This document shows positions 1-64,000 of a DNA stretch of 64,000 bases, one piece after another. Location of the stretch: positions 80,972,001-81,036,000 of the forward strand of contig OZ024743.1 of NCBI GenBank assembly GCA_964016885.1, read 5' to 3'. The DNA is from Eledone cirrhosa (Eukaryota). Numbering within the stretch: the stretch's first letter is position 1; every line of letters starts with the position of its first letter. The notes beneath the pieces were generated by a model. That model ran no database searches. It worked only from the letters and a program-made list of their open reading frames with translations, and was not told where the DNA came from. A program made the translations under genes and the position numbers.

Positions 1-380
1 TGTAGTGAGAGAGAGAGAGTGTGTGTAGTGAGAGAGAGAGAGAGTGTGTGTGTAGTGAGAGAGAGTGTGTGTAGAGAGAGAGTGTGTAGTGAAAGAGAGA
101 GTGTGTAGTGAGAGAGAGAGTGTGTGTAGTGAGAGAGATTGTGTAGTGAGAGAGAGAGAGTGTGTGCAGTGAGAGAGAGAGAGTGTGTGTGTAGTGAGAG
201 AGAGTGTGTGTAGAGAGAGAGTGTGTAGTGAAAGAGAGAGTGTGTAGTGAGAGAGAGAGAGTGTGTGTAGTGAGAGAAATTGTGTAGTGAGAGAGAGAGA
301 GTGTGTGTAGTGAGAGAGTGTGTGTAGTGAGAGAGAGAGAGTGTGTGTAGTGAGAGAGAGTGTGTAGTGAGAGAGAGAGT
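1..380. repeat. Compound GT/GA minisatellite (tgtgtgtagtgagagagaga-like unit)
   Basis: Directly visible tandem array of (GT)n-AGT-(GA)n units. Confidence 0.95.
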
Positions 381-691
381 TTATATATGCTCGTGTGCCT
401 ATAATGTCTATATATAATGTGTGTGTGTAATGTATGAGCGCGCGTGTATATATGTATATATGTATGTATATGTGTATATATGTATGTGTGAGGGAAAGCG
501 AGGAAAAGAAAAGAAGAGAGGTAAAGAGAGGGAAAGAGAGGGAAAGATAGGTAAAGCGAGAGAAAGAGAGAAAGAGAGTGTGTCTGGAAGTAAGAGTGAA
601 GCAGGCAGTATGTTAGGATATGTCTGTGTGTCCGTACAGGAGGGAAATGAAGCAAGATTTTTTTAATTGTTTCGATGTGGCCAGATAGAAG

Positions 692-1012
692 TATACACAC
701 GTACACACACTGACACACGTACACACATGGACACACGGACACACGTGGACACACTGACACACACTGACACACTGACACACGTACATACGTACACACGTGG
801 ACCCACATGGACACACGTACACACGTACACACGTGGACACACTGGCACACTGACACACGTACACACTGACACACATACACACGTACACACGTACACACGT
901 GGACACACTGACACACTGACACACTGACACACGCACACACTGACACACGTACACACATAGACACACAGACACACACGGATACACTGACACACGTACACTT
1001 AAGATACACACA
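692..1012. repeat. ACAC-based degenerate minisatellite (acacactg / acacacgt)
   Basis: Visible tandem variants; it explains the H/T and C/V-rich ORFs. Confidence 0.9.
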
Positions 1013-1021
1013 CTCATATAC

Positions 1022-1103
<82 letters not shown>

Positions 1104-1107
<4 letters not shown>

Positions 1108-1285
1108 TTAATATAGAAGAGATTCTACAGGACTAGAACTGTTTCATTCATTAGAAATCATAGATTTCTAATGAATGAAACAGTTCTAGTCCTGTAGAAT
1201 CTCATCTATATTAAAACTGTTATACTCTGCTATGTATTGAGTACCTTACTTACTGTGGTTACCTCCGATTCAACCCGGAATAACG
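1104..1285 (+). mobile_element. Palindromic Penelope-type pLTR remnant, family A (hairpin plus tail) in (TA)n
   Basis: Inverted repeat 1104-1218 contains the hammerhead 3' half GAAA-CAG-ttctagtc-CTG-TA-gaa; tail shared with 2222 and 4085 copies; flanked by (TA)n. Confidence 0.75.
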
Positions 1286-1948
<663 letters not shown>

Positions 1949-2221
1949 GTATTAAAGATATTTATGGTTATGTATATAATAAAACCTTTTATGGTTATAT
2001 ATTTTTTATACAAACCCCAAATAGTGAAAGATAGTCATTCATTACTATCTTATTACCAGTAAGATAAATAGCTCAATGTAATAACATCGGTTGTTTTACA
2101 GAGCAGTTATATAGAGATTACAATAATCAAAGTTCAGTTTAAATCATTTATTTGCTTACAATTGTATAATAAATGATTTAAACTGAACTTTGATTTAATC
2201 TCTCTATATATATACATATAT

Positions 2222-2383
2222 AAGTTATTCCGGGTTGAGTAGGAGGTAACCACAGTAAGTAAAGTATTCAATACGCAGCAGAGTATAACAGTTTTAATAT
2301 AGAAGAGCTTCTACAGGACTAGAACTGTTTAATTCGTGAGAAATCATCAGGAAGCTCCTGATGATTTCTCACGAATGAAACAG
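2222..2383 (-). mobile_element. Family A palindromic Penelope-type remnant
   Basis: Reverse-oriented copy of the 1104-1285 element; right arm cut at the start of a MITE. Confidence 0.75.
2306..2356 (-). ncRNA. Minimal type I hammerhead ribozyme motif (one core substitution)
   Basis: Minus strand AGCUUC-CUGAUGA-uUUCucacGAAu-UAAA-CAG-uucuaguc-CUG-UA-GAAGCU; 6-bp stem I, GUA site; G12 reads U here but GAAA in the opposite arm and the 1104 copy. Confidence 0.75.
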
Positions 2384-2637
2384 CGCGTGCAAGACTATAC
2401 AGTCCAGACAACTCTAAGAGAATCTAAAGCGACCGTCCAGCTACACGCGGTAGGGAGATGTCTCAGCGTATTTAGGGCAGTGTTTAAGGAAAAGGAATCC
2501 TGATCTCTTTGACGGTGTCTGCCCTTTCTAGCAGCTCGTCCCTCAGATGCCACTGTGACATCTCTCTGCCGCGTGTAGCTGGCGGTCGCTTTACATTCTC
2601 TTAGAGTTGCCTGGAATGTATAATCTTGCACGCGCTG
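2381..2637. mobile_element. MITE-like element with ~55-bp terminal inverted repeats
   Basis: cagcgcgtgcaagactatacagtccagacaactctaagagaatctaaagcgaccg mirrored at the right end; flanks atgaaa/atgaac. Confidence 0.75.
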
Positions 2638-3143
2638 ATGAACCATAGGCTATTCCATTTCAGTCAACAACGTCCTGGCGAAACAGATCTCTTTAGATTT
2701 GTACGCGTGTGTTATATAGTTATAGAGGTGCGTATATACATTTTAATTTATATTTTTAATTATTGTGTGTCTACCCTGCCTTCCATATATATATATATAG
2801 AGAGAGAGAAACAGACCTACATACATATAATTTCATAAACGTTAAATTACCATTGAATAGCTTTGTCTGTGGAGAGAGGGAGAGAAAGAAAGAGAGGGAG
2901 AGAGAGAGAGGGAGAGAGTGAGAGAGGGAGAGGGACGGAAAGAGAGGGAGAGAGAGAGAGAGACTTATAAAAGAGAGAACGGAAGAGAAACTAAGAAAGA
3001 AAGATAGATAGAAAGATAGAGGGAGAGAGAGGGAGAGAAACAGAGATTCAGTTAAAGAACGAGTCAAAGAAAAAGCGAGAGAAATTGAAATAAAGAGAAA
3101 TATAGAGGGGGGGGGACATAGTGATAGAGTGAAGGAGTGAGAG

Positions 3144-3211
<68 letters not shown>

Positions 3212-3635
3212 TGTGTGTGTGTGTGTGTAAGTACTCAGCACAGTAACAAGCTTCCATCGTCATTAATGCTGACACGAAATCGACCAGTACTTCTATTTTG
3301 CCACACCCAATTTCCAGTCGAAGTTTACTTTGATGTTTCATCCTATGTGTATATCTTCAGGGCTATTCCCCCACCACTTGAAAATACAATTAGACACAGA
3401 CACGAGGATATCAAATATGTATATGTTGTTATTATGTCATTCATAAACTCAGTCTTTGTCTCTCACACAAATCTCTTTCACATTTTTCGTATTTTACGCG
3501 AATACATTCACACACATACAACATATACTTGTGTATACACACACACACACATATACACAAATATATATATGTATATATACACAAATATGTACACACACAC
3601 ACACACACATATATAAATATATATATATATATATT

Positions 3636-3822
3636 ATATAGAGTCGGGACCCGAAGGCTGAGCCCTTACCGTTTCAACAGCTAGTTTCCGACTGCAACTA
3701 CCAGTTGAAACGGCAAAAGGCCCAGACGTCGAGGTCCCGACTCTATAGTCTAACCATACTCTACTACCCCAGGTATCGAGTACTCTGTTCAGTAATGGTC
3801 TAACCAGTTTCAAACTGAATCC
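3636..3822 (+). mobile_element. Divergent family B palindromic element
   Basis: tatagagtcgggacc...ggtcccgactctata inverted repeat, GAAACGGC...GTC, and tail actctactaccccaggtatcgagtactctg. Confidence 0.65.
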
Positions 3823-4084
3823 ATGTGTGTGTGTCTGGTGTGTAACTAAAGTTACAGGCGGTGCGCCATTTGAAGCCCGCAAGGCTGTTACGAGGTCCGC
3901 CATATTCCAGTTTAGATGTCTTTCTTCATATTTTTTGTTCGTGAAACTACAGTAAGGGAAATATTGAGCCTTCCAGCTTTAGGTTGCTTAACAAATAATC
4001 CCTAGTGTAAGATAATTGGGAAGATTACTTTACTGGGATCTACCCGTTGGCTAGTCTGTATTTTTATTATATATGTATATATAT

Positions 4085-4290
4085 ATATTTAATATAGAAA
4101 GGCTACTACTGGACTAGAACTGTTTCATTCGGGAGAAGTCATCATTGGCTTCCTGATGATTTCTCCTGAATGAAGCAATTCTAGTCCTGTAGAAACCTTT
4201 CTATATTAAATATTTAAATATTTATACTCTGCTTTGTATTGAGTACCTTACTTACTGTGGTTACCTCCGATTGGACCCGGGATAAACTTA
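4085..4290 (+). mobile_element. Family A palindromic remnant with decayed hammerhead (4147-4197)
   Basis: ggcttc-CTGATGA-tttctcctgaat-GAAG-caattctagtcctg-TA-gaaacc, inverted left arm, family A tail. Confidence 0.75.
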
Positions 4291-4435
4291 TATATATATA
4301 TATATATATATATACTTGATACAAATATCTAAAGGTTTTGAGCACTCTGTCCGTGGGACAAGTTAAGTAAGATCAGTATCTGCGTATGTCACTCTTGTAA
4401 CTGATTATATATATATGTATATATATGTCTGTGTG

Positions 4436-4533
<98 letters not shown>

Positions 4534-4892
4534 AGAATAAGTGACTGTGTACGTACAAATGAAATATATATATGTGGACAGAAAAATGTGGACATTCCAC
4601 GTCGATGACCAATATGTCCTGTTTCTCTTTTGTTATTTTTTTCTTTCCAATGTAGAAATTCATTTGGTTATAATTGCTAATTTGTGAAAGATTAAGCTGG
4701 CAAATGTCATTAAGAAGTATTAGGAAGGTTAGCTTTACTTCAGTGTTTTAATTAGAGGCCGAGTCTTAATTTTGTTTGCTAATTATTCCCACTATTTTTT
4801 CAGCCTGACCTGTAATTATATTCAAGCACAAATTGTTCATCCCATTTTTTTCCTGCAAGAAAAATGTTACTTCTATGATTGGTGATCGTTAC

Positions 4893-5210
4893 AGTTTTGT
4901 TTGTTGTTATTGTTGTTGTTACTGCTGTTGTTACTGTTGTTGTTACTGTTGTCGTTATTGCTGTTGCTGTTGTTGCTTATGTTGTTTTTGTATTGTTGTT
5001 GATGTTGTCGTTATTGTTGTGGCTGTTGTTCCTTATGTTGTTTTTATATTGTTGTTGCTGCTGCTCTTACTGTTGTCGTTATTGTTGTTGTTGTTGCTCT
5101 TACTGTTGTCGTTACTGTTGTTGTTGTCGTTACTGTCGTTATTGTTGTTACTGTTGTTGTTGTCGTTACTGTCGTTATTGTTGTTACTGTTGTTGTTGTT
5201 GCTGTTGCGT
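4893..5210. repeat. (GTT)n/(GTTACT) degenerate trinucleotide repeat
   Basis: Visible. Confidence 0.9.
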
Positions 5211-5689
5211 ATGATCTTATGTAAATGCTGTTTTTGTTAATGGCGTCTTTTGCTGAGATATGTTCATTAGTTTAAAAAAACTGCCCCAAATATGTGTGAG
5301 GAAAGTAGAGGATTACACCAAGAACTATTTCTGTTGTTCTTGAATAGTTGGCCCCAGGGTGTATAGAACTAATTGTTACATTTTTCAAAGTAGCTCGAAT
5401 ACTTCCAATGATTATGTTGTTAAATTGTACACTTTCATACACTACATCATCGTTTGGGTTTCAATCTCACTATGGGGTACTTTGTAGAAGAGTAACATGT
5501 ACTGAGTGTGCTCCGTCAGTTTCGAAGATGTAAATTCAGTCGATCAACCAAATTTCCCACTCATGAACTAACCTGTAAGTGGTTGAGTATTCTGTAGACA
5601 CAAAAGGTACTTTTGTATTAAGTACCAAACCGAATCAGCGTGGCACAATATGTGACAAAGCAGTTTCAATATGTGACAGCTACAGTTGA

Positions 5690-6130
5690 TCCAGCGTCAG
5701 GAGCACTTCTTACCAAATCCAAGCCCGACTCTTCCTGGAAAACCTTCCCAACATGCGTTTGAAATCACGAAAAGCATTCTGGGAGTCAATGAAAACCTTT
5801 CAGTACAATAACATTGGTCTGAAGGAAGAAAAGCAAACATCGTGGAATGAGTTAAATTTTCCAACTAAGACCTTATCAGGACCCCACATCTAACCCAGTC
5901 GGCTTTGACCTTCCTAGAAAACAATGGGTGTCCTTTGATCGGATCTACACAACACATGCCAAGTTAGCCCATCATCTCCATCGATAGAAAATGAACGCCA
6001 GCCCAGCATATAACTGTCGGGATCCTGACCTCCCTCGGATGCAATCCATGATACTACAAATGACGCCTTGGTCTGGCTTTCCAGTCTCCACCTTCCCCTC
6101 TAACTATTATGTATACGTCATATAAGAAGA
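5690..6130 (+). mobile_element. Decayed 3' end of an Ingi/Vingi-like LINE
   Basis: Manual translation gives GFDLPRKQWVSFDRI.T.H....HLHR....SPA.NC..PD, resembling the C-terminal zinc-knuckle region of I/Ingi/Vingi ORF2; ends in ataagaaga. Confidence 0.5.
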
Positions 6131-7129
6131 AATTCATCCGACTGGCTTCCACACAGACTCCGTCTACCAAACATTTTCCAGCTGCTTATGTTAATATTTG
6201 CCCAGCTGCTTATGTTAATATTTGCCCAGATACTGTGTAATGAGATGGAACAGTGTACCTTAAGATTGCAAAGAGGAAGTTTTAACCTCTTAGTCATGCC
6301 CTTGACCACGTGATATCAAAAACCTTGTGAAAAGAAGGGACAATATTATTTTCAAACTGAGAATAATGGTCTGAAAAAGACATAAACCGTGGCCAGGCCG
6401 GTCTGCTAAACCAGAATATAGTGGACTATGAAAATAACACCTGATGACTGTGATATTAAACTTCAACAAAGTGAAGCCAGGCAAATATTTCCAGTGACCA
6501 GTTGGTGGAGTTAAACCCTGAATATGGGATCCCTGCTAAACACATACTGACCAGCTGGTGGAGTTAAACCAGAAAAGGATGAACTCAGGTAAGAACAACC
6601 AATCAATGACAAGTGTAGGGTGGTAGTAGTTGTGGAGGGGTTAAACCACATAAAATGAACCCAGCTAAAAACACCACCCTAATTACCAGAGGCAATAAAT
6701 CACAATAAAAAGGATAATGCTGAGGGCACCCAACTAACCACAGGGTGATAATGTTAAACCACAACGGACTACCCTGAACCCAAATGACTAGATGGGTGAA
6801 CTTTGTTAAAGACATCCACCCATCCACCAAAAGGTAGTCTTATACTACAACAGAGTTAAAAACACCCGACAGAACAAATGAATGTTCATCGTTGACACTG
6901 ACGTAAGACCCACCACAAATAAACTAACAAAATAAATAAATAAATACAAATAAATAAATAAATAAATAAAGGGAGACAACCAAGAGCTTATTCTGTCATT
7001 GATGCGAAACATTTGCCTGAAGGCAATCCACGTAATTTTCTTTTTCTTCTTAATTGCTAAGTACTGAAGAATGGAGGTTTGAAATATAGCAGAGATGTAA
7101 ATATAAACATCTGGTAACAGTATGTATAA

Positions 7130-7213
<84 letters not shown>

Positions 7214-7229
7214 AATTTCAACCAGCACC

Positions 7230-7870
7230 ACCTCGCATGTTTTCGTTCGGCCACGCATCTCCACGGCAGTGTCTCGCTCCATGCCTTACCCTCCTTTTCT
7301 CCTGGTACGCAGCTGGATAATGATATCCTGTGCATCGGGGTCTCCCTGAGGCTCGGCATTTGGATCTACGAACCACACAAATATGGCTGAGAATCCACCG
7401 TAGACGCTTTCGGCCTCCACTCACTTTCCTGTCGTTACTGTGCCAGCCCCCTTCCACACCATGCTGCTCTCAGCGAGGTTATAAAGCATGGCTTGGATGT
7501 TGCAGGCTTTCCCTCCCAGCTCGAGCCGACGGGGCTGGGCTGAGGGGACGGCAAAAAGCCAGACAGCATGACCATCTTTCTGTTCTGCGGTGGTAAACCC
7601 CACATCTGGGATGCCACTTGCAGCAGTAACCTGGTGAAGTCTGCCTCTAATCCAGGCTCTGCTGCATTTCGGGTTGTGGAGGGTAAACTCTCCAAAGATC
7701 AGTCACTCTCCGACTGGTTTGCTGTCGATCTCCTAGCAGTAGAGACTTCTGGTGTCCTTGTCTCTAGGGCCACCTCCCTACTCACCAACATAGACGCTGA
7801 TCTTGTTAGCCACAGCTGTGGACCTCGGAGATGGAATGGCTCTTCAGGCGCATTTCCCTCACCATCCTCT
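7230..7870 (+). mobile_element. Decayed CRE-clade non-LTR retrotransposon fragment (zinc knuckle plus RLE endonuclease)
   Basis: Frameshifted translation LDND...VSLRLG.WIYEPHK...GLHSLSC...HHAALSEVIK...AGFPSQLEPTGLG.GDGKKPDSMT...GKPHIWDATC...PGSAA..VE.K...LAVETSG matches the CRE-type RLE motif order. Confidence 0.7.
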
Positions 7871-8274
7871 GGGGAAACGACTTCTCTATTCTGTCAGCCG
7901 AGGCCGTGGAGCTGCCAGCACGTGGGACCCCATTGGCTCATAATAGTGAAAGATGCGCAGGGCAAGGGAGATGGAGGTGATGGTCAGTGGGAGGTTGGTT
8001 CCTCTGTGTTCGGACATGGTGTACATGTGTGTGTATGTTTACATCATTCTTCACAGTGAATAAATCTGAAACTGATTCTATTACATACAAATACATGTTC
8101 AATCAGTTCATTGTAGATTTAGTTTGGAAGGTATTAATCCATTACCAGTGTTTCACATAGAATATGTAAGTAGGTATGCGTGTGTGTGTCTATGTGTGTA
8201 AGTCTATACACATATGAATATATATATGCATATATATATATACATATGTATATATATATGTGTATATATATATA

Positions 8275-8591
8275 TAGGAAAAAGTATGACCCCGACGGCA
8301 GAGCTCAAGCCGTTTCGACGGCTATTTATGGACTGAATAGCCGTCGAAACGGCTTGAGCTCTGCCGTCGGGGTCATACTTTTTCCTATATATATATATAC
8401 ATATATATATATAGGAAAAAGTATGACCCCGACGGCAGAGCTCAAGCCGTTTCGACGGCTATTTCTGGACTGAATAGCCGTCGAAACGGCTTGAGCTCCG
8501 CCGTCGGGGTCATACTTTTTCCTACTACCCTAAGTATTGAGTTATCTGGTGCATTATGGTCCATCTGGTTCCTTACCACAATTCCTTCGTT
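8275..8591 (+). mobile_element. Two tandem family B hairpins (8275-8387, 8412-8524) plus 3' tail
   Basis: ~52-bp near-perfect inverted arms with a 9-nt loop; arms carry GAAA-CGGC-ttgagctct-GCCG-TC-ggggtc; (TA)n flanks. Confidence 0.85.
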
Positions 8592-9285
8592 ATATATATA
8601 TATATTATGGAATACTGTTGGCTTTTTGCTACAATGTTTTCTATACCTTTCATTTATATATATATATATATATACGTGTGTGTGTGTATATATATATGAA
8701 TGTTTGTGAGTATATGTCTGTAGGTGTGCATGCAAGTGTGTGTGTGTGTGTGTATGTGTATGTGTGTGTATGTGTGTATGTATGTATGCGTATGTGCATA
8801 TGTGTGTGTGTGCGTGTACGTGTGTGTGTGTGTGTGTGTGTATGTGTGTGTGTGTATGTGTATGTATGTATGTGTGTGAGTGTGTGAGTGTGTGAGGGTG
8901 TGTGTATGTGTGTGTGTGTGTGAGTGCATACGTGATGATGTATTGGGATCAATGGCCAATGGAGAAGGATTGGAAAGAAAGTGATAGAGTTGAGTAAGAA
9001 GGTGAATGAGGGGGGGGGAGGTGAAGCAGAGGCGGTGATGTTAGGTGGGGGGAGAGGGGGAGAAAGTGTGTCAGAGATTGTAAGATGGGGAGTGGGAGAG
9101 GGGAGAGAGTGAGAGGGAAGGAGGAGAGTGATAGAGAAAGGGAGGGAGAATATTACAATAAAATACGAGAAGACGTATCAGTGAAAGAAAAAGTAATAAG
9201 CCGCCAGATCAATCAATATATCCATATATCAATCTATCTTGCAATCAACCAATCAATCAGTCATCGATCCATCTATCTATCTCAG

Positions 9286-9396
<111 letters not shown>

Positions 9397-9399
9397 TAA

Positions 9400-9970
9400 A
9401 TATGTTTTATAAATGTTGACATAGCCGTAGAAAAACAACCATGACGGTTGAAGGTTCTCAGGATAGTGGAACATTGTTTATTGAGGGTAATTCAAAGTTA
9501 TGTGTGAGTATGCAAATGAATGTCCGAAAAAATTGAAAGAACAAACGTTTATTTAAATTATACTGTTGGAAGAAGAGAGAGAAAAAAGAGAGAGAAAAGG
9601 AAAAAGAAAAAGAAAAAAAAGAGAGAAAAAAGAAAGAAACTTTTTTTTTTGCATACTCACACATAACTTTGAAATACCCTCAATAAAAAATTTGTTCCAC
9701 TATCCAACGAACCTTCAACCGTCAAGTTTTGTTTTTCTACGGTTATGTCAACATTTATAAAACATATTTTGTATTTTATCTGATGAAAGCGCACCAAAAT
9801 TGCCTTGGTTTCCCTTGAAATATTAATAATAAAATAATTATAGTTTTATAAATATAATTTCCATTTATTAATATATTGAATATTTACTCCAGTAAACTGT
9901 TGAGTGCTTTATATCAGTTATAAAACTTTTAAGCTTGTTGAATCCCAACAAATTAAATATAACTTCTGCA
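9400..9970 (+). mobile_element. Penelope pLTR remnant with inverted 5' partial copy
   Basis: 9400-9515 is inverted relative to 9650-9767; contains a hammerhead; similar to 47350-47580. Confidence 0.75.
9772..9836 (+). ncRNA. Minimal type I hammerhead ribozyme, core intact
   Basis: UAUUUUAU-CUGAUGA-AAG..ACCAA..UUGGU..CUU-GAAA-uauuaa-UA-AUAAAAUA; 8-bp stem I, very short stem III typical of Penelope hammerheads. Confidence 0.75.
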
Positions 9971-10020
9971 TATATATATATATATACGAAATGTAAATAA
10001 AAATCAAAGAGTATTCATTT

Positions 10021-10072
10021 AATAACTAACGACCGTTTCATCCTAGCACAAGGTAGCTTTTTCAGAGTTATT
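10021..10072 (-). ncRNA. Hammerhead motif with G8->A
   Basis: AAUAACU-CUGAAAA-...-GAAA-CG-gu-CG-UU-AGUUAUU; 7-bp stem I. Confidence 0.6.
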
Positions 10073-10348
10073 ACAAGTGTTAAATACAAATATAGGATCT
10101 AAACTTTGCTTCAAGAACATTTGGAGGAGACATATTGAGAGAGGTTAGGTAAGAGCAAGCATTGATATGTATACAAGGTAACCAAGGAAGTGAGGCGGAG
10201 AACATGAAAAATAGGAGAAGACAACAAATGAGGAGCAAACAAAGGGCGGTAAAATAAAGTAAAATACAAATAAATAAAGTACAGTAAAAATCCACATGTA
10301 GTTGAGGGCAAAATTGATGCTGAAAAAGTTGGTAATAGAGGACAGAGG

Positions 10349-10452
<104 letters not shown>

Positions 10453-10453
10453 T

Positions 10454-10484
<31 letters not shown>

Positions 10485-10540
10485 CATCTAACTATTTTTT
10501 TCTATCTGTCGCTGTATATACATATATATGTATATATATA

Positions 10541-10754
10541 TAACGAAGGAAGTGTGGTAAGTAACCAGGTGGACAATAACGCACCAAAGTACTCGATACT
10601 GGGTAGTAGAGTGGGTAATAGGAAAAGAGTCAGGACCCCGACGGCTGAGCTCCGGTCGTTTCGACAGCTAGGTAGGTCTGAACTAATGTGGTAGTTGAGA
10701 CCTACCTGTCGAAACAGTCGGAGCTCAGTCGTCGGGGTCCTGACTCTTTTCCTA
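10541..10754 (-). mobile_element. Family B palindromic element (different loop)
   Basis: Reverse tail plus inverted arms ggaaaagagtcaggaccccgac...gtcggggtcctgactcttttcc. Confidence 0.8.
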
Positions 10755-11115
10755 TATATATATGTTTGCGATGTATTCCAATGATTTGATCAGATAAACA
10801 CTGTAATTAAGGTCGAGTGACGTAACTTCTAACGATCAGCGGTTTTTAGACTCATCTGATTAATGAAACAATTGTTAATACTGTAAGTGAGCCATTTTTG
10901 TACAGTCCACCATGTTATTCTTCATTCTTTTGCTATTATTACTATAAGAACCACCTGCATAGGAATTCTCTTAAACTGGCCACCTAGCTAAGGAAACTTC
11001 TTGTTGAGTCAAACAACCTTAAAACTATCCTCAACAGAAAGTACTCACAACCTCTAGCTGGATTACCTTAAACGATACCTTGTTATCCTATATATATATT
11101 ATCTATCTATCTATA

Positions 11116-11196
<81 letters not shown>

Positions 11197-11214
11197 ATAT
11201 ATTTATATATATAT

Positions 11215-11812
11215 CAAGTTACAAAATAGGAAATAATAGACAAAAATATACCTATTTTTTTCTTCAAAAACCCGACTGCAGTTTTGCCGATCCATGTGCA
11301 TCGAATTCTGCACTTTAAAAATGCATCATCGCTGTTAGGTTGATATGGCTTATCAAGAAACCCCTCAGAAAAAAGGATTGTTTCCTGACGCGTTTATAGC
11401 AAGTGAAAAAGTCTCAGAGGCGGAGGGAGAAATTAACACGTGATATAGTGGTAAAAAAAAGGATTGTTTCTTTCGTAGCAAGTGAGAATTTCTCGAGGGG
11501 CGAGGAGAGAGATAAACACATGATATAGTGGTCACAGAAGGGTAGTAAGGTGGACAGTGAGTGAATAACGTATTTGCTAGTGGTCAACTCGACCATAGGG
11601 GAGTTTGGGACAATATAATAATGAAATACACATACATATTCATATGTATGTGTGTGTGTGGTGTCCGCCTTAACAAGTTTTGCTCGATGACCGAAAGGGT
11701 CAAAATTACTAAAATACTTAAATCAACTCCATAATCAGAGTTATTTATCAAATTACAAAATATGAGTAAATAATAGACAAAAATATACCTATTTTTTCTT
11801 CAAAATCCCGAC
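11215..11812 (-). mobile_element. Penelope-type remnant with ~55-bp direct repeats and a U3-A8 hammerhead (11268-11362)
   Basis: Direct repeat 11216-11276 / 11750-11812; minus strand TTGATAA-GCC...GGC-AAAA-CTGCAG-TC-ggg. Confidence 0.6.
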
Positions 11813-12383
11813 ATATATATATATATATATACTTGTGTATAATGGTAGCTATGGTGCTTCCATAGGCGGTATGCCAAAATTAGCACTCAATATTCATACA
11901 GAGTAGTGTGGATAGTATAAAAAACGAACAATCAGTGATGCATCTGGACTCAGTTTATTGCGTGTTACAATTGTTTCGCCAGCAGGTAGCTCGAGACATG
12001 ATCACTGTATGGATCAGGCTGATTCTATATATATATATATATATGTGTGTGTGCGTATATGTTTGTATGAATGTATGTATGTATGTGTGTGTTTTTGTGT
12101 TTTGTAATACTTGAGACGTTCAAATGTTAATTAAATGAGATCTCAATAATTGTGGGTGAAGTGTAAAGTTTTATTTCTAGATATCTTTGACGGGATTTGT
12201 ATTCCTAGTCCCGTAACTGTTGAGGGAACCATAGTGGTGCTGTGTTGCTATAAGTCGTTTCTGGGACATTTTTATACCTGTTTAAGCCCGTCTTCTCTCC
12301 AGGTCTAAATACAACAGATTTCTTCCAGAGAAGGTAAGGGAGAGTTAGGCAAAAGAAGTGAGAATGAGATATAGAGGAACAAT

Positions 12384-12526
12384 TGACCCAGTACTTGACT
12401 GGTACGTTTTTATCGACCTCGAATGGATGAAAGGCAAAATTCACCTCAGCAGGATTTGAACTCAGAAAGCAGAGAGCCGGGATGAATACCACAAATCATT
12501 CTATCCCACGTTCTAACGACTCGGCG
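12384..12526 (-). mobile_element. tRNA-derived SINE (octopus-type), diverged
   Basis: tttatcgacctcgaatggatgaaaggcaaa...ggatttgaactc (B box on minus strand). Confidence 0.75.
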
Positions 12527-12869
12527 AGATTTGAACTGATGACAAAATGCCGAATCTGATATCACAGGGTATTTTCTACGAAGCTCCGAATACCGGACCA
12601 ATTCGCTGCCTTGTAATATAAATGAAGGTGTCGGTTTCGACGGTGAAGAGTCCAGTTGTTGGATTCATGGGGAGGTATACTCAACAAATTAACGATTAAA
12701 TGGACGAATATTCCGCAAACACTGGTGTCCTTAATGTCGCCGTGTTTTGAACTCAGTGTGAAGACAGCTAGAGCAATTACCGCGCGATATTCAACACCGT
12801 AACGACTTTCATTTACCCTATTTACTTTAAATCAATCCTCTAAAAAATCCGACCCTTAGAGTAGACGAA

Positions 12870-13350
12870 GGGTACAATGTTTCCATTGGTACTTCTATCG
12901 CTGATACTAGTTTCCAATGAAACTGTTTTCAAAAGGAAGGATCTTGTTGTCAAAGGGAACCAAAGTTTTTATTAGTCTTTCCATTGCCGGTGGCAACTCT
13001 TGAGGCGAGGGTGACGCCAATGGAAACAATAATGTTTCCATTCGTCTTTCCACTGTTGGTACAACTTCCAGGTTACAATTATTTTCAAAAGGAAGGAACC
13101 GATATTAAAGGCGATCCAAAGTTCCCATTATATTTCCATTACTAATATCTTCGGATCACAACTCCTGGTATGACGACAATACCAATCGTCAGATCAGGTC
13201 AAGGAAATAATGTTTCTATTGGTCTTTCCATTGCTGATGTAACCTTTCGATGACAATTCCTTTCAGAATGAGAGACTCTCAAAGGGAACCAAGGTTTCCA
13301 TTGGCCCTTCCATTGTTTATACTATCTCCGAGTCACAAATCCCCAAGGAA
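12870..13350. repeat. Old imperfect tandem repeat, about 3 units of 150-180 bp
   Basis: Recurring aatgtttccatt.gt, ttttcaaaaggaagga and aaagggaaccaa motifs. Confidence 0.55.
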
Positions 13351-14016
13351 CACCAAGAAACTGTATTTTGCTGAAGATCACGAGGTGCTGCATCGTCCTA
13401 GAATCACTGGAGCACGTTTCTTTAAAAATAAGCTTTGTAATAAAAATTGTTTATTTGTGGTGATTTATAGAAAATGTTTTATAAATTTATAAATTTGAGT
13501 CATATAATGTTTTATGACCATTAAACGAATAAAAACAACCCGGTACCACTATAATATTGTAGATAACAATTAAGTAGGAAACTATAGCCTCTTCTATAGT
13601 CTATAATAGAAGCAACAATAATAATATACTAATGATGATGTTTATTAGGAATAAAACATTTATGAGACGTAAACTTGAAATTGTGTTTTTTTAAAATATA
13701 TTTTAGAGACATCATTGTTAACCTAGACAAAAGCACTACCAGATATTCAACTGTTCACTGTTTAATATTTCGATATATTTTCAGTCAAGTTAAAAATATA
13801 TTTGTATGTGGACAAACGATCATGAATTCTTTCACCCACAAAACATCGTAGATCGCTGGGGTGGTGGAAGAAACGTCTGTGTGTGCGGCGTTGCTGCCAC
13901 CAAACATTGCGTCATTAAGCAAGGATGAGTCTGACGAGATTTTCATTCCAGAGTCGTTCCTCAACGATACAGATCGAATCGTGAGCTGATCGAAACACCT
14001 CGTCCATATTTATTGT

Positions 14017-14092
<76 letters not shown>

Positions 14093-14587
14093 GTGGTGGT
14101 GGTGGTGGTGGTGGATAGTTGTGGGGGTGGGGTGGTAATGGTGGTAGAGGGGGTGGGGTGGTGGTGGCGGTGGGGTAGTGGTGGTGGTAGTGTGGTGGTG
14201 GTGATGGTGGTGGTATGGTGGTGGTGGTGGGTGGTAGTGGTGGTGGGGTAGTGGTGGTGGTCGTGGTGGTAATGGTAGTGGTGCTGCTGCTGCTGTTGCT
14301 GCTATCAACAACACTTAGACTTCTATCAATTCCGGACAAATAGATAGTATTTGTATTTATATATAACTTACAAGTAAAATATTTCAAACGTCGTCTTCGT
14401 CTTCAGTACTTGTGTCCTTCACGGAATCAGCTTTTATTATGTCTAATATATATTTATAGTGACGATGAAGTCAACACTGTTTCGGTCTTACTATGGTGGA
14501 GGAAATAAAGTACCAGTCATGGACTTGCTTTCATACATGTTTAAATTTGTGGTCACAGAAATTAATATACCCGCTATATATACAAAG

Positions 14588-14643
<56 letters not shown>

Positions 14644-14665
14644 CACACACACACATTCACACACA

Positions 14666-14768
14666 TACAGGGTGTCCACCAATATGTATACACACTTCAA
14701 CAGCATTCTAATAAATATTGGCTATACAGATAATCAGAATGTGTATACATTTTTGGGGACATCGTGTA
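14666..14768. mobile_element. Short Tc1/mariner-type MITE
   Basis: TA-CAGGGTGTCC...atgtatacaca versus tgtgtatacat...GGACATCGTG-TA. Confidence 0.6.
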
Positions 14769-14999
14769 TATATATATATATATATATATACGATATTCGT
14801 ATACTGATTATTGAGCCTATCAATCGCTGTTTATCTGTCTGTATGTCTGATTAGTTGTATCTTTCTTTTTATTTCTCTCTCTCTCTGTCTGTCTCTCTCT
14901 CTGTATATTATATAAATATACGCACCACACAAACACGCAAACACATATATATGCACATATATATATATACATATATATACATATATATATATATATATG

Positions 15000-15136
<137 letters not shown>

Positions 15137-15815
15137 CACAAGATTAGGATTACTATAGAATAAGTAGAATGCTGTAAAATATGTTTTATATAAATTTTCC
15201 CTACTCCATCACGGTTTCTTGCTTCTGTTAATCATTAATTCTATTCAACTCTTTGTCTTACCTCTTCCTTCGCATCAATATACAATATTCACAATGTATT
15301 ATTATCACCACGTATTCTGGATATCATATAAAACTCATCTTATGTAATAATACCATTATCATAACACATTTCACACCATTCAATCATATTATTTCACACT
15401 CCAAATTCTCTTTGCTTCTCTCGACTTTTTTTATAGTCGATTCTTCTTTTTTCTATTTTTGCCAAAGATAATGCCACTTGTGCTACTCTGAGAAATACTA
15501 GATTCTTGAATGTTTTATTTCACACCATCTCATGTCTGGGTTTCTAAATAGTTTTGGACAGCCTTCTTATCCCACATCATCCTTATTCTATTATTTCTCT
15601 AAGCCATTCTGTTAATCCATAATGGATTATACCCACAATCCATTTCCGATAGAAATAAGAAGAATCTCGTGATTTCCTTCTTACCAAGAGCTTCCTCAAA
15701 TCATATGTGATGTTTGCTTGTGTATATGTGTGTTTCTGTGTGTATACGTGTGTGGGAATATGTGTGTATACGTATGTATATACATGTATAATCACACACA
15801 CAACATATATCTGTG

Positions 15816-15846
<31 letters not shown>

Positions 15847-15995
15847 GGAGCGTTGCATATCATTGGTAGGCCTTATACATAGGAAGAGTGGACAAATATT
15901 TAAATAGTGGTAAATTGAAACGTTCGTATCGAGAGTCTACACACACACACATACACACACACACATACATACACACACACACACGCACACACGCG

Positions 15996-16138
<143 letters not shown>

Positions 16139-16509
16139 GTATATATATTAGCTTGATTAAAACAACAGGAGATCTCACAGGGCATATCCTTTGAAAGTTT
16201 TATTGTTGCAAAAAAGCTCTATGTATATTTCAATTGCCCTATTACGTAAAATCCTGGCGACATCATCGGGAGAGGATTGCATTATTAGTTAATCAATAAA
16301 GGAATTACGGCAAACACAAACAACATAGAGAAAATAGAGATAAATATTTTATTCGGAGATGGCGCGCAAAATCGGTGTTATTGTTGAAATGGACCATATC
16401 CGAATAAAAATCACGTCAATGCTAAGCATTGAGTGTTTGGCAGGCCTGATCTAGTGAGGGGGGAGTTGTGTGGTGCCGCCAGAAATTCTGCGGTCCATAG
16501 ATACTGGAT

Positions 16510-16750
16510 TTATAGAAAGTTATAAAATGTTATAGAGACTTATAAAAGGTTATAAAGAATTATAAAATGTTGTAGAAAGTTCAGAGAGTTATGTAAAGTT
16601 ATGAAATGTTATAGAAAGTTATGAAATGTTATAGAGAGATATAAAATGTTATAGAGAGTTATAAAATGTTATAGAGAGTTATAAAATGTTATAGAGCGTT
16701 ATCAAATCTTCTAGAGAGTTATAAAGTGTTATAGAAAGTTATGAAAAGTT
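16510..16750. repeat. 10/20-bp minisatellite (ttataaaatg-ttatagagag)
   Basis: Visible tandem array. Confidence 0.85.
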
Positions 16751-17385
16751 GGGTTAAATAAAGGAACGAAAATGAATTACGAAAAATACATTAACAAAAA
16801 AGTAAATTAAAAATGAATATGAATATAAAATCGGCTCCTGATTATTACTGGAATTCTATAAGAATCCAGCTTCTATAATTTTCGGCGGAAGCAGGGGAGT
16901 GTGTGGCTTTGATGATCGCCAACCAGCGTGAAAAAGACTGTTAGCTTCTCTCGCCGATAATAGTAAAAGACTGTTAGCTTCTTTCGCCGATAATAAGTAA
17001 GTGACATAGTCACTACTTTAAAACTGATAGCGTATAGTCTTCTAAATGATTTTAATTAAACATACAGTATGTTGCCAATTATACTATACATACATTCATA
17101 AAAATATATATTAATTATAAGCTTAATGTCAGTGTTTCGTTAAAATAATTGATAAGGGGTAAATTATCAAGTATATATGGGGTTTAAAAGTGCATGTTGT
17201 ATAGCAAGGACAGAAGCTAACCAAACAAATGTGGTCTAGAATAAATTGATAATCCAAAACGGAGATAGCAGGCTTTTTTAACATCAAGTATTGAACATGA
17301 TATAAAGATTCTTTATATGTAAACCAGGTACACTCTGCAAACACTTTTTTTTACATCATTTTCTTTATATATATATATATATAAA

Positions 17386-17646
17386 TATCACCTTGATCAC
17401 CTTGACCAACCAGTCTGTCGGGCGCCAATCGGCGCCACTGGTCACAGCACGTCGTGCTGTTTTAGCCATAAGATAACGCCATCCCACTGGCTGGGCGGGC
17501 AGGCCGGTACTCATTTCTACATCTAAGTAAACTGGAGCAACGTGAAATAAAGTGTCTTGCTCAAGGAAACAACACATCACCCGGTCCGAGAATTGAACTC
17601 ACAACCTTTCGATTGCAAGCCCAATGCTCTAAGCCATGCGCCTTCA
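17386..17646 (-). mobile_element. Second tRNA-derived SINE family (CORE-like)
   Basis: B box (gaattgaactc on plus), CORE-like aagtgtcttgctcaagga, 3' tail ggtcaaggtgatcaaggtgat; 3' part recurs at 46905-47022. Confidence 0.7.
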
Positions 17647-17664
17647 CACACACACACACATATG

Positions 17665-17732
<68 letters not shown>

Positions 17733-17845
17733 TACACACTTTTACAAATTATTCCCTGTGATTGTTTCATATGTTTATTTTAGATATATATATAAGTCAA
17801 TCAATTTCTAGTTGATATAAAATGCTTTAATTTAATTTTGAATTT

Positions 17846-17910
<65 letters not shown>

Positions 17911-18460
17911 GGCCCCTTAATTGTTGAGCTAACTCAGTTGAAAGGACTCGACTGCTGTTTCTAGTTGTCGATAACCCTATTCACGCCACTGGGATGAAGC
18001 TGGTACAATGTGTGTATTTTTGAAAAGTGCAACACGCAGATTTGAATTTGCTGTGTAAACACAGATAGTTTAGTCTTCTTCTTTGTTGAAAATGCGGGAT
18101 TTGCCTACTGTGGTTTACCGAACGATTGATGGTGAAATATATTTCTTTAATGAAATATATACAAGGAAGATTAATCAATTTATAAGATATCTATTTTTAA
18201 GGTTCTAGTTGAACTTTAATTGGTTACCTACATAGTTATGTGTGCTTACATACTTTTACAAATTATTCCCTGTGATTGTTTCATATGTTTGTTTTAGATA
18301 TATATATAAGTCAATCAATTTCTAGTTGATATTAAATGCTCGGAATCTTGGAGTATATTCTACAGTGGATATGGCGCATGTCTCTCTGAAATAACACCCT
18401 TAATTTAATTTAATTTAATTTTGGATATATATATATATATACACACTCACATACACACAC

Positions 18461-18603
<143 letters not shown>

Positions 18604-18644
18604 AGAGTATTGAAGTTTGCTTGAAGCATTGTGGAATAATAAGA

Positions 18645-18900
18645 TATATTTTCTTTAGGCCGTTTTCGAAGCCTCAACAATGCAGATGGGTAATTCTCCG
18701 GGTAACAAGATCCGGTGGTGAAGAGAGAGATGTAAGTGAATGTAGAATGAGATGTATAGTGTGTAGAAGAACGTTCTTCTACACACTATACATCTCATTC
18801 TACATTCACTTACATCTCTCTCTTCACCACCGGATCTTGTTACCTGGAGAATTACCCATCTGCATTGTTGAGGCTTCGAAAACGGCCTAAAGAAAATATA
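18645..18900. repeat. 256-bp near-perfect spacerless palindrome
   Basis: 128-bp arms centred on gaacgttc, one visible mismatch. Confidence 0.9.
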
Positions 18901-18997
<97 letters not shown>

Positions 18998-19039
18998 TGT
19001 ATGTATGAATGTATGTATGTATGTGTGTATGTATGTATG

Positions 19040-22000
19040 TTCTTCTGGTTTTATAATTTCACAAAGTTTTAACAATAGAGAGAGAGTCGGTTTCTAACAT
19101 AGACACATCTCATTGGAATTTACACATTAACTAGGTAGATATGTATGTATGCATGCATGTGTAGATATGGATGTTATTGTATGTGTGCATGTGTATATGC
19201 TTTGTATCTGTAAATGTGTATATGCAGTTATTAGATGCAAAATGTTTGGAATGTTTTACATATTTTTACTGTTCCATTAATGAATTGTACTTGTAGTTTC
19301 CTAACTAGTTGTGTTCTTTCTGTTCCTGTGAAGCCTAGCTTCTCAAGATTTGTATTGAGGCAGTTACTAACATGTCCCAGTGTCCCAATAATCACAGGCA
19401 TAAATCTGAAGGTGTAATCAGGGTGGAGTATCTGCAGATTTCCCATCAGTTCTGCATAAATATTCTCCTTTTCACTAATCTTTGATATTATATTGGCATC
19501 TGCTGGGCAGCTAATTTCCACTACTGTGCATGTTTTCTTCTCCCTGTCCTATATCATAATATCTGGTCTGTTATGCCTGCATTTTATTGGGGTTTTTACT
19601 GGAACATTCCACCAGTACTCTTTCATATTATGTACATGGATGTCTTCCATATTGTTGTAGCTTTTAATGTGTTTATTATCGGGGCTATCTTTTTTACGAA
19701 CTGCATTGTACAGTGTTTTGGCCACTACATCATGCCTCATAGGTAGATAGTACCGCGATGACATCTTTGGACAGCTGCTGATGACATGGGTGATATCCTC
19801 GATGTTAGTTCTGCAGAGTCTGCACTTGTTATCACATCTAGGTGTTTTGCCTGCATCCCTATCTCTTTTGTGAATCAGGTATTTCGTGCTAATCTCTTGT
19901 TCTTGGATTGCAAAAGCGTATCCTTCAAAGTGGGAGCCAATATAGCGGTTGTTGGTCCAAGATAGCCTACTTTCCTTATCTATAATACTCTCACTCTGGA
20001 GCTTCCTGGCAACATATCCATGCATGATTTTTTGCTGATAGGCATGCAGTTTTTCATCCATGGATTCACTGCGATACTGCTGAGCGACCTTCCTGGGAGT
20101 GAGTTTTTGATTATCACACAGGGAATATCTCTCGAGGAGTTCCTTCCCAACTCTCATGATCTTATCTGTTTCATGCAGATAGACTTGTTCGAGAAGCGGG
20201 CTCCTACGCTTCGACGTTCGTAGCTGTTGTCGGAGAGATATGATGCGACACTCAAATGTTGTCTGGACTGATGTTAGGCCTCTGCCTCCCTTCTTACGTT
20301 TCAAGTAAAGGCGGTCTATGTCACTGTTGATGTGGAAGTTGCCAGTGTTGTTCAGTATTTTTCGAGTTCCAACATCAACTGCTCGGATTTCGTCTATCGT
20401 CCAATTGAGTATTCCAAACGTTGGTGTTAGGACAGGCACAGCAAACACATTGTGAGCCACTGTTTTGTTTTGCGCAGAGAGTTCCGATGACCAGTTCTTT
20501 CTCAATCGGGTGTAGTATTCCCTGGTTACGCGTTCTTTATTACAGATACCATTATAGGATATGTTCTCATCTCTCCCCAGGTATCTGTAGCAGTCCTCAT
20601 CAGATATCGGTGAAACAGTTAGACCATTGATGACAATGTTGCTAGATTGGGTTGTTGTTTTTCCCCGCTTTACAGTCATGTATGAGCATTTATCTTGGCC
20701 AAACTCCATTCCTATATCCTTTGAGAACGTTGTAACCAGGTCAAGATTTTTCTTCATCCCATCCATGTTCTTGCATAGAGTTTCAGATCATCCACAAAGA
20801 AATTATGGGTTAGGTTCGTATTTCTGTCCCCCTGTGAGCCAATGATGTATCCCTCACATTTCTTGAGCAGAAAGGACAAGGGGTTTAATGACAAATATGA
20901 ACAATATCACAGAGAGACTGTCCCCCTGAAATGTACCCCTGCAATATTTTATTTTATCAGTGAAAATAGAGTCCTCCCTCTCTGTCTTTAACCTTAGGAT
21001 AGTAGCCCAAGAAGAAGACAGCTTCTCTATGGCTCTGACAATAATGTCTGCGACTTTAGCAAGTTTGAGGGCCTCTATCATCCAAGAGTGGGGAACAGAA
21101 TCGAAAGCTTTCCTGTAGTCCAGCCAGACTGTAGTCATATTCCTCCTAAGTTGTCGCACCTCCGACATCGCAGTTTTGTTGATTAGTAGTTGGTCAGCAC
21201 ATCCCCAAACCCTTTTCTTTCCAGCTGCTTGTTCATCTGTGATGATGTTATTATTTTCACAGTGATCTTGGAGGAATAGGTTCAGGCAGGCTGTATACAT
21301 CTTATACATCAGGTTCTGGCATGCAATGGGTCAGTAGTTTTTTGCCAAGTGGGTGTCTTTGTTCTTGGGGACCAGTGATGTTTGTGCTAATGTCAACCAT
21401 TCTGGCATAAGTGTATTTCCCTTAAGAACTTGTTGGTAGAGGTCAGCAAGATACCTCCGATAGAATATTAGTTTTTTGTACCAGTAGCCGACAATCATGT
21501 CTCTTCCTGGTGTTTTCTTATCTTGGAGTTTTCCTATCACAGTCTCAAGGGTACCCCTCACTTATTTCGTATGTTTTTGTTGTCGTGTAGGAGCAATAGT
21601 TCTTTCGGATTTCTCTTAGCCACACTGCATCTTGGTTGAAATTCTTCTTTTCACCCCTTATTTTTCTCCAAAAGGAATCTATATCTTTCAGTGACACTTA
21701 TTATTTTGCCCTTCATATCTCTATAGACTGATGTTTTGTTTCGTCTGAATCTGTTATTAAGCATTTTTCTCTCATCTACCTTCTTCAGGTATCGGCGTTT
21801 TTCGCTAACAGCTCTGAATTCTTGTTTGAGGGTGATCAGCTTATATTGGAGAGTTCTGGTTATACCAAACATCGTCTCTATTTTATTTTTCACTCTTTGT
21901 TGGTGAGGAGTGAGGTTTTTTTGTGTTTGTTTGCATGTACGGAGCATTGTCATATGTCCTATGTTTTTTCGTAGGTCAGCACTCTTTTTTTTCTATTTCA

Positions 22001-23107
22001 GTTATATATGATGGTATATTTGGTGGTGTTTTGTTCTTGTTAATATCTCTGCTATCACCAAGATAATGCTTCACTGTCATTGCTAAGGCATACAAAAAGG
22101 CGTTGATTTGCAAAAATGTCGGGGTTTTTATCCGTCATAAATATTTATCCCCTATTTCGTCAATAACACGTAGTATTTCATTATTTGTTTTTTTATTCAC
22201 CATTGTCATTTTAACACGTTCAGCCAGAGAGATATTTATACATGAGTTAATTTCTCTTTGGAAGATTTCGTTGAGGGAAATTTTCAATTGTTTATACTTT
22301 TGATTATCATTATCGATAGTATTTTCCACAACAGTCGAGGTAGACTCGGATGGTATACGTGGTGTCACATTTATTCAATTATTATTATTATTTCTTCGAT
22401 TATTATTATTATCGATAGTGTTTTCCCCAGCATTCGGGGTAGACTTAGATGGTACAGGTGGTGTCAAGTTTCTTACAGGCATAGTTGTTTCAAGGCGCTA
22501 TTCGACCTGGCTGCTAGGAAGTCTAGTAGCATGGCGATCTGTAGCACGTGTTGTTGATTCCATGTTTGTTGTGGGGGACTTACAATTAATAATATTTATC
22601 TTATTTTTACGTTCAACAAACGTCCCTTGTTGGCGTAATTGTTTCGCTGTGAAATAATTTAGCTCTGGGTGCATTTCGTCCCAGTGTAGCTTAATTCTAT
22701 TCATATAGCCAATGGAGGGATTGTTTTTTGCCATTTTATAACAATTGAATAAATCATTATTAAGTTCGCAACTCGAAATGCGATTTATAATTTCGGTTTC
22801 TTCTGTAGCTACAACTGAATAAAGTTTTCTTACCTACTTTGTTATTTGTCTTCGATACTTCCTTAATTTATTTGTTGATGTTGTGTTCAGCCATGCTGTT
22901 TGTAGCAAATCCTTGTAAAATGAATTATGTATTTAGTCGGATATCTCTACGAATTCGAATAAAAGGTGTCTTCAGAAGGGATAGTTAGAAGAATAACCAG
23001 TTATTCAACCTGGCTGTAGTTGTGGCATTACTGTCGGAGATAGTATTCATCTTAAATTTAATAAATAGTCTCCCACGCCAAAATATGCGACTGATCGCGT
23101 TGACTGA
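19040..23107 (-). mobile_element. Full-length R4/Dong-clade non-LTR retrotransposon, copy 1 (frameshifted single ORF, ~22893 to 19231)
   Basis: R4-type N-terminus (GYMNRIKLHW..HP..TAKQL); RT motifs QAAGKK, WLDYRKAFDSVPHSW, FQGDSLS, FVDDLKL, YRYLG; CCHC CRLCRTNIEDITHVISSC, RHD; RLE HNRPDIMI..VVEISCP..K..EK..Y. Confidence 0.92.
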
Positions 23108-23184
23108 TGTATGTTTGTATGTATGTATGTAGGTAGGTATGTATGTATGTATAGATATATATTACATAAGCAAGTATGCATACG

Positions 23185-23233
<49 letters not shown>

Positions 23234-23617
23234 AAACATAAATATATATACATACACACTCAACCACGGCTAATACGTAAAGCGCGTGGTTGAGTGTGTG
23301 TATGTTTATGTTCTGGATATTTATCTATATATTTTTTTCCCTATATCCTTTTTACCCGTTTATTCAGCCTCACTTTTATATCTCCTAAATTTTGTTTTCA
23401 AATCTATATTTAATATAAACACCATGTTATTTATTCATTCTGACTACTGAAGACAGATATAAATTCCTGCCTTCAAGAAACCATTGGTAAATGAAATAAT
23501 TATCTTATGTTGTTTATTATATAACTAATAAGCTCTGTAGTCTACATAGAGCACTCTCTTTTTCTGTACCTTTCCTATGGAAATACTTCATTTATATATA
23601 TATATATATATGTATAT

Positions 23618-24375
23618 ATATGAAAAATGGTGTGCTGCGTTGTTGCAAATGAGATACATATGAATAAAATTAAGGCAAGAAGACAGGACTGTCCGTCATC
23701 AGTGATCTTCCAGCCATCATCGGTATTTCTTCGCATTAAAGACCATATACCTCCGGCTGGTGCGAGCAATAACTAAAAAAAGTTATTGGGACAAAAATAA
23801 TTGGGTGGAGAAAGCGAGACATGTAAACAAACAGAGATGGTAAGGCAACGGAAAGAGAGGAAGATGAGAGACAAGTCCGTGATATCTGTGAACTTAAGTT
23901 CGAGCAAATCATGGACTAGGAGAAAAAGACCCGTACAGACCTTGTGAAATGTGAGCGAGAAAAGGATCTCACACCGATCAGGAAGTGAGAGAGGGGAGTA
24001 GTAGAGAGTGAGTGAATGAAAGTGTGGGGAAGAGGCCAACCGAGAGAGGGTGACTGGTAGAGGGGGTGAATGAAGGTTAGAGATACAAGGAGGGAGAAAG
24101 AGGATAGCAGTAAGAAAGAAACACTGATCACAGCGGAGGGAAACATATAAATGAAAAATGGCGTGCGGCGTTGTTGCAAACGGGATACATATGAATAAAA
24201 TTAGAGCCCATTTGCAACAACGCAGAACGCCATTTTTCATTTATATTTTCCCCTCCGCTGTGACCAGTGTTTCTTTCTTACTGCTATCCTCTTTCTCTCT
24301 CCTTGTATCTCTTACCTTCATTCACCCCCTCTGCCAGTCACCCTCTCTCGGCTGGCCTCTTCCCCACACTTTCAC
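23618..24375 (-). mobile_element. Penelope-type pLTR arrangement (direct plus inverted partial repeats)
   Basis: Direct repeat 23620-23672 / 24151-24203; inverted repeat 24017-24184 / 24207-24374; minus-strand gaagatca-CTGATGA-cggacagtcc-tgtcttc lacking GAAA. Confidence 0.65.
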
Positions 24376-24514
24376 GATTTGAACACATATATCTATACAT
24401 TTGTGTTCGTTTTTCTTTTATGTTTATTTATAATATACGGCTCGGAAATATATCTTTCTTAGAGCTATTTTATTGTAAGAGACTATTTTGAGTTTCTCAC
24501 TCAACATATACCTT

Positions 24515-24565
<51 letters not shown>

Positions 24566-24569
<4 letters not shown>

Positions 24570-24755
24570 AAAAAGTATGACCCCGACGGCAGAGCTCAAG
24601 TCGTTTCGATGGCTATTTCTGGACAGAAATAGCCGTCGAAACGACTTGAGCTCTGCAGTCGGGGGGTCATACATTTTCCTATTCCCCACTCTACTACCCT
24701 ATTGAGTACTCTGGTGTGTTATGGTCCATCTGGTTCCTTACCACAATTCCTTTAT
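24566..24755 (+). mobile_element. Family B hairpin element
   Basis: Same arms, same centre (tatttctggacagaaata) and same tail as the 8412 copy. Confidence 0.85.
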
Positions 24756-24959
24756 TATATATATATATATATGTAAATTGCGCAATATTTTTTCAACCGT
24801 TCAACACATTGACAGAGGGGTATACAGTCTGGGTGAAAAATGCTGATTGCTCCTCAAAGCCAGTGTTGAACGAACAGGTGAGGATCTGTTACCGGCAAGG
24901 CACTGTTTCTAATCGGGCTCGTTTGTTTACAAACGAATCGACCATTATTATTAAAGTTC

Positions 24960-25148
24960 GATGGTGGATTGACAGCATCAGTAGAGTGTCGGACGCTATG
25001 CTTTGCAGCATAGAGTTACGGCCCTTTCCGAGTTCAAATCCCACCGAGGTTAACTTTGCCTTTCATCCTTACGGGGTTGATAAAATAAAGTACCAGTAAT
25101 ACACTGGGATAATTGCTGGCCTTGTGCCAAAAGTAGAAACAATTATTA
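24960..25148 (+). mobile_element. tRNA-derived SINE (octopus-type), full length
   Basis: A-box-like head, B box gagttcaaatccc, body gcctttcatccttacggggttgataaaataaagtaccag, tail gtagaaacaattatt. Confidence 0.85.
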
Positions 25149-25178
25149 TAGTTCGATATAACCTATACGTACATATAC

Positions 25179-25236
<58 letters not shown>

Positions 25237-25564
25237 GGAAAAAATGAAACGAAATTTCATTTCTCACTCTTAGTACGGCTGTTACTTAAATATAAGTATG
25301 TATAGGTACATACATATATGTATACAGACGTACAGTAGTATGTATATATATATACATACTACTGTATGTATATATATATACATACATGCACACATATATA
25401 TATGTACGTATGGGTTTACCGAACATTTATTATAATGCTCGGTGTGTTTGTAAACAAACATCCCGAATTAAGCCGTAGTGTCCAGCAACCATCGTTGTTC
25501 ATTTGTTCAACACTGACAAAGGAACGCTGTACTAGTTTCAAGCTTATTAGCTATCGTCAGCAAC

Positions 25565-26140
25565 GCCCCTCCCACTCTCTCACATATAATACCTCTGTAT
25601 CTTACCCTCCCACACCCCCTCACACTCTCTCACACAATCTACCCCTGTATCTGACTCTCCATCCTCCGTCCCTCTCACTCTCTCACACATACTACCGCTG
25701 TATCTGACCCTCCCTCCGCCCCCACTCTCTCACACATACTACCTCTGTATCTGACCCTCCCTCCGTCCCTCCCACTCTCTCACACATACTACCTCTGTAT
25801 CTGACCCTCCCTCCTCCGCCCCTCCCACTCTCTCACACATACTACCTCTGTATCTGACCCTCCCTCCTCCGTCCCTCCCACTCTCTCACACATACTACCT
25901 CTGTTACTGACCCTCCCTCCTCCGCCCCCTCCCACTCTCTCACACATACTACCTCTCTATCTGACCCTCCCTCCGCCCCTCCTACTCTCTCACACATACT
26001 ACCTCTGTATCTGACCCTCCCTCCGCCCCTCCTACTCTCTCACACATACTACCTCTGTATCTGACCCTCCCTCCTCCGCCCCTCCCACTCTCTCACACAT
26101 ACTACCTCTGTATCTGACCCTCCCTCCGTCCCTCCCCCAG
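25565..26140. repeat. ~43-47-bp C-rich minisatellite
   Basis: Unit cccactctctcacacatactacctctgtatctgaccctccctccgcccct. Confidence 0.9.
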
Positions 26141-26376
26141 TCTCTCTCCGTCTGTTCCTCTTTCTGTCTCACTCACCCTTCTCCAATGTCCATCCTTCCC
26201 TCCCTCCCACCCCCTCTCTACCGCCACCCTCTCCCCTTCAGTGGGGAGTCACTGTGCCGCCGCAGGTGTGGGTCTGTGTATACAGCCATCTGTGCCTCTC
26301 TCTTATCAATTTCTCATGTATCATCAAGCCAACGTTAACAACACCAAATTATCGATGTCTGCTGTACAGTGTCTCT

Positions 26377-27075
26377 CACCATCACCACCACCTCCACCAC
26401 CACCACCACTACCACCTCCTCCACCACCACCACCTCACAACCACTAACGCCAACATTAATACCACCACTACCACCAATAACACCACTACCACCGCCACCT
26501 GCTCCACCACCAAAACAAGCACCACCAGCACCACTACCAGCACCACTACCACCACTACCACCACCACCACCAGTACCACCACTACCACCACCACCGCCGC
26601 CACTACCACTATACCACCACTACCACCACCAACCAACCACCACCACCGCCACCACCACCACCAACACCACCACCACCACCTCCTCCACCAGCTACACCAC
26701 CACCAGCACCACCTCCTCCACCAGCACCACCACCACAACCACCGATACCACCACTACCACCACCACCACCTCCTCCATCACCACCACCAGCACCACTACC
26801 ACCAGCACCACTACCACCAGCACCACTACCATCACTACCACCATCACTACCACCACTACCAACAACAACAACACCAGCAGCAGCACCACCAACACCACCA
26901 CCACCACCATCACCACCACCACCACCACCACCACCACTACCACCACCACCAACTCCACCACCACCACTACCACCACCACCACTACCACCACCAACTCCAC
27001 CACCACTACCACCACCACCACAAATAACACCACCAGCAGCAGCAGCAGCACCACCACCACCACCTCCACCACCCC
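26377..27075. repeat. (CAC/CCA)n degenerate trinucleotide tract
   Basis: Visible; explains poly-H/T/P/G/V ORFs in all frames. Confidence 0.9.
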
Positions 27076-27343
27076 AATTAACCATAGTTCTACATGTTTC
27101 ATGTAGTTTTACTAAACCCAAGTTTTTTAGTGGAAGTAAGAAACTAAAAAGACAAGACCAACATCAAAGAACTGTAAATATTAAATTATAGATAAAACCA
27201 GATTCTAACACATGTTGTGTACCTAAAGACTTTTATGTTTAATATAGAAATGGCTTCTACAGGACTAGAATTGTTTCATTCAAAAGAAATCGCCAGGAGG
27301 CTGTTATGTAAAAGAATTCTAAAAGCGAATCACGTGATACAGA

Positions 27344-27384
<41 letters not shown>

Positions 27385-27385
<1 letters not shown>

Positions 27386-27563
27386 GAACATGTATGATCC
27401 CGACGGCAGAGCTCAAGCCGTTTCGACGGCTATTTCTGGACAGAAATAGCCGTCGAAACGGCTTGAGCTCTGCCGTCAGGGTCATACATTTTCCTATTAC
27501 CCTAAGTATTGAGTACTCTGGTGCGTTATGGTCCATCTGCTTCCTTACCACAACCTCTTCGTT
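27385..27563 (+). mobile_element. Family B hairpin element
   Basis: Same arms, centre and tail as the 24566 copy. Confidence 0.85.
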
Positions 27564-27875
27564 ATATATATATATATATGGAAAAGAATGAAACGAAATT
27601 TCATTTCTCACTTTTAGTACGGTTGATACCTAAATATAAGTATGTATACGTACATACATATATGTGTACAGACGCACAGTAGTATGTATATATATACATA
27701 CATGCACACATATATATATATATGTACGTATGCGTTTAACGAACATTTATTATAATGTTCGGTTTGTTTGTAAACAAACAGCCCGAATTACGCCGTACAG
27801 TGCTCGGCAACCATCGTCGCCCTTTTTGTTCAACACTGACAGGAACGATGTACTAGTTTCAAGCTTATTAGCTAA

Positions 27876-28772
27876 CTAGCATTAAAGCCCGGCGTTGCTC
27901 GGGGTCATTAAGTTACCAAAGTTAGGTTGCACCACCCATTTTATGGCAGCACTCTTTTGTCTGCCAGGCACTGGGTGAATGAATTGCAGACCTGGAAGCA
28001 TAAGCTGCGCCAGCAGTGACAATTGTAGTTTCGCCTATGGATATTATCTCTGTGCAAAAAAGTGTTGAAATTTATTGTTTCACAGTACTTGCGCAACACG
28101 CGCGTAGACGATGCCAGCCGAACAACAGAGCTGCGATGGAGTTGTTCTGCATGGTTGTCTGTGTGTTTTCTAAATTTAAGACAATAGGGAGGGTTGTGAT
28201 ATGAGGGAGAGTTAGCTGTTGTTTCTAGCAGGTTTAGTGACCTCATAGACGATATGTGTTTTCAAAATTTAAGACAGTAGGGAGTGGTGTGATATGGGGG
28301 AGAGTTAGCTGTTGTTTCTAGCAGGTTTAGTGACCTTATAGAAGATATGTTTTCTAAATTTAAGACAGTAGGGAGGGGTGTGATATGGGGGAGAGTTAGC
28401 TGCTGTTTCTAACAGGTTTAGTAACCTCATAGAGGATATGTGTTTTCTAAATTTAAGACAGTAGGGAGTGGTGTGAACGGACAGTATCACCATCAAGCTT
28501 GGAAAGAGAAAGTAGCAGAAAGTATGAAGTTGTATAGATTTTGAATGGTAGTAGAAAGAGTTCAGCAGTTTAAATGAGAGAGAAAAATCGTAAAATATTG
28601 AGTTTTATCTATTTTTTGCGTAATTGTGGGTGAAATTGAAAAAATTATCTGCGTCAAGACGCAATCGAAGTTATTTCGAATACTGAATTGTAAATTTCAA
28701 TTGAAGAAATTCTATATCGTAGATTTCTATAACGAAGGAGCATGACCACACACTGAGCTTTATAGATTATGA
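27876..28772 (-). mobile_element. Non-autonomous Helitron with internal ~72-bp tandem repeat
   Basis: Minus strand 5' aTCataatctataaagctcagtgtgtg; 3' hairpin cccgagcaacgccggg then CTAG|T; about 4 units at 28165-28475. Confidence 0.65.
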
Positions 28773-29165
28773 TAATAATAAGCTTGAAATAGCCGTCGAA
28801 ACGGCTTGAACTCTGCCGTCGGGGTCATACTTTTTCCTATATATATATATAATACATTATAAAGAAAGAAGAAACATTAGATATAATTAATAAGATATAC
28901 CATACCCAAATTCCTACATTAATCCTCGACTACGTAGTTTCGTGGCATATTATGCAAAAACACTACATCATAGAGATATAGTAATTTTTGTGAGGTTTGC
29001 CGACTTGAGTAACCGTTGAAGTGTAGTGACTGCTGGAAAGCTATCATTACTCATACTTCTCGCCATATTAGACATCTCTTCTACGCTCGCTGTTTCGAAA
29101 ATATTCTTACTTGACATTACAGTCGCTAAGTTTATAGCTTCTAATTTGAATGGAAAAAGACGGGT

Positions 29166-29237
29166 GATGTGTTGGTGTAAATGGTAGCACAGTGGTCTGG
29201 ATAACCAAAGATGTGGGTTCGACTCCCATGTACGTCA
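29166..29237 (+). pseudogene. tRNA-like cloverleaf (anticodon GGA, short variable arm); pseudo-tRNA or SINE head
   Basis: Acceptor GATGTGT/GTACGTC, D arm GTGT/GCAC, anticodon arm TGGT-ctGGAta-ACCA, T arm GTGGG-ttcgact-CCCAT, downstream TTTTT. Confidence 0.6.
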
Positions 29238-29399
29238 ATACTCATCTTTTTCCATTTCTCCGAGGGTTCTTAACCCCACTATCAGGCTAAATAATTCCTT
29301 TAATTTCTTTAGTCAAAATACGGCGATAGCTTACATTTATAATAATTTCAAACCCGCTCGCTGTTTCGAAAATATTCTTACATATATATATATATATAT

Positions 29400-30180
29400 A
29401 CTTCTTCGCCCACTCATTCCTGAGAGGACCGTGGTAGCAGAGTCATAAACACTCCCTCCAGCAGGTCCTGTAAGCAGCAGCCGTCTCCAACTAACGCTCG
29501 ATGCCCTAGCGTTACCAGTCAAGCTCGTGGATGGTATTCAACCATCTTGCTCGGGGTCTATCCCTGGGTCTCCTACCTATTGGTTGTGCCCGTAAAATCT
29601 GTGTAACAATTCTTTGCTGAGACATTCTTACCACATGTCCATAGTAGTTGTGATCTCTCAATTCGGGAAGTAGTGGCTCTACCTGGAGTGACTCTCTGAA
29701 CTCCCAGCTACACACTTTATCGAGTAACGTTACTCAAAAGACCCTTCGGGAAAATCCCACTTCGGCCGCTTGTATTCACGATCGTATTCTTTCGGTCATT
29801 ATCCAAGATTTATGGGTTGGTACGAAAACCGAATTGAAGTAAGCGATTACTGAATGCTGAAGCTGGCACATTACTGCACCAGCCCCTGCAATTCTTGCAC
29901 TTAATTCAGCCTCCTGCCTTCCACCACTCGTGAACACGGCCTGAGATACATGAACTTCTATACCTGTTTCAGTGGAGCACTGCACAGGCTTCCTCGAGTG
30001 GACGAGTGTCTTAGTTTTCGCAGTACTGATTTTCATTCCAGCCATGCATTCCAGCACTCGGCTTCAAACCTATCAAGTGCAAGTCGAAGATCATTTTCTG
30101 TCTAGTTAAGTAACACGATGTCGTCTGAAAATTCCAGCCGTCTCTTGTTACACCTGCCAGTCATGATGCCACATCTAACT
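29400..30180 (-). mobile_element. Decayed RTE-clade LINE 3' half
   Basis: GMKISTAKTK...ELSARIAGAGA...GHVVRMSQQRI...GRRPRDRPRARW; ends in gaagaag. Confidence 0.75.
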
Positions 30181-30194
30181 TGGCTTTCATGTAA

Positions 30195-30390
30195 ATAATT
30201 GTTTCTACTTTTTGGCACAAGGCCAGCAATTACCCAGTGCATTACTGGTACTTTATTTTATCGACCCCGTAAGGATTAAAGGCAAAGTTAACCTCAGCGG
30301 GATTCGAACTCAGAATAGCAAGGGCCGTAACTCTGTGCGTCAAAGCATAGCGTCCAACCCTCTGCCGATACTGCCAATCCACCGCACATC
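30195..30390 (-). mobile_element. tRNA-derived SINE with target-site duplication
   Basis: Same family as 24960; ttcatgtaaataat on both sides. Confidence 0.85.
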
Positions 30391-30572
30391 TGTTCATGTA
30401 AATAATGAACAGGAGAGGTGACAGTACGCAACATTAGCTAAGTCTGACTCCCATTGAATGGTTTCGATTTAGCACTATTTATCCGAATACAAATACTTGG
30501 GCATACGTATAGAGACACCAGGGTAGCAGTGTGGTTTTCGCCGGACACAGCACGGCCATCCAAATATTCACA

Positions 30573-30935
30573 AAGGTACAAGACCCCGACGGCTGAGCTC
30601 CGACAGTTTCGTCAGCTACCTCCGAACTAAAGCGCCAGTATTCGAACGGCGGGAATCTAGCTGAACTTATCAAGGGCTACAGTCCATATATGGGCAGACA
30701 GTCAAAATAAAAAAAAAAGTTTTCGTTCTGCCCATATATGGACTGTAGCCCTTGATAAGTTCAGTTAGATTCCCACCGTTCGAATACTGGAGCTTTAGTT
30801 CGGATGTTGCTGTCGAAACTGTCGGAGCTCAGCCGTCGGGGTCTTGTACCTTTTCATATTATCCACTCTACTACCTCAGGCATCGTCTACACTGGTGGGT
30901 TATGGTCCACATGGTTTTGTACCACACCCTATCAG
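30573..30935. mobile_element. Long family B relative: ~125-bp inverted arms, each with a complete U3-A8 hammerhead layout
   Basis: gccc-TTGATAA-GTtCAGCTA...TAGCTGAC-GAAA-ctgtcggagctcagccg-TC-gggg on minus (30582-30677) and mirrored on plus (30748-30843); family B-like tail. Confidence 0.75.
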
Positions 30936-31035
<100 letters not shown>

Positions 31036-31639
31036 TTATGTAGATATGTATTTATGTAGGTATGTATTTATGTATGTATGCATTTATGTATGTATGTATT
31101 TATGTATGTATGTATTTATGTATGTATGTATTTATGTAGGTATGTATTTATGTATGTATGTATTTATGTAGGTATGTATTTATGTAGGTATGTATTTATG
31201 TAGGTATATTACACAAGAGAACACCATACGAGAAGAAACGAACGATGTATATTAATTGAAAGCGAGAAATCTCACAATAACCTAGAGAGGAATTTTAAAA
31301 TTTAAAATCTACATAATGAATGTGAAACATTTGAAATGTTGACAAATCAGGAAACTATAGGACAGCTGCTTAATAGTACAGCAGTCCTGAGTTGGAGTGA
31401 GGGAGGATGGGGTGAAGGTAGGGGAAGTGGGGAAAGAGAGGGGGGACTGTGGAAAGAGGGAGAGGACGCGGTGGGGTAGGGGGACAGGAGAATGGGGGTG
31501 GGGTCTAGAAAAGCTTCATGGAATAAAGTTATATGTAAAAATCAGTGGTAGAAGGTCTTATTAAAACGACATGCTTCGGTGGAGAAATTTGTCGATTTAT
31601 ACGCATAAATAAACAAACACACACAAACACTGACACACA

Positions 31640-34600
31640 TACACATATATATAGACATACACATATTTATATAGACATACATATATATATAGACATACAC
31701 ATGTATATAGACATACACATATATATAGACATACACATATATATAGACATACAGATATATGGACATACACAGATATATAGACATACACATATATATAGTC
31801 ATACACATATATATAGACATACATATATATATAGACATACATAAATATATATAGACATACATATATATATAGACATACATATATATAGACATACATATAT
31901 ATAGACATACACATATATATAGACATACACATATATATAGACATACACATATATATAGAACATACATATATATATATAGACATACACATATATATAGACA
32001 TACATATATATATATAGACATACATATATATATAGACATACACATATATATAGATGTACACATATATATAGACATACATATATATATAGACATACATATA
32101 TATATATATATATAGACATACACATATATATAGACATACAAATATATAGTGATACACATATATATATACATACACATATATATAGACATACACATATATA
32201 TAAACATACACATATATATAGACATACACATATATATAGACATACATGTATATATAGACATACATATATATATAGACATATATATATATATAGACATACA
32301 CACATATATATTTTTATAGACATACACATATATATAGACATACATATATATATAGACATACACATATATATAGATATACATATATACATGGACATACACA
32401 TATATAGACATACATATATATATAAATAGACATACACATATATATATATAGACATACACATATATATAGACATACATATATATATATAGACATACATATA
32501 TATATAGACATACACATATATATAGACATACACATATATATAGACATACACATATATATATAGACATACACACATATATATAGACATACCTATATATATA
32601 GACATACATATATATAGACATACAAATATATATAGACATACACATATATATAGACATACACACCTATATATAGACATACATATATATATATATATAGACA
32701 TAGACATATATATAGACATACACATATATATAGACATACACATATATATAGACATACACATATATATAGACATAGACATATATATAGACATACACATATA
32801 TAGAGACATACATATATATATATAGACATACACATATATATTGACATACACATATATATAGACATACACATATATATAGACATACATATATATATATAGA
32901 GACATACACATATCTATAGACATACACATATATAGTCATATACATATATATAGACATACATATACACATGGACATACACATATATATAGACATACATATA
33001 TATATATAGACATACATATATATATAGACATACATATATAGACATACACATATATATAGACATACATATATATAGACATACACATATATATAGACATACA
33101 CATATATACAGACATGCACATACATATAGACATACATATATATATATATATACATACACATATATAGACATACCTATACATATAGACATACACATATATA
33201 TAGACATACTTATATATATATATAGACATACACATATATATATAGACATACACATATATATAGAGAGATACACATATATATAGACATACATATATATATA
33301 GGCATACACATATATATATATAGACATATACACATATATATAGACATACATATATATATAGACATACATATATATATATAGACATACATATATATATATA
33401 TAGACATACACATATATATATAGACATACATATATATATATAAAGACATACACATATATATATAGACATACCCATATATATATAGACATACGCATATATA
33501 TATATAGACATACACATATATAGAGACATACCCATATATATATAGACATACACATATATATAGACATACATATATATAGACATACACATATATATATATA
33601 GACATACACACATATATATAGACATACATATATATATATAGATATACACATATATATAGACATACATACATAGACATACACATATATATAGACATACACA
33701 TATATATAGACATACATACATAGACATACACATATATATAGACATACACATATATATAGACATACACATATATATATATAGATATACATATATATATAGA
33801 CATACATATATATATAGACATACACATATATATAGACATACATATATATAGACATACACATATATATATATAGACATACACACATATATATAGACATACA
33901 TATATATATATAGATATACACATATATATAGACATACATACGTAGACATACACATATATATAGACATACACATATATATAGACATACACATATATATATA
34001 TAGATATACATATATATATAGACATACATATATATATAGACATACACATATATATAGATATACATATATATATAGACATACACATATATATATATAGACA
34101 TACACACATATATATATATAGACATACACATATATATAGACATACACATATATAAAGACATACACATATATAGTCATACATATACATATAGACATACACA
34201 TGTATAGTCATACATATATATATAGACATACACATGTATAGAGACATAGACATACATATAGACATACATATATATATATATAGACATACATATATATATA
34301 GACATACATATATATATATATATAGACATACACATATATATAGAAATACACATACATAGTCATACACATATATATAGGCATACATATATACATGGACATA
34401 CACATATATATAGACATACATATATATATATAGACATACATATACATATAGACATACACATATATATAGACATACATATATATATATATAGACATACACA
34501 TATATATAGACATACACATATATATAGACATACACATATATATATAGACATACACACATATATATAGACATACATATATATATAGACATACACATATATA

Positions 34601-35015
34601 TAGACATACATATATATATAGACATACACATATATATAGACATACACATATATATAGACATACACATATATATAGACATATATATTTATATATAGACATA
34701 CACACATATATATAGACATACATATATATATATAGACATACACACATATATATAGACATACATATATATATATATATAGACATACATACATATATATAGA
34801 CATACACATATATAGAGATACACATATATATAGACATACACATATATATAGATATACATATATATATAGACATACACATATATATAGATATACATATATA
34901 TATATAGACATACATATATATATAGACATACATATATATATAGACATACACATATATATATAGACATACATATATATATAGACATACATATATATAGACA
35001 TACACATATATATAG

Positions 35016-35052
<37 letters not shown>

Positions 35053-35215
35053 TACACATATATATTGACATACACATATATATAGACATACACATATATA
35101 TATATAGATATACACATATATATAGACATACACATATATATAGACATACATATATATATATATATATAGATATATATATATATAGACATACACATATATA
35201 TATATAGATATACAG
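31640..35215. repeat. 3.6-kb minisatellite, agacatac(ac)atatatat units
   Basis: Visible; explains the [11 protein letters not shown] ORFs. Confidence 0.95.
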
Positions 35216-35319
35216 ATACAGATGGACAGACTGATATATATAAAGTCAGACAAAAGACAGACAGATAGACTGAGGGATAGATAGAGAAACAGATAAACAT
35301 ATAGATAGACAGGTACACA

Positions 35320-36050
35320 CAGACAGACAGACAGACCCTGTCAAACAGTCAGACATGCAAACAGTCAGACAGACAGACAGACATACCCTGTCAAACAGTC
35401 AGACATGCAGACAGCAGACAGACAGACAGACATACCCTGTCAAACAGTCAGACATGCAGACAGCAGACAGACAGACAGACATACCCTGTCAAACAGTCAG
35501 ACATGCAGACAGGCAGGCGGACAAACAGTCAAGCAGACAGACCCTGTCAAACAGTCAGACATGCAGACAGTCAGACAGACAGAGAGACAGACATACCCTG
35601 TCAAACAGTCAGACATGCAGACATCAGACAGACAGAAAAACCCTGTCAAACAGTCAGACATGCAGACATGCAGACAGTCAGACAGACAGACAGACAGACA
35701 GACATACCCTGTCGAACAGTCAGACATGCAGACAGTCAGACAGACAAACAGTCAGACAGACATACCCTGTCAAACAGTCAGAGACTCAGACAGACAAATA
35801 GTCAAACAGACAGACCCAGTCAAACAGTCAGAAAGTCAGACATGCAGACAGACTGACACTGTCAAACATTCAGATAGACAGACAGACAGTCAGACAGACA
35901 TACCCTGTCAAACAGTCAGACAGTCAAGCAGTCAGACAGACAGACCGACATCAGACAGAGAGACCCTGTCAAACAGTCAGACAGACCCTGTCAAACAATC
36001 AGATAGACAGTCAGACAGATAGACCCTGTTAAACAGTCAAACAGCAGTCA
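35320..36050. repeat. (CAGA)n-derived compound minisatellite with ataccctgtcaaacagtcagacatg core
   Basis: Visible. Confidence 0.9.
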
Positions 36051-36777
36051 TCAGTTAGACAGATGCATCATTTTCCTGTGTGTGTGTATGTGTGTGTGTG
36101 TGTCTGTATGTGTGTGAGTGTGTGTGTATACACCTGTATGTACACCTGTATATACCAGTGTACCTGTTTGTGTGTATCTGTGCTCTGAGGTTTCTCGGTG
36201 TATATACACACATTCATATATATATATATATCCATATATACATACATACACACATTCACATATACATATATACACACGTAATACACACATATTCACATAT
36301 ATATATATACATACAAACATACCTAAATACATACACACGTATGTATGTGTGTGTGCCTTCTTGCCCATGTATTTATATCACAGTGTTTGTATGTGGCGGC
36401 CATTGTTGTTGTAGTTCCTTTAGGTATTTCTGTTTACCTTTTCCAACCTCTACCTTGCTTCTCCCCCCTCTTTCCCTCCACTTCCCTCTCTCTCTTTCTC
36501 CCCCCTCTCTCTTGCTCCCCCTCTCTTTCTCTCTCACCCCCTCTCTCTCCCCTGCTGAGGAAACACTCCGTTCAAATTACACGCCACTATGGACAAAACA
36601 GCTTTGAAAGGTTATTCATAATTTCTTGTACTGTATATGTATATATGTATATATATATGTGTGTGTATATATATACATATGTGTGTGTATATATATACAT
36701 ATGTGTGTGTGTATATATATATGTGTGTGTCTGTGTATATATATATATATAAACACCCATATATATATGTGTGTGTG

Positions 36778-36852
<75 letters not shown>

Positions 36853-37126
36853 GTATATATTTGTATAATGTTATATATGTATATGTGTGTGTCTGTGTGC
36901 GCGAGCTACTCCAAACATCTGTGAATATTTAAGTCTACACACTCTAATTGTACACACATACACACATACATACACACATGCATACATACATATATACATA
37001 CATACACACATACTTATACACACATATGTATACATATATACATACTTACTTACAAACATAACTACATACATACATACATTCATACATACATACATATGTG
37101 TGTATATATGTATGTATGTATTTATG

Positions 37127-40100
37127 TTCTTCTGGTTTTACAATTTCACAAAGTTTTCCCGATAGAGAGAGAGTCGGTTTCTAACATAGACACAAGACTT
37201 TCTCATTGGAATTTACACAACATCAACTAGGTAGATATGTTTGCATGTCTGCATAAATGTGTAGATATGAATGTTATTGTATGTGTAGATGTGTATGTTT
37301 TGAGTTGTATGTGTGAATGTGTATATGCAGTTATTAGATGCAAATTTTTTGGAATGTTTTACATATTTTTACTGTTCCATTAATGGATTGTATTTGTAAT
37401 TTCCTAACTAGTTGTGTTCTTTCTGTTCCTGTGAAGCCTAGCTTCTCAAGATTTGTATTGAGGCAGTTACTAACATGTCCCAGTGTCCCAATAATCACAG
37501 GCATAAATCTGAAGGTGTAATCAGGGTGGAGTATCTGCAGATTTCCCATCAGTTCTGCATAAATATTCTCCTTTTCACTAATCTTTGATATTATATTGGC
37601 ATCTGCTGGGCAGCTAATTTCCACTACTGTGCATGCTTTCTTCTCCCTGTCCCATATCATTATATCTGGTCTTTAATGCCTGCATTTTATTGGGGTTTTT
37701 ACTGGAACATTCCACCAGTAATCTTTCATATTATGTACATGGATGTCTTCTTCATTGCTGTATATTTTAATGTGTTTATTATCGGGGCTATCTTTTTTAC
37801 GAACTGCATTGTACAGTGTTTTGGCCACTACATCATGCCTCATAGGTAGATAGTACCGCGATGACATCTTTGGACAACTGCTGATGACATGGGTGATATC
37901 CTCGATGTTAGTTCTGCAGAGTCTGCACTTGTTATCACATCTAGGTGTTTTGCCTGCATCCCTATCTCTTTTGTGAATCAGGTATTTCGTATTAATCTCC
38001 TGTTCCTGGATTGCAAAAGCGTATCCTTCAAAGTGGGAGCCAATATAGCGGTTGTTGGTCCAAGATAGGCTACTTTCCTCATCTATATTACTCTCACTCT
38101 GGAGCTTCCTGGCAACATATCCATGCATGATTATTTGCTGATAGGCATGCAGTTTTTCATCCATGGATTCACTGCGATACTGCTGAGCGACTTCCCTGGG
38201 TGTAAGTTTTTGATTATCACACAGGGACTATCTCTCGAGGAGTTCCTTCCGAACTCTCGTGATCTTATCAATGTTGCTAGATTGGGTTGTTGTTTTTCCC
38301 CGCTTTACAGACACGTATGAGTATTTATCTTGGCAAAACTCCATTCCTATATCATGTGAGAACGTTGTAACCAGGTCAAGATTTTTCTTCATCCCATCCA
38401 TGTTCTTGGCATAGAGTTTCAGATCGTCCACAAAGAAATTATGGGTTAGGTTCGTATTTCTGTCCTCCTGTGAGCCAATGATGTATCCCTCACATTTCTT
38501 GAGCAGAAAGGACAAGGGGTTTAATGACAAGATGAATAATATCACAGAGAGACTGTCCCCTTGAAATATACGCCTGCAATATTTTATTTTATCAGTGAAA
38601 ATAGAGTCCTCCCTCTGTCTTTAACCTTAGGATAGTAGCCCAGATGAAGACAGCCTCTCTATGGCTCTGACAATAATGTCTGGGACTTTAGCAAGTTGGA
38701 GGCCCAAGAGTGGGGAAGAGAATCGAAAGCTTTCCTGTAGTCCAGCCAGACTGTAGCCATATTCCTCCTAAGTTGTCGCACCTCCGACATCGCAGTTTTG
38801 TTGATTAGGAGATGTTCAGCACATCCCCAAACCCCTTTCTTTCCAGCTGCTTGTTCATCTGTGATGATGTTATTATTTTCACAGTGATCTTGGAGGAATA
38901 GATTCAGGCAGGCTGTATACATCTTATAAATCAGGTTCTGGCATGCAATGGGTCGGTAGTTTTTTGCCAAGTGCGTGTCTTTGTTCTTGGGGACCAGTAA
39001 TGTTTGTGCTAATGTCAACACTTCTGGTATAAGAACTTGTTGGTAGAGGTCAACAAGATACCTCCGATAGAATATCAGTTCTTTGTACCAGTAGCCGATA
39101 ATCATGTCTCTTCCTCGTCTTTTCTTATCTTGGAGTTTTCCTATCACAGTCTCAAGGGTACCCTCACATATTTCGTGTGTTTTTGTTGTAGTGTAGGAGC
39201 AATAGTTCTTTCGGATTTCTCTTAGCCACACTGCATCCTGGTCGAAATTCTTCTTTTCACCCCATATTTTGCTCCCAAAGTAATCTATGTCTTTCTGAGA
39301 TGGGGCCTCAGTGACACTTATTATTTTGCCCTTCATATCTCTATAAACTGATATTTGGTTTCGTCTGAATCTTTTATTAGGCACTTTTCTCTCATCTACT
39401 TTCTTCAGGTATCGGCGTTTTTCGCTAACAGCTCTCAATTCTTGTTTGAGGGTGATCAGCTTATATTGGAGAGTTCTGGTTCTACTGTTACCAAACATCG
39501 TCTCTATTTTATTTTTCACTCTTTGTTGGTGAGGAGTGAGGTTTTTTTGTGTTTGTTTGCATGTAAGGAGCATTGTCACATATCCTAAGTTTTTTCGTAG
39601 GTCAGCAATCTTTTTTTCTATTTTAGTTATATATGATGGTATTTTTGGTGGTGTTCTGTTCTCGTTAATATCTCTGCTATCACCAAGATAATGCTTCACT
39701 GTCGTTGCTAGGGCATATAAACAGGCGTTGATTTGCCAAAATGTTGGGGTTTTATCCGTCGTAAATATTCATCCCCTATTTCGTCAATAACACATTATTT
39801 TTTTTTTTTTTTTTATTAAAGATTGTCGTTTTAATACGTTCAGCAAGAGTGATATTTATACATGAGTTAATTTCACTCTGGAAGATTTCGTTGTGGGAAA
39901 TTTTCAATTGTTTATACTTTTGATTATTATCATTATCGATAGTATTTTCCACAACAGTCGAGGAAGACTCGGATGGTACACGTGGTGTCAAGTTTCTTCG
40001 ATTATTATTATTATTTCTTCGATTATTATTATTATCGATAGTGTTTTCCCCAGCATTCGGGGTAGACTTAGATGGTACAGGTGGTGTTAAGTTTCTTACA

Positions 40101-40733
40101 GGCATAGTTGTTTCAAGACGCTGTTCGACCTGACTGCTAGGAAGTCTAGTAGCATGGCGACCTGTAGCACGTGTTGTTGATAACATGTTTGTTGTGGGGG
40201 ACTTACAATTAATAATATTTATCTTATTTTTACGTTCAACAAACGTCGCTTGTTGGCGTAATTGTTTTGCTGTGAAATAATTTAGCTCTGGGTGCATTTC
40301 GTCCCAGTGTAGCTTCATTCTATTCATATAACCAATGGAGGGATTGTTTTTTGCCATTTTATAACAATTAAATAAATCATTATTAAGTTCGCAACTCCAA
40401 GAGAAATACGATTTATAATTTCGGTTTCTTCTGTAGCTACAACTGAATAAAGTTTGATAACCTTCCTTGTTATTTGTATTCGATACTTCCTTAATTTTTT
40501 TGTTGATGTTATGTTCAGCCATGCTGTTTGTAGCAAATCCTTGTAAAATGAATTATGTATTTAGTCGGATATCTCTACGAATTCGAATAAAAGGTGTCTT
40601 CAGAAGGGATAGTTAGAAGAATAACCAGTTATTCAACCTGGCTGTAGTTGTGGCATTACTGTCGGAGATAGTATTCATCTTAAATTTAATAAATAGTCTC
40701 CCACGCCAAAATATGCGACTGATCGCGTTGATT
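37127..40733 (-). mobile_element. R4/Dong-clade retrotransposon, copy 2 (both ends present, ~470-bp internal deletion at ~38270)
   Basis: High similarity to copy 1; ORF pieces 40522 to 37334 with the same RT, CCHC and RLE motifs. Confidence 0.92.
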
Positions 40734-40849
40734 GTCTATGTATGTATTTTGTTTGTATGTATTGTATGTATGTATATATGTATGTATGTGTGCATGTATG
40801 TATGTATGTATGTATGTATGTATGTATGTATGTATGTATGTATGTATGT

Positions 40850-40881
<32 letters not shown>

Positions 40882-41298
40882 TCTTCTTGTTTTAAAAATT
40901 TGTGAAATTATAAAACCAGAAGAACATACACATACACACACATACATACATACATGCATACACACATACATACATACATACATACATACACACACACATA
41001 CATACATACATACACTCATGCATACATACAAGCATACATTCATACATACACGCATACATACACACATACATACATACATACACACACACATACATACATA
41101 CATACATACATACACACATACACACATACATACATACACACATACATACATACATACATACATACATACATACATACATACACACACACAGACATACATA
41201 CATACACGCATACACACATACATACATTCATACATACACGCATACATACACACATACATACATACATACACACACACATACATACATACATAGATACA

Positions 41299-43315
41299 TA
41301 TTTCAGGGAGACAGTCTCTCTGTGATATTATTCATCCTGTCATTAAACCCCTTGTCCTTTCTGCTCAAGAAATGTGAAGGATACATCATTGGCTCACAAG
41401 AAGACAGAAATACGAACCTAACCCATAATTTCTTTGCGGACGATCTGAAACTCTATGCCAAGAAAATGGATGGGATGAAGAAAAATCTTGACCTGGTTAC
41501 GTTCTCAAAGGATATAGGAATGGAGTTTGGCCAAGATAAATGCTCATATATGACTAAAGCGGGGAAAAACAACAACCCAATCTAGCAATATTGTTATCAA
41601 TGGCCTAAATGTTTCACCGATATCTGATGAGGACTGCTACAGATACCTGGGGATAGATGAAAACACATTCTATAATGGTATCTATAATAACGAACGAGTA
41701 ACCAGGGAACACTACACCCGATTAAGAAAGATCTGGTCATCGGAACTCTCTGCGCAAAACAAAACAGTGGCTCAAAATGTGTTTGCTGTGCCTGTCCTAA
41801 CACCAACGTTTGGAATACTCAATTGGACGATAGACGAAATCCGAGCAATTGATGTTAGAACTCGAAAAATACTGAACAACACCGGAAACTTCCACTTCAA
41901 CAGTGACATAGACCGCCTTTACTTGAAACGTAAGCAGGGAGGCAGAGGCCTAACATCAGTCCAGACAACATTTGAATGTCGTATCATATCTCTCCGACAA
42001 AATCTACGAACGTCGAGGCGTAGTAACGCGTCTCTCGAGCAAGTCTATCTGCATGAAACAGATAAGATCATGAGAGTTGGGAAGGAACTCCTCCAGAGAT
42101 GTTCCCTGTGTGCTAATCAAAAATTCACACCCAGGGAAGTCGCTCAGCAGTATCGCAGTGAATCCATGGATGAAAAACTGGATGCTTATCAGCAAAAAAT
42201 CATGCATGGATATGTTGCCAGGAAGCTCCAGAATGAGAGTAATATAGATCCGGAAAGTAGTTTATTTTGGACCAACAACCGCTATTTGGCTCCCACTTTG
42301 AAGGATACGCTTTTGCAATCCAAGAACAGGAGATTAACACGAAATACCTGATTCACAAAAGAGATAGGGATGCAGGCAAAACACCTAGATGTGATAACAA
42401 GTGCAGACTCTGCAGAATTAACATCGAGGATATCACCCATGTCATCAGCAGTTGTCCAAAGATGTCATCGCGGTACTATCTACCTATGAGGCATGATGTA
42501 GTGGCCAAAGCACTGAACAATGCAGTTTGTAAAAAAGATAGCCCCGATAATAAACACATTAAAAGCTACAGCAATATGGAAGACATCCATATACATAATA
42601 TGAAAGAGTACTGGTGGAATGTTCCAGTAAAAACCCCAATAAAATGCAGGCATAACAGACCAGATATAATGATATGGGTCAGGGGAAAGAAAGCATGCAC
42701 AGTAGTGGAAATTAGCTTCCCAGCAGATGCCAATATAATATCATAGTTTAGCGAAAAGGAGGATATTTATGCAGAACTGCTGAGAAATCTGCAGATATTC
42801 CAACTTGATTACACCTTCAGATTTATGCCTGTGATTATTGGGGCACTGGGGTGTTTTGCCTGCATCCCATACTTACATATATACACACAGATATACATAT
42901 ATACGTACATACAAACATACATACATATACATGTGATTATCGGGGCACTGGGGTATGTTAGTAACTGCCTCAATACAAATCTTGAGAAGCTTGGCTTCAG
43001 AGGAACAGAAAGAACACAACTAGTTAGGAAATTACAAGTACAATCAATTAATGGAACAGTAAAAATATGTAAAACATTCCAAACATTTTGCATCTAATAA
43101 CTGCATATACACATGTACAGATACACATGCACACATACAACTCAAAACATCCACATCCACACATACAATAAAATCCTATCTACACATGCATGCATGCATA
43201 TATAATCTACCTAGTTGATGTTGTGTAAATTCCAATGAGAGAATCTTGTGTCTATGTTAGAAACCGACTCTCTCTCTATTGGGAAAAAATTTGTAAAATT
43301 ATATAACCAGAAGAA
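41299..43315 (+). mobile_element. R4/Dong-clade retrotransposon, copy 3 (5'-truncated within RT)
   Basis: Begins at the FQG(D)SLS motif, includes FADDLKLY, CCHC, RLE and the same 3' UTR ending ccagaagaa-catac. Confidence 0.92.
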
Positions 43316-44256
43316 CATACAAGCATATATACATAAATTATGAGCAGCTGTCCAAATAAGGTCTGCAAGTTATTACCTTCTCATGAAAGCTGCCACAGGC
43401 CAACTATTCCCATTGCTATCCACAGTAAAATATTGCTCTGCTGGTCAAACCTAAATCCCTCCTCAACGACAATGTATCCACGACGTTAAAAACAAGCAAT
43501 GGTGGAACTTCCCAATAAAAACAGCAATCCAGTAAAAACTCAACAGGCCAAATATCAAACACTGAACACATTTCATGGACAGTTATAGAGATCAGCTGTC
43601 CAGCATATGTGAATGAATCGTCCAAATTTGAAGAAAAGGAAAGTAACTATAGTGAGCTAATGTGAAACTTAAAAGGTTTTTTTTTTTATCTCTTTTATAG
43701 TTTTTCACGTTTTATAGTTTTAACTGATCTGGGTTATATGTTGTTACAAATTTGAACAAAGTGTGGAAATGCTGGGGATTTCCAAGATAAAATTAATCAA
43801 ATTCATCCCATCTTTCATCTGTATCCCAGCTCAAAAGAAGAAACCCTGAGGTCACTCTCTAACATTAACATGTTGGTGATTTAGTGTAAGGGTTAGCGCA
43901 GTAAAACTATATATTGAAAGTGTGTTTCTAGTCCTACAGGCAGTGGCTGTCTCCTGGTTTCATATGCCTAAATTATCAGACTATTTTCACAGCCAGAAAA
44001 CGTTGATGCTTCTAACTTTTAAATTCAATATTTCCTATCACTCAACGGTTCATAAATAGTTTATTTATATACGTACGGCTTCATTAAAAAGGCTAAATAT
44101 AGGAGATAAATATGTCGGTAGAGCTTTAGTGTAATGGTTAGCATGGCGAATCAGTATATTTCTTCCGTCTCCGGGGGTGTATATGTTGAAATAACTAATT
44201 TTTATAGTCAGACAACATTGATATTTGCAACATAAAATTTAAAACAGACACATTCA

Positions 44257-44330
<74 letters not shown>

Positions 44331-44420
44331 TATATATATATATATATATATTATGAAGAGAGAAGAAACATTTAGATATAATTAGTAATAAAATGTATCA
44401 TACCTAAACTGTTCCTAAAT

Positions 44421-44508
44421 TCCTCGACTACGTAGTTTCGTGGCATAAACAAAAACAATATATCAAAGATATAGAGTCCTTGCGAGGTCTGCCGACTTAT
44501 CAAGAGGA
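44421..44508 (-). ncRNA. Type I hammerhead with U3-A8 core, palindromic stem III and long stem-II loop
   Basis: UCCUC-UUGAUAA-GUcGGCA-(~45 nt)-UGCCAC-GAAA-CUACGUAG-UC-GAGGA; related partial copy at 28860-29010. Confidence 0.8.
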
Positions 44509-44580
44509 TACCTCATTTTACTAGTCTCAAGAACGCGTCTACACGACGTGAGAAAGAATCCCAAAAGTGTGTGTGTGTGC

Positions 44581-44630
<50 letters not shown>

Positions 44631-44631
44631 G

Positions 44632-44666
<35 letters not shown>

Positions 44667-45029
44667 GTATATGTGTGTGTGTGTATATATTTATATATAT
44701 TTGCATATATATGTGTGTGTGTGCGTGTGTAATCTGAGTTTTTCGAATATTAATAATAATATTCGATTCGTTTGCAATTATGCAAACAAGCCTCTTTTTA
44801 AAGCCATGTCAGTAGAATGGGTCCTTCATTCTTGCTCTTGTATTGGCATGTAAACACAACTGCAGACACGAATGTTTCTGGGGGACTACATCAGTGCAGT
44901 TCACCGTTGACCTAACAGATGTCAGAGCTAGTGAAAATATATGATACTTTCCAAAATATACAGTGACTGATCAGCCTGATTTGGATATTAGCAGACAGGC
45001 TGATCAGTCAGATCTGCATATTAGCAGAT

Positions 45030-46300
45030 CCACTGATCAGCCAGTCTCTGTGTTTTGTCTTCTTAAGACCAAGTACATCAGCCTCAACACTGTAAACCTG
45101 TTTTAAACTGTTCCCAAGTTCCATTAAAGACGACGTTGTCAAGTTCATTTGAAGAGCATCTAGTATTTCTACACTTTGCAATTTTAACACATCTACACGT
45201 TCTGGCGTTTGTACCCCTGCTGCTCTCAATGTTCTCATCGCAACCTTCATCTTGCCATGCATAAGTTTGTGATCTGTACTACATTCTGCACCATGCATTA
45301 CTCTGACAGAGCAGATATCCTGGAGGTCTCTCTTCCTAGTGATGATGTAATCCAATATGTGTCCATGTTTCGATTTTGGATGTATCCACGTTGCCTTGTG
45401 GAAATCCTTTTACTGAAGAAATGTGTAAAATGCAACCAACTGAAACTCAGTGGATAATTGCAGAAGGAGAAGACCATTGGCATTCATCTTGTCCATGGCG
45501 TGACGTCCTGAAACATTCCAGATGTGGTCGTCCTTTCCCACATGTGCATTAAAATCTCCAAGAAGCAAGATCTTATCTGAATATGGAATTGATGTTATAC
45601 ACCTTCGTAAATCTTGGTAAAAAGCCATGATTGATTCTTGGCTACCCTGCAGGACAGTCCTGAAACATCCCTAGAAAGAGGAACTCTTAACCTCATGATA
45701 CGATCCCTAATGCTTTGTGGTTTATCCAGTTGTTTTGTGATCTCATCCTTTCCTTTTCTCCCCATTTGGTTTTCCTTTCCAGAAGAACGTATAGCCAGCA
45801 CTCCTCTCTGATATATGACCTTCTCCACTAAGACAGCTTTCAGTGTGTGCAGCTATATCAATAATATATCTGCTCAACTCTCTGCTAACAATAGCAGTCC
45901 TACGTTCTGGATTGGTTGATGGTTCCCTGTCAACAAGTGTTCCTATGTTCCACGTCACAACATTCAGTGCTATTCTATTATTTTTGGAAATTATTATTAT
46001 TTTTCTCCTATCTCCTGCGGGTATGAACAGCCGTCAGCCGCAGGTTGCTGACCAGCTTGATGGTGGAACAGACAATGTTTGGGTCACCCTTTCTAGACCT
46101 CTCCCAAGATTTGGGTGAGCAGTGTTCTCCTTGGAAAGGGCTGCTCAGTCACCAAAAAACTCCGCCCAAGCCAATTCCTATTCTGAAAACTGGCAACGAC
46201 GTTAGATAAGCCTTAAGCCGCCTGTGTGCAGATTATCAACTGTATACCTCTAACTATTTAGGTCTGTACATGTCACTGCTTCCCCCATCACCACAGGGCT
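45030..46300 (-). mobile_element. Decayed RTE-clade LINE 5' part (APE endonuclease)
   Basis: TWNIGTL..RRTAIVSRELSRY.IDIAA.TE, GYTFFWKGK, LLGDFNAHVG, NANGLLLL, DYII, STDH motifs. Confidence 0.85.
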
Positions 46301-46838
46301 TAGAAGAGATATCTGTACAAGAAGATCATAGCAGGATGTACTTGTGTGATATATATGATGCTCTCTAAGTATCAACAGCCAGAATCCGATGACAAACAGA
46401 TGGAAGATGATCGGTAGCTGTATCAACCGCAGGTATTTCAGTGCCCTTCTCTCAAAGAGAAAAAAAAAGGCTTTCCCAGATAAATAATTTGGTAAAAATG
46501 TATTTTAAAAGTTTAAAAGTTAGAAGTTAAAAGTTTGAAGTTTTAAAGTTTAAAGAAAAAAAATATATATAAATAGAATAAAATTATAATACACATTCAC
46601 ACGTAAATAATTCCACCCCCTCCCTACACAGTATATACATATATACAAGGTTAGATGGCTGTTCACTCTCCTGCGTTCCTCCGTCTTTGGTCATGTCTTC
46701 TTTTTCATTCCACAGGGTATCCAATCACCCTCCTCACCAAACAAGCTTGGTGGGTTGCCAGTTGAGTCGCCGACGACCCGACCATGTAACAGATTGTACT
46801 GGATTACATGTTACCAGTAGCACCCAAGAGCGACCTGA

Positions 46839-46904
<66 letters not shown>

Positions 46905-46907
<3 letters not shown>

Positions 46908-47022
46908 CTGCCCGCCCAGCTAGTGGGATGGCGTTATCTTATGGCTAAAACAGCACTACGTGCTGTGACCAGCGGCGCCGATTGGCGCCCGACACACTGA
47001 TCGGTCAAGGTGATCAAGGTGA
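46905..47022 (+). mobile_element. 3' fragment of the second SINE family
   Basis: Reverse complement of 17386-17505. Confidence 0.75.
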
Positions 47023-48451
47023 TATATATATTAGAATTGGTGCTCTGAAATACCGATATATATATGAATGTATATATAGTATATTTGGTAATACACTGTA
47101 TGCTTAATTAAAAGCATTTTGAAGACCTTACGCTATTGTTTTAAAGTAGTGACTATGTCACTTCTTTTTTCAACAAACAAAGGAAGATAAGCTGACAGAT
47201 CTGTTTCATACTGTTGGTAATCATCAGAGCTTAACACTCGCTTTGTCTGTTGAAAATTATACATAAACGCATACATATACACACACTCACATAGACACAC
47301 ACACACACATATTACACATTTTTCGTATACATACATAGATATATACAATGATATTAAATAAATGGAAACTATATTTATAAAACCATATTTATTCTGTTAT
47401 ATATATTTTAAGGGTACCAAAACTTTGGTACGCCCTCATCAGAAAAAATACAAAGTTTGTTTTATAAATATTGACATAACCAAGAAAAATACCTTAACGG
47501 CTCAAGTTTTTCCTGCATAGTGAAGGAAAAGAGAAGAAAAGTAAGATATTTCAAATTATTAAAACGAGTATGCAAATGAGGTTGAGGTATAGGGCTGAAA
47601 AAACGTTATTTTTAGACGCTATGCAGAATTTAAATAATTAGGATATATGTATGTATGGGTAGGAAGAAGAAAAAAGAAAGAAGAGCTTGTATTTACGTTA
47701 ATTTAAAAGGAATTAATAATTTGCAGGAATGGTGGAATATGATTCCAGAATTTAAAATTTATTTAACTATATTATGAGTTATAATATTGTAGTTTGACAG
47801 TTTGATTTAATCAAATATATTATATGAAGAATTATGGTTGTAAGTACATTTTATCTTATTACATTACAAGAGGTTGTAAGTATATAAATAACTATATAGA
47901 TTAATAATTGTACATGTATAAGTATTATAGAAATAGAAATAAGTCAAAATTATTAGTTGTTTACATTTCTCATATGAGTTACGAAGGATGTTGATTCTGC
48001 ATTTTACATAAAAAAAACATGTAGTTCAAGTTGTAGGAGGAGAACAATTTATAGATTCAAATATTTTGTTCCAACATTGAAAATGTTTTCAGAATATTGT
48101 TAATGTAGCGAAGGTATATAGTTTATCATACATGTTATGTTATAATGTTTATGTTTGCACGATTGAAAAGGAAAAGATGACTCCAATCTTGTTTGCTAAC
48201 CGTTAAATTTGATGAATGATTTACTCAGAAAATATATAGAGAAAATTATATATTATTTTGTGTTAGATTAATTTCAATTATATATTATTTTAGTCGAAAG
48301 ATGTGTGAAAGTTTGAAGATCAAAGAAGAGGAAAAAAGTATTGTGCATTTCGAAGAACTATCGTAAAGAGGATAACTTTCAGAATGTCAATTAACGATTA
48401 TCAATCTACATCTACAAAAAAAATATATTTAGAGGGGTATCATTAAGAAAA

Positions 48452-48628
48452 TAATTGTTTCTACTTTTGGCACAAAGCCAGCAATTACTGGTACTTTATT
48501 TTATCGACCTCTTAAGGATGAAAGGCAAAGTTAACCTCGGCGGGATTTGAACTCAGAATGGCAAGGGCCGTAACTCAATGCGTCAAAGCATGGGCGTCCG
48601 ACCCTCTACCGATACTGCCAATCCACCG
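48452..48628 (-). mobile_element. tRNA-derived SINE nested in the Penelope remnant
   Basis: Same family as 24960. Confidence 0.85.
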
Positions 48629-48737
48629 AACAATGTCAAATGGTAAAAATAGTAAAAATATTTAAAATATTAAAAATTAAGAAGGAAAATCATTAAAGAA
48701 ATTTAAATTAAAATTTTTAAAGAAAATACTCAGTAAA

Positions 48738-48924
48738 TAATTGTTTCTACTTTAGGCACAAGGCCAGCAATTACCCAGTGCATTACTGGTACTTTATTTT
48801 ATCGACCCCGTAAGGATGAAAGGCAAAGTCAACCTCGGCGGGATTTGAACTCAGTTCGTTAAGGGACGTAACACGCTGGCAAGCATGGCGTCCAACCCTC
48901 TACCGATACTGCCAATCCACCGCC
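48738..48924 (-). mobile_element. tRNA-derived SINE with TSD ctcagtaaataat
   Basis: Same family; 13-bp duplication on both sides. Confidence 0.88.
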
Positions 48925-49739
48925 CTCAGTAAATAATAAGATCATTTTAAAGGTGTATACGATATAGTCAAGTGTAATGAATATCATAAATTAAAAATAC
49001 TTCTGAAAGTGGAATTTTGGCGATGTCTGCAACTAGAAAATAATTCTGTTTTAAGATTAATAGAGTTTTGACAGTTAATTATATAAAAATTTCCTCGATA
49101 CACAAGTTACAGAATCTTGAGAAAGCCATATTTCGGTATGCAGGTGCTTTCGAAATCGTTTCCCAGGATATTGAATAGTCTATATTGTTGTCTTTTAAAT
49201 TCCAAATTAAATGTGAAAATGAAGTGGAAGATTTTTTTATCGGATCTAGTAAATGTGTTTTTATGGTTATAACAGCGTTCTTTGAATTGTGTAGAAGTGG
49301 CACCAATATAGTTAAATATTTTGTCTCTAGTTTTAACTGTGCATTTAAAATTACGTTTTTGTCTAAGCAATTATTTTGTAACGGAAAGTTTGATTTAATT
49401 GTACAGTTACATTTTCTGGAGTTGTTGTTATTCGGAACGGTAGTATATATATATCTATTAGAAAAGAGAAGTGAGGTTCTATACAAAACAGTGGATATAG
49501 AGAAAAGATGAAGTTGGTAATAGCACGGGAGATATATTTAAGGGTCTGTTTATTTTTTTGATTCGTCAAAGTGACATTATTGAAATATAAAATAAAAATA
49601 TATATAATATAGAGGTTTACATATACATAAACTAGACAGAGCCGTAGATATATATATATATGTGTGTTTTTGGCAACCATTCACGGTGTGGCTCAATGAC
49701 GAATTAATTCATTAAATAATCAACAATCAGAGCAATATA

Positions 49740-50758
49740 TAAGAAAGTAAGTCCATAGAATCATTTGATAAAATATATACACTATTTCATCTCCCAATCA
49801 GCATAATCAACCACATAAAAAATCAATTAAACGAGGCTATAAGTTTAAAATGTACCTATGAAGAAACAATAGATAAATAAATGATAGCTATTTGATCCAC
49901 GATCCACTGCCACAGAAGATTTACCATAGTATTTCTAATAGCCCGTAGAAATTGACTAGACATATAGTTAACCATACACAATTAGGTACGAAATCAAAGT
50001 TAGAAGAAAAAAATGTACATAAACATACCAAAATCCTGTTTCTACCCCCGGGGGTTTCATTCGTTTTTTGGAAATATCCGATCATGGATAAATCAACGAG
50101 TTTCCAAATCATCAGGAAACAAACTCAATTGGACAAAGATTTTTCTTAAATGATCCCCGCCAGAAACGAATTCAAAATGGCTAAGAATTATCACATAACC
50201 AGTTGTCAAGTCAGAAAGCTTGTGATTGGTGCCTACGGCGAGTAGGCTGGTTGCTCGCCGTAGTCACCAATCACAAGCTTTCTGACTTGACCACTGGCCA
50301 TCTGACAATTCTTAGCCATTTTGAATTCGTTTCTGGCGGGGATCATTTAAGAAAAATCTTTGTCCAATTGAGTTTGTTTCCTGATGATTTGGAAATTCGT
50401 TGATTTATCCATGATCGGATATTTCCAAAAAGCGAATAAATCCTCCGGGGGTAGAAACAGGATTTTGGTATGTTTATATACATTTTTCCTTCTAACTTTG
50501 ATTTCGTACCCAATTGTGCATGGTTAACTATATGTCTAGTCAATTTCTACGGGCTATTAGAAATACTAGGTAAATCTTCTGTGGCTGTAGATCTCGGATA
50601 AAATAGCTATCATTTATTTATCTATTGTTTCTTCATAGGTACATTTTAAACTTATAGCCTCGTTGAATTGATTTTTTATGTGTGTGGTTGATTATGCTGA
50701 TTGGGAGAAGAAATACTGTATATATTTTATCAAATGATTCTATGGACTTACTTTCTTA
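49740..50758. mobile_element. ~1-kb foldback element (~500-bp inverted arms, short loop)
   Basis: taagaaagtaagtccatagaatc...gattctatggacttactttctta; centre ctacggcgag-taggctggttg-ctcgccgtag. Confidence 0.85.
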
Positions 50759-50777
50759 CTTTCTATATATATATATA

Positions 50778-50943
50778 TAACGAAGGAAATGTGGCAAGGA
50801 ACCAGATGGACCATAACGCACCAAAGTACTCAATACTTAGGTGAGTAGAGTGGGTAATAGGAACGACGGCTGAGCATTTTCATTTAGTCCAGAATTAGCC
50901 GTCGAAACGGCTTGAGCTCAGCCGTCGGGGTCCTACTCGTTCC

Positions 50944-50945
<2 letters not shown>
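50778..50945 (-). mobile_element. Family B hairpin element, internally deleted
   Basis: Reverse tail plus one complete arm. Confidence 0.8.
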
Positions 50946-51008
<63 letters not shown>

Positions 51009-51201
51009 TCAACCTGTTAGTTCTTTCGTTACTTTGGCATTGTGTGTTAGATTTTGCTTACCACAATGTTCAATTTGTCAAGCTATTTAGACGTATGTTA
51101 TTACTCTATGGACCTACCTTGTCGAGTGCTTTGCTAACTCATTCATATAGTAGGCCGAATTTGCTTATACACCGCCAGAGATTCGATTTTACTAAGCATC
51201 C

Positions 51202-51245
<44 letters not shown>

Positions 51246-51273
51246 ATATATATTTTCAATAATCTCACTATAT

Positions 51274-51403
51274 ATAGCCGTCGAAACGGCTTAAGCTCGG
51301 CCGTCGCGGTAATACTTTTTCCTATTACCCACTCTACTACCCTAAGTATTGAGTACTTTGGTGCGTTATGGTCCATCCGGTTCCTTACCACATTTCCTTT
51401 GTT
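51274..51403 (+). mobile_element. Family B element, right arm plus tail only
   Basis: atagccgtcgaaacggc...gccgtc plus tail. Confidence 0.8.
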
Positions 51404-51467
51404 ATATATATATATACATATATATATACTACAGACAGAAATCCATGTGGAATGTATATATGTGTAT

Positions 51468-51510
<43 letters not shown>

Positions 51511-51560
51511 CGCACATATATAACTACTAGAGAGAGAGAGATCCATGTGTTATGTATATA

Positions 51561-51596
<36 letters not shown>

Positions 51597-51913
51597 CACA
51601 TATGTGTATATGGTGTTAACACGTTATCTCAATGCAGCTGCCACAAGCATTATCCGTTCAAAGTGACACCTTCGCTCTCTAAAAACACTGAAGTAACTAA
51701 GGTGAAAGGTTAAATGAAAGTTGACCTCTCTGTACTCACATGACAATGTATTAACATTGACCTATCTATGATCGTCAAGGAGGGGAGGAGGCGTATATTT
51801 GGAGAGGTCATACAGGTTATCTATTATTCACTGGCATTGGTGCTCTCCCCCACCTCACAGTTCTACAATATCACACCACACACATACTCATATGAATATA
51901 CATACAGTATATA

Positions 51914-52022
<109 letters not shown>

Positions 52023-52121
52023 CTGTGTGTACTTACACACATATATATATATATAGCCAAACAACTATATGTACATATGACATACATCTATATAAACACT
52101 CTCGTGTATTCTATATGTCAA

Positions 52122-52310
52122 TTAATAATTTCTACATTTGGCACAAGGCCAGCAATTGCCAGTGTATTACTGGTACTTTATTTTATCGACCCCGTAAGGA
52201 TGAAAGGCAAAGTTAACCTCGGCGGGATTTGAACCCATATCATAAAGGGCCGTAACTCTATGCTGTAAATCATGGTGTCCGACCCTCTACTGACACTGCC
52301 AATCCACCGC
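52122..52310 (-). mobile_element. tRNA-derived SINE
   Basis: Same family as 24960. Confidence 0.85.
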
Positions 52311-52529
52311 GAGTTATCTACCCTGCCTCACCTATTAAAACTGTATCCTGCCTCACGATGTCGCTTGTTGTTCTATCACGTGAAATTGTGGGTCTCACAC
52401 ACTTCCTTTTCAACATTCTGGTGGGGTGATGTTGGTGGTGATAAAATATAGTACCAGTTAACTACTGTGTCGATTTAATCACCTTTGCCCTGTCATCAAA
52501 CATTGCAGGCCTTGTGTCTAAATCAGAAA

Positions 52530-52584
52530 TTACTACTACTACTACTGATACTACTACCACCACCACCACCACCACCACAATCAA

Positions 52585-52655
<71 letters not shown>

Positions 52656-52714
52656 TTACTACTACTACTACTACTATTACTACTACTACTACTACTACTA
52701 CCAACCACCACCAT

Positions 52715-52793
<79 letters not shown>

Positions 52794-52795
52794 AA

Positions 52796-52848
<53 letters not shown>
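52530..52848. repeat. (TAC)n-(TAA)n-(TAG)n compound microsatellite
   Basis: Visible; follows a SINE-like 3' end at 52430-52530. Confidence 0.9.
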
Positions 52849-53139
52849 AGTTTTTCTATTTTAGAAATAGACAAAAACACTTGTAGCGGGGAGAGGGTTT
52901 CGGTTAACCCTGCTTCAATTATTTACAGTAGGTAAAGGACCCTTAAATGCCGAAGGTGTTTAGTAGGGGGTGCTCCTGCGGCTCAGTACACCAGAATTCT
53001 CCACTGCTATGAACTCGACCCTAATCTGTCGGAGAGTGACCGATATTTGCAGAGTTTACCCTCCTCGGTCCGATGTGCAGCGGAGCTAGGATTTAGACAT
53101 TGACTGCACCAGGTTGTCACTGGAGAAATTCTGAGGGAG

Positions 53140-54870
53140 TCCTGTGACACAGTCTTGACATTGATGTCTTGTGTCACAGTCTTGACACTGATGTAGTCTT
53201 GTGACAAAGTCTAGATACTGATGGAGTATTGTACCACAGTCTTGACATTGTTGTCTTGTGACACAGTCTTGACATTGCTATCTTGTGACACCGTTTTGTC
53301 ACTGATGTAGTCTTGTGACACAGTCTTGATACCGATGTAGTCTTCTGACACCGTCTTGACATGCTGGAGTCTTGTGACACAGTCTTGACACTGATGGAGC
53401 CTTGTGACACACACTTGACATTGGTGGAGACTTGTGACACAGTATTGACATTGATAGAGTCTTGTAACACAGTCTTGATACCGATGTAGTCTTGTGACAC
53501 CGTCTTGGCATTGCTGGAGTATTGTGACACAGTCTTGACACTGATGGAGTCTTGTGACACAGACTTGATGTTGATGAAGTCTTGTGTCACAGTCTTGACA
53601 CTGATGGAGTCTTGTGACACATTCTTGACATTGTTGTCTTGTGTCACGGTCTTGACATTGTTGTCTTGTGACACAGTCTTGACATTGAATGAGCCTTGTG
53701 ACACAGCCTTGATATTGATAGTCTCGTGTCACAGTGTTGACACTGACTCAGTCTTGTGACACAGTCTTGACATTCATGGAGTCTGGTGACACAGTCTTGA
53801 CACTGATGGAGCCTTTTGACACACTCTTGACATTAATGGAGCCTTGTGACACAGTCTTGACACTGATGGAACCTTGTGTCACAGTCTTGAAATTGATGTC
53901 TTGTGACACAGTCTTGATACTGATGGAGTCGTGTGTCACAGTATTGACACTGATGGAGTCTTGTGACACAGTCTTGACACTGATGGAGCCTTGTGACACA
54001 CACTTGACATTGATGGAACCTTGTGACACAGTATTGACATTGATAGACTCTTGTGACACAGTCTTGACACTGATGGAGTCTTGTGACACAGTCTTGACAT
54101 TGATGTCTTGTGTCACAGTCTTGTCACTGATGGAGTCTTGTGACACAGTCTTGACATTGATGTATTGTTACACAGTCTTGTCACTGATGGAGCCTTGTGA
54201 CACACACTTGACATTGACGGAGCCTTGTGACAGTCTTGACACTGATGGAGTATTGTGTCACAGTCTTGGCATTGATGTTTGTGACTCAGTCTTGTCACTG
54301 ATGGAGTCTTGCGTCACAGTCTAGACACTAATGGAGTCTTGTGTCACAGTCTTGACATTAATGTCTTGTGTCACAGTCTTGACATAGCTGGATTCTTGTG
54401 ACCCAATCTTGACACTGATGGAGTCTTGTGTCACAGTCTTGACATTGGTCTCATGTGACACAGTCTTGACACTGATGGAGTCTTGTGTCACAGTATTGGC
54501 ATAGATGGAGTCTTGTGACACAATCTTGACACTGATGTAACCTTGTGACCCACACTTGACATTGATGGAGCCTTGTGACTCATTCTTGACACTGATGGAA
54601 CCTTGTGTCATAGTCTTGAAATTGATGTCTTGTGACACAGTATTGACACTGATGGTGCCTTGTGACACAGTCTTGACATTGATAAAGTCGTGTGTCACAG
54701 TCTTGACACTGATGGAGTCTTGTGACACAATCTTAACATTGATGGAGTCTTGTGACACAGTTTTGACACTGATGGAGCTTTGTGACACAGTCTTGACACT
54801 GATGGAGCCTTCTGTCACAGTCTTGTCACTAATGGAGTCTTGTGATACAGTGTTCACGTTGCTGTCTTGC
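53140..54870. repeat. 30/27-bp minisatellite (cacagtcttgacactgatggagtcttgtga)
   Basis: Roughly 55-60 tandem units. Confidence 0.92.
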
Positions 54871-54925
54871 ACATTTTATACATGGCTGATCATAGCTGAT
54901 TTCTTCAAGAGAGAGAGAGATAGAG

Positions 54926-55001
<76 letters not shown>

Positions 55002-55102
55002 AAGAGAGAAAGACAGAGAGATAGAGAGAAAGAAAGAAAGAGAGAGGGGGAAATAGTGTAAGAGAAAGCGAGAGAAAGCGAGGTGTGCGAGTGAAAGAAA
55101 AC

Positions 55103-55171
<69 letters not shown>

Positions 55172-55484
55172 GGAGTGAGAGAGAGAGAGACAGAGAGAGA
55201 GACAGAGAGAGAGAAATGGAGAGTGAGGGAGAGACAGAGAGAGAGAGAGGAAAAGACGAAGAAAATGAAGAGAATTCACCCCAGTATTATACTGCTACCT
55301 TATAAGGAATATATAGCTGATCACGGAGTAATTATCGATCTCACTAATGATCGGGTACTTTATTTATCATCCTTTATATATTGATCTCACAGCGCAGTAA
55401 GCCGGATCAAATAGCAAGGCATTTAAGCCGACATCCTAATGATTCTACCAATTCACCCTGTTACAGTTCCTGTCTATTTGAGAA

Positions 55485-55708
55485 TATTGGTTTCTGATTT
55501 AGGCACAAAGCCAACAATTGTGGTGGTTAGGGTGGTAAGTTGATTAAATTGACCCCAGTGGATTACTGCTACTGTATTTTATCGAGCCCGCGAGGAAGAA
55601 AGCCAAAGCTAATCTCGACAGGATTTGAAATCAGATGGTGAAGGGCCGTATCCCTATTCCACAAAGCATGTTGTCCGGCGCTCTACCGATACTGCCATTC
55701 CTCCACCA
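55485..55708 (-). mobile_element. Diverged tRNA-derived SINE
   Basis: tttatcgagcccgcgaggaagaaagccaaag...ggatttgaa...ctctaccgatactgcca. Confidence 0.7.
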
Positions 55709-56042
55709 CTTTATTTGAGTACATTGAAATCTGTTCTACCACCAGGTGACCTCACAGAGATCACGTCCGTTACTCCTCCCCTTCCTCGTCAAAGTCATAA
55801 AAAGCTTGCAAGCAAAATATTTCAACCAAGCTTTTGTATTCATTCATATTTTTTTATATTATTCTATTATTGTTGTTGTTGTTTTATTGATGTTTTGTTG
55901 TTTTTTCACCATTTTGTCCATTCATCATTCGCTTTTATTGGTTGATTTTAATAACTGTGGCTTTTCAATATCTTATTGATACATATCATAGCTTATTGAT
56001 ACATATCATATTGTATCATCTATTTTCCTTTATCATCCTGTC

Positions 56043-56398
56043 TATTGTTGTTGTTGTTGTTATTGCTGCTGCTGTTGTTGTTTCTGTTGTATTAACTGTT
56101 GTTGTTGTTGTTGTTGTTATTGCTGCTGCTGCTGCTGCTGTTGTTTCTGTTGTTGTAACTGTTGCGGTTGTTGTTGTTGTTATTGTTACTGTTGTTGTTG
56201 TTATTGCTGTTGTAACTATTGCTGTTGTTGTGTTTGCTGCTGCTGTTGTTGTTGTTGTTATTATTGCTACTGCTGTTGTTGTTTCAGTTGTTGTAACTGT
56301 TGTTGTTGTTGCTGTTGTTATTGTTATTGATGTTGTTATTGTTATTGATGTTGTTGATTTTAGTGTTGTTGTTGTTATTGTTGTTGTTGTTGCTGTCA
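56043..56398. repeat. (GTT/GCT)n degenerate trinucleotide repeat
   Basis: Visible. Confidence 0.9.
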
Positions 56399-57317
56399 TT
56401 TTCTGCAGCCGCCATTTGTCATTTGTAATCCAGTCTTCTGGGAGAGTCATTTTTCATTTCCCAGCCGCCGCACACTAATGCATAATGAAAGACTTCTACA
56501 CACAAAAAACATATCAGTGAAGAGAAGTCACAGAGATTATAAATATCAAATGGCACATCAAGAACCCTGCTGCGCTAGGTGTATAGTGAGGCCATTGTGA
56601 AACTTTAGACAATCAGACCGCATTTTACACGATTTCAAACCATATCGTTTTCAACATACGCGGCCAGGAGATATTTTACTGTGAGACCGAATCTTGAGCG
56701 CGGATAAGACTGAGAGATTATATACAGAGATACCTCATCATACGTAGTGTTTAAATAATGTGGTTTTCAACATACGTGACTGGAAAACCTTTTCAAAAGC
56801 AATTCAAACCTGCCGAGGTTGGTTTCTGGTGAGACAAAGCTGAAACTATACTCGGAGACCATATCATTCGTGTTTCTGAAAAATCTGGTTTTCAAAATAT
56901 TCGATCAAATAATAATTTGTAAATGTAACAGGACGTTAATATCACTCTTTCCCTGAGTTCTCTTCACCTCTAGAAATCTGACCTTTTGCTTCCACCAAAA
57001 TATTTCAGCAGTTATAAGCCTGCCATGCTACGTTTGATCTGAAGCCATTGTAAAACTTTATACATACATCCCGCATCTTAAACGTTATTTTAGCCAAACC
57101 GGCTTGAACTTACGTGAGCGGAAAATAATTTTGCGAAATCTATACAGTGGATTTGAATCTTAAGCGTTGAGGTGAACGTGGAATTCTAAACAGAGGTCCT
57201 GAAAAATGAACAGTTTTAAACAGTCCGGTTTTAAATAATTGCGATCTGAAAATATATTTTAAAAAAATATTTGTGTAGCTATCGTTTTATTATGTCAACT
57301 ATACTTTACAAAGAGAA

Positions 57318-57575
57318 GTATGGACATGAGATACGCATGGAGGATGACCGCTGGGTAAAGAAGTGCCAAGAAATCCCAGTAGAAGGAAGACTCAGTAGAG
57401 GAAGACCACGAAAAACATGGGCGGATGTGGTGAGAGCAGACCTCAGATCGCTGAAACTCACAGAGGAGATGACGAAGGACTGTGAAAAGTGGAGAGATGC
57501 TGTGCTGAATAGGACCCGTCCCACCCTTGCAAGCAGGGAAAAGCGGACGTAAAATGATGATGATGATGATGATGA
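57318..57575 (+). mobile_element. RTE-type LINE 3' terminus with (GAT)n tail
   Basis: YGH..RMEDDRWVKK...VEG...RGRPRKTW..VV..D...L......D.EKWR then atgatgatg. Confidence 0.8.
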
Positions 57576-58069
57576 AGTTATACAATAATTGGAATATTAG
57601 AAACAGATAAAAACCAAGTTAAGTAATGAAAAAGAAGGGGGAAGTTGTTTATAAGGGCAGATCTGACTGTATAGGAAAGTAAAGGAAGGGACTATAAATG
57701 CCATAAATGAGAAGAAAATGGAAGAAAAGAGCAACAACTACCTGGTAGCGGGAGAAAAAGAGTGGAAGAGGAGAGAGTAACAGAATCTGTGCATAGTTCA
57801 GGGCGGAGTTGCGGCTGCACCCCGCTGACAAAACTCCAGATATTTCCACGGACTATACAGAGCGACACCTGCTACAACAGCCACCTCACCTCGCGGGGCT
57901 CCTTCCTCAGGCGGGCTGCAGACGTTCAGATTTTACGGTGGAGCTTAGCTGTACGGGTGCCGAGGACACCTGAGATCTCGGCGATGAATATACAGTGAGC
58001 CTCTATATTATTTGGTCTCAAACAGCGCTGATTTGAAAACACACGGCCGGAATTAGTTTCTTAAATTCA

Positions 58070-58480
58070 GAAGACTTTGTTTTAAATCTCAAGGTCTACG
58101 AAGTGCAAAGTCATCAATGCTACAGTCGAAACCAGCTTATTATTTGGTTCAGAATCTTAGACTCTCAGTGTTGCTCGCTGAAGGAAACTTGCTGGTTCCT
58201 ACACCAAGATGTTACGTGTGGTGTTCAATATTTGTAACAAAGTCACACTACCAACAAAGTTGTTTTTAGTGATTTGCCAGGAGTTTCATACAAAGTTCAA
58301 GCCCGTCACTTGGCTCTTGCTGGTCATGTTTCCTGTCATGATGTCCCTGCAGGGAAACTGCTTTTCTGATTACTAGATGTCAAGTGACGAGTAGAGCGCC
58401 AAACATAAGCTTCAAGACACTTGGCGAGGGACACTAGCTTTACCGGACGGGATCTTCATGTCACGATGAGAAATCCGGAA
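58070..58480 (+). mobile_element. Decayed RTE-like LINE RT C-terminal fragment
   Basis: NATVETSLLFGSES.TL...KLAGSYTKMLRVVFNI...HTTN....DLP.VS.KV..R.LALAGH. Confidence 0.6.
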
Positions 58481-58793
58481 GTCTGAAACAAGAACTTTGT
58501 GCATGATTCACCTTAGATGGAGGGGGTGACTCAAGAAGAAAAAGAAATCAAGAAAGTTTATAAAAGTTTGAATGTCCTGTTCCACATGAATCACCTACCA
58601 CGCTAAATCTCGAGTTTTCTTTATATCTAGAACTCCTGGCATCAAACAACTTCCAAAGTCTTTCAAATGACATATGAAGAACACTGGTAGGTTTGTAGTG
58701 AGGCCTAGTGAAACTTTTTACTGAAATTTTCGAATTATGTTGTACGAATGATATGGAAAACGAACCCAACCTCAATTGTTAGCAATTTTGAAG

Positions 58794-58975
58794 GGCGGTG
58801 GATTGGCAGTATCGGTAGAGGGTCGGATACCATGCATTTCTGCAGAGAGTTACGGCCCTTTACGGTCTGAGTTCAAATCCCGTTGAGGTTAACTTTGCCT
58901 TTCATCCTTACGAGGTGGATAAAATAAAGTACCAGTAATACACTGGGATAATTGCTGGCCAAAGGTAGAAGCAAT
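58794..58975 (+). mobile_element. tRNA-derived SINE
   Basis: Same family as 24960. Confidence 0.85.
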
Positions 58976-60156
58976 TTTGAAGAAGGGGAGATAATTTAAA
59001 GAAATTAAACTCCAAGTTAAATTAACATTCTGAAGGAAAGGGACAATCTGATCATTGTTAATATGTTTATATGTATATGGATGTATGTGCATGGATGTAT
59101 GTACATGTATGTATGTGCATGTATGTATGTACATGTATGTATGTACATGTATGTATGTACATGTATGTATGTACAAGTAGGTGTGTACATGTATGTATGT
59201 ACAAGTAGGTGTGTACATGTATGTATGTACAAGTAGGTGTGTACATGTATCTATGTATCTCACTTAATCTCTCTCTCTCTCTATGTACATGAGCACACAT
59301 ATACATATATCTATATATACATATGTATATAGAAATATATAGATACACATACAGGCACTGACATATAAATCCTATATATCTGTGTATATATACATACATA
59401 TATATATATACACACACATATATATATGTATGTCTGTATATATTGACACATATACAAGCATATCACAGCTTTAATGAGTAGTGACAGGCGAATTTATAAA
59501 CGTATTTCTTTTCATTCTTTTCAAAAGCCGAGAAATATACGTTGAATATGTGAGGCCATTGTGAGAAGCCGTGTTTGTACACGTCCTTATAAGTGAACAG
59601 AATAAGAAGAAAAAACGTTACATGCCTAAAACACATCGCAATGATGAAAAAGAAACATTTTAGACATTATAATAGATGCTATTTCTCATAAAGAAGAGAA
59701 AAAAAATATACATTAAACCGTTGCTTTCTATTATATAGTTCTGTTATAGAAAATATTTCGGAGAGTGAGTTTCGTATTAATATATTTTAATACCAATATG
59801 GCTTCCTTCTCTCACTAGAAAGAGAGACACATTAATGGATTCTTAAATCAAATAATAACAAAAAGATATATCTTTAAATAAAAAGGCGCTTGTCATCATT
59901 CATTAAAATTATACAGTTTGACATTGATTATAATCATTCAGATGTATATTTTGTCAGGATGGCTTTGTATGTGTTTCAAACGCTAGACTTGACATCAAGG
60001 TATCACTAGTTCTGTTGGAGACAGGCTATTTTTTATTTGCCTGATCTTTTATGAAATCAAAGCATTGACGACATTGCTCTTCCCTTCCACTCTCGCTCCT
60101 TGATAGTCACTTTCGGCAGGTATTAGCCACTTCGCCTTACTACATTTACTTCACTT

Positions 60157-60271
<115 letters not shown>

Positions 60272-60757
60272 TTATATTTATATTTATATTGTAAAATCTA
60301 AAAGCTGAACAATGTGAAAGTGATTATATTAATAAATCCCTCAAAATTTCTGATTATTAAAAATATTTGAACATGAAAATCTGTTTAGAAATATAATAGC
60401 GACATGATTAAATCTCATCGGAAAGAAATATAATGAATATAAATGTGAAAACTTGGAAATACTGCAATAGAAAGGGCATCATGGAGAAAATATATACTGT
60501 GTCCAAGTATTTGGAGGTAAATTGTATTAAATGTATAAAACTGAAGACATGCAAACAAGTGAATCCCATAGATATTGCATGTATGGTCCCTGGACTCCTG
60601 ATGGGTCGCAGATGTGTCATATTGATATAGGTTGTTTCTAGGGCTTTTTTAAAAACACTGGTGGAGCCCATCCCTCTCCAGGTCTGAGTAAAGCAGATTG
60701 CTTCCAGAGAAGGTGAGAAAGTGAGAGAGGGGAAGTGAGAAAGAGATATAGAGGACG

Positions 60758-60908
60758 AATCAACCCCAGTACTAGACTGGTACTTTTCTATCGACCTCGA
60801 AAGGGTGGAAGGCAAAGATGTCCTCAGCGAGATTTGAACCCAGAGAACAGAGAGAGCCGAAACAAATACCTCAAAGCATTCTACCCGACGTTCTAACGAT
60901 CTGCCAAA
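60758..60908 (-). mobile_element. tRNA-derived SINE, subfamily like the 12384 copy
   Basis: ccccagtactagactggtac...atcgacctcgaaagggtggaaggcaaa...gatttgaaccc. Confidence 0.75.
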
Positions 60909-61189
60909 CACTACATTTCATAGACATTTGTAATTCTTTGAATTATTCAAATGACTAAGCCTGGTCTAGATAATCCTTCGAAGTTACACGAACCAATGTA
61001 AGTTAAAGTATCACTACTTGGAGGAATATATGTAAACAGTTATATACGTGCTGCCTCAAAGTTTGACCAGATTTGTTATTGATGTGATGTCTCCATATCT
61101 CGTACCTTGCTGAGAGTGGTCCATTGGCGTTGGTCATTTGTTACCAACAGCCTGCTACCATCATACCTACTACTCCTAGTTGTCACACA

Positions 61190-61478
61190 GTGTAATGTTA
61201 ACACAGAGTAATTGTAATATCTTGTGATCGTAACACACTCCTACAGTAACACACTCCAGCTGTGACACAGTGCCGTTGTAACACAGTACTGTAACACACT
61301 ACAACACTAACATACTGTAACACAGTACTACATACTGTAACACAGTACTACATACTGTAACACACTACAACACTAACATACTGTAACACACTACAACACT
61401 CTACATAGTTTAACACACTACAACACTAACAAACTGTAACACACTACAACACCCTCCATACTTTAAATGTAACACAGA
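61190..61478. repeat. Degenerate taacac/actac minisatellite
   Basis: Visible. Confidence 0.75.
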
Positions 61479-61640
61479 TCTATTCAGTCGAATAAAGTTT
61501 GTTTCTTAACAACGTCTCGCTACAAAACAGTCACAAGGACTTAATTAAAATCAATTAAAACACAAACAACAAAATAACTCTGCATCAATTTACTGTCGAC
61601 CTATAGTGTCTAGGTTTAGATTAAATATATTAATACATCT

Positions 61641-64000
61641 AACTGGATATTATAGAGAAGTGTAAACTGGATATTATAGAGAATGGTAAACTAGATATTA
61701 TAGAGAATGGTAAACTGGATATTATAGAGAATGGTAAACTAGATATTATAGAGAAGTGTAAACTGGATATTATAGAGAATGGTAAACTAGATATTATAGA
61801 GAAGTGTAAACTGGATATTATAGAGAATGGTAAACTAGATATTATAGAGAAGTGTAAACTGGATATTATAGAGAATGGTAAACTAGATATTATAGAGAAG
61901 TGTAAACTGGATATTATAGAGAAGTGTAAACTGGATATTATAGAGAATGGTAAACCAGATATTATAGAGAAGTGTAAACTGGATATTATAGAGAATGGTA
62001 AACTAGATATTATAGAGAAGTGTAAACTGGATATTATAGAGAAGTGTAAACTGGATATTATAGAGAATGGTAAACTGGATATTATAGAGAATGGTAAACT
62101 AGATATTATAGAGAAGTGAAAACTGGATATTATAGAGAATGGTAAACTAGATATTATAGAGAAGTGTAAACTGGATATTATAGAGAATGGTAAACTAGAT
62201 ATTATAGAGAAGTGTAAACTGGATATTATAGAGAATGGTAAACTAGATATTATAGAGAAGTGTAAACTGGATATTATAGAGAATGGTAAACTAGATATTA
62301 TAGAGAATGTTAAACTAGATATTATAGAGAATGGTAAACTGGATATTATAGAGAATGGTAAACTAGATATTATAGAGAAGTGTAAACTGGATATTATAGA
62401 GAATGGTAAACTAGATATTATAGAGAAGTGTAAACTGGATATTATAGAGAAGTGTAAACTGGATATTATAGAGAATGGTAAACTGGATATTATAGAGAAT
62501 GGTAAACTAGATATTATAGAGAAGTGAAAACTGGATATTATAGAGAATGGTAAACTAGATATTATAGAGAAGTGTAAACTGGATATTATAGAGAATGGTA
62601 AACTAGATATCATAGAGAAGTGTAAACTGGATATTATAGAGAATGGTAAACTAGATATTATAGAGAAGTGTAAAGTGGATATTATAGAGAATGGTAAACT
62701 AGATATTATAGAGAATGGTAAACTGGATATTATAGAGAATGGTAAACTAGATATTATAGAGAAGTGTAAACTGGATATTATAGAGAATGGTAAACTAGAT
62801 ATTATAGAGAAGTGTAAACTGGATATTATAGAGAATGGTAAACTAGATATTATAGAGAAGTGTAAACTGGATATTATAGAGAATGGTAAACTAGATATTA
62901 TAGAGAATGGTAAACTGGATATTATAGAGAATGGTAAACTAGATATTATAGAGAAGTGTAAACTGGATATTATAGAGAAGTGTAAACTGGATATTATAGA
63001 GAATGGTAAACTAGATATTATAGAGAATGGTAAACTGGATATTATAGAGAATGGTAAACTAGATATTATAGAGAAGTGTAAACTGGATATTATAGAGAAT
63101 GGTAAACTAGATATTATAAGGAAGTGTAAACTGGATATTATAGAGAAGTGTAAACTAGATATTATAGAGAATGGTAAACTGGATATTATAGAGAATGGTA
63201 AACTAGATATTATAGAGAAGTGTAAACTGGATATTATAGAGAATGGTAAACTAGATATTATAGAGAAGTGTAAACTAGATATTATAGAGAAGTGTAAACT
63301 AGATATTATAGAGAATGGTAAACTGGATAATATAGAGAATGGTAAACTGGATATTATAGAGAATGGTAAACTAGATATTATAGAGAATGGTAAACTGGAT
63401 ATTATAGAGAAGTGTAAACTAGATATTATAGAGAAGTGTAAACTAGATATTATAGAGAATGGTAAACTGGATATTATAGAGAAATGTAAACTGGATATTA
63501 TAGAGAAGTGTAAACTGGATATTATAGAGAATGGTAAACTGGATATTATAGAGAATGGTAAACTGGATATTATAGAGAATGGTAAACTGGATATTATAGA
63601 GAATGGTAAACTGGATATTATAAAGAATGGTAAACTGGATATTATAGAGAATGGTAAACTGGATATTATAGAGAAGTGTAAACTGGATATTATAGAGAAT
63701 GGTAAACTGGATATTATAGAGAATGGTAAACTGGATATTATAAAGAATAGTAAACTGGATATTATAGAGAATGGTAAACTGGATATTATAGAGAATGGTA
63801 AACTAGATATTATAGAGAAGTGTAAACTGGATATTATAGAGAATGGTAAACTGGATATTATAGAGAATGGTAAACTGGATATTATAGAGAATGGTAAACT
63901 GGATATTATAGAGAATGGTAAACTGGATATTATAGAGAATGGTAAACTATATATTATAGAGAAGTGTAAACTAGATATTATAGAGAATGGTAAACTGGAT
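61641..64000. repeat. 24-bp satellite aact(g/a)gatattatagagaa(gtg/tgg)ta, running past the window end
   Basis: About 98 highly homogeneous units. Confidence 0.97.

Follow-up and report, generated by a model that had tools for sequence, protein, structure and literature searches.

The window analysed here, 64,000 nucleotides of the Eledone cirrhosa genome (contig OZ024743.1, 80,972,001 to 81,036,000), carries four short hairpins of 113-116 nt set in (TA)n, at 8275-8387, 8412-8524, 24566-24681 and 27383-27496, which match by BLAST within the window down to E 1e-68 and are referred to as family B. These hairpins, three partial copies (28787, 50778 and 51274) and three relatives (3636, 10541 and 30573) are present as the original prediction described; its claim that all four hairpins bear a tail stands for those at 8412, 24566 and 27385, which are followed by 68-80 nt of tail, and fails for 8275, which has none. 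The upstream (TA)n target lies at 8249-8274, with more TA runs at 8388-8411 and 8593-8606. The inverted, tailless left arm (8412-8471, minus strand) spans element positions +60 to 0, the right arm (8472-8524, plus strand) spans about +7 to +60 and ends at the first terminus (site 1, CCTA), and the tail (8525-8592, plus strand) spans site 1 to site 2 (+61 to +140), about 12 nt being missing in this copy. Position 0 denotes the A of the Inr-like TTAGTC (or TCAGTC) where arms stop. Within the right arm, the 3' half of a type I hammerhead (8483-8511, plus strand) comprises GAAA, helix III, the GUC cleavage triplet at 8503-8505 and the 3' strand of helix I. The tailless hairpin at 8275-8387 has a junction identical to that of copy 8412, the two hairpins repeating with a 137-bp period and 96% matches; since hairpins without any tail make up only 2 of 129 scored, it is likely, judged from the sequence, a local tandem duplicate of copy 8412.

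The remaining family members in the window vary in completeness. The plus-strand hairpin-plus-tail copies at 24566-24757 and 27383-27564 share the centre CTGGAC/AGAAAT, the former with a private variant present in both arms. A lone tailless arm (+6 to +60) occupies 28787-28839 (plus strand); at 50778-50945 (minus strand) a minus-strand tailed arm, mostly lost, is joined to a tailless arm that extends ~10 nt past position 0; and at 51275-51404 (plus strand) an arm from +10 plus tail stands without an inverted partner. The older relatives are a tailed copy at 30572-30930 (plus strand), whose ~140-nt arms contain a whole hammerhead (core TTGATAA, helix II, GAAAC), a hairpin plus tail at 10541-10755 (minus strand) with its centre close to the homologous TTAGTT, and a more diverged hairpin plus tail at 3637-3820 (plus strand). 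Other repeats share the window: long fold-back palindromes outside the assigned families (18620-18905, 24017-24374 and 2381-2637); a decayed Hydra-like GIY-YIG fragment (49079-49537, minus strand), adjoined by a palindrome with ~500-bp arms of 94% complementarity (49740-50758); three copies of a non-LTR retrotransposon with RT, CCHC motif and HNRPD (19376-21330, 37479-40552 and 41554-42850), presumably of the restriction-like-endonuclease type; and long minisatellite arrays of 18-, 30- and about 24-bp units (31637-35220, 53131-54851 and 61643-62527) that yield spurious open frames. A tRNA-like match at 29166-29237 (plus strand; 47.1 bits, over the Rfam gathering score) may be a tRNA gene or a SINE head.

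Together, the hairpin arm and its tail make up the last ~140 nt of an autonomous Penelope-like element (PLE) of the Hydra clade, 3.5 kb in length. Copies extended upstream of the arm are rare (1,696 exact matches to the extended pattern) and run through a ~1.1-kb 3' UTR to an RT-GIY-YIG frame, while the tail is joined to the 5' UTR of that frame at 392 exact junctions, full elements having the tail, then the remainder of the 5' UTR, then the ORF. This continuity of arm, tail and frame identifies family B as the last 140 nt of the pLTR, with its three landmarks at position 0, site 1 (+60) and site 2 (+140). Penelope origin, originally predicted, is thereby borne out, and the autonomous ORF sharing the tail that the prediction proposed to seek was found. 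One tandem array has units of 3,542-3,543 bp, two compared being 99.9 and 100% alike, with an intact 719-aa frame starting at +232, counted from the short-arm stop. The search returned 521 homologues. Pfam gave no match over threshold on six fragments of the frame, with a subthreshold GIY-YIG match (E 0.069) on one fragment. Motifs read by eye, i.e. RWR, DKT, CNCPDRSIC (CxCx5C), CNLC (CxxC) and CKH (CxH), point to the Hydra clade, as do RT motifs and EN that align by eye with Hydra proteins; the published clade criteria, in the available part of the description, are CxxC and CxH around E and N and no CCHH (PMC8557442). Like the C-terminal EN+ PLEs of that clade as described there (Craig et al. 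2021), the element has one frame of ~710-720 aa with RT before GIY-YIG, RW(K/R), DKT, a CxCx5C linker, CxxC, CxH, (TA)n targets and a pLTR hammerhead. It exceeds the length of less than 3 kb given for most members. Judged by eye from protein and hammerhead, it is a new family of this known clade, distinct from Hydra-1_Obim of Octopus bimaculoides; the latter is listed without a pLTR in the portion of that paper available, whereas pLTR, arrays and inverted copies are plain here (PMC8557442).

Both the insertion into (TA)n characteristic of the Hydra clade and the traits of a PLE insertion unit, i.e. pLTR, partial tandems, inverted 5'-truncated copy and one-end tail, are found in the element. 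Very young full-unit arrays occur at L411/L412 (contig C1, 91.47-91.49 Mb), L413/L414 and L415-L418, and at the head of one young array a 55-bp segment of the ORF is repeated about 50 times. Mini-tandems with ~200-260-bp units, running from position 0 to near the start codon, were observed at L383/L384 (C1), L422/L423 (C27), L387, L389, L390, L392, L420, L421 and L424; twice a junction is repeated inside one locus. Several successive jumps on a short piece of RNA could account for them, as could a small circle.

The predicted fold of long copies is that of a whole type I hammerhead, in which a YUGANAA core is combined with helix III and an extended helix II, pairing being retained in 95% of 400 cells. 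By sequence these copies appear to be genuine type I hammerheads, with core YUGANRA / GAAA / UH and three helices. Three pairs of helix II have changed on both sides, a count that reflects a single split between old and young families and is matched by 273 of 500 shuffles. Core position 7 varies while 4-6, 8 and 9 are constant, and the 46 long-copy cores have either U3-A8 (35) or C3 with A8 (11), the former being a PLE hammerhead variant recorded in the accessible text of PMC4209133. A canonical CTGAWGA core directly upstream of the arm was rejected as a candidate: its 30 matches are almost all junction fillers, and the real core YTGANAA lies farther upstream. Rfam reported no match at gathering score in seven long loci; in the scan of the window no hammerhead appears among the 150 of 338 matches listed, which are miRNA-like chance hairpin matches and one tRNA. 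As predicted, every arm does contain the 3' half of the hammerhead (GAAAC-GGC-loop-GCC-GTC-GGGGTC). Short copies lack the 5' half and are not arranged head to tail in tandem, so that the retrozyme-like character once proposed for them does not fit. Short opposite-strand hammerhead pairs had earlier been recorded as truncated PLEs, in the accessible text of PMC4209133.

Further PLE ends of similar architecture accompany family B. Family A, unrelated to it, is another hairpin-plus-tail end (window 1105-1286, 2209-2383, 4089-4288 and about 27260-27345) with a complete canonical hammerhead whose helix I starts exactly at the arm stop, 29-30 nt after TATAAATA. Families C and D (L017, L020, L022, L013, L032, L342 and others) are hairpin-plus-tail ends with CTGATGA cores and longer arms (about 165-210 nt), for which Inr-like CACT words are a frequent stopping place; in one family D template TATATAAA lies some 30 nt upstream, and family C is without a clear TATA.

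The family is abundant and dispersed through a 3.0-Gb genome rich in microsatellites. A 34-mer of the tail has 33,622 exact genome matches, as against 0 for its reversed control, and ~10 insertions in 600 kb sampled at even steps give a rough genome estimate of 50,000. A genome search with 8412-8591 confirmed the predicted multitude of copies with unrelated flanks, the best 40 matches lying on at least 18 contigs with different flanks. No pair among 68 insertions shares both flanks, one-sided flank matches being inserts into other repeats. Read depth over the last 140 nt of the element far exceeds that over the remainder, and short-read contigs (two runs of one sample, possibly that of the assembly itself) contain joints between opposite strands at a number of centre positions and, at both termini, ends flanked by TA. 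Samples were taken as the first matches listed on contig C1 and are thus non-random; of the first 100 found by the tail, 99 tail-anchored copies were recovered; 98 of the 99 tails run into a TA-type run and 84 end at one distance. For every long copy there are about ten short hairpins. At L037, L041 and L047 a single arm has an inverted duplication of foreign or flanking DNA before it in place of a partner arm.

The hairpin centres are clustered and not fixed. The original prediction assumed the same breakpoint in dispersed copies, and already the four window hairpins show two centre types, TGGACTGAAT and TGGACAGAAAT; genome-wide, 25 different strings were counted among 32 scorable copies (those with both flanking anchors matched, 67 being dropped), two strings occurring three times each. 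Nearly all centres also differ in a by-eye reading of 18 copies of a single subfamily, and the one that recurs most is shared by the two subfamily groups and found in either orientation relative to the tail. Fillers (up to 23 nt), templated repeats and unequal arms are common, and poly(A/T) fillers lie beside position 0 in L031, L279 and L332. Because centres, fillers and orientations vary, the junction appears to be made anew, and the stop is clustered. Inheritance of a centre together with arm mismatches in fixed orientation, the mark of a non-autonomous palindrome, was not found. Nine of the 99 tail-anchored copies run through the ribozyme core. Arm ends in the remaining 90 were called automatically, some copies with internal deletions being mis-anchored: 57 right arms end at -8 to +8, 5 at +9 to +25, 18 beyond +25 and 1 farther upstream, with 9 uncalled; the corresponding numbers for left arms are 59, 10, 12, 1 and 8.

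Tails and arms follow simple rules. Among 129 hairpins with both arms scorable, 125 have one tail, two have two and two have none, many of these loci having been found via the tail so that copies with both arms tailless are under-sampled. The sequence signature of the two arms is identical in 77 of the 129 and differs by at most one change in 112, as against 15 and 31 in shuffles; in L252 the arms carry different subfamily signatures, and this copy looks chimeric. Lengths are likewise matched, a short arm having a short partner in 126 of 128 cases and a long arm a long partner in 13 of 17 (partner calls are missing for 37 long and 15 short arms, and 16 arms have no call of their own). Either arm can be the long one; e.g. 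the tailless arm is the longer in L413/414 (14 kb vs 287 nt) and in L418. A fixed-length ruler measured from the priming site was discarded, as the site-1 and site-2 arms both terminate at one position on the RNA. A search for A-to-I editing between arms gave nothing convincing, the A>G excess of tailed arms being mostly one column with an alignment offset.

Position 0 has several features of a transcription start. A TATA-like word lies at -29 to -31 in 44 of 46 long family B templates, within an AT-rich tract in which it also supplies the 5' strand of helix II. Of 36 family A arms, 28 have their end 28-33 nt past TATAAATA, and no arm ends farther upstream; the older relative and family C have Inr-like stops and no clear TATA at -30. 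In D. virilis Penelope the transcription start and promoter lie inside the pLTR, according to the available text of PMC2377424. The base preceding position 0 is, genome-wide, T in 16,029 arms, G in 5,050, C in 4,275 and A in 827, the long templates having T or C there. Origin from neither template nor partner was assigned to 17 of 30 sampled G arms and 7 of 30 C arms, which extrapolates to about 2,900 arms with untemplated G (95% interval 1,900-3,800), vs about 1,000 with C and at most 827 with A. Junction fillers are A-rich (26 A and 11 G of 57), yet G exceeds A before position 0. Six hairpins among the first 100 listed G matches have G on both arms. In family A the first 100 listed non-template matches are G in 79, T in 11 and A in 10; of 21 sampled G, 13 were called independent of the partner, several of these still being confounded. 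The partner arm could have supplied the G in 13 of 30 family B matches and at least 8 of 30 family A matches, and helix I complementarity and tail microhomology confound several more in family A. An untemplated G is taken as a copied RNA cap in L1 and SVA, in the portion of PMC4859970 available.

Template-jump junctions bear on the same point. They begin at -4 to +3 in 7 of 8 in one set and 6 of 6 in another, the latter chosen for reaching position 0 and sharing one junction with the former, and such a clustering is expected of a physical RNA end. G is found in none of the six chosen junctions and TTTT in four. The boundary is blurred over a few T, since 17 arms in the T-class sample of 30 are short yet have the template T at -1, and ~27% of arms that reach position 0 continue far upstream (12 of 30 T and 4 of 30 C in the samples). 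A cap does not account for the frequent centre TTC/TGGACT/GAA, which lacks a G and was read by eye in 13 of 30 C-class arms. Taken on these sequence patterns, position 0 is probably the capped mRNA start within the 5' pLTR.

The reading favoured here, with a probability of about 0.7, is that the hairpin-plus-tail copies are abortive "strong-stop" insertions, i.e. two cDNAs extended to the capped RNA end and joined head to head. An element protein, likely a dimer, would bind its mRNA 3' of site 2 and nick both (TA)n strands; on one RNA, one cDNA would be primed at site 1 (+60) and the other at site 2 (+140), and both would extend to the likely capped 5' end in the 5' pLTR, where host end-joining would link them head to head with trimming and fillers. 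That the two cDNAs share one RNA, and that they are then joined, we infer from the products. One tail per hairpin and matched arms fit the two-site, two-strand priming of an anole PLE, Poseidon of Anolis carolinensis (PAc), in which, in the available text of Frangieh et al. 2024, two internal RT start sites bound the tail and both strands are nicked and extended (PMC11167929). Most insertion events would finish as short hairpins. Long copies would come either from an RT template jump or from an RNA, read-through or circular, that does not begin at position 0. Short copies, which lack the RNA 3' of site 2 and half the ribozyme, would be dead on arrival and would not spread.

The original prediction took the shared breakpoint to mean that the palindrome had itself become the replicating unit. 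Transcription of palindrome plus tail and mobilization in trans as a non-autonomous unit is now very unlikely, even though short hairpins outnumber long copies ~10-fold, read depth is highest on the last 140 nt and some centres recur (two strings three times each in 32). The 25 centres among 32 copies, the presence of a recurrent centre in both subfamily groups and orientations, arms that vary together, and the absence of shared flanks on both sides among 68 insertions all argue against it; so do five jump-type mini-units, each with its own junction, and the fact that short copies lack the region 3' of site 2, RNA that in vitro proved necessary for the anole PLE (PMC11167929, available text). 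A DNA-transposon MITE, which TA flanks and inverted repeats would suggest, has an almost vanishing probability, and so has an origin by segmental duplication: the inverted repeat is not terminal, the tail lying outside it, the sequence is continuous with the RT-GIY-YIG frame, variable 5' ends go with a constant 3' end (one distance in 84 of 99 tails), and the best 40 matches are spread over at least 18 contigs with different flanks.

Two further explanations keep the PLE origin and place the stop or the joining elsewhere. A single cDNA might fold back at its 3' end and self-prime the second arm, as has been put forward for PLE palindromes (PMC3846280, in the part available). Matched arms of equal length would then come automatically, and centres such as CTG-GACT-CAG resemble small snap-back loops. 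Fold-back is nonetheless unlikely, since a tail-primed cDNA cannot yield a longer tailless arm such as those of L413/414 and L418, a site-1 cDNA is unable to copy the tail, the complete G-bearing arm is tailless in 14 of 30 sampled G matches, and fillers up to 23 nt suit end-joining. Somewhat less improbable, though still doubtful, is twin priming of the same element against a structural block, with RT stalling or the RNA being cut atop helix II and no start site involved. Position 0 does sit in the inner hairpin of the long predicted helix II, which covaries between subfamilies, the stop boundary is fuzzy, and in an older relative the stop falls at the homologous site with no clear TATA; but in family A it falls on the first base of helix I, a structural setting of another kind at equal TATA distance, and a stall predicts no extra G.

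Inverted-plus-tail PLE insertions are already known. The canonical unit, in the portions of PMC8557442 and PMC3846280 available, shows the same head-to-head inverted repeat, one-end tail and junction microhomology, with a tail of 30-40 bp as against 80 nt here, and the 3.5-kb element with its ~1.1-kb 3' UTR differs in length from Hydra clade members, mostly below 3 kb (PMC8557442). PAc resembles the present case in its two internal RT starts bounding the tail, AT-rich targets and use of both strands; it belongs to another clade, and in the text available its post-priming steps are left open and product length is not tied to a transcription start (PMC11167929). The non-LTR retrozymes of Li et al. 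2026 (10.64898/2026.07.22.740005), as far as that text was available, are likewise non-coding, PLE-derived and provided with a type I hammerhead; they are head-to-tail tandems with a complete ribozyme each, whereas the copies here are head to head with half a ribozyme. L1 twin priming, in which two primers on one RNA give an inversion, is like the scheme proposed here (PMC4859970, in part). Unlike the canonical PLE unit, about nine-tenths of tail-bearing copies here are a minimal hairpin stopping at one place, and that stop is tied to TATA/Inr spacing and an extra G. In retroviral minus-strand strong-stop synthesis, internal priming near the RNA 5' end yields a short product of fixed length. 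Neither this nor L1 twin priming is identical to the proposed events, in which the cDNAs overlap fully, start at two fixed sites and end in a product that is inserted, not transferred. The octopus genome paper reportedly names a repeat Twister. In the part of the literature covered here, no earlier account was found that ties a fixed stop to TATA/Inr spacing and a cap-like G; the short repeat itself may already be catalogued.

Penelope-like elements are the nearest retroelement relatives of telomerase, and how they come by inverted repeats and tails is described as an open question in the available portions of PMC8557442, PMC3846280 and PMC11167929. The family supplies thousands of natural products with countable rules, i.e. 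one tail, matched arms and a common stop with a G, and a very young intact element allows each step to be assayed. Clustered fold-back breakpoints are not necessarily the sign of a new non-autonomous element. If position 0 is the start, each hairpin is predicted to retain two outward-facing initiator sites without a TATA box, and, as the ribozyme contains the start site, folding and cleavage would be open to the downstream pLTR copy alone. At about even odds, these tens of thousands of hairpins may preserve in fossil form the intermediate of Penelope integration, in which a dimer would prime both target strands from two fixed sites on one capped RNA, each cDNA would run off at the cap, and most events would go no further than a strong-stop hairpin; full elements would arise only by a template jump or from read-through or circular RNA; such a scheme, if true, would cover pLTRs, tandems, inversions and tails together.
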